A stretch of DNA of 63,966 nucleotides, filler included, from Malassezia furfur (taxonomy: Eukaryota), in NCBI GenBank assembly GCA_052055015.1. It is 4 parts of 4 records of this genome, joined end to end, with 100 filler letters (N's around TTAATTAATTAA, not from the genome) between each part and the next. Parts side by side here need not be neighbours in the genome. Positions count along the whole stretch, not along the records: positions 53,681 to 63,966 come from JBQJIT010000396.1; 3 more parts are not named here. One strand, written 5' to 3'. Position 1 is the first letter of the stretch; every line of letters begins with the position of its first letter. Positions 1 through 63,966 of this stretch are shown here, in pieces. The notes under the pieces were generated by a model that worked only from the letters and a program-made list of their open reading frames with translations, did not search any database and was not told the DNA's origin. The position numbers were made by a program, and so were the translations under genes.

Positions 1-1
1 C

Positions 2-2764
2 CGTGCGCACCGCGCGCTCGATGCGCCCCGCCACGACGTCGCGCACGAGGTGCACAAGCGCGCGGCGGTAGCGGCGCTCTGCAACGACGTGGGCGCGCCC
101 GGCAGGGTGCGTCGCGAATGCCGAGCGCGCCGCGTTGCGCTCCTGCAGTCGGAGCGCCTCGTGCAGCTCCGCGGCGTCGGGCGCTCGCCGCAGCTGCTTT
201 TGGACGTAGTTGCCCGCGCGCTTGAGCATGCGCCGGTGTGCGTAGTGCGGGCGCAGGCCGTGCTCGAGGCACTCGGCGTAGAACTGCTGGGCGCCCACGT
301 AGTCGCGCGCCTGCATCCGCCGCTGAAAGTGCCGCGTGACCGCCGACGCGTTCTGCGCGAGCGCCGCATCCACGACGTGCTCGGCAGGGGCGTCGGGCGT
401 GCCGAGGTGCCGCGTGCGCGCCAGCGCGAGCGAGTCGCACAGCGGCGCGTCAAGCGCTAGCCCGGCACGCGCCATCTCGTGCTCCTCGCGGTGCACGCCG
501 CGCCAGTCGCCCGCGTCGGCCAATGCCGTGAGGAGCGCCGCGTACATGGCGCGCGTCGGTGCCACGTCCCACGCCCGAAGCGCGACACGCAGCACCCACT
601 GCGCCTCGGCGGTGCGTTGTGCGCGGCACAGGCTCTGCACGAGCGGCACGAGGTGCATCGCGCGCGGGCGCACGTCGGCGTCCAGCAGCGCACGGAACGC
701 GGCCTGGGCGCCGTCCGCGTCGCCCTGCGCGGCACACAGACGCAGCCGCGCGGCACTCGCGAGCGCGCCATGCTCGACACGCGACGTAGGCTCCGTGTCA
801 CGCGGGGCGTGCGCCGACGTCCACGGCTCGTGCGCCGCGGGCTGCAGCGGTGTATCGCGCACCCACACGTACGACGCGTCGCGCGACTCGCCGTGTGCGG
901 GGCGCGCACCAGCCGCGCTCTGCTGCCGCACGCCCTGCAGCAGCGCAAGCTGCGCCTCGTCCTCAAAGCCGAGCGTGGCGAGTGCCTCGCGCAGCTTGGC
1001 GAGGCGCGCGGTCCCCGGGTCGATGGGCGTCGGCGCCGGGCCGCCCACCCACGGCGTGTGGTGCGCGAGCTGCCGCACGAGCTGCTGCATCTCGCCATAG
1101 TGGCCCGCGACCGAGGCGAGCAGCATGCGTGCAAGCGCGCGGCGGATGCGCCCATTGGGCTTGAGACGCACGCGCGCCGCGTCTTCGAGGACGGCGCGCG
1201 CGTACGCTGCGTCCTGCAGCGCACCAGCGCATGCAAGTAGCGCCGCCGTGACGATCGAGCCGCGCTCGACGGCGGCCGCAGGCAGTGCAGCGATGGGCCC
1301 GGCGAAGTCTGCCGCGTCGGCCGCCGTCTCGGACGGCAGCGGTGTGCCGACGACGCGCGCGGCAAACGCCGCGGCTGTATGCGGCGTGCCGGCGGCGACG
1401 CACGCGTGCACCACGCCGGCGACCGCGTGTTGCAGCGCTGCATGATCCGCGCTGCGTCCGGCGATGGGCTGCCGCTCCTCGACGACAGCGCGCGGCGTCG
1501 CATCGGGTGCGGCACGCAGCGCCGCCGCGAACAGCGTGAGTGCCCATGCCGGCATCGCTCGGTGGCCACACCACGTCGCGGCGCGCGCGAGCGCCGCGGC
1601 TGACGCGGGCACGGCACGTGCGGCGAGCGCAGCACACACGCTCGGCGGCAGGTGCACCGGTGCGCCGTGCGCCGGTGGGCCGGGCGGTGCGACACCAAAC
1701 AGCGCGAGGAGCGAGGGTATGTGGTCGCTGTGGGTGTCGTGCGCGCGCCGGACAAGCGCGTCAAGCAACGCGCGAGGGGACGACTGGGCGTCGTCGGAGA
1801 GGTCCGCGAGAAGCGGTCGTAGTGGTGGATGGGCATATGCCAGGCTTAGGTACGTTGTGCACGCCAGCGGGTACGTTTCGGGGAGCGCGTCCAGCGCACG
1901 CACGAGCTGAGAGGCGTCACGGCGCCCCGCGGCATGGTATGCATGCAGTTCGTGCGTGTAGGCCGGCACCTGGGTCTGGGCTTGCGCCGCCGCGTCGTAG
2001 TCGGCGTCGCGTCCAAGCGCGTCGAGCGCCAAGAGACGCGCGTGGTGCATGGCGTCGTCGGGCGCCCCCGCATGGTGCTGGGTAGCGAGGTGCAGCACCT
2101 GCAGCACGCTCTCCATCTCGCCCGCCTGCCCGAGGCGCTGCGCCATGCGCCGAAAATGGACGCGGTCGACGTCGCCGACGTGCAGGTGGGCGTAGGTGAG
2201 CAGCTTGCACGCAAGTGCAAACGCGGCGTCGGTGTGCACAGCAACGAGAGCCTCGGCCGCAATCCCAAGAATCGCTGCAGCGTCGGCGTCCGCGGTAGGG
2301 GTGCGAAGGAAAGAGGTATACGCGAGCGCCAGCGCGGCTTGCACGGCAGCAAGAGCGGTGTCGGGTGGGGGGTCGTGCTCGAGCACGTCACGCAGCATCG
2401 CAAGTACGCGTGCTGCATCTTTTGTACAGGTAGGCGACGCCGCGAGCGCCGCGGCGTGCTCCGCGACGGGCGGGTCGGTGCTCACATGCGCCCAGCTGTG
2501 CTGCATCGCTTGCCGCTCGCTCGGCGGCGGGCGCCAGACCGGCGCGGCACCTGCCGCCGCGCGCGATGTACATGCACTGTGTATGGGTGCCACAAGCCAT
2601 GCAGGTGGGTGCGGCACAAAGCAAGCAGCGAGCCGCGCACACGGGCGCGCGGGCGACACGCACCGTAGCGCTGGCAGCCGCGACGGCCCAGCATAGGGAC
2701 GCGGAAGGGCGCGCCAGGACGCGTGCAGGCCCGCGTACCGCGGGACCTGCCGCGGAGGTGGCAT
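2..2764 (-). CDS. Large alpha-helical repeat protein, probably a mitochondrial PPR-like RNA-binding protein; 3' end runs off the window
   Basis: ATG at 2764 (MPPPRQVPRYAGLHASWRALPRP..., Arg-rich, no acidic residues, presequence-like). No stop seen in the portions hand-translated, and the frame is still open at the window edge, which would explain its absence from the ORF track. PPR-like segment VTAALLACAGALQDAAYARAVLEDAARVRLKPNGRIRRAL. Confidence 0.55.
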   Translation of the reverse strand, partial: MPPPRQVPRYAGLHASWRALPRPYAGPSRLPALRCVSPARPCARLAACFVPHPPAWLVAPIHSACTSRAAAGAAPVWRPPPSERQAMQHSWAHVSTDPPVAEHAAALAASPTCTKDAARVLAMLRDVLEHDPPPDTALAAVQAALALAYTSFLRTPTADADAAAILGIAAEALVAVHTDAAFALACKLLTYAHLHVGDVDRVHFRRMAQRLGQAGEMESVLQVLHLATQHHAGAPDDAMHHARLLALDALGRDADYDAAAQAQTQVPAYTHELHAYHAAGRRDASQLVRALDALPETYPLACTTYLSLAYAHPPLRPLLADLSDDAQSSPRALLDALVRRAHDTHSDHIPSLLALFGVAPPGPPAHGAPVHLPPSVCAALAARAVPASAAALARAATWCGHRAMPAWALTLFAAALRAAPDATPRAVVEERQPIAGRSADHAALQHAVAGVVHACVAAGTPHTAAAFAARVVGTPLPSETAADAADFAGPIAALPAAAVERGSIVTAALLACAGALQDAAYARAVLEDAARVRLKPNGRIRRALARMLLASVAGHYGEMQQLVRQLAHHTPWVGGPAPTPIDPGTARLAKLREALATLGFEDEAQLALLQGVRQQSAAGARPAHGESRDASYVWVRDTPLQPAAHEPWTSAHAPRDTEPTSRVEHGALASAARLRLCAAQGDADGAQAAFRALLDADVRPRAMHLVPLVQSLCRAQRTAEAQWVLRVALRAWDVAPTRAMYAALLTALADAGDWRGVHREEHEMARAGLALDAPLCDSLALARTRHLGTPDAPAEHVVDAALAQNASAVTRHFQRRMQARDYVGAQQFYAECLEHGLRPHYAHRRMLKRAGNYVQKQLRRAPDAAELHEALRLQERNAARSAFATHPAGRAHVVAERRYRRALVHLVRDVVAGRIERAVRT

Positions 2765-2908
2765 GAAACGTATCTAGGCGCGCCAGCAGCCAAGCCGCAT
2801 CGATTGCGGACGCTGCACACTCGTCCGCGTCCGCAAGAAGGCGGCTGAGAAACCGGCGCGCGCTGGTGCAACGGCTGACTAAGCAATTGCAGAAGCTGGC
2901 AGGAGGGT

Positions 2909-3866
2909 CTATGGAAGGGCGCGCGCTGGCACTGCGCGCGTCTTGCGCACGTAGCGCTTCGCAAACACACCCTTGCTCAGGCGCACGACACTTGGCTTGG
3001 AGGCGGTAACGATGCGCGTCGGCGATACACGACCTTCCCGCGTGCGGATCGGCTGCGCGACCTCAGCGCGCTGGCCAACCCGAGCCGCCTGCTCCGGCGA
3101 GAGCTGGCCGGCGTACAGGCGCTGGCCCGCCTTGGGCCGCGTGAGGATGCGTCCACGACTCGGGCGCGAGAGCTCCATGGCGTCCCAACGCGCCGCGTCG
3201 TCGCGCCAGCGGCCCTCGACATTTTCAGCGGCGCGCAGCTGTTCAAGATACTGCGCAGCCTTTTGGGCCAGCTCGGTACGCGCAGCCTCGCCACGGTAAC
3301 GCACAAGCTTGGCGATGTTGCGGCGCGTCAGCGGCGCAAACCGCTCGTCGCGCTCCAGCGGTACTTCCGGCTGCGCCGCCAGCAGCGTATGCAGCTCTGC
3401 CAGGCCGACGTTGCGCTGCGCGCGGCGCAGCATGATATCTGTCTCTCGCGCCATAGCACGCGCCGTCATGTCCAGCTTGACGTCCGTTGGGTTGTCGACA
3501 AGCTCGAGAATGGCGCGGGGCGCATGGTCACCCTTGCGGTGGCCCATGAGGTGGATGCGCGTGTAGCCGCCGGGGCGCTCAGCGTACCGCTGTGCCATGG
3601 CGGCGAGCCGCGGCATAGACTCACCCGTGGCAAACAGGTAAGACTGCGCGCTCGACAGTGCCGTGGGCGTGCCGCGCTTGCCAAGGGTGATGATTTTTTC
3701 CGCCTGGCGCGCGGCTTCCTTCGCCTTGGCGACGGTCGTGACGATGCGCTCGTGCGCGAGCAGAGACGTCACGAGGTTTCGGAGTAGATGGTTCCGATGC
3801 GACGCTGCCGTTAGTCGCTATCCACGTACACGAGCGATTCAGCTTGCGGAACGCGAGGCCCTTCAT
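2909..3866 (-). CDS. MRPL8: Mitochondrial ribosomal protein bL17m
   Basis: MKGLAFRKLNRS|SSHRNHLLRNLVTSLLAHERIVTTVAKAKE...RYAERPGGYTRI...GDHAPRAILELVD is the L17 signature. One 25-nt intron at 3805-3829. Confidence 0.92.
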
Positions 3867-3975
3867 CACGTCGTCGTGCCAACCGCCGTGCGCGCCGCTT
3901 CTTCGCAACTCGGCCGAAAATTGTCGGCGGCCCGGCCGCGGTGCGGCGGGCGTCTCTCTTACCCAACCCACCGAG

Positions 3976-4441
3976 ATGCTCTCGACGTCGCTCAAGATGA
4001 TTCCCCGCACGCTGCGTGCCGCCCCTGCGATTGCCCGCGCGGCGCCGGCGATGCGCATGCAGGTCGCGCGTGCCCCTGTTGCGTTCCCCAGCCTGGCGCG
4101 CACTTACGCGTCTGGCGGCGGTCTGTCGAAGGACGAGATCAAGACGCGCATTGAGGACGTCCTCAAGAGCTTCGAGAAGGTCGACCCTGCGCTGGTGACG
4201 CCCACCGCTTCGTTCACTGGCGACCTCGGCCTGGACAGCCTGGACGCCGTCGAGGTGGTCATGGCGATCGAGGAGGAGTTCAACATTGTACGTCCCAACC
4301 AGCACCGTATCAGGCTAACCGCAGGAAATCCCTGACGCCGAGGCGGACAACATCACCACCGTCCAGCAGGCGATTGACTACATCCAGCACACTCCGGACG
4401 GTACGTTGGCCTTACATACTCACACCCGTGCAGCGGTATAA
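3976..4441 (+). CDS. ACP1: Mitochondrial acyl carrier protein (NDUFAB1 homolog)
   Basis: Presequence followed by DLGLDSLDAVEVVMAIEEEF (phosphopantetheine Ser). Removing two GTACGT...CAG introns gives EIPDAEADNITTVQQAIDYI...TAA. Confidence 0.95.
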
Positions 4442-4597
4442 GGCATTCGCCATTCGCGCATGCATACGAGATAGCTTCGCTAGGTGCAAGGTCGAATCTC
4501 TATGTACGGCAGCCGCGCCGTAGTGTACACACGGGCAACCATGATTAGGGAAGGGCGGTGCCGGCCCGTGCGTGTGCATCCAGGCCGTGCGCGCGCC

Positions 4598-6565
4598 TCA
4601 CCAGGGCTCACCCTTGGCTGCCGCATCCAACTTGAGCGCGGCCATCGCCGCCGGTGTATCGTCAATGTCCACATTGTTTTGCTCGTTTCCCCAGTCCACG
4701 GCACCGAATCGGCTCTCGAGGCTGCTGCCAGAGCCCTCGTAGGTGCCGCTGTAGCTGAATCCCCGAAACTTTTCCTGGACGCTCCGGGACAAAGGCTCCT
4801 CGGCGTCGTCCGGCGTGCGGTCCGCGTTCGGCTTCTTGATCGCAACGCTCTTGGGGTTCGACTCGGGTGAGGGCTGCTTGGTTGAGGACGAGTTGGTCGA
4901 GCCACTGCCTGAGCTCGACGCACCGGCCTCATCGAGGTTCACGTCACCGACAAAGTCGGCGACCTGGGCAAGGTCGGTGTTGGTGAACTCGGGGTCAAAG
5001 TTCGCCACGCTCTCATCCGACTCGACCAGTGGCTTAAACACGGGCGGGATCTGCTTGCGGAGCAGCGCGTCCCAGTCAATGTCCTTGAAGAAGGGATGCT
5101 CCTTGAGGTCCTGCGCGTCGTTCTGCGCACCTAGCCGGTGCTTGGGGTTGCGGTTGAGCAGCCCCTTGACAAACTGCTTGCCGTTGTCGCCGATTGCACC
5201 GCGCGGGAACTTGATCTTGCCGAAGCAAATGTTGCGGTACATTTGTTGCGTGTCTTCCGCATAGAAGGGCGACCATCCACAGCACATTTCGAACAGCAGC
5301 ACACCCAAGCTCCAGAAGTCGACCAGCTTACTGTAGCCTGTCTCATCAAGCAGGATCTCGGGTGCAAGGTACTCGGTGGTGCCGCAGAACGTGTTGGTCA
5401 GCTGCCCTGCACCGAGGTCCGCCTTGCTCAGCCCAAAGTCACACAATGCCACGTGGCCGGTCGCGTCGAGCAAAATGTTTTCTGGCTTGAGGTCGCGGTA
5501 GACAATGTTGTACTTGTGCAGATGCTCCAGCGCGAGGATCAGCTCGGCAATGTAGAAGCGCGCGCGCGCCTCAGTGAAGCGGCCTTCTCGCTGCAAATGC
5601 CAGAACAGCTCGCCACCCGATTTGTAGTCGGTCACGAAAAATAGCTCCGTCTCCGACTGGAAACTGAACTTAAGGCCCACCAGGAAGGGGCAGTCAAGAC
5701 TCTTTTCGAGAATCTTGCGCTCACCCATGGTGTGATTGACCTCTTTTTTAAGCGCAATCTCGCGCTTAGACAGGACCTTCATCGCATAGATACGCTTCGT
5801 GTCGCGCTTGCGCACCTGAAACACGCGCCCAAACGTCCCGCGTCCGATCAGCTTGAGAAACTCAAAGTCGCGTGCGGTCAGTTTGCGCGGGGCCAGCCGC
5901 TCGTAAGAGATCTGCAGTCGGATCTCACCGCGTGCCTGACGATCGCCGTTCGCACCGTCGTCGTCGTCGCGCGAATACAGCGTATACCACTGGTTCGTCG
6001 ACGAGCGGTGCACAAGGCGCGGTGTAAGTTCACGCGTGCCAATCAGCTCCTCCTTGCTGCCCACCCGGTCGTATACGGAGATATAGAGCAGCTGGTTGCT
6101 CGACGTCACGTCGAAAGTCACCTCGTGCTGCCACACTGGGTTGGCGCACTTGCCCGCGCCGTCCATATTGCAATCCTCGGCATCGTACTCCTCACCAATA
6201 AATTCGTTTTTGTCGAACTGCACCACGACATAGGGGCGGGAATGCTCCGTCGATGCAACGTCCAAGTGCCGCCCCTCGATCACACGCACGCGCAAACACC
6301 CGACGGGCGCGCCGCCTGTTGTGCGGGTGTCTTGGGAATCTGAGCGCACCTTGGGCTTCGGAGGCGGCAGCTTCATCGTGAAGTCAGGTGCCGTACGCGT
6401 TACCGAGGTGGTGGGGACACCGGCCAAGGACGTCGGCATATGGTTCGGGTTGTAGCCCGGCGTGAGTAGCCCGCTCGAAGTCGAGGCAGTCCGCTCGCCT
6501 GCTCTCCCTGGATCTTTGTGTTGTGTTGTATGTTCGTGCAGCGAGTCAAACGGGTTGCGCTCCAT
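4598..6565 (-). CDS. SCH9: AGC Ser/Thr kinase Sch9/Sck1 (C2 domain + kinase + AGC C-tail)
   Basis: C2 domain, GRGTFGRVFQVRKRDTKRIYAMKVLSK, YRDLKPENILLDATGHVALCDFGLSKA, TNTFCGTTEYLAPE, hydrophobic motif FRGFSY. Confidence 0.92.
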   Translation of the reverse strand: MERNPFDSLHEHTTQHKDPGRAGERTASTSSGLLTPGYNPNHMPTSLAGVPTTSVTRTAPDFTMKLPPPKPKVRSDSQDTRTTGGAPVGCLRVRVIEGRHLDVASTEHSRPYVVVQFDKNEFIGEEYDAEDCNMDGAGKCANPVWQHEVTFDVTSSNQLLYISVYDRVGSKEELIGTRELTPRLVHRSSTNQWYTLYSRDDDDGANGDRQARGEIRLQISYERLAPRKLTARDFEFLKLIGRGTFGRVFQVRKRDTKRIYAMKVLSKREIALKKEVNHTMGERKILEKSLDCPFLVGLKFSFQSETELFFVTDYKSGGELFWHLQREGRFTEARARFYIAELILALEHLHKYNIVYRDLKPENILLDATGHVALCDFGLSKADLGAGQLTNTFCGTTEYLAPEILLDETGYSKLVDFWSLGVLLFEMCCGWSPFYAEDTQQMYRNICFGKIKFPRGAIGDNGKQFVKGLLNRNPKHRLGAQNDAQDLKEHPFFKDIDWDALLRKQIPPVFKPLVESDESVANFDPEFTNTDLAQVADFVGDVNLDEAGASSSGSGSTNSSSTKQPSPESNPKSVAIKKPNADRTPDDAEEPLSRSVQEKFRGFSYSGTYEGSGSSLESRFGAVDWGNEQNNVDIDDTPAAMAALKLDAAAKGEPW

Positions 6566-6915
6566 GCCGGCCGGCTGCGCCTTGGGCGTCGCCTGTGGTC
6601 AGCCCAACACAGCCTCATATGGCAAGACGTACCTGGTCGTAGGGACCGCTGAAAAACCCCTGCACCGCCATGATATATGCTGTACGCTCCGTACGCAACT
6701 ACCCACGGGCACACGAGCAATACACACTCGCAACGACCCAAACTCGTGGCGTCGCTCTTTCACCCACGGCGCAAAGCGGTGTATGCGGACGTAGCCCCGA
6801 AATTTGCCCACGTGAGGGCCCTCTGGACGAAGTGGAGGCGCGTATCGGGGGCGCCACCCCGCAGCTGGGGAACGCCGCGGGCAGACGCCGCAGGCTTGTT
6901 GCACGTGGCTACGTT

Positions 6916-9514
6916 CTATGACTGCGCACGCGCCGACGGCATCCATGCAGCACGCGCATGGGCGCGCTCGGCCGCATGGGCGTCCAGTGTCGCACGGTCA
7001 GCAAATGCGTCCGCGCGTGGCCATTGCGCTCGCGCCGCCTCGACCAGCGCCGAGGCGCTGCACGCGGCCGGCAGCGACGAGTGAGTCTCAAGGTGCTGCA
7101 GGAATGCCAGCGCTTCTTCGAGCGCGCTGAGCGGCGCGGCGTCGGTGCCGCGCACCAGTGCCAGCGCCAACTCGGCGGCCTCGGGCGCACGCTCTGCGCC
7201 GTACGCTTCCCACAGGCCCCGCGCAGCGCCCAGGCGGTGCTGCGCCGAGAGAGATCCGTAGCGCTGAACGTACTCGGTCTGGATCGCATCGATCGGGGCG
7301 GTGAGTTGCGGCAGGTCGCGCGCCAGCTCGTCAACGGCCTTGGTGGCAGCGTCGGGCAGCGTGGCCGCGTCAGCAGCACGGCGGAAACGCAGCAGCGCCA
7401 CGTGTAGCCGCGGGTCCGCCGGGTCGATGGCATGCGCTTGCACGAGCGCACGGAGCGCCAGCAGCCACTTTTGCTCGCGCACGGCCACCTCGAGCGCACC
7501 AAACCACGTCTCAATCGCGTGCGGCGCCGACTCTTGCAGCTTGCGCACAAAGCGGTGCGCGTCGGCCAGCGGCTGGCTCGTCGCGAGCAGCGCCGCACCG
7601 TACGGGTCGGCGTCCTTGGCGGGCAGCATCTCGTCCTCGCTCGCCTTTTCGAGCGCCTTGGCTGCAGCAGCCTGCAGCTCGGCGCGTGCCGCCGCCTTGC
7701 TGGTCGTCAGCTCGGCGCGACGCTGCGCGGCCTTGGCCGCGGCATCGTCCTGCGCCTGCTGCTCGTCGTGCAGCTGGCTATAGAGGCGGATGGCGCTATA
7801 CGCCGCACGGACATACGTCGGGCGCGCGTACAAATTGTCCTCAAAGTGGACCGTCGACACATACGCACGCAGGGTCATCTTGCGCAGACAGTATGAGTGG
7901 AAGTCGAGCTGGTCGTCGTAGATTTCAGCGAGGATCTTGTCGATCTGGTGGTAGCGCTTGAGCGCCAGCGCATCATCGCCGACGCGCTGCTGCGCTGCAG
8001 CATCCTCCAGCAGGAAGCCGACTGCCTGCATGTCCACCAAATCCGACATCGGGTCCGGCACGTCCGGCTTTGTGAACAGCTTCAAGACGGCCGCCGTCTC
8101 GTCTACGCGGTTGGCGCGCAAGAGGTACTTGGCTGCCTTGGTGTTTAGGTAGCGATCTTGCCCGTCGAGTAGCCGCGCGTCCTCCATGGCGTCGCTCGCG
8201 GCCTGGTAGGCACCCGCGCGTTTCAGCACCCGTGCGCGCGTCATATGCAACTCGGGCATCGTGGGCGTGTGCACCAAGATGGAGTCGATGTATGCCAGAG
8301 CACGTTCGTGCTCACCAACGTACGAGTAATGGTGCGCGAGGAAGTACATGGCCCACAGGTACGACGACGGTGGCTCGGCCACCGGCGTGTCTTGCGTCGG
8401 GTCCCACGCGGCGCGCAGCTCCTCCACAATCTCCTCGATGGCTGCCTTCTTGGCCGCATCTGTGTAGAGCGACTTGATGTCGGAAAAGAGCGACGGGACG
8501 CCTTTGACGAGGGCACGCTCGAGGTAGTCGCGCGCGTGCTCCGCAAATACGCTGGGCGTCTGGGCAACTTCGAGCGCGACACGGCGCACCGCCGTCGACC
8601 GCGGGTAGCGCTCGGCGAGCTCGGCAAGCTTGGCCAGTACTGTTGCCTCGCGCTCCGTATCCGCGACGTTGGCCGACAGCAGGGCAAGCAGCGAGCGCAG
8701 CGTCTTGGTATTGTCTGGGTTGCGCTCAAGCAACTTGTACAGCAGCTCCTTAGCATCCTTGGTACGCTTCAGCTGCGTAAAGGCGTCGATGCGCAGCTCG
8801 TCGATAGCGGGCAGGTCAAACAGGTAGGCGCGCTTGGCGTCGAGCAAGTCGAGCACGCCCTGGGCATCACCGAGCTGGCGCAGGAGGCTTGCATGGTACA
8901 GTACCACCTCGGAGAACTCGTAGTTGTGCTTGGGGACGTCGTGCGTCACATCCTCGTAAGCGGCCAACACGCGCGCAGCCTGGGCCTTGTTGTCGGCCAA
9001 GTCGTGGGCGATCGCGAGGGCGACCCAGTTGACGCGCAGGTGCGGCTGCGCACGCAGCAGAATAAGGCGTGCCTCGATGAGCGGTGCATAGTTACGCAGC
9101 TGGAGCTGCATGTACGCCGACTCGCGAACGAGGTTGATGTTTCCCTGCGGTCAGTACAAATCCAGGAGGGCTGTGACGTACACTTTCGATGCGCAGTGCT
9201 TGGGCGTAGCACTTGAGCGATTCTTCGTAGTTGCGGTCCATGCGGTGGATAATACCAAGTGCATGCCAACAGATGAAGCTCATTAGATTGAGACGCAAGC
9301 CCTGCTTCGCGAGGCGCAGGCCCTCCTCGCGCTGGTGAATCGAAGCGAGGACGAGGCCCTTGAGCGCGAGCGTCTCGCCGTGGTCCGGGCGTGTCTTAAG
9401 GATCGCATCTGCCGTCTTAATGCCAGACTTGTACTGCCGTGTTTCGTACTCCTGGATGAGCTTGGCGAACAGAGCACGCTCCTTGGTCGAGAGCTGCACC
9501 ACCTTGGGCGGCAT
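6916..9514 (-). CDS. NAT1: NatA N-terminal acetyltransferase auxiliary subunit (Naa15)
   Basis: TPR N-terminus (YETRQYKSGIKTADAILK...HGETLALKGL), HTPTMPELHMTRARVLKRAG, LDGQDRYLNTK, DQLDFHSYCLRKMTLRAY. One 37-nt intron at 9145-9181. Confidence 0.93.
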
Positions 9515-9924
9515 GGTCGCGAGACGCGAAGATCGACCATCACGTGATGCTGCCTTCGAGGTGCGGGGGGGTCGTAGGGGTGATGGTGTGGCCTGCGGCG
9601 ATCCTCTACGGGGCTATGGCGGCTCGGCAAGGTACACGCGCTGCTGGGCGTGCGCAGTGCGGTGCGGTGCGGTGCAGGGGTAGCGGAGTGGTTTAGTCAG
9701 CGTCGAACACGTGGCCCGGTGAAGGCTGCGCGGCCTGCGTGACGTACCGGCCGAGAAGGGAGGGGACTGGCAGGAAAAAAAAGAAGGATGGAATTTGCCG
9801 CCCCGTTTTCCTCTGCACCAAACCACCGTTGGACTGGCGTTGCGCGTACGAGCGCACCCTTGCCACACGACCTACCCATTTCCCATTTCCCTCAGGTTTT
9901 GCTCGTGTGAGATAACTATCCAAT

Positions 9925-12453
9925 ATGGTGAACTTCACCGTTGATGAGATTCGCGGTCTTATGGACAAGCCGACGAACATCCGTAACATGTCGGTCATTG
10001 CCCACGTCGACCACGGCAAGTCGACGCTGACCGACTCGCTGGTGTCGAAGGCTGGTATCATTGCGCACGCCAAGGCCGGTGACATGCGCTTCATGGACAC
10101 CCGTGACGACGAGAAGGAGCGCGGTATCACGATCAAGTCGACCGCCATCTCGATGTACTTCCCCATGGCCAAGGAGGAGCTGTCGGCGATCAAGCAGCCG
10201 ACGAACGGCAACGAGTTCCTGATCAACCTGATCGACTCGCCCGGTCACGTCGACTTCTCGTCGGAGGTCACGGCCGCGCTGCGTGTGACCGACGGTGCCC
10301 TGGTCGTTGTCGACTGTATCGAGGGTGTGTGTGTGCAGACCGAGACGGTGCTCCGTCAGTCGCTCGGTGAGCGCATCAAGCCCGTGGTCTGCCTGAACAA
10401 GGTTGACCGTGCTCTGCTTGAGCTGCAGGTCGACAAGGAGGACCTGTACCAGTCGTTCCAGCGCACGATCGAGTCGGTGAACGTGGTGATCGCCACCTAC
10501 AACGACCCGGTCCTCGGTGAGTCGCAGGTGTACCCCGAGAAGGGTACCGTCGCCTTTGCCTCGGGTCTGCACGGCTGGGCGTTCACGCTGCGCCAGTTCG
10601 CTGCCCGCTACGCCAAGAAGTTCGGTGTGGACAAGGAGAAGATGATGGTCAAGCTGTGGGGTGACAACTTCTTCAACCCCAAGACCAAGAAGTGGACGAA
10701 CAAGGAGACGGACGCCGACGGCAACCGCCTCGAGCGTGCCTTCAACATGTTCGTGCTCGACCCCATCTACCGTATCTTCGACTCGATCATGAACTTCAAG
10801 AAGGAGGAGACCAAGAAGCTTCTCGAGAAGCTCGAGATCGCCCTCACCCAGGACGAGCAGGACCTTGAGGGCAAGCCGCTGCTCAAGGTGGTCATGCGCA
10901 AGTTCCTTCCCGCCGGTGACGCACTCCTGGAGATGGTTGTGATCAACCTCCCCTCGCCGGTGACCGCCCAGCGTTACCGTGTCGAGACGCTCTACGAGGG
11001 TCCTCTCGACGACGAGAACGCCATTGGTATCCGCGACTGTGACCCCAACGGTCCGCTCATGCTCTACGTGTCGAAGATGGTGCCCACCTCGGACAAGGGC
11101 CGCTTCTACGCCTTCGGCCGTATCTTCTCGGGTACGATCCGCTCGGGCCCCAAGATCCGCATCCAGGGCCCCAACTACACGCCCGGCAAGAAGGAGGACC
11201 TGTTTGTCAAGTCGATCCAGCGCACGGTGCTCATGATGGGCCGCTACATCGAGCCGATCGAGGACTGCCCGGCGGGCAACATCCTGGGTCTGGTCGGTGT
11301 CGACCAGTTCCTGCTCAAGAGCGGTACGCTGACCTCGTCGGAGACCGCGCACAACATGCGTGTCATGAAGTTCAGCGTGTCGCCCGTCGTGCAGGTCGCC
11401 GTCGAGGTGAAGAACGCCAACGACCTGCCCAAGCTGGTCGAGGGTCTCAAGCGTCTGTCCAAGTCGGACCCGTGTGTGCAGTCGTGGATTGCCGAGTCGG
11501 GTGAGCACATTGTCGCCGGTGCCGGTGAGCTGCACCTCGAGATCTGCTTGAACGACCTGCAGAACGACCACGCCGGTGTGCCGCTCAAGATCTCGGACCC
11601 CGTCGTGGGTTACCGTGAGACGGTCCAGGCCGAGTCGAGCATGACGGCGCTCTCCAAGTCGCAGAACAAGCACAACCGTCTCTACGTCACTGCGCAGCCC
11701 ATCGACGAGGAGCTCAGCAAGGAGATCGAGGCCGGCAAGGTCAACCCGCGCGACGACTTCAAGATCCGTGCCCGCTACCTCGCCGACAACTACGGCTGGG
11801 ACGTTACCGACGCCCGCAAGATTTGGTGCTTCGGCCCCGAGACGACCGGCCCCAACCTGCTCGTGGATGTCACCAAGGGTGTGCAGTACCTCAACGAAAT
11901 CAAGGACTCGTGTGTCGCTGCCTTCCAGTGGGCCACGAAGGAGGGTGTCTGCGCCGAGGAGCCGGTGCGTGGTGTGCGCTACAACATTCTCGATGTGACG
12001 CTCCACACCGACGCCATCCACCGTGGTGGTGGCCAGATCATCCCGACGTGCCGCCGCGTCTGCAACGCCGCTGCGCTGCTCGCCTCGCCCGGTCTGCAGG
12101 AGCCCATGTACCAGGTCGAGATCCAGTGCCCCGACTCGGGTCTCGGTGGTATCTACTCGACGCTCAACAAGCGTCGTGGTCAGGTGTTCTCGGAGGAGCC
12201 CCGTATTGGTACTCCGATGGTCACCGTCAAGGCGTACCTGCCCGTTAGCGAGTCGTTCGGCTTCAACGGTGACCTGCGCCAGGCCACCGGTGGCCAGGCC
12301 TTCCCCCAGAGTGTGTTCGACCACTGGGCGCTCATGAACGGTATCGCGAGCGACAAGACCGGCAAGCTCTACGAGCTGGTCAAGTCGATCCGTATCCGCA
12401 AGGGTCTCAAGGAGGACGTGCCGGACCTGAGTGTGTACTACGACAAGCTCTAA
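9925..12453 (+). CDS. EFT2: Translation elongation factor eEF2, intronless
   Basis: 842 aa; [33 protein letters not shown], diphthamide loop [17 protein letters not shown]-terminus YYDKL; strongly biased codons. Confidence 0.99.
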
Positions 12454-12752
12454 GTAGCTCGTACGATAGGAAAATTCGTGTGCTTCGGGAAACAGGGTGC
12501 GTACATCGCGTGCGGCGCTCGAAATTGTGAACACCCCGGATCCTCTGTCGGACACTCCGGACACCTCGCTGTGCGGACATAGGCCCAGGAGCGCTTGGGC
12601 TTGCCGATGCGCCTTTTCCGCGCAGCCACAATCTCTCTTTCATACACACGGATACGGCACACTATCGTACGGCCGACCGGCCCCATGGCCGCCGGCACTA
12701 CCCATCTATGCTCTGGCGCACCGCGACGCGGCGCCCAACGCCGCTTCACCGC

Positions 12753-13209
12753 TCAACGCTCCAAATCTGCGTCAGCGCCTCACATACTGATATTCGAGCC
12801 AAACTTGGCGTACAGCTTGACTTTCAGCTCCTTCATCCCCGTCTCGCACTCGTCCATGACACGCTGCAGCCGCTCGAGCTCATCGTCGGCTTCCTTGGTG
12901 TCCTGCTCGAGCTGTGCGAGCGCCTCTTCCTGTAGCATCGAGATATAGGCCTCGCCAACCTTGTATCTGCATTAGCCGCCGTCACGCACAGCACACGGTC
13001 GCCATCAAGCAGCTCAAGCTCCATGCCGAGGTCCTCGAGCTCCTCGCGCTCTGTCCGCCGCGCCTTGAGCTCTTCCTCGACATCGCTGAACGTCGCATGC
13101 AGCCGGCTAAACCGATTAATCTGCTGCTGGTCCTCCCACGACACCTCGACGTCGTTGTCGCTCTTCTCGTCCAGCTAGGTGAGCGGCACGGGCGACCTAC
13201 CATCTGCAT
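12753..13209 (-). CDS. GIM3: Prefoldin subunit 4
   Basis: MQM|LDEKSDNDVEVSWEDQQQINRFSRL...L|YKVGEAY...LKVKLYAKFGSNI|NLER*. Introns of 26 nt (13175-13200), 23 nt (12967-12989) and 21 nt (12767-12787). Confidence 0.9.
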
Positions 13210-13269
13210 GGTCGCGCGAAGGTGCGGCTTAGTCAGCGCAACGCGCCGCACCCTTTCGCTGTGGCCGGC

Positions 13270-16200
13270 ATGTCGAACGTCGACAAGCAGCTGCTGCGCG
13301 AGTGCCGCACGCTGCTCCAAAAGGGCGAGTGGGACGGTGCAGCAAGCAAGGCGTACGTGGTATGCAACTGACACCAGTGCGGCCGTCCTCGAATTCTCGC
13401 CAGAAAATTACAATGCGTACGTGGCGCGACTCACCCAGCCTGGTCTTCCAAGGGCTTGCCCAGCTGCATCTCGGAAACGAGCCGGCATCCGAGGCTTCCT
13501 ACATCAAGGCAACACAGGTCGATGCGTCCCAGGTTCTTGCGTGGCAGGGCCTCGAAAAACTCTATGCCAAAAACGCCCAGTGGCCGGCGCTCGTCAACGT
13601 TTACACCCACCTCGCCGACCTGGCGCTCGCGGCAGATGACGCGGTCAAATGCGGCAATACACTGACCAAGATTGTCTCGATCGAACGAGAGCACGGGTCA
13701 CCCGAGACGCTTGCGCACGCCCTTATGGCGTTCGTACCCGGGTCGCCATACTTTGGCCTGCTCGAGTCGCTGCCCGTGCCGGACCAGGCGGCGCCCGCGT
13801 CGAACCCGGCGTTCAACGCACAGATGCTGATGCATGCGGCCGCGCTCGAAAATGCACAGGAGTTGGCCGAGCTGTACGAGCAACTGGATAAGGCGGCGAT
13901 CGACGACGCGGTCAAGAAGCAAAAATCGACGCTCGAGGGCGCCAAGCTCGGCGTACCGCTCGTACGCAACCAGGTGGTGACGGACGTGCTGAAAAAGTCA
14001 CGCGTGCCGCATCTGCTGGAGCTGATCCGCAACCACCCCCGCACGGACGACAAGCTGCGCCGCGACGTCGAGGCCAAGTTGCTGCGGCACTTTGCCGAGC
14101 TTGCGCAGGCTGTGCCGACCGAGGGCCCCGCTGCAAATGTTGGGTTGAAGCAGGCCGTGCGGCAGCAGACGCTGGAGTTTGCGCGTGGGTTTGTCGTGCT
14201 GCAAGTGCCCGACGAGCTGGCGTGGTCGATCTATCTGGACTGGAACGATTTTGTGCTGCGTGAGCTGCCCTACGCACAACTGGTCGATTATGTGCGTCTG
14301 TTTCCCAACACGCCACGCACATTTTCGATCCGTGCCCTGCTATGTCTCGTGGACGACGAGGCGTACAAGCACGTCGATAGCGGCGCAGCGACGCGCGAGC
14401 GCGTCCACCAAGAGACCGACCTGCTCCAACTCGCGCTCGACGGGATGGAGAAGAGTAAGGACTCACTCTTTGCGCAGCGCATTGTGGCGCTCTTCTACCT
14501 GCTCGACAAGGACTATGCGTCCGCACAGGAAGTGCTCGAGGGCGCGTCCAAGCGCCTCGCCCAGCTCGCGGCAGCGACCGGCGCGTCGTTCCCGGGGGTC
14601 GAAGTGGAGCTCCAGACGCAGCTCGCCACGGCACTCACGCACCTGCACCCGCCCAAGCACCACAAAGAGGCACGCACGCTTGTGGGTGCGGTGCTCGCGG
14701 ACCGAGGCATGCACCTCGACGCGCGTCTGGCGCTTGCATACCTTGACGCTGCGCAGGCGCAGTGGGCAGCAGCGAAGCACAACTTTGCGCTGGTCATGCG
14801 CCTTGCCGCCGAAGACGTCGAGGCGCTGCGCGACGCACCGCAAAACGTCGGGCGCAACCTCGCGGCACTCTCCCTGTCGCCCGACGCGCACCTCGAGGCG
14901 CATGCCGAGCTGGCATGGTGCCTGGTGCAGCTTGGTGAGCTGGACGAGGCGCGCGGCATGTTGGACGAGCTGATTGCGCAGCATGACCACGACGACAACG
15001 TGTTTGGCGCCGATTTCCGTGCGCGGCTCTGGTGGCAGCTCGGCCGGTGCTACTGGGCGATGGGCGGCGCGTGGCGGCATGATGCGCAGTATGCGTACCA
15101 CTGCTACATTGTCGCAATCCAGCGCAGTGGCACATTTGCGCCCGCATTCACCGCGCTGGGCGAGTACTACGAGACCGAGGTGAGCCCGCCGGATCTCGTG
15201 CGCGCGTCCAAGTGTTTCCAAAAAGCGTTTGAAATGGATGCACGCGAATACGGCGCGGCGCGGCGGCTCGTGGAGCACTTTGCGAACCAGCGCGAGTGGG
15301 AGCTGGTCGATGCGATCGCGCGACGCGTTGTCGAGGCCGAGGGCGGCGTCGATGCGCTCGCTGGCCGGCCCAGGGCTGGCGTGCACGTCTCGGCAAACGC
15401 GTGGGTGTGGAAGGCGATCGGGATCGTTGAGGCGCTGCGTCACCGGCCCGAGCGTGCGATTGTCGCGCTGCAGGTGACGCTGCGCTCAGAGCCTGACGAC
15501 GTGGACGCGTGGGTGCGCATGGGCGAGGCGTACCTCGCGTTCGGCCGCCCGATCCCTGCGCTCAAGACGTTTGCGCGCGCGCTGCAGCTGCTCCCCACGC
15601 AGCCCACGAGCGGCGTCGCGGCGTGGCACGTACTGTTCCACGTCGCGGATGCGCAGCGACGCCTCGGGCGCTTTGCGCTCGCAACACGCATCCTCACGCG
15701 CATCGTGCACGGCCACACTGCACAGGCCGCGGTGCAGGCCGTGCTCGCCGAGACGCGCCTCGATGAGGCGCGCAGTCTGCTGGCCGCCGGCTACGTGTAC
15801 CGCGCGCACGCCGCACTGGTCGCGAGCCTGTACGATGCGTCGGACGCGCTGCATGCCGACAAGCAGCTCACCAGCGCATGGAAGGTGGCGGGCGACGCGT
15901 GCTTCCTTCTGTCCAAGCTCGATGCGCTGCGCGCAGCCGAGGGCGACGTGGAACTGCCGGCTGGCGCGTCGGATGGCCTGCGCAGCGTGCTCTACTCGCT
16001 CGTGCTGCTCCTTGGGCAGCTCGACGTGGACGCGCGCCTTGCAGCGATTGACGCCGCGAGCGCCGCAGACCTCACGAACGACGTGCCTGCGGCGTCGGAC
16101 CGCACCGCACTCGACGCCGCGGGCTATGCGACACACGCCGTGCTGTGCTACAAATATGTTGCGCTCGCGCACACCTCCGAGTCCAAGACGGCCGTGTTTG

Positions 16201-17839
16201 CGTGGGCGGATTTGGCGATGGGCCTCGCGCGCCTTGCGTCGGCGCTGCGCGCAACCGACGCGGAGCGCAGCGCGTTGGCACACGAGCAGGCAGTGCAGTG
16301 CGTGCGCCTAGCGCTTGCGCGCAAATCGCAGGCGCGGCTGTGGATGCTACTCGGCAACCTGTTCTTTGAGGAGGACGTGGGCACCGCGCAGCACGCGTAC
16401 ATTATGGCGATCGAGACGAGCGCTAAGAGCCCCGCGCCGTGGACGAATTTGGGCTTTTTGTATTTGCGCCAGAACGACGCAGAGCTTGCTGAGCAGGCGT
16501 TTGTGCGTGCGCAGACCATGGCGCCCGACTGGCCCGCAAGCTGGCTGGGCCGTGCGCTGCTCCTCGCACGGCACAGTGCGGACCTGCGCGCGCGCCTGTC
16601 GCTGTTTGAGCACGCGTACACGCTGTCTGAAGGCGCCTCGCTCGAGGCCGACTATGGATTTGCGCTCGCGGCATTTGCGCGCTTGGCACACGTTGTGCGC
16701 GCGGCGCCGTCGCGCGTGCTTGCGCCGCTGCTCGCCGTGAACCACTATGTGGCACGCGAGCCGCTCGACGACGCGGCACTGCACCTCTCGGCGCTGCTCG
16801 CCGAGCAGCTGGGCGCGTCGAGGCTCGCGATCGAGCGTATCGAGCGTGCCACTGCGCAGCTTGAGGCCGAGTTTGAAGCGACCGAGAGCGCGGCGCTCGC
16901 GCTCAAGTACGGCCTTGCGTCGATGAACTTGGGCCGCATCCGCCTCGCGCGCCGCGACGCGCCGGGCGCCATTGAGGCGTTTGAGAGCGCACTGGCGCTC
17001 CTCGATGACGACGAGGCGCCCGCCGGCGACGACGAGGCGCTGCCCGCGCAGCACACGCAGCTTGTGCACGCGCGCGTCACGGCGACGGTCGGCATTGCGT
17101 ACGCCCACTGCCTGGCCGGCGAGCCGGCGGCCGGCACACAGCAGCTCGCCGACGTGCAGCAGACGCTCGCGACGAGCGGTCTGCCAGCGGACACCGTCGC
17201 GCAGGTGCGTGCGCAGGTCGCTGTGCTGCTTGCGCGCGTGCTGTGGCGCCACGGTGACCGTGCGTCGATTGCGGCGCACCTCGACGCGGCGCTCGCTGCG
17301 GCGCCCACCGACACGTTGCTCATCACGACGCGTGCGGCGGTCGCAGCGGCCGCCGGCGACACGGCACAGTACAATGCAGTACTTGCGCAGTACGCTGCGG
17401 CATTGCCCGAGCCGCTGCGTGTGCAGCTGCGCAACCACGAGCCGACGGCGAAGCTGAGCATCTGGCAACTGGCCGCTGCGGTACGTCTGTCTGCCTACTG
17501 ACCCAGTTCCCGCTCGATGCCCTCCTGCAACATCTCGGCAACACGCTCGCCAATCCCGATACCACACCGGCCGTGCGTGTGTTTGTCGCCGATACGCTCG
17601 TGCGCCTCGCGGCGGAGCATGCTGTGCGCGAGGCGCCGCTGCCGCGCGTGTCGCTGCCGCGCGGCGACGGGTCCGTGCTGGGCGTCGCGCGCGAGGCCTT
17701 GCAGGCCGTGCAGACGCATCCCGACGACCTCGTGCACTGGGGCACGGCACTCGATGTCCTGGCGCTCGCCGAGCTCGTCACGCTGCGTGAGCAGACGTAT
17801 GCGCCGCCGCCCCCCGCCGAGGCCGCTGCGCCGGCAGAG
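13270..17839 (+). CDS. SKI3: Superkiller complex TPR protein Ski3 (TTC37), 3'-truncated by the gap
   Basis: Spliced N-terminus AVLEFSPENYNALVFQGLA...QVLAWQGLEKLY; FAPAFTALGEYY...RASKCFQKAFEMD; APWTNLGFLYL; multiple TPRs; two 5' introns and one near 17481-17506. Confidence 0.88.
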
Positions 17840-17939
17840 NNNNNNNNNNNNNNNNNNNNNNNNNNNNNNNNNNNNNNNNNNNNTTAATTAATTAANNNNN
17901 NNNNNNNNNNNNNNNNNNNNNNNNNNNNNNNNNNNNNNN
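17840..17939. other. Assembly gap with artificial all-frame stop linker
   Basis: N-run flanking TTAATTAATTAA. Confidence 0.97.
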
Positions 17940-19255
17940 CCGAAGGTCGGCCACCGGGGCGGCCCCCAGGGCGGCCGCCTGCGCCCCCGCCATCGCTTAG
18001 TGCAGCGCCGCTCGTGCCTTCGGTGCCGCCCGTGCCGCCATTGCAGCCGGTGCATCCGATAATCGCAGGTGCGCCGCCGACGCCCACGCCGCCGTCCGGT
18101 CCGCCGGGTCCGCCGCCCGGCCCGCCACCTGGTCCGCCACCCGGCCCGCCACCCAAGCTGCTCGCCCGTACGGCGCCAACATCCGGCCAAGATACCACGG
18201 TGTCGATCCAGACGCCGCCTACACGCCGTTCGCCGCCGCCGTTCGCGGAGCATGACGAGGCGTACGAGATTGTGAACCAGGTGGGCGAGGGCACCTACGG
18301 ACAGGTATACAAGGCGAGTGCGGAGCGAACCGGCTCTCTCGTTGCGCTCAAAAAGATCCGCATGGAGGCGGTCAAGGAGGGCTTCCCCGTGACGTCCATG
18401 CGCGAGATCAAACTGCTACAGTCGCTGCGGCACGAAAATGTCATCCGTCTCCAGGAGATCATGACCAGTCGCGCAGGCTCCGTGTATATGGTGTTTGAGT
18501 ACATGGAGCACGACCTAAACGGCGTGCTAGTGCACCCCGAAGTGACGTTCACCGATGCGCACCGCAAGTCGCTCGCGTCGCAGCTGCTGCACGGCCTGGC
18601 ATACCTACACCGCCGCGCGGTGCTGCACCGCGACCTGAAAGGCTCCAACCTGCTGCTCAACAATGCGGGCACGCTCAAGATTGCCGATTTCGGGCTGGCG
18701 CGCACGTACTACAAGCGCCACCGCGGCGACTATACCAATCGCGTCGTCACTCTCTGGTACCGCCCGCCCGAGCTGCTGCTCGGGGCGACACAGTACGGCC
18801 CAGAGGTAGACACGTGGGGCGCCGGCTGCCTTTTCCTCGAGCTCTTCACGCGGCAAGCGCTCTTCCAGGGACACGACGAAATTCATCAGCTGCACGTCAT
18901 TACGCAGCTACTCGGTCCCCTGACGACCAACGCGTGGCCCAGCGTCGAAACGCTTCCGTGGTTCGAGCTGATGCGCATGCAGGACGAGCGCAACACGGCC
19001 CACTCTGATACCCCCGACGCTTGGGCGGCGATCGAGGCGCACCTGTCGCCCGCCGCGGTGGCTCTCGCGCGCGGGCTGCTTACGTACGATCCTGCCCAGC
19101 GCTGGACGGCGGCCCAGGCGCTCGAGAGCCCCTACTTCGCTACGGAGGAGCCGCGCGCGGAGCCGCCTGCCGCGGTGCTTGCCGCACTCCGCGGCGAGTG
19201 GCACGAGATGCAGTCCAAGCGCGCTCGGAAAAAGGCACGCCACAACGCCACGTAG
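17940..19255 (+). CDS. CTK1: RNA polymerase II CTD kinase (Ctk1/CDK12 family), 5'-truncated by the gap
   Basis: VGEGTYGQVYKA, GFPVTSMREIKLLQSLRHEN, HRDLKGSNLL, DYTNRVVTLWYRPPELLLGATQYG, GEWHEMQSK; Pro-rich N-terminus with GPPP repeats. Confidence 0.85.
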
Positions 19256-19349
19256 AGGATGCGCACCGCGCGCGTGGATGGGTAGGTGGTCACGTGGCCA
19301 TAGGAAGAACGTGGCCACGGTGCGCAGCCTGACGACAGGCACAACCACA

Positions 19350-20774
19350 ATGGTGGACGAGAAGAGCGTTTCCGCACCCAAGGAGCCGACCGTGGCATCG
19401 GGCGTGCACATCGTCAAGCTGCCCGGCGGCAAGCCGGACCAGAAGGCGCACAATGAAGAGATGGAGCGCATCAAGGCCGAAATCGCCAAGGTGCAAAACA
19501 AGGTGAACTCGGTGCGCGCCGCGCTGGCGGGTGCGGCGCCCGACACGCCTGCGGGCAAGCGCCGCGCCGAGCTGCGTGCCGAACTGGACTCGCTCCGCTC
19601 GCAGCAGGCCGGGCACAAGGGCACGCGCGGCAAGGTGTTCGACGAGATCAAGGCGCGCCAGGACGAAATTGCGATCAAGGTCAAGGCGCTCCAGACGGCC
19701 AAGGCCAAGGCGCCGTTCAAGTCGCAGTCGGAGATTGACGCGCAGATCGCCCAGATCGAGGCGCAGATCGAGTCGGGTGCCATGAAGATCGTCGAGGAGC
19801 GCAAGGCGCTCAACGAAATCTCGGTGCTGAAGCGCTCGCGCAAGTCCATGGACGCGCTCACCGCACAGCAGTCCGAGATCGACGCGCTCCGCGCGCAGGT
19901 CGACAAGCTGCGTGGCTCGCTGGACGACCCCGAGAGCCAGGCGGTGAGCCGCCGCTACGACGAGATCAAGCAGGAGCTCGACGCGCTCGCCAAGGAGCAG
20001 GAGAAGACGGTCGGCAGCCGCAGCAAGCTGCTTGCGCAGCGCACCGCCTTCACCAAGCAGCTCGACGACCTGTACCAGGCGCGCCGCGACCGTCTCAACG
20101 CGTACCATGCCGAGAACGACAAGTACTACGCCAAGATGACGGCCGAGCGCGAGAAGCGCCAGGAGGCCCAGCGCAAGGAGCGCGAGCAGGCCGAGGCGAC
20201 GCGCCAGGCGCTCGAGGACGAGGAGATCCGCGAGAACGCGGCGCTCCCCGCCTTTGCCAAGGAGATCGAGGACTGCGATGTGCTCATCCGCTACTTTAGC
20301 GGCAGCACCGACGCGGCGCCCACGGCGGCGGCCGGCGCGAAGGAGACGAACGGCAAGGTGCCGTCGCTGCCCGAGCCGCGCCAGGCGGACGTGAGCGTGC
20401 CCGAGGGCGCAGTGATTGCCCCGCGCAAGGGCGAGGAGGAGAACTACTTTGTGGCCGGCGCCGGCAAGAAGAAGAGCGCCAAGGCCAAGAAGGTCAAGGG
20501 CCAGAAGCTCTCGCTGAACGACGACGAGGCGGGTGCGCCGACCGCCTCGGGCTCGCTGCACGTGCCGTTCGGCATGCTCAGCGCGCTGCTGGCGCTGAGC
20601 ATCCCCCCGCCGCTCAACCAGGCCGACTTGCCGCGCGTGGTGGACAACGTCAAGCTGAAGCGCGAGTACTTTGTCTCGAACCAGGCGCGCGTCACCAAGG
20701 AGAACATTGAGAAGGCCGAGAAGCTCATCGCCGACCGCCAGACCAAGCGCATGGCCGCTGCGGGCGAGGCGTGA
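19350..20774 (+). CDS. BFR1: Bfr1-like coiled-coil mRNP/nuclear segregation protein
   Basis: KPD...KAPFKSQSEIDAQIAQIEAQIESGAMKIVEERKALNEISVLKR...PAFAKEIEDCDVLIRYF pattern; long coiled coil. Confidence 0.78.
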   Translation: MVDEKSVSAPKEPTVASGVHIVKLPGGKPDQKAHNEEMERIKAEIAKVQNKVNSVRAALAGAAPDTPAGKRRAELRAELDSLRSQQAGHKGTRGKVFDEIKARQDEIAIKVKALQTAKAKAPFKSQSEIDAQIAQIEAQIESGAMKIVEERKALNEISVLKRSRKSMDALTAQQSEIDALRAQVDKLRGSLDDPESQAVSRRYDEIKQELDALAKEQEKTVGSRSKLLAQRTAFTKQLDDLYQARRDRLNAYHAENDKYYAKMTAEREKRQEAQRKEREQAEATRQALEDEEIRENAALPAFAKEIEDCDVLIRYFSGSTDAAPTAAAGAKETNGKVPSLPEPRQADVSVPEGAVIAPRKGEEENYFVAGAGKKKSAKAKKVKGQKLSLNDDEAGAPTASGSLHVPFGMLSALLALSIPPPLNQADLPRVVDNVKLKREYFVSNQARVTKENIEKAEKLIADRQTKRMAAAGEA

Positions 20775-20809
20775 TTCGATTTACGTAGTTTCGGTGTGCT
20801 ACTGTACAA

Positions 20810-22599
20810 CTACGCATCAGACGACCCCTTGATCACGCGCGCGGTGCCGACGTGCGTGGCATGCACCTTGCTCGCGAAGCGCAGCGAGCACAGCGTCTCG
20901 CCGAGGTGCGCCGCGAGCGGCGAAAGAGCGAGAAGCATCAACCTAAAGGTCAGCAACGTGTCACGTACGTCTTGGCATTGCCGCCCAAGCTGTGCTTCAG
21001 CAGCCAGGTCAGCGTCGAATTGCGGTACGGCACGTGGCGTGCAGTGCCCGCGCCGCCCAGCGCGCCGATCACGTCGGCGAGCGCGCTGAGCGACTTGTTG
21101 ATGCTCTGCGCCTCCTTGAGACGCGTCGGGTCACTGGCCGAGCCGCTGGTCGCCAGGCGCTCCGAGCCGCTGGGTGAGTCATGGGCAACGTACGCAAGGT
21201 CCACGAGGTTGAGCGTTGCGTCGCTCGTCTCGTTTGTCGAGGCGTTGTGGCCGCGCACGCGCAGCAGAAACACGCTGTGCGAGCGGCTCGAGCGCTCGTT
21301 CATCAGCGTCGCAGCCACCTGCCGCCGCTTCTTGGCGCGCTTCAGCAGTGCGAAGACGTCCTGCGGGCCGTTCAGCGGGACAGTGACCGTGTTCGTGACG
21401 GTGGTGTGGTGCTCCGTGTGCCGCACCTCGTGTTTCTCCTTGTCCGACGCCGGTGTGCCGAGCAGGTCGTAGATGTGGTCGAGGTAGATCTGCAGCATCT
21501 GCGCCTCAAACGTGTACGTCCACCCCTGCGCGCCGAGGCGCTCGGCGACATCCCAGAGCATGTGCATCGCGCGCGGGATCAGGCCCGCCGACGCACACAG
21601 CGTCGACGCCGCATCGGCCACATCCGCCCCGCCCTCGAGCGTGTGCGTTTTTCCCGAGCCGGTTTGGCCGTACGCAAAAATAGTTGTGTTGTAGCCATCC
21701 AGCACGCTCTGCATTAGGTCCGCGACCTCGGCAAAGACGTCTTCCTGCGTCGCCTGCGGCCCAAACACATGGTCGAACGCAAAGTGGTGCTGGCGCACGG
21801 TCGGTGCCCCCACCGCGTTCTCTGTGTGCGCCGCGACCTCGATCTGCGTGTGGAGCATCGCGTCGGGGAACCGGATCGTGGCTTGCGCGCCGTCGTTGCG
21901 CGGCGGACGCACCCGTGCGTACACGCGCACGTTGCCGCGCAGCTCCTGCACCTGGTTGTGCAGCTTGCGACGCAGCGACTCAGCGGCGATCAGGTCGCGC
22001 TCTAGCTGCGCATTGCGCTGCTTCGTCGCTGCAACGTCTGCGTGCAGCGCGTGTGCGCGCGCATCGTAAGACGCCAGCTGCGCCTGCAGGTCGGCGACCT
22101 GCTCCGCGAGCCGCTCGTTCGTCGCGGCCAGGCGCGCGTGCGCCTCATCGCGCTCGTGTGCGGCCTGGCGCAGCGCGCGGATCTCGTCGCGCTGCTGTGT
22201 GATTTCGGCACGCAGCGCGCGCTGTGCCTGCTCGTGCTCGGCACGTAGCACGTCGACCTCGTAGTCGTTGTATCCGCGCCAGGCCAGCTCGGGCGCGCGG
22301 TTTTCCTGAGCGAGCTTGCGCTCGTTGCGCAGCGCCTCTTCCATCTCGAGGGAGCGCTGCGTCTGCAGTGCGTGTGCCTTGCGTTCCTGGTCACGCAGCA
22401 TTTCGCGGCGCCGCGTCTCGAGCGTGACGAGGTCGTGCATCGCGGCGCGCTGTGCATCGTCGACGGGCTGCGCGCGTGTCGCGATGCCGCGGCTCGCATC
22501 GCCTGGGGCTTTACGGCGCTCCGGTTCGGCGGCAACCCGCATGCGCTTCGGCGGGACGCGCGGATGCATCCCCGGCGGCACCGTGCGTCCGAGCGGCAT
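20810..22599 (-). CDS. KAR3: Kinesin-14 C-terminal motor (Kar3 family)
   Basis: Coiled coil, then RRKLHNQVQELRGNVRVYARVRP, P-loop FAYGQTGSGKTHT, NERSSRSHSVF, LVDLA|GSER, HVPYRNSTLTWLL, ETLCSLRFASKV; two short introns. Confidence 0.93.
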
Positions 22600-22747
22600 G
22601 GTCGGAGAACAACACTCTGCACGTGATCGCGTGCGCGGCCGCCGTGGGGGAGGAGCAAGCGCGCACGGCGAGCAGCGTGGTGCGGCGCAGCAGGGCGAGG
22701 TGTGGGCCATGCTGCATCCTCTTTGTGGGAGCTCATGCGTTGGGTAT

Positions 22748-23132
22748 CTATGGAGCCGCGGCGGGCGCGGCGGTGGACACCTCGGGTGTGTCCTTGAAAT
22801 TCTCCGGGGTCGCGTCGACTGGGTAAGTGGGTGCCTACGTACCCCACGGCCGCTTGCACATGGGACACAGCGGCTCGTGCTTTTCCGAGAGCCACTTGTT
22901 GATGCAGTGCAAGTGGAATTCGTGGCTGCACTCGCCAAAAGCTGCGTGAGCGGCGGCGCGACGTACCGAGTGGACACGCGTCGCCCGGGTCGCGGCATGC
23001 GCCACACACGCCGTCAAAGTAGTTCTGACAGATGCCGCACACATCGTCGGGATCGCGCACGTCCCAGTCTGTGTGAGCGAGCGACGTACGCCAGTAGGCG
23101 ACGGGGTGCCACTTGTGCAGGTGCACCTTCAT
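22748..23132 (-). CDS. APC11: Anaphase-promoting complex RING-H2 subunit
   Basis: MKVHLHKWHPVAYWHWDV..DDVCGICQNYFDGVCGACRDPGDACPL..GECSHEFHLHCINKWL....LCPMCKRPW; three introns of 21-25 nt. Confidence 0.92.
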
Positions 23133-23207
23133 GGCGGCGCAAGCCAGCGTACACGCCTCCATACGTGGAGGCACGCCCGCTCCGTCCACGACTGCGCCTG
23201 GCTGGCC

Positions 23208-25275
23208 ATGGGCAACACGCCGTCCTCGCACGAGGGGGCCAGCGCGCAGCGGAGTGGCAAGCGCACGTCGGAGAGCGCGCATGTGCGTCCCGACTTGGGC
23301 AATGCCGACGCGACGCGCAGCAACTTTGCGCCGCCCGCGACCGGCAGCGTCGCGCCCGACGCGACCGTCACCGTGCACCGACCCGGGCACCTCTATTCGC
23401 ACAGCATCAACCTGCCCACCCACGGGACATCGGCGAGCGATGACGAGGAGCTCGCATCCATGCGCCGGCACCCATACAGCAGCTGGGACCACAGCGAGCA
23501 GCCCGGTGTAGTGTTGTCCGGCATGCCCTATGCGCGCGGTCCGCCGAGTGACTCGAGCATGCACCGCTCGCAGAGCTCGCTCACCGACTCGAGCATTCAG
23601 CGCAGCGACAGCACATACTGGGGCTCGACGTCCGACGCGGTCGACAGCGATGCCGAGCACCGCGATCCGCCGCGTGCTGGCGCGCAGGCCCCGTACCGCT
23701 TCCCGCCGATCCTGACCGATGCCGGACACCACGACGTCGAGGGCGCACTCAAGACCCCGACGCAGCCGTCGATCGAGCTGCAGGCGCCCAACACGCCGCG
23801 CACGAGCGATGCAGGACTCCCCGACCCACAGCGCACGCCCGTCTCGCGCAACGAGGGCTTTGTGGGCGGCCGCGTCCACATTCCCCACCGCGCGTCGCTG
23901 ATCATCAACGAGGAGGCGGCGCCGACGCCGCACGATATGCCGTCGTCCCCCGTCCTCGACCGCCAGGCGACTGCGGACGAGGCGACGAGCCGTGCGCAGG
24001 CGCCCGGCGGCCGCCGGCTGCGGGCGCTGCCGTCGTATCTGCGCATCCCCACGGCGATCCCGCGCGAGTTTACGAGCACTGCGCAGGGCACATCGGGGGA
24101 TGACGCGCCCGCGCCCGCGCCTGGTGCGCTCAAGACGCTCGATATTCTGCACATGCCCATGTACAGCGGCACGACGACCGAGCGTTCGGTCGTCACCGCC
24201 GCGGCGCCCGCGCACGACACCAGCAGCGAGCCGCGGGCAGCCATCAGCCGCGCACAGACCGAGCCGTCGCTGCTCGCGAGCGCGCGTGTCACCGAGCCCG
24301 CGGGTGCAGAGCGTCAGGTGCCCGCGAGCGCGACGGCCGCGACGCCGACGGCGCCCATCGGGGGGAAGGACGCGCCGGCCCATGCGACGTCCAGCGACGC
24401 GGTGGCCCCGAGCGATGCGGCGCCCGACGAGCAGCCGCCGCTCACGCCCGTCAACCTCATGTGGCGCGGTAAGGGGCGCCAGGTGTACGTCACTGGCACG
24501 TTTGCTGACCAGTGGCGCAGCAAGATTCCGCTGCGCCAGCTGCGGCCCAACACGCCCTTCCTGTGTACGCTCTACCTCCCGCCCGGCACGCACCGGCTCA
24601 AGTTTGTGGTGGACGACCGGTGGCGCATCTCGAACGAGCTCAACACCGCGTCGGACGGCGAGGGGACGCTCGTGAACTACGTCGAGATCCCCCGCACCCG
24701 CGAACGCCTCTCGGACGGCTCGGCGCTGGCGCCGCACAAGCAGAGCGACGCGGAGCTGCGCCCCGCCGACGACCCGCGCTTTGCGGACCCCGCGTGGGCG
24801 AGCGCGATGGACGATTTGCGCCGGCAGCACCGCGCCTCGCTCGAGCAGCGCGGCGGCGAGTGGGACGATCTGGGCGACGATGCCCACGGCGCAGACGTGG
24901 CGCACTGGACGGCCGATGTGCCGCCCGCCATCGAGGTCGCGCAGGAGACCGAGGAGGCGCTGCACGAGCACGAGATGGACTCGAATGCCGCGGCACTGCT
25001 GCCCATGCCGCCGCAGCTCCCGCGGCAGCTCGAGAAGGTCATCCTCAACTCGTCGCCGGCGCACGCGATCAGCAGCATCAACACGACCGCGGCTGTCGTG
25101 GACGACAACAGTGTGCTCCCCGCGCCGAACCACGCCGTGCTGCACCACCTCGCCGCGAGCGCGATCAAGAACGGCGTGCTCGCCATCGGCACCGTGACGC
25201 GCTACAAACGCAAGGTACGTTGCCTCAAACTAACCCCAGTACGTCACGACGCTGCTCTACCGCCCCGTCGCCTAG
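23208..25275 (+). CDS. SNF1/AMPK beta subunit (Gal83/Sip2 family)
   Basis: Myristoylation-type start MGNTPS; CBM48 (VYVTGTFADQW..LPPGTHRLKFVVDDRW); ASC domain PPQLPRQLEKVILN..LPAPNHAVLHHLAASAIKNGVLA..RYKRK|YVTTLLYRPVA*; intron 25215-25239. Confidence 0.92.
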
Positions 25276-26222
25276 ATGCGCCGATAGAGATGGAGGTCTG
25301 GGTCAGTAGGATACCACGCGCTTCATACCTGTGCGGTAGGGATACGCAAATACACCCGCGGACGCGTCGAGCCACTTGCGGCCTGTCGTGCTGTCGGGCG
25401 CGTCAAACACCGCGCGCGCCTGCGCAGCAAGGCGCGCGCGCTCCTCCTCGGGCAGTACCGAGATGTACGACTTGGACAGCATGCGGTCCACGGCGCCGTC
25501 GAGCGTCGTCGGCAGCTCGCGCTGCTGCTGCACGGGCGGCAGCGCCTCGAACGAACGCGCGTAGCTTGGCGTGTCGAGCATCTGCTTCCATGCCATGTGC
25601 CGGTACTGCGGCACGCCATCCTCGTATGGCTCGTATAGGTCGCGCAGCTGTGCCACCCACGGCGCCGCCTCGCGATCCTCCAAGTTCCACAGTAGCGCCA
25701 GCACCCCGCCAGGACGCAGCGCCTGTGCAATGTGCGCCAGTGCCTGGTCAAAGTTGGGGCACCAGTGCCACGCCTGTGCAATCACCACCAGATCGTTGTC
25801 GTGGCCCGCTTCGAACGTATCAAATGCACCCTCGGCGACGCGCACCTGCGCATTGGCCGCCAGCGCGCCGCGCGCCTGCAGCGTCGCAACGACGCCCGGC
25901 GCATCCGGCGTGCCAAACAGCGAGCGGCGCAGGTGCTGCAGCATGCCCTCCGACGGATCAAATGCGTCGAGTCGCGCGATACCACCGTGCCGCTCTCCTG
26001 CAGCCAGCAGCTCGCGAGTCGCGATGCCCGTTCCCGCGCCGATCTCGGCGATGCGCAGCGGCTGCGTCGCGTGCGGCGCGGCCAAAATCGCGTCGATAGC
26101 CTCCGCGGGGTCTGTGTGAGGGTCGTTCACATACACGACGGGCGCGCGCGGTCGTACAGCCCGTTGGCCCCCGTCGAGTCAAATCCACGACGCGCAACGT
26201 TGTGCACCATACGCCGCGCCAT
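25272..26222 (-). CDS. Class I SAM-dependent methyltransferase (Methyltransf_11-like)
   Basis: GFDSTGANGLYDRARPS|YPAEAI, motif I IAEIGAGTGIAT, DLVVIAQAWHW, LRPGGVLALLWN, YPYRT|DLHLYRRI*; introns 26112-26134 and 25298-25328; start codon uncertain. Confidence 0.85.
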
Positions 26223-26337
26223 GCTAGGGGAACGTTCAGCCCCACATACCCGCACGTGAGGTGGACCGAGCGCAGCCGTTTCGACATCCACGCGGGAATT
26301 TGGGCGAAATTCGCCTCCACGCACCGCACCCACCGTC

Positions 26338-27181
26338 ATGCCTGCAACCGAAGTTGAGATCGACACGGTCCTGTTCGACATGGATGGGGTACGCTGACCA
26401 CGCTCACACAGACCCTCCTGGACTCTACGCCCGCGGTCAACAGCACCTGGAAGGAATACGCCGACCAGTACCATCTCGACATGGACGAGCTCGTACGTGT
26501 CCGCCGACTCACCGCAGCTGCACAATGCGCACGGACACCGCACCATCGAGAACCTCGCGCGGTATATCCCGGGCCTCAAGGGTAGCAAACTCGAGGCGGA
26601 GGTGAAGCGCTTCGAGTCGCGCATTCTCGAGATCGCCGAAGAAAAAATCAACCAGAGCGAGACCCTTGTGCAAGAAGAGGCGATCCTCGAGGGCGGCATC
26701 GTTCCGCTGCCGGGCGCCAAGGAGCTCATTGACCAGATCAATGCGGGCAAGCAAGCCAACCCCGCGCGCCGCGCTGGCTGGGCCATCGTAACGAGTGGTA
26801 CGTGCGCACACCTAACCCACAGCTACGTCTGCCTATGCACAACGCGCCTACCAACTCGCCGGGCTCGGCACGCCGCCCACCGTGTTTGTTACGGGCGACA
26901 TGGTCGCAAACGGCAAGCCCGCACCCGAGCCCTACGAACGCGCCGCGGCGCTCTCCCAGGTTGCTGACATCCACCGCTGCCTCGTGGTGGAGGATGCACC
27001 CCCTGGCGTGACCAGCGGCAAGGCCGCAGGCGCCTACGTGCTTGGCCTCGAGACCACGCATGACGGCCGCCGCATGTGGGCCAACGGCGCGAACTGGGTC
27101 GTCAAGGACCTGTCCAAGGTCCAGGCGCGCTGGGAGGGCGACAAGCTGATTCTGACCATCGACTCCGAGCCCCACCCGTAA
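26338..27181 (+). CDS. HAD-superfamily sugar/glycerol-phosphate phosphatase (Gpp/Dog-like), copy 1
   Basis: LFDMDG|TLLDS, HGHRT, WAIVTS, GKPAPEPY, CLVVEDAPPGVTSGKAAGA; three short introns. Confidence 0.9.
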
Positions 27182-27757
27182 GATGTGCCAAGTAGTTCAT
27201 TGCCTAGGCACACGTCCGTGCACGTCCACACCTTGCTGCTGCGGCAACCGTCCTTAGCGTAACGCACGCATCCACCATTGGACCATTCGACCGAGATCCG
27301 CCGACAAAGGGGCGGTCGACCCCGCCTGAAACGCCTAGGTGCGTGAATGTCCGTACATCTTTATAGAAAGCTCTCTGCGCCTCGCTGTAATTTGCTCGCT
27401 CGTCTTCCTTCGCCCGGCGCTACCGCAGTTTTGCCCGAATACAACCTACTTTCGCCGCCGAGTGAAGCGTCCTGTGCTTATTCCAGCCAATCACAGCAAG
27501 GAAATTCCACTATGCATTCCACGTGTTTCCATATGCGCGCTTCGTCACGATGACAAACGAATTAAACATGTGCCGAATCTCAGCGACACATATGCCGTGC
27601 AGATGCTGGAGCGAGGTGCCTCGGAGCGCCGCAAGTGGTGCACCGGCGATGTCACAATTCGGAACCGGCAGTGGTACACGAATAGAAACTGCAAACGTTT
27701 AAAAGAACCGATCTGCGCGGCGTAACCACCTTTCTTCACCCTCTATTCCCATACATC

Positions 27758-28608
27758 ATGCCCGTCGAAAAAGTTGAAGCCAAAGGTCTCCTGTTTGACA
27801 TGGATGGCGTACGTACCAGGCATTCGTGGATCCGAGGCTAACCTGCGCAGACCCTGATCAGCTCCACCGCCGCGCTCAGCGCCGTGTGGGTCGAGTTCTG
27901 CCAGCAATACGACATGGACCTTGAGGACCTCGTACGTATTCTTGCTCGTGCATGGGCCACTAACCGCAGCTCAAAAACTCGCACGGCAAGCGTACCGTCG
28001 AGAACCTCAAGGAGCGTCTCCCGGAGCTCTCGGACGAGAAGGCGAACGCCGAGGCGGTGCGCTTTGAGGAGCGCATCATTGAGATCTCTGACGAGAACCG
28101 TGCCAAGGCCGACTCGGAGCCCACTGCGGAGGACCCCCAGGGCACCATTGTGGGCCTGCCCGGTGTCAAGAATCTCCTTACTCAGATCAACGCGGGCGCC
28201 AACAAGGGCAACCGCGGCTCTGGCTGGGCGATTGTGACGAGCGCCACGGGCGACTATGCTCGCCGCGCCTTCTTGTCCACCGGTGTTGCGCCGGAGCCCG
28301 AGGTGTTCATTTCGTCGGATGACGTGACCGCGGGCAAGCCCCACCCGCAGCCGTACCAGACGGGTGCGAAGGTGAGCAACTTCGATATCAAGGATACCAT
28401 TGTTGTCGAAGATGCACCGGCTGGTGTGCTGAGCGGCAAGCGCGCTGGCGCGCGTGTCCTCGGCCTCCAGACGACGCACGACTCGCGCCGCATGTGGGCG
28501 AACGGTGCCGACTGGGTCGTCCAGGACCTGTCCAAGGTCTCGGCGGCCTGGGAGGGCGACAAGCTGATCCTTACGATTGACTCGGAGGAGAAGCCCAAGG
28601 ATCTGTAA
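27758..28608 (+). CDS. HAD-superfamily sugar/glycerol-phosphate phosphatase (Gpp/Dog-like), copy 2
   Basis: LFDMDG|TLISS, HGKRT, WAIVTSAT, GKPHPQPY, IVVEDAPAGVLSGKRAGA; two short introns. Confidence 0.9.
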
Positions 28609-28717
28609 TCGCTAGTCCGCTCATTTTGACGACCTTCGCGTGCCTTGGCGCACGCGCATTACATTTTTCACGTACCATTTCATGCTAGAACAGTAGCGTT
28701 TCTTACACCTACGAATT

Positions 28718-30027
28718 CTAATTCCCGAGCAGCACGCCCACAGCGCCTTCGACACTGCCGCCGCTCAGGAGCAGCGCACGGATGTTGGCGTTGGCGTCAT
28801 AGAATCCCATGCCCTGGAGCTGCTCCAGCTGTGTCGCAAAGCGCTCCTCGGGCGGGCGGTTGTCGGCGGGCGCCGCGCTGCCGCCCAAGCCGCCCAAGCC
28901 GCCCAAGCCGCCCAGGCCACCCAGCGGGTTGCCACCAGCCTGTCCCAAGAGCTGCTGCAGTCTGACGGTGAGTGGAGCGCCAACGTACTGGGCCAAGTTT
29001 TGCAGCGGATTGCCGCCTTCGGCACCGGCGCCACCGCCGAGCGCGCCAAGGCCGCCAAGGCCACCCAAGCCACCGAGGCCACCGAGGCCCGCGAACGGGT
29101 TGGCGGCAGCCCCCGAGCGTGCGTCACCGGTGCCCTGCGTGTTCTGGTTGCCCTCAGTGTTGTTGTTCTGGCCAAAGGCGCCGGGCGGAGGCCATGCAGC
29201 GCCCGGGGCGCCGAGCCCGCCGAGGGTCTGCGACAGCTGCGCCATGCGCTGGATCGATTCGGGGTTCGTGAGCATCTCACGGAAGTGTTCCGAGCGTACT
29301 GTGTGAGTGTTTTGACGTACGCATCTCTCGCATCTGGGGCGCCATCGCCTGCATCTGCGGGTTGCTCGCGATAATCTGGTCGACCACCTCGGGCTGTGCG
29401 AGCATTTCCCGCATGTGCCGCAAGAACTCGGGGTTCTGCATCATACCCAGCATCACATTTGGGTCGCGCGGGTTCATTCCGCCAAAGTTGCCAAACATGC
29501 CGCCCGCATCGTTCATGAGGCTGGCCATGTGGGGCCCGGCGTAGTCCGCCCGGTTGAGGGCCGAGAGGGGGTTGTTGGTGAATTGCTGGCCTGCCGAGAA
29601 GCTCGAAGGGATCCCCTGCGACTCGGCCGCACGCGACGCCGACTCGTTGGAGGGCGCATTCGGCGTCGCACTCGCCGCACCGCCGCCGCCGTTGTTCGAC
29701 TCGGCCGGCCGCGCCGCCGAGCGCACCATGTGGACGGTGTCTGTGTGAGTGGCGCGTCCAACGTACGTCCGTTCTGCACCTTGTATGACTCGAGCGTCTC
29801 AGGGTCCTTGAGCACCTTGCCACTGTAGATGAGGCGCTGGCTGAGTGTCAGTGCACCGGCGCCTTCGCCGCTTACCTGGCCACCGGGAAATTCTTATCGG
29901 CTTCCTCGATTTTTTGCTTCAGCTGCAGCACGGTCATGTCGAGGCTGACATGTACCGTGAGCTTCAGTGCGTTCGGTCCCTTGACCGTCAGCGAGACGTC
30001 CGCGTCGCCCGTTTCCGTGCTCGACAT
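28718..30027 (-). CDS. DSK2: Ubiquilin (UBL-STI1-UBA proteasome shuttle)
   Basis: UBL ([24 protein letters not shown]), STI1 ([15 protein letters not shown]), UBA ([36 protein letters not shown]); several short introns. Confidence 0.92.
28880..29092 (-). repeat. Two blocks of 9-nt coding repeats (GGL)n in the DSK2 linker
   Basis: gccgcccaag x3 and gccaccgag/gccgccaag units; they translate as [13 protein letters not shown]. Confidence 0.8.
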
Positions 30028-30246
30028 CGTCAATGGAATGCGGAGACCAGCGCATGGACGGTGCACCTTCGGCCGAGCGACACGCTGGCTCCCCCACGCA
30101 CCCACCCTGCACGGACGCTTGTGACACGCGCGAGGCGGCGGCGCATACGTCACCCGCTGCAGGCCGCGCATCGCGCTCGTATACGCGTAGCGATACATAA
30201 GCACACACACATCGTATGCAAAACGATTCCGCTCAACACCGTCTAT

Positions 30247-31054
30247 CTAGTCCCTCTTGAGCGGGCGGTGGATGACCATGCACGCACCCGACGTGTACGA
30301 GTCCTCTCCACCGACGGCTTCCACTGCACCCATCGCAGCAAGGTCAATGTCCGCTGCACGCGGGCCACTTGTGTCTCCGTCGCTTTTTGGTGCCAGCGAG
30401 CGCACGACAAAGATGTCGAGGCCATCGCCGACTTCGATATGACGCTCGGTCGCCGAGGTGAAGGAATCCATGGTGATCTTCAGCGTTTCTTCGAGCGGCA
30501 GGTGTCCAGGCGCAGGGATTTCGTGACCAGGCGTCGCGTTCTGGTTCTTGAACAACACCTGGTTGTCCAGGAACGGCTGGATCAGCCCCTCGGCTGCCCC
30601 CGCCGCATTGCACACAAGGCGCTCGACGGTGCCGACGGGGTCGTAGCTGAACACCGCACCGCGACCTTGTTCATCGATCCCCCCGAGGATGTTGTGAACA
30701 TAGTAGGGGAAAAACCGCTTGCTGTACAGGATCGTCGAAAGCATGCGTGCGATGGAGTGCAGGGGCATCGAACGGTTGTGCTGGTATTGGTACAGCTCCA
30801 GACGCTGCCGAACACGAGCCACCAAGGCCTCTGCATCGGCTGCAAACCCGTCTGTCGCGAGCGTCGCCTTGTCGGTTCTGCGGTGAGCGGTTTTGTACGT
30901 ACAGGCGAAACACTTTGGGCTTGTGCCGCGTTTGGATGTTGTACCCCTCGCTTTGGCGCGTGTCACCGGCGATAACACAGTAGTCCTCGCCGTGAATGGC
31001 GAGGATGGAGCCGCCATTGGACGTATATGGGTTAAATTGGTGACCGACGGGCAT
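30247..31054 (-). CDS. PRE7: 20S proteasome subunit beta-6 (PSMB1)
   Basis: QFNPYTSNGGSILAI.GEDYCVIAGDTRQSEGYNIQTR, LYSKRFFPYYV, IQPFLDNQV, DSFTSATERHIEVGDGL, PLKRD*; intron 30878-30902. Confidence 0.94.
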
Positions 31055-31410
31055 GGCAGCTGCTTGGCTTCCGAGCACACTGGCCGACGTGAGCTACGAC
31101 GCGCGGCGCCCGCGTGGCCCAGATCACCCAGCACGTGACTGTCGCTGGTGCACTGTGCGTCACCGAGAGACGAGCGCCCCGGCGAGTTACACCCGGGGCG
31201 GCTGCTGCTGCTGCGCGCGAAGTGCTCGCGGAACTAGCATAGGGGTCATGGGTCGATGAATTTATACGGCATGTATGGGGGGGAGTACAAACAGTTTCCC
31301 AGGGCACGCGCCTCGTGGGCGGGTCTGGCGGTTCCACACGGGTGTCTCACCTTGCTGTGGTCGCCGAAGGGAGCTGCCGTACAATCTGTACACATCGGAA
31401 GTCATGCCAT

Positions 31411-33299
31411 TTAACGCGGCTCAGGCGAAGGTTGCCGCTGGTTTCCACTGGTATGCTCGAGCGCCTCTTTGATCATGCTCACCGTCGACTCGATGGATCG
31501 CCGGCGGTTCGAGGGTGACGACATGGTCGTCCCTAGGGAGCTCGTGCGTGAATGGCCACGGCGGTGCGAAGAGGGCATGCGTGGCTCGAGCACAGGCGTG
31601 GACATTCCCGAGGAGCTCGGCGAGGAGAGATCGACGCGCGAACCCACTGGCATGTTGGACATCGAGCCGGAAATGTTGGCGTCGATGAGCTGCGGCGGCA
31701 GACGCTCGTTCTCAATGTCCACCTTGCGTGCCTCATCGAAGGTCTGAATGGCATTTTTGATGCCCTCCGAGCCGAGGGCCAGCGTTCCATAGGGCAGTTT
31801 TCCGGTGCCCGAAGCCACCTTGAGCTCCGACACACGCTCTGCCTCCTCGCGGAGCACGGAGAAGACGCGCGACATGCGTCCCACCGCAAGGATCTTGTTT
31901 TTGATGACCGAGCGGCGCTCGAGGAAGTCGTCGTTCTGGTCGCCCATGCCCGGCCCCGTGATCGCCGGGACAGGGCTGGGTCCCGACGTGGTTTCCTGCT
32001 CCATAAGGAGCGAGTTGTCCTCCTCTTCGGCCTCCTCGAGCTCCTCTTTGCTGCAGATGTTCAGGATGGCCATCAGCATATCGGTCACTTTTTCGCCCAC
32101 GAATGGCAAGCTCCACGTGAACACGTCCATGAAGTTGGGCAGCCAGTAGGGGTGCGGTGTGCAGTTGAACTGACGGATGTTCATCACGTTGTTTTCGTAC
32201 TTGAGCACGGCAGCCTTGTTGTTGTACACATCAAGGTAGTTGGGTGCCGAAAAGATGGTCATGACCGATGGGAATCCGGTCACTTTTGTCTTGCGGTACA
32301 TGCGGTAGCCTGCATCTTGGGCCTCGTGTGCGCGGATGATAGAGAGCAGGTTATTTCGCTCCAGGAACTGACAAGCGGCATTGTAGGTAAAGAAGTAGGA
32401 ACAGCCACGCACATGGTTGTGCATAAAGTTCTCGTTCGTCTTTTCCTGACCAAACTCTTCGAGCGGGTCAGCCCAGAGCAGGTCACAGATGAGCCCATGC
32501 GTCGGCGGCTCGCGGAACCGATTGACCGCGCGCAGGTCATCAAGCGTCTGCAGCTCGGGAGAGAGACCGCCGTGGATGCAGAGGAACTGCTTGTTCATCA
32601 CTGCGCCGAGCGGCAGCGCACAGAACGACTCCATACACAGCTCGTAAATCTCTTCCGAGTACTTGTGCTTGCACTCCAGTTTGAACGTGAAGTAGTCGGT
32701 CAGGTGGCGGCACTCGTGGTTGCCGCGCAGCAAGAAGAGCGAGTTGGGATACCCCAGCTTCAACGTCCACAAATAGAGCACACACTGGGTCAGCCACAGT
32801 CGTAACGTACTTCGATGGAAAAATAGCCGCGATCGACGTAGTCGCCGAGGAACAGGTAGCGTGTGTCTGCCGGGTTCCCGCCCACCTCGAACAGCTTCAT
32901 CAGGTCGTAGTACTGGCCGTGGATATCGCCACACACCGTAATGGGCGCATCAAGCTCAAGCAGGTTCGGCTCCGCACGCAGCAGCTCGGTGGCTTTGGTG
33001 AGGATATACTTGGCCTGGTCGTCGGTCAGTCGACCCTCGCGGTAGAAGTGGTTCTTGAGGAACTGTACATCTGGCTTGGTCGGGTCCTTCTTACTCCAGA
33101 ACTGCTCTGGCGTGGGCTTGTGGAAGGCGGGCGCTTGCACGTCGCGAATCACTCGCTCGCGGGTCGAGACTTGCTCGCCGTCTTCTGTCGTGTGTATAGT
33201 AAAGTCAATGTCTGGAACAGGTCCCTTGTGGGTAATCTGCCCCAGCGCATTGTGTATGCGCTGACGCCGTTGCATCGTCTCCGCGTGCGCGTCGCTCAT
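31411..33299 (-). CDS. CNA1: Calcineurin A catalytic subunit (PP2B)
   Basis: [39 protein letters not shown], CnB-binding [19 protein letters not shown], CaM-binding [15 protein letters not shown], autoinhibitory [16 protein letters not shown]; intron 32785-32810. Confidence 0.97.
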
Positions 33300-33378
33300 C
33301 GGAAGCTGCACTGCGCACTGTGGACGTAAAGCAAAGCCCGTGGACCACACTCTTACGTAATCTATGGGAGGTTTGCAC

Positions 33379-34017
33379 CTAGAGCTCCATCATGTCCTCG
33401 TCACGACGTTCGTCTGTAGGAGCAGCGTGTTCCTCTGTCTCTTGAACCTGCTGCCATGCAGGTGGACGCCAAGGAACAAGCGCTTGGGCTTGCGATGCAT
33501 CTTCCACAAACGACTTGTCTTGCGCGGAGGCGAGCCATTTCGGCACGGTCTCTTTTCTGGGCCCGGACGCCTTGCTGAGTCGCTCGGCAACATAGGGGTT
33601 GATATCGTAATATACATAGCTCTCCTCTGGTTCCACTTCCTCCTCCGAATCGTCGAGTGAATGCACATACACGCGGTTCGGCGAGATCTCGTACGAACTG
33701 CCCGTAGTCATGTCGGTATCCGGCTCCTCCACCGTGCACACCGGCTCGTTCAGACTCATCTCATGCAGCGGCCTACCGATCTCGCCTTCAACGTGCCGCC
33801 GCTTGTGTTGCGGGGGCCGCATTTCGTGTGGGGGGCTTGTCACCCGCAGCCGCGGCAGCGTCGGGTGCTGAACATTCCACTGTGGCTGGTCGACGAGCTC
33901 TGCATCCTCGTCATCATCTTCACTCTCCTCCGCCTCATCCGGACCCCACCAGTCGACATTCCGGCGCTTGCCCAGCGCGGCGTCATGCTTGCGCTTCCGC
34001 GAGCCGCCCTCGCTCAT
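33379..34017 (-). CDS. Hypothetical acidic protein with NLS-like motifs
   Basis: Open frame [11 protein letters not shown]...[20 protein letters not shown]...QALVPWRPP...DMMEL* filling the space between CNA1 and the MTC1-like gene. Confidence 0.65.
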
Positions 34018-34067
34018 CGAGGCATGTTCCGCGCTGCTCCCACGCACGTGACCGCGGTCAGACCACC

Positions 34068-35646
34068 ATGGCCTCCCAGCGCAAACAGGACGTGGACGCG
34101 TTGCTCGCGGACCTGTCGTTCGAGTCAAAGCCCAGCACGGCCAGTGTATCTCCCAGATCTACGCATCCACGCGCACCGGCCAAGGGCGAAGACGTGCAGA
34201 GCTTGCTAGACGACCTCGAGGGGCTCGTGCAGCGTCGTCGCTCCCACGGCGAAGCACGCGAAGCCACTGCCGCCGTCTCCGCGCACGCTAGCGCGGAGCG
34301 CCCCTTGTCGGGGAAACAGACACCAAGTGTTTCTGGTGCACGTACACCAAGCATTTCGGGTGCGCGCACACCAAACCTTTCGGCCACGCGTGCGCCCAGC
34401 CGGTTCGCGAGCCCCACACCGGCCTCGAATGACGATGCACCCCAGGAGCCCAAGCAGCCTCCCGCAGCACCGACTGCTTCCGCTGTGCCGCAAGCCGCGC
34501 CAGTGGCTGCCACGCAGGAAGCCAGTGCAGCAGCGGCGCCATCGTCCAAGGCGGCGGCGCCGACCGAAAGCGCGACGACCGACTCGACGCTGTCGTCTTG
34601 GGGCCAGTGGGGTGGCAGTTGGTTTTCGAATGCAACACGTATTGCCGACCAGGCACGGCACGAGCTGGAGCGTCGTGCGGCAGCTGTGGTGCAAAAGGCG
34701 CCTCCTATGGATTCTGGCGTGCAGCAGCCCATCCAGGACATCGGGAACCGATTCGCAGAACGCTTCCGTGGGCTGGTCAAGGAGGCTGGTTTGGACTCGC
34801 TCGGCCAGAACCTCACCGCCGCCGGACGTCGTGGGTGGTCGGACATTGTAAATGCGGTGGCGCCCCCTATGGAGGCGCACGAGTCGGTGGATGTGACGCT
34901 CAGTCATGGTACGTTGTGCATACCCCATCTCATCCAGACATGATCGGCTACGACGGCATCGAGTCGCTTGCCTTCAAGGTACTCTCTCGCATTTTGCAGC
35001 AGGCCGACATTACGCAGGTGGATGTACACACCGTGTCGTCCGAGAAAGAGCCGGTGCAGGACGAGCAACCGGCCCAGGCATTGCACATCGCTGCCAACCG
35101 AAGCGAGGGTATTGTTCAGGCCAAGGTACGTTGCGCTTCCTCCTGACGCACAGGCGGCGATTGAGCCCTTGTCCAGCAGCGTGCCGGCTCGTTCGGCGGC
35201 GCCGCAGGAAAACACACTAACTGTACCCGACTCGACGTGCCCCATTGTGTTGCGCCTGCAGCCGTTCTATGAGTCGGCGCTGCCGCACGATGCCGACCTC
35301 TTTAATGAGGCGCCCACGTCCTCGACAGGCGCACCCGTCGATACCAACCAGGGCGTGTCTTTCCTGGTGTGGTGGGTGGACCCTACGTACCGCCTGAGCC
35401 ACGCAACGATCAGCCAGGCAATTCCGGCGTGGTGGTGTACGTGTTACTCCGCTGACCCAGTGACGGTGCCGCTGGAGCACAATGTGTGGGTGGAACAGGC
35501 GATGTGCGATGCCATCGAAGGCGCGCTCGCCGTGGTCGCACAAGTAAGTTGGAGACCGTCGCGGTGTACTGACGGCACAGGATTACGTGCAGAGCCGACT
35601 AGCTACGTTCAGACAGGCTATTTCTGCAGCTCAGAATAGCGGGTGA
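34068..35646 (+). CDS. Mtc1-like protein (maintenance of telomere capping 1, DUF5427-type)
   Basis: WGQWGGSWFSNA, DIVNAVAPPMEAHE..VTLSH|DMIGYDGIESL, HATISQAIPAWW, VVAQ|DYVQSR; four short introns. Confidence 0.72.
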
Positions 35647-35697
35647 ATCAGCCTAGGATGCGGCTTCACAGTAGAGTGGCTGTAGCGCACGTCCTGC

Positions 35698-35752
35698 TTA
35701 CTTCACCTTGTCGTAAAGCTCGCAAGAGAGGAACTTCTCGCCGTTGATATAG
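35698..35752 (-). CDS. C-terminal fragment of an unidentified gene cut by the gap
   Basis: YINGEKFLSCELYDKVK* with host-like codon usage, running into the N-gap. Confidence 0.4.
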
Positions 35753-35852
35753 NNNNNNNNNNNNNNNNNNNNNNNNNNNNNNNNNNNNNNNNNNNNTTAA
35801 TTAATTAANNNNNNNNNNNNNNNNNNNNNNNNNNNNNNNNNNNNNNNNNNNN
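35753..35852. other. Assembly gap with artificial all-frame stop linker
   Basis: N-run flanking TTAATTAATTAA. Confidence 0.97.
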
Positions 35853-37678
35853 AGTACATCCAGATGAACCGCGACTCGACCGTCGGCGAGCTGCTGCAGC
35901 GCGCCTATCTCGAGAACGGCCAGCTGCGCTACGCCGACTCGCCGCTCGTGCGTGCGCTGCGCCTGGGGCGCGTGATTGTGGTCGACGAGGTGGACAAGTG
36001 CTCTGCGTCGGTCTCGGCCGTGTTCAAGTCGCTGGCAGAGCGCGGCGAGCTGTCGCTGCCTGACGGGCGGCGCGTTGTGCCGCACGGCACACACGTCGCC
36101 GGCGGCATCGAGGTGCATCCCGACTTCCGCCTCGTGCTCCTGGCCAACCGGCCTGGCTGGCCCTTCTTGGGCAATTCGTTCACCGAAGTCATCGGCGAGG
36201 GCTTCTCGTGCTATGCGGTGGCGAACCCCGACGCGAAGTCGGAGCGCGAGCTGCTCGAGCGCATGGCGCCGCGCGTCGACCCCAAGCTGATCGGCAAGCT
36301 GGTGCTGGCCTTCCAGGATCTGCGCACGGCGTTTGAGGAGGACCTGATCAACCACCCCTATTCGCTGCGCGAGCTGATCCACATTGTGCGCCACCTCAAC
36401 CAGTACCCCGACGAGCCGCTCGGCGAAGTGATGCTCAACATGCTCGCCTTTGACCTGCACCGCCCCGAGGCGATGAAGCTCGTCCAGGAGACGTTTGCGC
36501 GCAACGGACTCAAGGTCGGCAACCTCACGCTCGAGGAGCTCCGCGCGCACGCCGCGGACAAGGCCAAGCACAGCCCCGGGCAGGTGGCGTACGACCCGCC
36601 GGGCGACACGAGCCTGGACAAGCCCAAGGACGGTGTCGAGGACGACGAAATCCATGTGGGCGGCAACACCTTCCGAGGCGGCACCGGCGGGCGCGACACG
36701 GCGGGCCTTGGCGGGCGCGGGGGCTACGAGCGGCTGTACAAGGGCCACAAGATCCACCAGATCCCCGACGAGCTCAAGCAGCAGGTGCCCGAGCACATCA
36801 CCAACGAGGCGCGCGCCATGGCGCAAAAGGCACTCGCCGAGAAGCTCAAGGCGGACCGCCTCGAGCCGGAAGAGGCGCAGTACCTCTTGCAGATCCAGAA
36901 GCAAGTCGCCGCACAGGTGCAGCACCTCGCCAACGTGCTCAATGCGCTCACCGCCAACGAGCACGAACGCAAGTGGATGGTGCGCCAGCAAGAGGGGCAG
37001 CTCGACGAGCGCCGCTTGAGCGAGGGCCTCGTCGGCGAGCGCGCCATCTTCAAGCGGCGCCAGGAGGCTCCGCCAGAGATTGGCGCACCGCAGACCAAGC
37101 CGAAGCGCATCCGCATCGTGCTAGATGCGAGCGCCTCAATGTACCACATGCAGTTCGACGGTCGCCTCACGCGTGAGCTCGAGGCCGCGATGCTCATCAT
37201 GGAGGCGATGAAGCGCGTCGACACGTCGCGCTTTGCGTTCGACATGGTGGCACACTCGGGCGACCAGCAGGTCATCCCGCTCATCAAGCTCAACCAGCTT
37301 CCGCAGACCGACGGCGACCGCTTCCGCATCCTGCGCGACGTGGTGACCATCATGCGCTTCTGCTTCTCGGGCGACAACACGGTTGAGTGCATCGAGCAGT
37401 CGATCAAGGACGTCGCCAGTGACGACAACGCCGACGACTACTTTGTGATCGCGCTGAGCGATGCGAATCTCGCGCGCTACCACATCACGCCTGAGACGCT
37501 CGGCCACGCGCTCAAGAGCAACGACAAGGTCAAGTCGGCCGTGATCTTTATCGACAAGGGGCCCGAAGCGATGCAGGCCGCCCAGATCCTCCGTGGCCGC
37601 GCCTTTGTTGCGCAAAACACGCGCGACATCCCTCGCATCCTGTCCGACATTCTCACCTCCATGGTCGCGGGACAGTAG
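35853..37678 (+). CDS. VWA8: VWA8-like AAA+ ATPase with C-terminal VWA domain, 5'-truncated
   Basis: DSPLVRALRLGRVIVVDEVDK (Walker B), HPDFRLVLLANRPGWPFLGN, HVGGNTFRGGTGGRDTAGLGGRGG, GQLDERRLSEGLVGERAIFKRR, MIDAS-type DASASM, ALSDANLARY. Confidence 0.85.
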
Positions 37679-37694
37679 TGTTGCATAGGCCTAT

Positions 37695-38629
37695 CTAGTG
37701 GTCAATCTTCAGACTAAAGTCAACGTGCTGCGTCGATTGGTGGATGGCACTCGTGCTGATGATGTCGATCGCATCGTCGAGGTGCGCCCCTTGCTCCAGG
37801 TTCGCCAGCGTAATCCCTCCGCTGCTCTCGAGCAAAAACCGATGCGCGCCGCCCAGCTCCGACTTGAGCGAGCGCGCACATGCCACCAGCTCATCGCCCG
37901 TCATGTTATCGAGCATCACCACGTCGGCACCCGCGCGGATGGCCTCTTCCGCTTCCGCCTTGGACTGCACCTCGACGTCGATCCGCAGCGAGAAACCCGC
38001 GGCACGACGCGCAGCCTCGACGGCGTTCGTGATGGAGCCAGTGCTCCACACATGATTGTCCTTGAGCATCACCATGCTGCTCAGGTCGTAGCGGTGCGCA
38101 TCCACGCCCCCCACAATCATGCCGTACTTCTCCACCAGCCGGAAGCCAGGCGTGGTCTTGCGTGTGCCGGCAACAATTCCGCGGTAATGGGCTGCGCGCG
38201 CTGCATTCAACATACGCCGCGAACTGTGTGAATGTCTTTTACATACGCCGTCGCAATCCCGGAACATCGCGCCAGTGTGTTGAGGGCCACGCGCTCGCCC
38301 AGCAGTAAGTTCCGCGTTGGGCCCCGGACGTGCGCCACGGCAACCTTGACACGTCCCTCGGGCGTGCCAGGCACACTGTCTTTCGCCGTAAAAAAGTATC
38401 CCTCATCAAAATTCCAGGTGATGCTGCATTGCATCTCTTCGAACACGGCATTCACGAACGGCACACCGGCCAGCACGCCCTCAGTCTTGCACAGCAGTGT
38501 CGCGGTGCGTTCCGCCTCGCCTACGACATAGCCGCCCCAGTCGAACGACGGGCAGTCTTCTTTAAACCACTCCAGCACCACCGTCTTCCACGACGGCGGC
38601 AGCAGGTTCGCGTATGCGTGCGTGCTCAT
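37695..38629 (-). CDS. BNA6: Quinolinate phosphoribosyltransferase
   Basis: [78 protein letters not shown]; one ~23-nt intron. Confidence 0.95.
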
Positions 38630-38690
38630 TGTGGTGGAACGCACGCTTGCCCCGCGCGGCGTCTTCCTACTCCCCCGATCGCCCGATCGT

Positions 38691-39870
38691 CTACGGTACC
38701 GGCGCGAGCAGCTGCGCACGCCCTTCTTCCTGCAGCGCTTGGGCCACCGCCTCAGTCAGCCGGCCGTGCATGTTGGTCTGGCACGCAATTACGCCACGGT
38801 TCTTGTTCAGCGTGCGGCCTTGGCTGAAGTCCAGCGGGCGGCCCGCAATATCGGACACCGTTCCGCCGGCTTCTTCGACCAACAGCGTGCCTGCCGCATG
38901 GTCCTGTACGGTGAGCTTCGAAGACGTACCCAAATCTTTTCCTGATAGCTGCCATCGCCCACGGGAAGACGCAGGTAGATGTCGCCATCGCCGCGCGCAA
39001 TGCTCGCATATTTCGCCTGGCTGTCCATGCGCACGGAATGGTCTTTCGGAATGCCTAGCAGCTCGGCGATGCGCGCGTTCGTCGTCAGCGAAGAATGCCC
39101 GGCCTCGACCGATTCACAGAACGCAGACTTGGTAAAGTCACCTTGGAGGTCGCGCATGTGGATCGGCTTTTCAGTGACGTCGCTGCCCTGGATCGGACGC
39201 TGTCCGTTAGCTTCGTGCATCGCTACGCACCACCACTGCGCCTTGCCCTCGGACCGCCACAAACAGCGCACCGAGACCTGGAATCTGCTTGGACCGGATT
39301 TCTCCGTCCGCTGGTTTGGGCTGGGCTGAGTCGAGCGGTAGGTTCGGGCAGCCCATCACGCCCAGTTCCACGCGCCCATCAACCAACAGCGCAAGGCACA
39401 CAGCGTACTGTCCACCACGCAGGAACCCCTTGGTGCCGTCGATCGGGTCAAGCGCCCAAAACCCTGCATAAGTTGCGTGACGCACGTTTCGATTTGCCGC
39501 CCGGGAACGAGCCCAAGTCGATGGCGTTCAAAAGCTGCGTGTCCGACAGAGGCATCTTCGTCTGGCCATGTTGTAGCAGCGACTCATTCACGAGGTTCGA
39601 CACTTTGCTACGCAAGTCTGCGCCCTGTTCACCCTGCAAGTCTGCCGAGTCTTCCTCGCCGACGATGCCGTCATCCGGGAAATGGTGTGAGAGCACTTCG
39701 TTCACTGCCGCCTGTGCACTAAAGTCACCAATGGTGACGGGCGACTTGTCCTTCTTTGTGATAGATTCACTAGAAACTAGGCTCTGGAACACCTTTGTCG
39801 TGATCGAGCATGCAGCTTGAACCGCCTCAATAGCGACGCGACGCTCAGCCGCCAAATAACTCGATGTCAT
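38691..39870 (-). CDS. MET22: 3'(2'),5'-bisphosphate nucleotidase
   Basis: [85 protein letters not shown]; three introns. Confidence 0.94.
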
Positions 39871-40365
39871 AATGGTGCGTGCGCTGTGCGTGCTGGCGTT
39901 GCGCGAGATGCACCAGAAGCTGACTAAACTTGACCAACATGAGATGCTCTTGGGGCACACTGGCCTGAATGACATCATAGATCATTCGATGTACTAATAC
40001 GTCACTAATCGAAGAACCCCGCACCGCCGTCATGAATTCCCCGCGAATTCGTCCAAGTCGTCCAATCAATGGGTGACATCGATGATGCAATCCAGAAGCT
40101 TCTAGCGCTGGTACACAGACCCCAGGTTTCGCCGAGCTTGCTGCGCCCTGTCCGCGCAGTCTCTGGCCCTGCTCCGCGTCGGTTAGTAAAGCGAACAAAT
40201 CATTGCTGGGGCGCCAAATGGAAGATCCACCTAATTGGCCCTATCAGTGGGCACCATGGGTGCACGGACGCCCGACCAGGTTACTCCGCAAATAATTGAG
40301 GGCGGTGTGCTACCCGTGCTGCTACGCACAGATGTTCGGGGGCGGCAAACCGCTTGAAACGAAGC

Positions 40366-40372
40366 TATAAAA
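40366..40372 (+). promoter_or_regulatory. TATA box of the LEA-like gene
   Basis: TATAAAA about 47 nt upstream of ATG 40419, followed by a CA-rich leader. Confidence 0.6.
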
Positions 40373-40418
40373 GTGGGCCTTTCTTGAGCATATAGCACCC
40401 CACCAACAACAATCGAAC

Positions 40419-40761
40419 ATGTCTTCCTACACTCAGCAAGCTAAGGACCAGGCCAGCAACCTCTCGAACCAGGCCAGCGAGTACGCCCAGCAGGGCAAGA
40501 ACCAGGCCAGCGACCTGAGCCAGCAGGGCAAGAACCAGGCCAGCAGCATGTCGAACAGTATGTACCAACTCTTGCCCATCGTATACTAACACTGCAGCTG
40601 CTAGCGAGTACGGCCAGGACGCCAAGAACTTCCTGTCCGAGAAGACCGAGAGCGTGAAGGAGTCGCTTGGCGGCTCTGGCAACTCGGCCGGCTCGAGCTT
40701 CACTGAGCAGGCCCAGAACGCCGTTAACTCGGCCAAGGAGTCGCTCGGCCTCAACAAGTAA
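40419..40761 (+). CDS. 100-aa hydrophilin, LEA/Hsp12-like protein (absent from the ORF track)
   Basis: MSSYTQQAKDQASNLSNQASEYAQQGKNQASDLSQQGKNQASSMSNT|ASEYGQDAKNFLSEKTESVKESLGG...NAVNSAKESLGLNK*; 40-nt intron 40558-40597 with a perfect TACTAAC; optimal codons; 33-nt repeats. Confidence 0.85.
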
Positions 40762-40795
40762 ACTTCCTCTTGTAGATGATTTCAATTATATTGGT

Positions 40796-41845
40796 CTATG
40801 ACCGAACATTATATGCGTCGCAAAGCGATGTCGATGTAAGTAAGGGCATATACATCACGAAGCCAGTGGCGCCCAGGATGTGTAGCGCGACAGCTGTGGT
40901 CAGAAGGTGTCGCCTACCCCATGTAGAAGCTGCCCTAGAGACATTATGCGGCAAGCGAGGAAGGCCCATGGTATTGCAGAGGATATGAGCCGCCAAGGGA
41001 GCGAGCACCGAGCCTGGGTAAGAAGATGCCCTTACCTGTCCGCACGAAGAGGTAGTCGGCGTACCAGCCAAATACGGTCGTGTAGACAAACTGAATCACT
41101 GGCGTGAGGATTTACGACGTACCACCGCTCAGGCAGGCACGCTTCAACGCCTTGGGCGTCTTGTCATGTCGATACAATTCATATGCGTGATGCAGATGGG
41201 CTAGGCCGAAGTAAAGGGGCGTGATAAAAATGGTAGTTGCCTTAGAGAGATGCGCACCGCCGAATTGCAACGTTGCGAGCATACACGACCGGAACACAAG
41301 CTCTTCCGTGGCTGGGCCCACCACGAAATTGCGCAGAAACTCGAGTCGTGCCACAGGCGGCCGAAAGTAACGCTGAGTCGGCAGCGCCCTCTCGCAATAG
41401 TCCGAGTATAAAGTGCCCAGGTAGGCTAGACCTGTCAAGAGCAGTGCACCTCCCACTACTTTGCCCACCTGCAGAACAAATGTGAATAGCGTCGGGGTGA
41501 ACGGAAGCAGATTGGGAGTGAGGAAGGTTGGCGTGAGGCTAGGAAGACCCATGATTTGCAGCGTTTGCGCAATACCATTAAGTCCCTATCGTGAGCGCAC
41601 TTACATACCTTGCTCTGAATTGCACCACTCGTGCACACAACATAGGCAGTACCCAAAAGATTGAATAAGGTCGCAACGGACACCGACCAAAGCCGTTCGT
41701 GGATCACGATAGGCTCGTTGCGTTTGCGCTTCTCCGCTACCGGTCTTCCCGGGACGAGCCATCCATACACCTTCGGAAGCACATAAATGGACCCGACATA
41801 TACAGCCGTGTAGCCAGCACACGCCCAAAACGGAAGCAATGGCAT
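40796..41845 (-). CDS. RCE1: CAAX prenyl protease 2
   Basis: RNFVVGPATEELVFRSC, TPLYFGLAHLHHAYE, QFVYTTVFGWYA.YLFVRTGS, HILCNTMGLP; three introns. Confidence 0.92.
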
Positions 41846-41958
41846 AGTGTGAACCGCCGCCTTCTCTCGCGACCTACCCCGTGCGCGGCCCACAAAGGAA
41901 GGTTATGCCCGATTAACCCGATCGACAGCCGTGCTGTGCTTGCCGATCGGCAACCAAC

Positions 41959-43016
41959 ATGCACCTTACCAGGTTTCTCGTGTTGAGCGCGTTCTTTGCG
42001 CTGGGCGCGGTTGTCTACGCCGCGAACTGGGACAAGGATGATATCGAGGTACGCTCCATCCCTCATGAAGATTTTCGACCTGCAGCATGCGCTGGAGAAG
42101 ATGGAAGGTGTAGGCGCCAATTTCTATTCGATCATGGGTCTGAAGCCGAGTGCGACACTTGCGCAGATCCGCAAGGCGTACCGTGAAAAGAGTTTGGAGT
42201 GGCAGTATGTATATTTGCTCATACAGTCCCGACAAGAACTCGGGCGTGCCCAATGCGTACAAGCGGTTCGAGCAGCTTGGCTTGATTCACAAGATCTTGC
42301 GTGACGAGCGTCGTGACCGCTACGACCACTTCCTCTCACACGGTTTCCCGAAGTGGCGGAGTACGGGCTACCACTACGAGCGGTATCGACCAGGCCTTCC
42401 ACTCGTATTGTTCCTGCTCGTGGCTTTCTCTGTGGGGGTGCAGCTGCTGGTGCAAAAAATCAACTGGCGTAAGGACAAGGAACGCATCGAGAATCTCCGT
42501 CGGAGCGCTTATGCACTTGCTTGGGGCGCTTGGTTCCAGACACCATCGAATGAAACCAAGGGTATCAAGCCCAAGGCGCGCCCGCACGAGAAGAAGGTGC
42601 GTGTGCCGCTTTCTGGGTTCCCCGACTTCCCCAAGGCGCCTGCTGAGAGTGCCATCAAGGCCGGCACTGTCAACTGGGATGAGGAGGGTGAGAAGGTGCG
42701 CAAGGCAGTCACTTCGGCGCCTCTCAGCTTCTCGGAGGACAATCACTTGCTAGATGTTATGGTGTATGCGGATGGCAGTATGGCTGCGAGCAACCCAGCC
42801 ACGCAAGAGTGGTTTGCAATTGAGCCGCTTGAGGACAAGAATGCCCCGTCGTTGCTGACGACTTGGCCTGTCACGGTGACCAGGTCGTTCTTTGCGAAAC
42901 GTGACTCGGAAACCACCGAGCCGCTGGACGGGCACGCCGAGGAGACCGTTGAAGAGTCCAACAGTGCCAAGAAGACTCCCGCGCGTCGTCGCAAGCGTGC
43001 TACGAAAGCGAACTAA
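41959..43016 (+). CDS. ER-membrane J-domain protein (Erj5-like)
   Basis: Signal peptide, WDKDDIE|IFDL, FYSIMG..IRKAYREKSLEWH|PDKN (HPD split by intron 42205-42226), RYDHFLSHGFPKWRSTGYHYERYRPG, then a TM helix. Confidence 0.88.
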
Positions 43017-43907
43017 TTAGGCACGAAGGAACTTAGCATGCCAGCGGATGTGCTCGGCGCCGAACGTGCTGATGAAGAAGTAGCTGTGGTCGTAGCCCTC
43101 GCGCAAGTTCACCTGGACACGGCTAGCGTCAATCCCCGCTTTCTTCGCAGCCTCGCTGAGCGTCTCCGGGAGGAGCTGCTTCTGCTTGTAGAAGTTGTCG
43201 GCGAGGCCGCAGTCGACGAGAATATCGACGTTCGTCTTGCCCAGCTTGCTGAGAAGCTCCACAGCATCGTACTCTTTGCCTGCTTCGACGCCACCTTCCA
43301 GGTAACCGTTGAATGCTTTTTCACCCCAAGGGCACGCAATCGGGTGGCAGATGGGGGAAAAGGCAGACACCGAGCGGTACGTACCAAATTTGCGCAGGTA
43401 GAGAACCAGCGCACCATGACCGCCCATCGAGTGACCGAAGATCGAAGCCTTCTCCAAATCAAGCGGAAGGTCAGAAGCCTTGAGCTTCTCCGGCAGCTCC
43501 TTGGTGACGAAGTCGTACATATTGTAGTATTTGTTCCAAGGCGATTTGGTCGCGTTCAGGTAGAAGCCCGCGCCTTGTGTCAGTGAAGTCCACGTACCTG
43601 TGCCGAAATCCCACGACTCGTCCTCGCCGTCAATGTTGGCCCCACGGGGACTGGTATCGGGAAACACAATCGCAATCCCCTCCTGTGCGGCCGCCTCGAA
43701 GAAAGCGCCCTTCTGTGCGCCATTGTCGTCGGTGCAGGTCAGGCCGGCAAGATAGTACAAAACGGGCGCCTTGGCACTCGCGCTTGCCTTGGGCGGAACG
43801 AAGACATTAATCTTTGTCTCGAGTCCGCCGAGAGCCGAGGAGTTGAACGCATATTTGGTCAAAACACCGTCAAACACCTTGTTTTGCGACTGTACACTGA
43901 AGCTCAT
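43017..43907 (-). CDS. S-formylglutathione hydrolase (esterase D)
   Basis: LYYLAGLTCT, PDTSPRG, WDFGTG|AGFYLNAT, GHSMGGHGAL, GYDHSYFFISTF; in-frame 24-nt intron 43574-43597. Confidence 0.95.
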   Translation of the reverse strand: MSFSVQSQNKVFDGVLTKYAFNSSALGGLETKINVFVPPKASASAKAPVLYYLAGLTCTDDNGAQKGAFFEAAAQEGIAIVFPDTSPRGANIDGEDESWDFGTGTWTSLTQGAGFYLNATKSPWNKYYNMYDFVTKELPEKLKASDLPLDLEKASIFGHSMGGHGALVLYLRKFGTYRSVSAFSPICHPIACPWGEKAFNGYLEGGVEAGKEYDAVELLSKLGKTNVDILVDCGLADNFYKQKQLLPETLSEAAKKAGIDASRVQVNLREGYDHSYFFISTFGAEHIRWHAKFLRA

Positions 43908-43989
43908 GATGGAGGGGATCGGTCCGTGCCCGGAGTAATGACGTCATTTTGCACCGCCGATCCGTGGTCCCGCATTGCGCCCAACAACG

Positions 43990-45099
43990 ATGTCCCAACC
44001 TTCGGAGTCGTCCTGGAGCGCTTGGAAGAACAAGACATGGGCCTCGGTTAAGAAAGTGGAAACGAAGGCATGGAATGTACTTGAGCCGGTCGGACATTTC
44101 TCGAACCGTGTGGCGGGGCGTCTGGGCATGGAATCGTTCTGGCCCACGTCGCTCGACAAGGAGATTGAGAAATGCGCCCGCATCATTACGACGTTTACGC
44201 GCAACGGCGCTGCCGTCGGCGACGACAAGGTACCGCATGCACCTGAGGAGAAGGCAGAACACCAGCTCTCCAGTGACGAATATGCGGACCGCAAGACGCA
44301 AAGAGTCGCCTTTACCATCCCGCAAAAGCTCTTGCAGGATGCCAAGGGTGTCGCCATCTTCACCGTGTTCCGCACCGGTCTTGCATTCAGTGCCGCAAGT
44401 GGATCGGGTGTGGTGCTGACCAAGGACGAAAAAGGTGAATGGGGTAGTCCCTCAGGGATCCTCATCCACACAATTGGCTGGGGCTTTGTGATCGGCGCAG
44501 ATGTGTACGACGTTGTGCTCATCTTGCGTAACGATCGCGCAGTGGACGCCTTCAAGTACCCCAAGATCAGTATCGGTGGCGAGCTGAGCGTGGCAGCGGG
44601 ACCTGTGGGTAACGGCGCCATGCTGGACTCCGGCGTCGAAGCCTCGCCATGCTTGTCGTATGTTAAGTCGAAAGGCCTCTACTTTGGTCTCCAGCTGGAC
44701 GGCACGATCATCGTGACGCGCTCCGATGAGAATGCCCGCTTCTACAACTATCCAGAGATTCCCATCACCACAATTTTGGACAACAAACTGCATCGTCATC
44801 AGATCCCCAAGGACTGCATGCCGCTCTGGCAGGCACTGTGTGCTGCCGAGGGGCGTCCTGAGCACCTGGGTACGGATCTGATCACCGAGGGTCCTGCGCC
44901 CGGTGACCAAGAGCTGTCAGAGGAGGACAAGCAAGCTTTGCAGCAAGAAGCGGCGAAGCGCAGCGCCGCGGAGGGCAGCGTGCCAGCACCTGCCGCCGCG
45001 CCCGCCGCCGAACCAGCAGCCCAGCCGGCAGCCATGCAGGCCGACACATTGTACGTTCCGCCGCAGCCGCCCCGTCATCCCTCCATCAACAAGCCATAG
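43990..45099 (+). CDS. SYLF/Ysc84-domain protein lacking SH3, paralog 1
   Basis: ESFWPTSLDKEIEKCARII, IPQKLLQDAKGVAIFTVFRTG..SGSGVV, WGSPSGI, GGELSVAAGPVG, SYVKSKGLYFGLQLDG, RSDENARFY. Confidence 0.85.
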   Translation: MSQPSESSWSAWKNKTWASVKKVETKAWNVLEPVGHFSNRVAGRLGMESFWPTSLDKEIEKCARIITTFTRNGAAVGDDKVPHAPEEKAEHQLSSDEYADRKTQRVAFTIPQKLLQDAKGVAIFTVFRTGLAFSAASGSGVVLTKDEKGEWGSPSGILIHTIGWGFVIGADVYDVVLILRNDRAVDAFKYPKISIGGELSVAAGPVGNGAMLDSGVEASPCLSYVKSKGLYFGLQLDGTIIVTRSDENARFYNYPEIPITTILDNKLHRHQIPKDCMPLWQALCAAEGRPEHLGTDLITEGPAPGDQELSEEDKQALQQEAAKRSAAEGSVPAPAAAPAAEPAAQPAAMQADTLYVPPQPPRHPSINKP

Positions 45100-45109
45100 G
45101 TATCCCGCA

Positions 45110-46258
45110 TTAATTCAGAAAGTGTGCAAATCGAATACATCCATCATCATCGCTGCGGTCATGGAAGCCAAGCCACCAATCACTAGCGTTGCGCATCGGC
45201 TTCCCGTGGGTCTGTAGTTTTGTGGCGAGAAAGACGTTATCACTAGACGATGCGCAGCGTACAACAATAGCATTCAGCACCGAAGAGTACGTCGCCGAGC
45301 CCGGTGGGCGGTCGCGTAGCGTCGTATGCACATGTGTGTCCAGTTCGGAGAGCGGCCTTGGCGAGTTTCGGCGCAGCGAAGCCCCCTCGCGCATGGACAC
45401 CGCGACAGGGGGGAATGACTCCTTGGCAGGCACCAGCGTCGTCGTCAGCGGAAGATAGTCACCAAATGCACGCATGCGAGCATCCACTTTGTCCGCATCC
45501 CACTCGGTCCACTTGACCTCGCCTATACTTTTTTTGAGTTTGGGCGCGCGTGTTGCGTTGGCCGCGTCCTGCGCCCAGGCACCCTGGTCGCGTTCGCGGA
45601 GGTGCGCAATGACATCCACGAGCAGCTCTGATCCAAGAGAAGCCAGCTCGTTTGCCAGGGATTTGTACGTGCTCCCCTCGGTAATTGGCATCGGTACTTG
45701 TCCTAGTATGCGGCCTGTGTCGAAATGCTGCGGTGCCAACTGCTGTACCGAGACACCGGTTCTGTCAAGCTGGCGCGCGATGGCCCACTGGATCGGTGCT
45801 GCGCCACGCAGCTGCGGAAGAAGCGAAGGATGTACATTGAGCGTTTGCGACGCCGATGGAAACTGCCGCAAGATGGACTGGGGAATCATGTGCCCAAACG
45901 ACACAGTAAGAAGCAAGGGCGCCGACGACGAGCGGAGTGCATCTGGCAATGCGTAGCAATCCATGCCCGAGGCAGGTACATTTTCAATTGGAAACTTGCA
46001 TGCCTCTGCAAATCGTTTAACGGGCGACACGCGCATTCGCTTGCTGCCCCATGCGTGCTGTGCGTCCGGCGGAGTGAGCACCTGCAAAGTGTTGTACAAT
46101 TTCTTGTGCGCAGCCAGGCGCTCGAGAATGGTCAAAGCAAACCCGTCGGTCCCGCAAAACAGTACGTCGTATGGTCCTTCGGGTACGCGGGTCGATACGG
46201 CTCGTACGCCGGGCGGCCGGCGCACGGTCCGCCGACTGAACACGCCCAACAGCGCCAT
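45110..46258 (-). CDS. FMT1: Mitochondrial methionyl-tRNA formyltransferase
   Basis: VLFCGTDGFA, TVSFGHMIP, LNVHPSLLPQLRGAAPIQWAI, TGVSVQ, FDTGRIL, ATRAPKL. Confidence 0.9.
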   Translation of the reverse strand: MALLGVFSRRTVRRPPGVRAVSTRVPEGPYDVLFCGTDGFALTILERLAAHKKLYNTLQVLTPPDAQHAWGSKRMRVSPVKRFAEACKFPIENVPASGMDCYALPDALRSSSAPLLLTVSFGHMIPQSILRQFPSASQTLNVHPSLLPQLRGAAPIQWAIARQLDRTGVSVQQLAPQHFDTGRILGQVPMPITEGSTYKSLANELASLGSELLVDVIAHLRERDQGAWAQDAANATRAPKLKKSIGEVKWTEWDADKVDARMRAFGDYLPLTTTLVPAKESFPPVAVSMREGASLRRNSPRPLSELDTHVHTTLRDRPPGSATYSSVLNAIVVRCASSSDNVFLATKLQTHGKPMRNASDWWLGFHDRSDDDGCIRFAHFLN

Positions 46259-46340
46259 GGTTCACGCTTACCAAACCTCCACTTCGCGTATGGGGGGGAA
46301 GGGACGCGCCTTGGAAACTACTGCTCAACTCGCTCGAAGG

Positions 46341-47602
46341 ATGCCGCCAGTAACCAAGGGAGGGCGCAAAGCATCCCTTACCGACCGTCCGCTATCGGGA
46401 CTCTTTGCGATTGCTAAGCCCAGTGGCCCAACCTCGATGGAACTGTTGGACAAGCTCAAACCGCTGCTTGCTAGCTCCTCGCTGTTTTACCCCACCAACG
46501 CGCCGGCGCCCTTCTCGAGCGCCGCCAAAAAACTCAAGCGACCAAAGCCATGGGAAAAAGCATTGCTGGAAAAGTGCGGGCGATTGCCCCCCAAAATCGG
46601 GCAAGGCGGCACACTAGACCCCTTGGCGGAAGGCGTTTTGGGTACGTAGCGTTGCTTACCCAGTGATCGGCGTGGGCGCCGCAACCAAAGAGCTGCAGCA
46701 GTTCCTGCACTGCACCAAAGACTACCGGGCAACAGGGCTGCTCGGTAGTGCGACCAGCTCGTATGACTGCAAAGATCCGGTGGTGCTTCGTGCGCCCTTT
46801 TCGCAGGTGACCGAGGTATTGCTTCGTGAAAAACTGCCTCTATTTACCGGAGAAGTGCAGCAGATACCCCCGCTGTACAGCGCGCTGCGTATGGATGGCA
46901 AGAGACTGTTTGAGTATGCACGCGAAGGTATCCCTTTGCCCCGGCCCATCGAGGCGCGCGACATGACGGTACATGAACTCCGCCTCGTGGAATGGCTGCC
47001 CGAGGACAAGCATACCTACCGTGTGCCCGACATGGAAGTGTCCGAGGAAGACAAACAAGTATTCGAGCGAATGCGAAAGATTGCAGGACGTGATCACGCT
47101 TTTGATACAATGAAACCGGCGGTATCGGACGCCGTCGAGGCAAACTCCACTGTGAACCAACCAGGCGCGGAGAATGCTGAGCCCGAGCCCAAAGAACCCG
47201 CGTCTGAGGACGCTTCGGCGGATGCCACGGCATCAGAACACCCTGCTGCATTCACCCTCGAAATGACCGTGTCATCCGGAACCTACGTACGCTCCATTAT
47301 CCACGATCTTGGCGCGGCATGCGGTAGCGCCGCGCATGTGGTGCGTTTAATTCGCACGCGACAAGGCCAATTCTCGCTGGGACACGGCCCGACCACTGAA
47401 GGCGCCTCTGTGGATGACAGTCAAGTGTCGCTGCCGGGCAACTGCATACCGTGGTCTGTTTTTGAGCAGGGTTTGGCCGACCTCGAAGCGGCGCGCAAGG
47501 GGACGCCTGAATCCCAAGACGACGAAGGGCTTCGCGAGTGGGAGCGCGTCTTGCTCTCTCAGTATGTTTACATGCTACTCACACAGTATCCAACTTGTAT
47601 AA
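46341..47602 (+). CDS. PUS4: tRNA pseudouridine-55 synthase (TruB family)
   Basis: GLFAIAKPSGPTS, KIGQGGTLDPLAEGVL|VIGVG, QIPPLYSALRMDGKRLFEYAREG, MTVSSGTYVRS, LIRTRQG; introns near 46642-46663 and at 47562-47586. Confidence 0.92.
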
Positions 47603-48388
47603 CTAGCTATCCCGATGCAGCGGCACGATGGACTCGAGCGACTTGCGCAGCTGCTCCACGTGTTGTTTGGCATACTGCAGCGCGGCTGCCGACTCGTCCT
47701 GCCGAAACTTGGGCACGCCAGGTCCGACGTCGGAGCGGAAACTGGACAGTGCGCGCACGTGGAAAATGTGTTTGGGGTGTGCCCTGGTATCGTCGCCGCT
47801 CATGTCCGAGTCAGCAGTGCAGTAGACGCGCAGCTCGTTCAGGACAAGGGGGTTGTCAGAGTGCAGCACATAGCGGAGTCCATATACGAGCTGTTCGGCA
47901 TATGGCGCCCAATTTAAGAGATACACCAGCTCAGTCCAGCCCGCATGGTGCTTAGCGAGCGCTCCCAGACTGTCGAGCGGCGTCGTAAACACTGTAACAC
48001 CATCGATCGGTGGGAGCGACGCCGAAGCCGGCATCGGTGTCAGGTCTTCCACCAAGACAACCGACCGAACGAGTACGTTAGGCGTTGATCCAGGCGGTGC
48101 TGGTGGCAGAGGTAATGCCATGTAAGTTACGCCGCTCTCAGTGCGCACGGTAATGCGCATGTGCTCACGCGCGCGGCGGACATTGCTCCACTGCGAGTCG
48201 GACATTTCCAACGCCTGGGCCGATTCATCGTCACTACGCCGCAGGAATGTCTCGCGAGTGACAAATGTCGTAGGGGGTACATTGATTTTGCGGCTTAGCG
48301 CCTCGAGCAAGGCGCCGACGTGTGACGGCTCGATCGTCCCGGCTGCCGACACCTGGGTATGCTGCAGCTGCACATCGCTGCTGGCCAT
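47603..48388 (-). CDS. Hypothetical 261-aa protein, possibly Mediator subunit Med18-like
   Basis: Intact ORF filling the locus. Size and pattern (N-terminal QVSAAGTI, central YLLNWAPYAEQLVYGLRYVL, C-terminal amphipathic helix) are loosely Med18-like; family call is weak. Confidence 0.45.
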   Translation of the reverse strand: MASSDVQLQHTQVSAAGTIEPSHVGALLEALSRKINVPPTTFVTRETFLRRSDDESAQALEMSDSQWSNVRRAREHMRITVRTESGVTYMALPLPPAPPGSTPNVLVRSVVLVEDLTPMPASASLPPIDGVTVFTTPLDSLGALAKHHAGWTELVYLLNWAPYAEQLVYGLRYVLHSDNPLVLNELRVYCTADSDMSGDDTRAHPKHIFHVRALSSFRSDVGPGVPKFRQDESAAALQYAKQHVEQLRKSLESIVPLHRDS

Positions 48389-48424
48389 GGGTGGAGGAGG
48401 TGCAATTACTCAGCGTGTTTCGCC

Positions 48425-49192
48425 ATGAGCGCGTGGAAGGACGCGCCGGATCTGGGGTCGTATGCTGACCGACACGAGACAGGCAGCGACGACGAGATCT
48501 TTGCCGAGCTCGATGCTGAAGTTGAGGCGCTGAACGAGGCGGACGCCGATGACGCAGCCGCCGTGACAGGCGGCTCGGGGCGTGACGCGAATGGTGACTT
48601 GGCTAGCGCCTTTCATGAATTCCGCGCGCAACGCATGGCCGAGATCGAAGCGGCGTAAGTGATCAGGTTAACGAAGTGTCGCGGCGCGAAAGGGGGCTGG
48701 TGCAAATGCAAACCGCGGCAAATATCGTGAAGTGCGCGATGAAAAGGAGCTGCTTCAAACAAGCTACAAAGAGCCACGCGTCGTGATTCATTTCGCGCAC
48801 AAAGAATTCCGGCGGTGCCATATTCTTGACCGGCATCTCGAGGTGAGCGAACGCAAACGCTCACACAGCATCTTGCGCGTCAGCACCCACATACCCTCTT
48901 CCTCAAGGCTGATGTGCAGGACACTCCTTTCCTGGTCGAGAAACTCAAAATCAAAGTCTTACCATGCATGCTTGCCTTTGTGAATGGCGAATGCAAAGAG
49001 AGACTGGTCGGGTTTGAGGACTTCGGGAATGCAGACAACTTCTCGACCGCGGCGTTGGAATGGCGGCTGGGCAGAGCAGGTGTGTGGTGCGCTCACGCAG
49101 GTGTCATTGTTCCTCAGCAGTCAGCGAGTAAGCCAATTCTGGGTTTTGGTGTGCCATCTGCGCCCAAGGATGAGGACGACTGGGACGATTAG
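48425..49192 (+). CDS. Phosducin-like thioredoxin-fold protein (Plp1/TXNDC9)
   Basis: FRAQRMAE, GKYREVRDEKE, VVIHFAHKEFRRCHILDRHLE, PFLVEKLKIKVLPC, LVGFEDFGNADNFSTAALEWRL; three introns. Confidence 0.88.
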
Positions 49193-49267
49193 GTAGCCAC
49201 CGGCATACGTGCCTCCTCCCTCGTAGAACCACCTTGGCACCCTCCAGGTTCGTGCCTGGCCTCCACA

Positions 49268-50371
49268 ATGCCACAAGCTACGCTGGAGTTTCCGCCGGCG
49301 TACACGGTCGGTAAGCGCGCGACTAACCGCAGTGGGTGTGTATCGCCTGTTCCATGATCCAAAACTCTGGCGCTCAATCTGGGAGGCTAGTCGACATGCT
49401 GTGGTGCGCGCCGGGATAGTTGCGGGCGCTTGGGTACGTTATGAGCGGCGCTCATGCAGGTGGCTTTCACGTTTCCTTTCCAAGGCTTCTTGTCGTCACT
49501 GTTTGTGGGCCGTATCGGCACTGCAGTGGGTGCAGAACAGTATGTTGTGCATGCTGATTTAGTGCGTACAATTTCTTGGCTGGATATGCGCGGTCCATGC
49601 ATATCCCCATGCTGTCTTTCCAAGGTACGTGTGAATGCTCATGTAGCACTGGCAAAGCTGCTTTTTATCCTGAACCAGGTCAGCTTCGTACTTGAGACGA
49701 ACCTCAAAAAGCAACTGCATCACTTTCGGCGTACGGCGTATGCCGACACGGTGGCCTCGCGCGGTAAGCCCGCCGACTGGTGGACCCCGTATACGGAAGA
49801 GTGGCAGAAGCCGCCCGTACCCCAGTCGTCGCATGCAGCGCGGCGCGGCTTGAGTGAGCGGCTGAAGCAGGGAGTGATTCGCTGGGTGACGCGCAAGGTG
49901 CTCATGATCTTTACGACCTCGATCCCTCTGTTTGGTGTGGTGGTGTATGCCGGTTTTTCGGCGCTGGACTATGCGACAATGTTGCAGTCTCCCTTGTTCG
50001 AGGCCAAGCACATGACACCACAGCAGGTTGAGGTGTGGGTAGAGGAGCGGCGCACGTCGTACTGGCTTTTCGGATTCTTTGCAATGTTGCTGGAGCGTGT
50101 GCCGCTCTTGGGTATGGCCTTTTCCATCTCGAACCGGATTGGCGCGGCGATGTGGGCGCACGACCTGGAGAAGCGGCAGCAACGCTTCCGAACCGGCGAG
50201 CTCCACCCACTCAGCGAGCTCGACACGAAACGGGCGCCGCACATCCCCGAAGATGGGCAACCGGGTAGCTACGGTCATCCTGCGCGTGCCGACGTCGATC
50301 TGCCCGGCGACTTTATGGCGCGGCCAAGCGGTTTGTCGACGGCGACAAGCCGCACTGCATCGCATACATAA
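49268..50371 (+). CDS. EI24/Rrt8(Lds)-like multi-pass membrane protein
   Basis: FPPAYTV|VGVYRLFHDP, DTVASRGK, YWLFGFFAMLLERVPLLGMAFSISNRIGAAMWAHDLEKRQ; four short introns. Confidence 0.72.
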
Positions 50372-50382
50372 TGTAGAGGTAT

Positions 50383-51462
50383 CTATTCCGCGCGCTGTGC
50401 ACGCAATTTTCGACGCGCCGCGCGCTCCTCCTGGTGCTGCGCATGCTCGTGGTCGAGCTGAAGTTGCGCCAGCTGCGCCCACTCGATGGGGTCCTCGGTC
50501 TGATTCATACGTTCAGGTATGTCCTCAGGCGGAGGCCCGTTCCATCCGCTTGGCTCGGGACCCGATGCGACGGCGGGCACATAGCGCGACAGGGTGCCGC
50601 CGCGTCCCAGACGCGGCATGTGTTCGTGCATCCAGTCTGCAAACTCCTCGACCGTGGAGATGTTGAGCGCTTGCCGCACGGCAAACACCACGGCAAGCGA
50701 AACGCCGCCGACAAGTGCGGTCGCAAGCGAAAATGCGCCGAACGCGAGCAGCGGCCCGTCGTTCCTCGCGCCTGCCTGGGCTGCTGCCGGGGCGACGCCG
50801 GGCGGCAGCGTCTGCGGCGTCTTGTGCAGGACGCCGATCCCATGGTTGTTCGATGCCGTGCGCAGCCCGACGGCATGGGGTGCAGATGAAGCAGGTGCAT
50901 CCGTTGCCGGCGTGCTTGACGCGGGCGAGCGAGCGGCGCGCAAGGCACGAATGCCGCCCGATGCTGACGTCGGTGCTGAAGGCGGCGACGAGCGGAACGC
51001 GGAAAAGATGGCTGCGTTCATTTCGCGAAAGATGGCCAGTGGCCCTTGCTTTGCGGCATCGGCGAGCGGTGCTGGCGCCTCCGCTTCGTCCGCGGCGGGC
51101 GCCGACGTCGCTGGGGCGCTTGGCGCCGGTGCCGACGCTGCCTGGCGCTGTGTACGCACGTCGACCACACGCGGGCCCGATGGGCGGGAGGCCGGCGTAA
51201 ATACCGGTGCATGTGAGGCCTGTGCAGCGTGTGCGTGCACAGCCGCGTCCGTGTGCACGCGCGCTGATGGCGCAAGCGGTGCGACGGCGTCCATCGCTGG
51301 CTTGCGACGCAGGGTGTAGGCCATGGCGCCGGCCATCCCCCCCACGAATGTAACCGCAGCCAATGCCACCACATGTTTCTTGTCCATCGCGAGGCGCTGC
51401 GCTGCGGCCTCGATGGGTGCGCGGTGCGCGTCGTCCGCGCGCTCGGCGCTGTCTTCGCGCAT
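50383..51462 (-). CDS. Two-TM membrane protein, Aim11/TMEM242-like
   Basis: TM1 VVALAAVTFVGGMAGAMAY, Ala/Pro-rich linker, TM2 LLAFGAFSLATALVGGVSLAVVFAV followed by ISTVEEFADWM. Confidence 0.55.
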   Translation of the reverse strand: MREDSAERADDAHRAPIEAAAQRLAMDKKHVVALAAVTFVGGMAGAMAYTLRRKPAMDAVAPLAPSARVHTDAAVHAHAAQASHAPVFTPASRPSGPRVVDVRTQRQAASAPAPSAPATSAPAADEAEAPAPLADAAKQGPLAIFREMNAAIFSAFRSSPPSAPTSASGGIRALRAARSPASSTPATDAPASSAPHAVGLRTASNNHGIGVLHKTPQTLPPGVAPAAAQAGARNDGPLLAFGAFSLATALVGGVSLAVVFAVRQALNISTVEEFADWMHEHMPRLGRGGTLSRYVPAVASGPEPSGWNGPPPEDIPERMNQTEDPIEWAQLAQLQLDHEHAQHQEERAARRKLRAQRAE

Positions 51463-51529
51463 GGTGGAGGTGCAGCGGCGGCGAATGCGAGGGGGAGAGG
51501 GAGGTGGAGGTACGTATACTATACAAAGG

Positions 51530-53580
51530 CTACCCACGCACGAGGCGGTCCGGCAGCGGCCCGTACCCGTCGCGCGGTGCGAGCTTTTCGTCGGCTTCGT
51601 TGTAGTTGCACAGCTCGGTGGACTCGAGGAAGAGTTCATCGCGCAGCACATCCGTCCAGATGCCGAGGCGCGACGGCAGTGCACGCGCGGCCGCTACGCC
51701 GAGCGCTAAGAGGAGCACAGCGGCGTTGGCGAAACGCAGGATGCGTTGCTGCACGTCGGCGGGCGCACCAAGCTGCCCCCCCAGCACGAGCATCGCGGTC
51801 GCAACGAGGTACGGCGCGACGAGGGCGAGGAGGAGCGTGGCGATCATCGGGAGCAGGGCGTAGCGCGTCGCGTGCGCAACGTGGATGCGCCAGATGCGCC
51901 CGTGGTGCAAGAAATCGTACGCATCCCAGAGCATGGGGTAGTCGTCTGGGAACACCATGAGGATTGCGAGCAGCGCGCAGTTCATCGCGACGACACCGAG
52001 CGCCCATGCGTGGAAGACGTTGAGCTGTGGCACGCCGTCGATCGTGCGCTGCGTCGGCACAATGTACTGGTGCGCCACGAGCCCCACGAGGAAGGGGATG
52101 AGCGTGCCAAACGTCAGAAGGACGTACGCGGCGCGCGCGGCGACCGCTGCGCCCTTCGCCCAGCGGCGCTCGCCCGGCAGGCGGAGCTGGGCAGCGCAGT
52201 GGCGCACCAACGTCGCCGCGACGAGCGCCACGAGGCCGAGCACGACGGCATACACGTCGTGCATCCCGCGGCGCCCGCACAGCGCCGCGATCGTGCGGCC
52301 GAGGACGAGCGGCGTGACAAATGCCGCCACGCCAACGACCGCGCACGACAGCCAGAGCATGACGATCAGTGCAACGATGCGGCCGTGCAGGTGCGGGGGG
52401 AGGTATACGATGGTGTATGCGGCGCGCTCCTTCATCTGCACAATGGCGCGCTGCTGTGCCTCGAATGCAGCCTGCGCCGCGGCGTCGATGGGGATGCCCG
52501 CGGCGTTTGTCGGGATGATCAGCTGCGCGTCTGGCGCGGGGTGGTCGTCCGCCGGGACACGCGCATATCCGCCGTTGTGCACAAAGTGCGGGTCGTGCTC
52601 GGGGTGCGTGCGCGGCACCACAAAGTGGCGCGCGCGGTCGAGCCACGTGGCAGGGACGAAGCCGCGCTCGCCCGGCTGCTCGTCGCCCATCAGGAAAGCG
52701 GAGAGGCGCAAGCGCTTGGACGCCGCAATCCACCACGCGCGGAAGGCGCGGTGTGCGTGGTGCGCGAGGCGCGTGCGCTTCACTGCGAGGCGCAAGCCAA
52801 AGTGCACGAGGAGCAGGTCGATCGGCACGTGGAGCACCGGGCGCTGCGGGTGCCAGTGGAGCGGCAGCACGCCGGGCAGCGCGGCGCACGCCGCACGCAG
52901 GCCGAGACCGATGACCAGCACGAGCACCGCGCCGTACATCAGCACCGAGTCCCAGATGCGCCGCAGCTGCAGCGGCGTGCGGGTCTCGACGATCTCGCGG
53001 ATCGGGTGGTAATCGGGATCGGCGGCGTCGCGCATCCAGCACATCACACCGGGACGCACGACGGAGCGGATGGCGCTGAGGAACTGCGCAAAGTGGAACA
53101 TGTACACCGTGCCCGACGTCCAGCGCGTAAAGACGAACGTGAACGGCGCGGCACAGGCGTCGCCCGCCAGCATGCGGAACGACGCGCCGGGGAACAGCGG
53201 GAACAGGCACCACTCGAGCAGCACGCCGCAAAACAGCGGGAAGAGCACGAGGTCGATCACCGAAAAGGCAAACACCTTTGCCACGAGCAGGTACTGCTTC
53301 AGCACGTGCTTCGCCCACGGCATCGGCACGCCGTGCACCAGCGCCCCGCCGTACGCCTCGGCGGCGAGCAGCAGCAGCGCATACGCATGGCCAAGCACAA
53401 CGCACAGCACGCGCTCCCACACAGCGACGCCGCGCGTGTGCGCCTGCAGACCAAGCGCCAGCTGAATGCCGCGTGCGACGAGCGCCTGCACGTACCGAGC
53501 GGCCGGCGCAACGTACGCCGCACGCACGCCGAGCGCCGGCGCATCGAACGCCGCGGCCGGTGCAGCGGCCGGCACGGCGC
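51530..53580 (-). CDS. SSM4: ERAD E3 ubiquitin ligase Doa10/MARCH6, C-terminal part (5'-truncated by the gap)
   Basis: TD domain KVFAFSVIDLVLFPLFCGVLL..WTSGTVYMFHFA..VRPGVMCWMRDAADPDYHPIREI; RLSAFLMG; C-terminal element LRDELFLESTELCNY. Confidence 0.88.
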
Positions 53581-53680
53581 NNNNNNNNNNNNNNNNNNNN
53601 NNNNNNNNNNNNNNNNNNNNNNNNTTAATTAATTAANNNNNNNNNNNNNNNNNNNNNNNNNNNNNNNNNNNNNNNNNNNN
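53581..53680. other. Assembly gap with artificial all-frame stop linker
   Basis: N-run flanking TTAATTAATTAA. Confidence 0.97.
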
Positions 53681-55425
53681 GCCGCGACGAGGCGCCGCGC
53701 CAGCGCGCCGGACGCGCGCAGCGCCTCGAGCGCCGTGCGGTGGTGCTTGGCGCGCAGCGCGGTGACGAACACCGACGCGACGTACGGCACCTCGGCGGCG
53801 AGCGGCGTGGGCGCCGCGGCCGCGAGCTCGCTCAAAAGCACGACGCACGCCAGCGTCCGGTTGCGGTCGTGCAGCGCGGCGTCGCGGCTGCCGGACAGCA
53901 CGCGGCGCACCGCGGCAAGGATCGTCGCGCAGTGCGGCGCGACCGCCGAGCCGAACGTCGCCGCGAGCTGCGTGAGGGTGTCGAGCGCGGCGATCTGCGC
54001 GGCCGCCGAGCCGGTGCCCGCCTGCTTGCACAGCGACGGCACCGCGTAGGGGAGCAGGTCGTGCAGCGGCACGCCGCCATCCACCGCGTCGCGCTTGCGC
54101 TTGTATACGCCGACGTCCGGCTCGCGCGTCATGCGCTCGAGCAGCAGCGAAAAGGTGCTCAGCACCTCGAGGCGCACGCCCTCCTCGCGCTCGCCAAAGC
54201 GCGCGACGAGCGCGCGCGCGATGGTGTACGCCATGGGGCGCACCGCGTCCAGGTGCGCCGTGCACAGCCCCGCCAGCAGCTTGGCGGACGCGCGGCGCAC
54301 CTTCCACGAGACGTCGTCGTCGTCCGTGTACGCGTCGTCCAGTAGGTTCTCGTCGTCCTCCTCCTCTTCTTCCTCGTCGCTGTAGTCGGCCGCGTTCGGG
54401 TCGTACTTGAGCAGGCCGAGCGTCGGCTCCACCACCGCGCCCACGTCCAGCGTGCCGGGCTCGATCGCGTACACCACGAGCGCCGACAGCGTCTGCAGGC
54501 ACGCCTCCAGGAAGTCGTCGCGCTCCGCCTCATCGAGCGCCGTGCCGCTCGCCATGATGCGCAGCAGCTCCTCGGCGCGCGCCGCCGCGACGGGGCGCAG
54601 GCGCAGCGGCGTCTCGCGCGCCAGCACGCCGAGCAGCTGGATCGCCGTGCGCGCCGCCGGCACGGACGAGGACGTGAGCGCCGCCGTGCCGCGCTGCAGG
54701 AGCTCATCGTAGGCCGCCGGCGTGCACTCCACGCCGAGCATGCCGAGGCCCTGGATCGCGCGCTTCGACACCGCCGCGCTCTCGGGCAGCAGGCCCAGCA
54801 GCGCGTCGAGCACGGGCTGCTGCAGGTCGGGCTGCTGCACAAGGATCAGCGTAAAGTGCGAGAGCACGTCGAGCAGCGCGTCCAGCGCATGCATCTTCTC
54901 CGCATGGCCCACCGCCGCGGTCGTCAGCTGCTCCACCAGCACGGGCACCAGCATCGTCACGGCCACCTGGCTCAGTGCGGCGTCCGACGCAATCTCGTTC
55001 ATCAGCGTGCGCAAGGCTGCATGAGCGCACCACGTACCAAGCGACCCAATATCGCGGCTCTCTTCGTCCTGGACGCGCACAAGCGCCCCCAGGCTGGACA
55101 CAATCGTGTGGAAATTCGCCGGGCGCACGCGCGTCGACAGCGTGCCGAGCCTGCGTAAGTCGTCCCACGCACGTCTTCACCGCGAGGTTCTTCACCTCCG
55201 AATTCTTGTCCACGACCAGCTCCAGCACCTGCTTGACCACCGCCGACTCGACGCTCTCTTCCAGGGGCTGGTACCGGTAGGACTCCTGCGCGAGGCTCGC
55301 AGAGACGTCCATCAGCGCCATATACCGGAAGTCGGCGTCGGGCGACTTCATCTGGGCATGTAAGCACACGCTGCCGCACACACCTTGTCAAGCAGCGCTA
55401 CCATCGTAGTGCGATTCGCGCCCAT
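53681..55425 (-). CDS. CAND1: Cullin-associated NEDD8-dissociated protein 1, N-terminal part
   Basis: LLDK|MKSPDADFRYMALMD, DKNSEVKNLAVK, LKYDPN..acidic tract..DDDDVSWKVRRASAK, RFGEREEGVR; HEAT repeats; short introns. Confidence 0.92.
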
Positions 55426-55537
55426 CGTGCTCGTGGTGCACCCCGCGCGCGATCGAAGCCGAAATTCGGACAGGGGTACTCCACATCGCGCGTCGTGCCC
55501 GTGGGTGGCCCATGCATGGGTCGCGTGCTACGGAGGT

Positions 55538-57147
55538 CTATGTAGCACCCGAACGGCGCCGCTTGGCCTGCTTCGCTTTCGGCTTCTCCTCCGCATCGCT
55601 CGCATCGCCGTCGTCCTTCTCGTCGCGGGCAATGGCCATGTTCGCCCACACTTCCTCCTCCTCGGCCTCCTCGGCCTTCTTCTCGGACGGCACCTGCACC
55701 GACAGCTGGTCCGAGGCCATCGAGATCACATTCTCCAGGCCCGTAAAGTAGGAGCACAGCTCTTTACCACGCCGGCGCTGGCCATTGCCGTACGGCGTGC
55801 CGATATCAAACAGCCGCACAAGGCGGTCCAGCGACGAACCCAGCAGCAGCGTCTTCAGGGGCTCTTCGTCCCGTTGCACGTGCAGGACAAGTAGACTGGA
55901 GATAGTGCCGGTAATGTCTGGTGTCAGCCACAAGAACAACGTACCTTTGTACTGGAAGAGCAGCCGGCCCGTCTTGGCGTCAATCGCATACAGGTTCCGC
56001 GCCGAGTCGCCAGCAAACAAAATCGAGTCCGAGCGCGCGAGCTTCAGCACACGCAGCGCGCCTTGGTTCTTGGGCGCGACCTGCCATTCATGCACGTGCT
56101 TCGGCTTCTTCTTGCTCGGCTCGTACACACGAACGATACCGTCCTTGGTGCCCACGGCAACCGCCGCATCCAGCGCACTCAGTTCGTCCTCCGATACCTC
56201 CGCTTCCGATGCCGAGTTGCGGGGCAGGAAAACCACAGAGCGGATCAGGGGGTGCCTTGCGAGCGAAAGTGCATCGTTGGGCAGGTTTTTTGCACGCCAA
56301 AGCTCACCAGGGAGCAAGTCTCGCTGCTTGCCCGTCTGCGACGAAGCACGGCGCTTCTTACCAGCCGCGGCCTGGGCATCCTGGTCATCGTCCTCGGCTG
56401 GTTTCTTAGCAGATGTCTCTGCTGGCTCACTGTCTCGCTCCAGCGTCTTCCGCAGACTCCACAGAGAGAGGGGCACTTGCTCGCCGCCGTAGGCAAAATA
56501 CCGCGGCTTGTTGGTGTCAGGGTAGAAAGCCACCTGGTGCAAGGGGCTTGGAACAGTCCACTTCACAGCAAGACTGTCAAGCTGTTCTTCCGTAGCATCG
56601 CGCAAAAGGGTTGCACCTTCTTTCGGTTCAGCATCATGGCCCTTCGCCTCGAGAGAAAAGCTGGAGAGCGGGGTATAACGGAAGGCACCACCGGATGTAC
56701 AGCTGAGGACGCCTCTGCACTGTTAGTATGCTTCGTTCGGTTAAGTACGCACTCTTCTGTAATCTTCAAGCCGACCCAACGTTCTACTCCCACACGCATC
56801 CGCTCTTCACGAATGGAGCAGAGGAGTTCCGCAGTATAGTGGGCCTTGCCATTACCCTCCATTGCAGGGACAGAGATCAAGTCTACAACCCCACTCTTCC
56901 GTGCCATAGCCAGCTAACCTGTGAGCTTGGTGCACGAGCACAAACATACCACGGAGACAGTTGTACCATCAGCTTGAGCAAGCGAGCCGTACACCAATTC
57001 TTGGCAAGCAACGGCAGGCCCATATTGCCAACCTTGCACATCGACCGGCTCGTATGATTTAGGATTCGTATGGAGCACTTTGAGGCGTCCGGTAGAGTCT
57101 CCAGCATACACGCCGACGCCAGGGACGTCTTCCGGAACTTCTGCCAT
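55538..57147 (-). CDS. NSA1: Pre-60S WD40 ribosome biogenesis factor Nsa1/WDR74
   Basis: VYAGDSTGRLK, FAYGGEQVPLSLW, LWRAKNLPNDALSL, GTKDGIVRVYE, SSLDRLVRLFD, EEVWANM; several short introns. Confidence 0.8.
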
Positions 57148-57209
57148 CGTTTCTCAACGTGGAGGTTTGAAATGACGCAATACCGTCTTTGACGGACACC
57201 ATCTGCAAC

Positions 57210-57700
57210 ATTATCCATTTCACCATTTAAATAAAACCATAATGAATCAATTTTAAAACTATTTATACCATAAGTACTGATTTACTTAAGTTAATTACAA
57301 AGAAACAAACAAGATATAAAACAATATTTATTTTTAAATATAAATTACGATTATAAAATTAATTCATAATAGGACAACACATCATATTATTTACAATATA
57401 TTAAAGAAGATATTTATTGGTGTTATTATTTATTTAGAATATTATTTCTAATTATATTCTATAAATATATAAACCAATTTATTATTTCACAGAAACATTT
57501 AATAGTGGCATTATATTTATTTATGTATATTGCGGGATATTAATTAAATTTAAATTGTCTGTTCAATATTTTATTTTGGTTTATAAAATTAGTGAGGCAG
57601 AAGCTATTTCTTTCTCAAAAGTTCTTAATAGTGTAATAGTTGAGAAACATTTATTGATTTCGTATCCATTGAATTTGCTACATTTACTTATTCTTTTTTG
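57210..57700. other. AT-rich island; putative short regional centromere core
   Basis: Hand count of 76 G+C in 420 nt (57241-57660), about 18% GC against a 60-70% background; intergenic; the only such island in the window. Confidence 0.78.
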
Positions 57701-59008
57701 TCGTTGTTCAAGTCGACCGATTCTTCGAGGCCGTGGTCGGAATCGGCCGACGGAGCCTCGGCTTCGGTGTCCTTGCTCTGAGGTGGAGGCGGAGGCACCG
57801 ACTTGGTTTGATTGAGCTTGGGGTGCTTTGGTGGAGGAGGCAAGTTCCGGACTTGCTCTCGCTGCTTGCGTTCGTAGTCTTCGTCAACTTCATCCTTGAA
57901 GCCAGCCTGCTCCATGGCTTCGAGCTGCTCTGGCGTCGGGGGGAGCTGAAGCCGTTCGCCTTCCTGCAGGACGCCCATGCCCCCCTCCATCAGGGCACTC
58001 GTATCGGGTCCCCGAGGTAGGTCGCTCGGCTTGAAGGTCTCGAGCACACCGCCCTGGGCAACACCGGTCTCGGCCTCAAGCAGTGCCTGGCGCAAAGGCT
58101 CGATGCTAGGCGGTGCCTTGGCCCTCCCTTCGAGAATGTCACGGGCCTTGATACCGGGCCAGTAGTAGAACCGCTCGTTCTCATCGAAGCGATCCAGGAA
58201 GACCTGGCCAGACAGCTCGATGCCAGCATAGAACCCGCGCGAGTTGACGTAGGAGTACAACGGCGCCGGTTTCTTTTTGATGTCGAGCTGGCCCATGTAC
58301 GCCGCGCCCAGAGGACCGGACGAAATGTGCGTGTCTGCAGTGAGCGAAAACTTGTGCGTCTTGAAGGATTCGAGCATTTCGTCCGTGTTGATGATGAGGA
58401 TGATCTGTGTGAGTGGTGAGACGTACATCCACCAAGTCCAGGCCGAGAACGAAGCCCGCCGAGTAGTAGTTCGGCAGGATGGCCGAGGGCGGCGACCAAG
58501 AGCCGTCTGGGAGGCGCCCGAGGAGTAGGCCTGAGCCGTTCATCCCACCGAACGGCGCAAGCGCCGTCTTCATACTCGAGTAGATACAGATGCCTTTGGC
58601 ATCGCGGATCACTTGCGGAGGGATTTTTTTGCTGGGTGAGTTGCTGATACGTACATGACCTTGGGTGGATTCGCCTTCCACTTTTTTTTGGTCTCCTCGT
58701 CCTTCGGTTCCTCCTTGACCTGGAGACCCTCTGCGGTGAAGGAACGCAGAATGCGCACGCATTTCTCGATTTCTAACGGAAAGTCGTTCGAGGAGGGCCA
58801 GAAGCGCTCGCCGCCGAGTCCTGGGTGAGTGGGGATGCGTACGGTTGGACCCTGCGTTGGCGTATCCGGCCATCCAGTCCGAGATCGCGATGCCCTTTTG
58901 CATGGCCGAATTGGTGAACGACTTCCAGCGCGACGGGCGCTTTTCCTCGCGCGCCGGAACGGCGCTTGCCTCGGCGGTGCGCTGCGGGGGGGGCTCCACT
59001 GGGGCCAT
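57688..59008 (-). CDS. SYLF/Ysc84-domain protein, paralog 2
   Basis: GERFWPSSNDFPLEIEKCVRILRSF, KIPPQVIRDAKGICIY, GSGLLLGRLPDGSWSPPSAI, LYSYVNSRGFYAGIELSG, RFDENERFYYW; three short introns. Confidence 0.82.
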
Positions 59009-59113
59009 CGTTGCGCTCTGGACACCCAGCGTATGCCCGATCGCGCGTCTCGTGACTCATCGGGCACGACGCGACACGCGCGGCGGAGCAAAATACACGT
59101 CTCCACACACCGC

Positions 59114-62100
59114 ATGAGCGCTTCGGAGAACAACACCGCGGGGGCCTCGACGGCGCTCCCGCTGGAGTCGCGGTTATGCGACGTGGTTCTGTCCGATGTT
59201 GCACAGACCCAAGGTATGCGGTGCGCTTACACAGTCGTCCACCTCGAGCGGTTCCTGCAGCAGATGGGCGCGCAGATCTACTCGCACCGTGCGCACAAGG
59301 AGAACCATACGGGCAGTTGGGCGTCGTCGCTGTGCCTCGCGAGCCCGGTGACGGGCAACGACAACCTGACCGTGTTTCCCGACCCCGAGCAAAAGATCAC
59401 GCGCACGCTCGAGCACGCGCTGAACGAGCTCGTGACGACGGAGCGCACCTACGTCAAGCGCATCGAGGCGCTCTTCAACGTACGTCGCGTGCTTACCCAG
59501 CGATATGCCGTGCCGCTCCGCCAGCTCGCCCAGGACAAGGACACACAGATCATCCCTGCGCACGAGGCCGAGCGCATGTTCGGCAACCTCGGCGAGATTG
59601 TCGCGGCAAACAAGATGCTCCTGTGTGAGCTCGAGATCCTCCACGAGCAGGGCGCCGCATACATGGCCGCCTCGGTCGGCGACGTGATGGTGCAGAACGT
59701 ACGTGACGACGCTGACGCAGATGCACCGGTTCGCGTGCTACGACGAGTACATGGCCGACTTTGAGCAGGCCAAGAGCATCTACACGCGCATGCTCAAGAA
59801 CAAGGCGTTCCGTGGGTTCATTGAGCGCACGCAGCACGCGACGAACGACCTCGGCAACGCAGGCCTGCGCGAGCTGATGATCGAGCCGCTGCAGCGCATT
59901 CCGCGCTACCGCCTGCTGATGAACAACCTCATGAAGGAGATGCCGACCTCCTCGGTGCAGTGCCAGCGCCTGCACGAGGCCACCAGCCTCGCGGGGCACA
60001 TTGCGTCGCGCGAGGTGAACAACGCGACACGCCGCGCCGCGATCCTCTGGAGCTGCTCCAAGGTGATCGACAAGTTCCCCGCGGAGCTGGCGACGTCGCG
60101 CCGCGAGCTGCTCGGCTGCATCGACGTCGACGAGCAGCTCGCCGAGACCCACTCGGGCATGCTGCACGCGCTCGGCTCGGTGCTTGGCCGCCGGCGCACG
60201 GCCGGCTTCTCGCTGCTCTTGCTCGACGACACGCTCGTCCTGGCACAGCGCCATTCGCACACGCCGACGCACCAGCTCCTGCGCGTCCAGGAGCCCGAGA
60301 AGCTCGTCGACGAGATGCAGGCCGAGCAGACGCGCTCGCCCGCGCCCGGCCGGCGGCACGAGCTGTCGTTCGCGGGCATGATCGACCTGAATAGTGTGCT
60401 CGCGACGGGCCTCGACGGCAGCCAGGCGCGCCTGGCGTTCCTCGGCCCGCTGCGCGGCTCGTCGAACAAGGCGATGACGCGCGTGTTTGCCGACGCCAAC
60501 AGCACGCGCACTACGCCGCGCATGGCCTACTTCCTCGACTGCCTCTGGAAGGCACAGGCGGTGCACCGTGCGCGCTCGCGCGCGATGCAGGTGCGTGCGA
60601 GCGTCGTGCCGGCTGCCGGCGAGCGCCCCGCGCACGTCATGCTGTGGACGATTCTGTCGCCCGCGCAGTTCCAGCGCTTCCCCCACAAGCGCAACCTGCT
60701 CTTCCAGATCGGCTCGGTGCCGAGTGCGCGCGAGCTGCAGCACACCTACCACATCGACACGTGCGTCAACATCGAGCCGCACCCCGACGAGGCGCGTGCG
60801 ACCGTCACGGTGCTGCGCCCGAACGGCGCGCGCGCGACGCAGGTCGTAGCGCTCGACGCCGTCGCGCCGCTGTGCGCCGACTTCTGCTGCGGCCTCGTCG
60901 CGCTCCCCGAGGTGCCCGAGAAGGAGGCGCCCGCCGCCGAGGTGCCCGTGCGCCGCGCCAAGTCGCTGCGCACGCCGTCGCGCCGCGGGCCGGGCGCCCA
61001 CCGCGCGCGCAGCTTCATGAGCGAGCGCGTGCGGGCGAGCATCCAGTCGAGCCTCGAGGCGGTGATGGAGAGCCAGGAGCACGAGACGCCGCCGCTGCCG
61101 ACCTCGGCGTCCCACAAGCGCGGCATGCCGCTCGGCGAGATCAGCAACATGACGCCCAAGCGCCGCGCGGTGTCCAAGGCGCCGTCGGAAACCAAGGTGC
61201 CTACGGAGGAAGAGCTCGTGGAGGAGTACCAGCGGATGGACACGCAGCCGGCCGAGACGTCGCCGACGCGCAACGCGCTCACGATGCGTGCCGAGGAGTC
61301 GAAAGAGTTCCCGAACCCGTTCGACGAGGCCATCGACGTGCACGGCACGGCGCTCACCGAGTCGGAGCGCATGGACGAGGCCGAGGTCGAGGCACAGCTC
61401 GACGAGCCGCAGCCCGAGCCGGTCAAGTCGCCGATGCAGACCGACTCGGTGAGCACGGCGACGCTGCCGCACGACGACCTCACGCCGATCACCGAGGAGG
61501 CGTCCAAGGACGCGCGCGAGGCGCCCGCCTCCCCCGCCTCGATGCAGCTCGACCCGAGCCCCGAGGGGGTGGAGGCCTCTGAGGTGGACCGTGCGGAGCC
61601 CCAGCCGGAAGACGCCAAGCCGGCCGAGGCCCCTGCACCGGTCGAGGCCCCTGCACCGGCCGAGGCCCCTGCACCGGTCGAGGCCCCTGCGCCAGTCGAG
61701 GCCTCGGCACCGGTCGAGCCCCCCGCACCGGTCGAAGCACCAGCGCCGACACAGGCCCCCGCGCCGGCCGAGCCCCCTGTTGTTGAGGAGCCCGCCGCTG
61801 CCGAGGCGCCTGCCGCGGTCCCTTCTGCGGCCCCCACCAAGACCCCGACGCTGGAGCCTGCGACGCCCGCCATCGACAAGCCGCTACCCGACTCGCCTGC
61901 GTCCGAGCGGCCGCAGCGCGTTGTGTCGCGCGTTGCGTCGCGTGCTTCGTCACGGCCGGCGTCACGGCCGGCGTCGCGGCCGGCGTCGCGTGCCACGTCG
62001 CGGGGGTCGCAGCACCAGGTCACTGAGGAAGAGATGCAGCAGATGCTCCGTCCCCTGCTGGGCCACCTGCAGGACGCGCCGACCGCACAGTCGGCCGTGC

Positions 62101-62849
62101 ACGTGCAGGTGGACCCACTGCCTGAGCCGCAGCACGCCGAGATCGAGGGCCGCGAACCAGACATGGACCTGACCATCCTGCGCCTGCTGCAGGAGGAGCA
62201 GGCGCGTGACGGCGAGCCGTCGCCCGTGCCGGCGTCCGAGGCACGCTGGGAGCCCGACACGCCGCTGCTGCCGAGCGTGCTGGACGTGCCGAGCGACAAC
62301 GAGAGCCTGGCGATGAAGCGCGCGATGACGCAGGTGAACGAGGCGATCGCCGGGCTACGGAAGCACCGCCCGCCCGCACATGCGAACGGGTGGCAGGAGG
62401 ACTGGGCGCAGTTCAAGCTGGCGGTCAAGCGGATGAACACGTGCTGGACGCGGATGGAGCGGGCCTACGAGGACAAGCAGATGGACCTGGCGGCGCTGCG
62501 GCTCGCGCAGAAGGAGGCCGACCCTACGGTGCGCGTTGCGCCGGAAGAGTACTTGCGGCTCGAGGACGAGGCGAACATGGTGCTGCCGCTGCGGATCCAG
62601 GTGGAGCAGCTCACGCAGAAGGTCGAGTCGCTGCTGGCGCTCGAGCAGGACACGCGGATGGAGAATGCGGAGCTGTACGACGTGTTCAACGAGGAGCTCA
62701 GCCACCTGTACAAGCACAGTTTCCGCCCCGCGAACGAGGAGATCGAGGCGCTGCGCCACGCGCTCCTCGCGGCGAAGACCGAGCTGCACCAGGTCCGGGT
62801 GGAGAACCGCGCGTTGCGGCAGCAGTGTGCGTTGGCCAGTGCTACATAG
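59114..62849 (+). CDS. Dbl-homology RhoGEF with C-terminal coiled coil (S. pombe Gef2-like architecture)
   Basis: LNELVTTERTYVKRIEAL, MFGNLGEIV, GLRELMIEPLQRIPRYRLL; C-terminal MENAELYDVFNEELSHLY; introns 59214-59234, 59480-59500 and about 59699-59720. Confidence 0.85.
61620..61775 (+). repeat. 18-nt coding minisatellite, (P-A/V-E-A-P-A)n, about 8 units
   Basis: ccggYcgaggcccctgca units, degenerating toward the 3' end. Confidence 0.88.
61935..62001 (+). repeat. 12-nt coding repeat (ASRP)n
   Basis: gcgtcacggccg/gcgtcgcggccg units; translates as SRASSRPASRPASRPASRA. Confidence 0.75.
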
Positions 62850-62885
62850 TCTCGTTAGTCAGCAAACAGCGCTCTGTGCTCCGCG

Positions 62886-63966
62886 ATGGTCCACGAGGGG
62901 ACGCCGGTGAACTACACGTTTACGGTCGGCAAGCTCGGTACGTGCACCGCTCACCAGACGCGGGGATCGTACGCACACCACACTGACGCAGGCGATTTTG
63001 ATCGGCGAGCGCGCGTCGCTCATCGAGTTCCCCGCGCTGCTGCTGCCCCAGGGCGTGCAGGTCGGCAGCGTGGTCGACATTCGCGTCACGCGCAACGACG
63101 CCGAGGAGCAGCAGCAGCGCGAGGCGTTTGTCGCGCTGCAGGACGATATCCTGCAGATGTACGGCATCAACAGCCCGGCCCGTACGTCGCCCCCTCACGC
63201 AGCGCCGTCGCTTCGTCTCCGCAACGTCACACAGACCACCGTCACGCTCGAGTGGGATCCGCTGCAGCTCGCCAACGCGGACCTGCACTCGCTCGACATC
63301 GTGCGGAATGGGCAGCGCATCGCCAAGGTGCCGCGCCCGCTCCACACCACCTCGACGAAGCTCTCCGGCCTCGCGATGGACTCGGACTACACCATCCAGC
63401 TCGTGCTCTACACGAGCGCCGGCACGTTTGCCTCGGACGAGCTGCGCACGCACACGCACACCATCGAGGACACCAGCGGGATCCATGTGTGCTTTGGCGC
63501 GATCGACGACGCGCGCCTGCGCGCCGCGGCCGAAGACGTCCTCACCACCCTGGGGGGGCAGTGGTCCGAGCAGATCCAGGTGGATACGACGCACCTCGTC
63601 ACGACGCATGCGCCGCGCGGCACAGACACTCACGACGCGCGCATGTACGCCAAGGCGCAGCAGCTTAGCATCCCCATCGTCCAGCCGCACTGGCTGTTTG
63701 CGTGTGCGGACGAGCATCGGTACGTGGAGCGCTCATGCAGTATGGTGAACATCTCGAAGTACTATGTGGATGTCATGGCGCCGAACGCCGTGCAGGTCCA
63801 GGAGCGCCTCGCGAAGCAGACGCCCCGGCCCGCGCCCGCCGAGGCGCCCGCGCCCGAGGTGCCGCCCAAGACCGTGGCGCCCGCCGACGCACCGGACGCT
63901 GCGCCCACCGACGGCGCGACCGTCGAGGCGACGATCGCGTCGAGCGACGCGCCCGCTGCGCCCGAG
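62886..63966 (+). CDS. CHS5: Exomer subunit Chs5 (FN3 + BRCT), 3' end runs off the window
   Basis: FTVGKL|DAGI|AILIGERASLIEFPALLLP, LRLRNVTQTTVTLEWDPLQLA, TKLSGL, AQQLSIPIVQPHWLFAC; introns of 20, 23, 21 and 21 nt. Confidence 0.9.

Follow-up and report, generated by a model that had tools for sequence, protein, structure and literature searches.

The closest described systems are the short regional centromeres of Malassezia. In M. sympodialis, ChIP-seq of Mtw1 revealed bound regions of 3.2-5.1 kb that include active genes, with AT-rich cores of less than ~1.2 kb (Sankaranarayanan et al. 2020, eLife 9:e53944, PMC7025860). As reported in that paper, Malassezia centromeres lack repeats and are enriched for a 12-bp AT-rich motif, represented by a PhyloGibbs position weight matrix. 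At a log-likelihood ratio above 7.5, 7-13 motif matches are reported for every M. sympodialis centromere, compared to no more than 3 in any 500-bp window elsewhere. One AT-rich core was predicted there for each chromosome of M. furfur CBS14141, and ChIP-qPCR with CENP-A-3xFLAG found enrichment at all seven predicted centromeres. The published M. furfur cores range from 168 to 721 bp in length and from 15 to 27% in GC content. Table 2 of the same paper places MfCEN5 at positions 342,885-343,372 of Chr5 (488 bp, 21.5% GC), and the global GC minimum of CBS14141 Chr5 is reported to lie at CEN5. Coelho et al. (2023, PMC10410736) report a single low-GC region per chromosome in new chromosome-level Malassezia assemblies and assign it as the candidate centromere.

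The locus presented here lies in a window of 63,966 nucleotides, by which is meant the whole stretch of DNA analysed. It consists of a short AT-rich island between NSA1, a ribosome biogenesis gene, and a gene encoding a SYLF/Ysc84-domain protein. The island is very probably the AT-rich core of a short regional centromere that corresponds, in a strain of the M. furfur complex, to MfCEN5, and it would be expected to bind the kinetochore there. The original prediction of a Malassezia centromere core is borne out by an MfCEN5 primer pair on the left edge of the island, by the CENP-A enrichment of the corresponding amplicon in CBS14141, by the match in size and GC content, and by the conservation of the gene order in a distant Malassezia contig. 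The features of the locus are collected in Table 1.

Table 1. Features of the contig carrying the AT-rich island, in positions of the window
Feature	Position	Strand	Basis
CAND1/TIP120 orthologue, N-terminal ~445 codons, cut by contig end	53681..55176	-	residues 2-445 match
NSA1 (ribosome biogenesis, WD40-like), at least 1 intron	55541..57147	-	UniRef name of homologues, tblastn exon mapping, N-terminal translation
MF5 F1 primer site (MfCEN5 ChIP-qPCR)	57138..57155	+	18/18 identical; overlaps NSA1 start codon
Probable AT-rich centromere core, MfCEN5 counterpart	57210..57700	.	composition, MfCEN5 primer pair on left edge, size and GC match to MfCEN5
MF5 R1 primer site, inside core	57290..57313	-	21/24 identical, 3 mismatches
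SYLF/Ysc84-domain gene	57688..58903	-	Pfam Ysc84 E = 5.6e-28; tblastn mapping
RhoGEF gene	59688..62849	+	Pfam RhoGEF E = 1e-15; syntenic in L002
CHS5 gene, running off the end of the window	62911..63966	+	Pfam CHS5_N, fn3_2, BRCT; syntenic in L002
Putative pericentric GC trough (~60-62% vs 70% further out)	55200..59500	.	GC profile; kinetochore extent by analogy

The window is not one chromosomal piece. It consists of four contigs strung together, each of ~17.7-17.8 kb ahead of a spacer. The three spacers are identical, 100 nt long (44 N, TTAATTAATTAA, 44 N) and ~17.8 kb apart (17840-17939, 35753-35852 and 53581-53680). The spacer is presumably a six-frame-stop linker of the type used to string contigs. 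The island is therefore physically linked only to positions 53681-63966 (10.3 kb). The CAND1 orthologue breaks off precisely at the third spacer, in agreement with a contig junction there. The match covers residues 2-445 only (55152-53710), and the orthologues at two metagenome loci described below (L001 and L002) have 1,072-1,104 residues with Pfam TIP120 at the C-terminus. The GC content of the whole window is 63.4%, compared to 64.9% for M. furfur, and the profile of base composition shows spurious dips in GC where the N-containing spacers lie.

The 491 bp of the island comprise 190 A, 207 T, 45 G and 49 C, a GC content of 19.1%. When a 40-bp window and a threshold of 35% GC are used to set the edges, the AT-rich stretch extends from 57195 to 57722. 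The lowest 500-bp value is 19.6% GC (at 57201), which corresponds to a z-score of -8.2 relative to 1,194 N-free 500-bp windows outside 56.7-58.2 kb (mean 64.0%, SD 5.4%, minimum 51.2%). Elsewhere, N runs account for all 100-bp windows with less than 40% GC, apart from a marginal dip to 36% at 40749-40863, and an island of such AT-richness is unique within the four contigs (64 kb). The core is surrounded by a wider GC trough; GC content is 59.5% at 55200-57150 and 61.6% at 57750-59500, compared to 70% at 50.5-55.2 kb and 59.5-64 kb.

The island has little internal structure. Tandem Repeats Finder detected no tandem repeats in it, and the repeats present are four direct pairs of 14-26 nt, in which the second copy is 73-86% identical, and one inverted pair of 22 nt with 77% complementarity. 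The island contains no transposon ends, no tRNA and no credible ORF, the longest stop-free frame being 78 codons, and a search of Rfam with 56.5-58.5 kb returned zero matches at E<=1. These properties agree with the original prediction of an abrupt island of ~490 bp and ~18% GC that starts ~60 bp upstream of the NSA1 start codon, ends at the SYLF stop codon, lies between flanks of lowered GC content, and lacks a credible ORF, transposon ends and a tandem array.

Both flanking genes appear intact and are well supported. In UniRef, the homologues of NSA1 are named 'Ribosome biogenesis protein NSA1', and the Pfam WD40 matches are weak. The start codon was placed at 57145-57147 on the minus strand because the first 38 residues are 89% identical to NSA1 of M. 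brasiliensis; its distance from the core is 48-63 bp, according to where the edge is drawn. On the other side, the SYLF stop codon (TAA, 57688-57690, minus strand) abuts the core at its right edge, and the last ~10 codons of the gene are already AT-rich. The SYLF protein shares 98% identity with M. furfur GLX27_004206; for NSA1, identity is 98% with unnamed sequences and 85% with NSA1 of M. brasiliensis. Based on these identities, the DNA is assigned to the M. furfur complex. The C-terminus of the SYLF protein (57691-57720) reads ...VDLNNDKKE here and ...VDLNDKKE in the M. furfur protein P0002, a length difference of one residue.

The primers used to map the M. furfur centromeres connect the island to a specific chromosome of CBS14141. 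Supplementary file 1 of PMC7025860 lists 11 primer pairs for M. furfur centromeres, and all 22 primers were searched against both strands, with up to four substitutions allowed. The MF5 F1 and R1 primers, which amplify MfCEN5, map in convergent orientation and define a product of 176 bp (32.4% GC) that spans the left boundary of the island. None of the other ten pairs maps as a convergent pair in the window. Six of the other primers (16-18 nt) have scattered matches with 3-4 mismatches in GC-rich DNA, without a nearby partner, and the remaining 14 have no match. The identity of the island with MfCEN7 was also considered and rejected. The proximity of 57.2 kb to the published MfCEN7 coordinate of 56,894 is a coincidence, the start of the window is not telomeric, and none of the ten MF7 primers maps as a pair.

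In CBS14141, the MF5 amplicon is bound by CENP-A. According to the source data of Figure 4B of PMC7025860, recovery at CEN5 was 0.32-0.87% of input, compared to 0.035-0.087% at the control locus. The means computed from these data (~0.61 vs 0.052) correspond to an enrichment of ~12-fold, and CEN5 has the weakest CENP-A signal of the seven CBS14141 centromeres in that paper. The amplicon lies only partly in the core, since 72 of its 176 bp are the NSA1 start and leader, and the location of these bases outside the core may be the cause of the weak signal.

The island described here occupies the same intergenic site as CBS14141 CEN5, as judged by the MF5 primers, and resembles it in length (491 vs 488 bp) and GC content (19.1 vs 21.5%). 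The island is the counterpart of MfCEN5, a centromere that was mapped and published in 2020; the prediction was right, but the centromere was already known. The contribution made here is a further MfCEN5 allele, from a different M. furfur-complex strain, and the published picture is unchanged. CENP-A binding was shown for CBS14141 alone, and the present island would be expected to bind it likewise.

The island lies between the stop codon and the start codon of two genes on the same strand and must hold a terminator and a promoter. It could in principle be an ordinary AT-rich spacer of this type, comprising the NSA1 promoter and the SYLF terminator, that lacks kinetochore function in this strain. 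This is improbable, as all other intergenic regions of the 64 kb stay at or above 36% GC in 100-bp windows, CENP-A binds the homologous site in CBS14141, and the centromere list of PMC7025860 contains one such core per chromosome. The island instead has the properties of a Malassezia core. It is shorter than ~1 kb, its GC content is far below that of the genome (19.1% vs 63-64%), it is intergenic within a GC trough of a few kb, and it has neither repeat structure nor transposons. The genes that flank it are those that flank MfCEN5, as indicated by the MF5 sites, the gene order in L002, and adjacent locus tags in other species.

The present allele differs from CBS14141 CEN5 in several respects. 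The MF5 primer within the core has mismatches at 3 of 24 positions, the SYLF protein has an extra residue near its C-terminus relative to P0002, and the proteins have diverged by ~2%. Because of these differences, the DNA is taken to come from another strain or lineage of the complex and not from CBS14141. The core-side primer site thus differs at 3 of 24 positions and the gene-side site at 0 of 18. This hints that, in the M. furfur complex, the core may be evolving more rapidly than the DNA on either side, as far as the small sample of one primer pair can indicate.

A strain unlike CBS14141 could also have a different karyotype, for example as the result of a chromosome fusion or of descent from a hybrid lineage, and the island could then be the relic of an inactivated centromere. 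Diverged parental lineages and hybrids are reported for the M. furfur complex (PMC10410736), centromere inactivation is described for M. furfur Chr3 (PMC7025860), and the core differs from the CBS14141 primer at 3 of 24 positions. However, the inactivated centromeres described in PMC7025860 lost their AT-richness, whereas the island is as AT-rich as the active M. furfur cores and its length is unchanged. A relic is therefore given as little weight as a plain spacer, and an active counterpart of MfCEN5 is by far the better explanation.

The locus can be followed beyond the M. furfur complex. An alignment of NSA1 orthologues retrieved six metagenome loci (L001-L006), of which L006 was left out as too distant; its NSA1 is 31% identical, and the 1.5 kb of sequence upstream contains no AT island. 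L002 (49.8% GC, NSA1 48% identical) contains the full gene order CHS5-RhoGEF-SYLF-[island]-NSA1-CAND1. Its island, at ~9100-9460, is ~360 bp long with 20% GC (13.5% in the lowest 200-bp window) and is the sole such dip in 21 kb. The original prediction had proposed a comparison of the order CAND1-NSA1-[AT]-SYLF-RhoGEF-CHS5 with other Malassezia centromeres, and the same order is indeed found around the AT island of this distant contig. L001 (61.5% GC, NSA1 53% identical) ends in a stretch of 14% GC (positions 1-170), 40 bp upstream of the NSA1 start codon. In addition, the locus tags of NSA1 and SYLF are consecutive in M. vespertilionis (MVES1_001635/001636), as they are in Malassezia sp. CBS 17886 (MSPP1_001766/001767). 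A flip of GC and AT skew at the core, as a signature of a replication origin, was considered and rejected; in noisy 1-kb profiles, neither the window nor L002 shows a consistent switch.

Fungal mitochondrial DNA is AT-rich and the assembly is a fragmented draft with contigs joined by spacers, but a mitochondrial insertion, a contaminant or an assembly chimera can be dismissed almost entirely, as both junctions of the island are internal to a single contig (53681-63966), the primer pair that spans the left junction was designed from an independent PacBio assembly, L001 and L002 have an AT island at the same intergenic position, and the island has no tRNA, rRNA, other Rfam match or ORF.

The conservation of the core is one of position and composition. 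The three islands (the window, L001 and L002) share no excess of 8-12-mers when compared to 200 dinucleotide shuffles. In the best case (the window versus L002, k=10), 14 shared k-mers were observed against 8.3 +/- 3.9 expected, a value reached by 22 of the 200 shuffles. Position and composition are therefore conserved, and the core sequence is not. The SYLF-core-NSA1 arrangement has been kept although NSA1 is only ~48% identical between lineages, and the core sequence has turned over completely. The point centromere of Saccharomyces (CDEI-II-III) has the same function and contains an element, CDEII, of similar AT-rich composition. However, no conserved CDE-like motif is apparent across the three islands in the k-mer comparison. 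Unlike the large, repeat- or transposon-rich regional centromeres of other basidiomycetes such as Cryptococcus, Malassezia centromeres have a far smaller bound region and lack retrotransposons.

The orthology of the locus is consistent with the published history of the centromere. As listed in PMC7025860, MgCEN2 of M. globosa, MslCEN5 of M. slooffiae and CEN3 of M. vespertilionis derive from the same ancestral centromere as MfCEN5, and Table 3 of that paper gives CEN8 of M. restricta and CEN3 of M. japonica as partial orthologues. The L002 island, between SYLF and NSA1, and the L001 island, upstream of NSA1, may belong with this orthology group; their core sequences are unlike. The same table records the orthologue of MfCEN5 as a breakpoint in the M. 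sympodialis/M. nana/M. dermatis group, the breakage of which left the M. sympodialis group with eight chromosomes instead of nine.

The island is not universal, since three of the five Malassezia-like loci (L003, L004 and L005, representing two lineages) do not have it. L003 and L005 are one lineage, with NSA1 closest to that of M. nana (67%). No AT island was found upstream of NSA1 in either, and the upstream region (1-5200 in L005) encodes a secretory lipase (LIP), an MFS transporter and a class-3 lipase. Likewise, no AT island was found upstream of NSA1 in L004, where XRN1 is present instead (L004:4959-9275). CAND1 is downstream of NSA1 in all five loci (L001-L005). Because L003/L005 and L004 have other genes upstream of NSA1, synteny in the lineages without the island ends exactly at the island position. 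NSA1 has three different upstream neighbours in four lineages, which suggests that the intergenic site upstream of NSA1 is a recurrent breakpoint. The absence of the island from L003-L005 fits what the published loss of this centromere predicts, and the end of synteny at its position is in keeping with the published proposal of AT-rich cores as fragile sites.

The island resembles the centromeres of M. sympodialis in having a sub-kilobase intergenic AT-rich core within a wider GC trough and in lacking repeats and transposons; the activity of genes flanking such cores is known from the M. sympodialis data. This particular centromere was lost in M. sympodialis by breakage, and lipase genes adjoin NSA1 in the M. 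nana-like loci. Composition and gene context suffice to recognise a Malassezia centromere in raw sequence.

By analogy with these systems, CENP-A nucleosomes would replace those containing histone H3 on the core of ~0.5 kb, and the kinetochore would be assembled there. Weaker kinetochore binding would spread for a few kb over the flanking genes, which would still be transcribed. The GC trough of ~4 kb may mark the expected extent of this basal binding. The centromere would be specified by its position and AT-richness, and not by a conserved sequence or by repeats.

The geometry of the locus would place transcription within the putative kinetochore domain. NSA1 starts ~50-60 bp from one edge of the core, SYLF stops at the other, and both genes are on the minus strand; the core must therefore contain both the promoter of NSA1 and the 3' end of SYLF. 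From this arrangement, the NSA1 promoter is predicted to be within or at the edge of the core and the 3' end of SYLF within it, and transcription would occur in or from the core. NSA1 is essential, as known from work with yeast. An overlap of kinetochore chromatin with the promoter of NSA1 and the 3' end of SYLF, as had been proposed, would agree with the Mtw1-bound regions of 3-5 kb in M. sympodialis. It is conceivable, though doubtful, that the core is coupled to transcription, such that the kinetochore platform, the NSA1 promoter and the SYLF terminator share one ~0.5-kb element and transcription that begins in the core or enters it helps to maintain centromere identity.

Finally, two observations concern the other contigs in the window. 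The region 39500-50000 has a GC content of 57.3%, compared to 65-70% elsewhere, and contains ordinary genes, including those for an esterase, a SYLF/Ysc84 paralogue (43942-45099, plus strand), a formyltransferase and a TruB pseudouridine synthase. A MARCHF6_C domain (C-terminal domain of a Doa10-like E3 ligase, E = 3e-19) is encoded in an open frame of 700 codons at 51533-53580 on the minus strand, which runs into the third spacer. This frame is on the contig that precedes that of the island and is unrelated to CAND1, despite their adjacency in the window.
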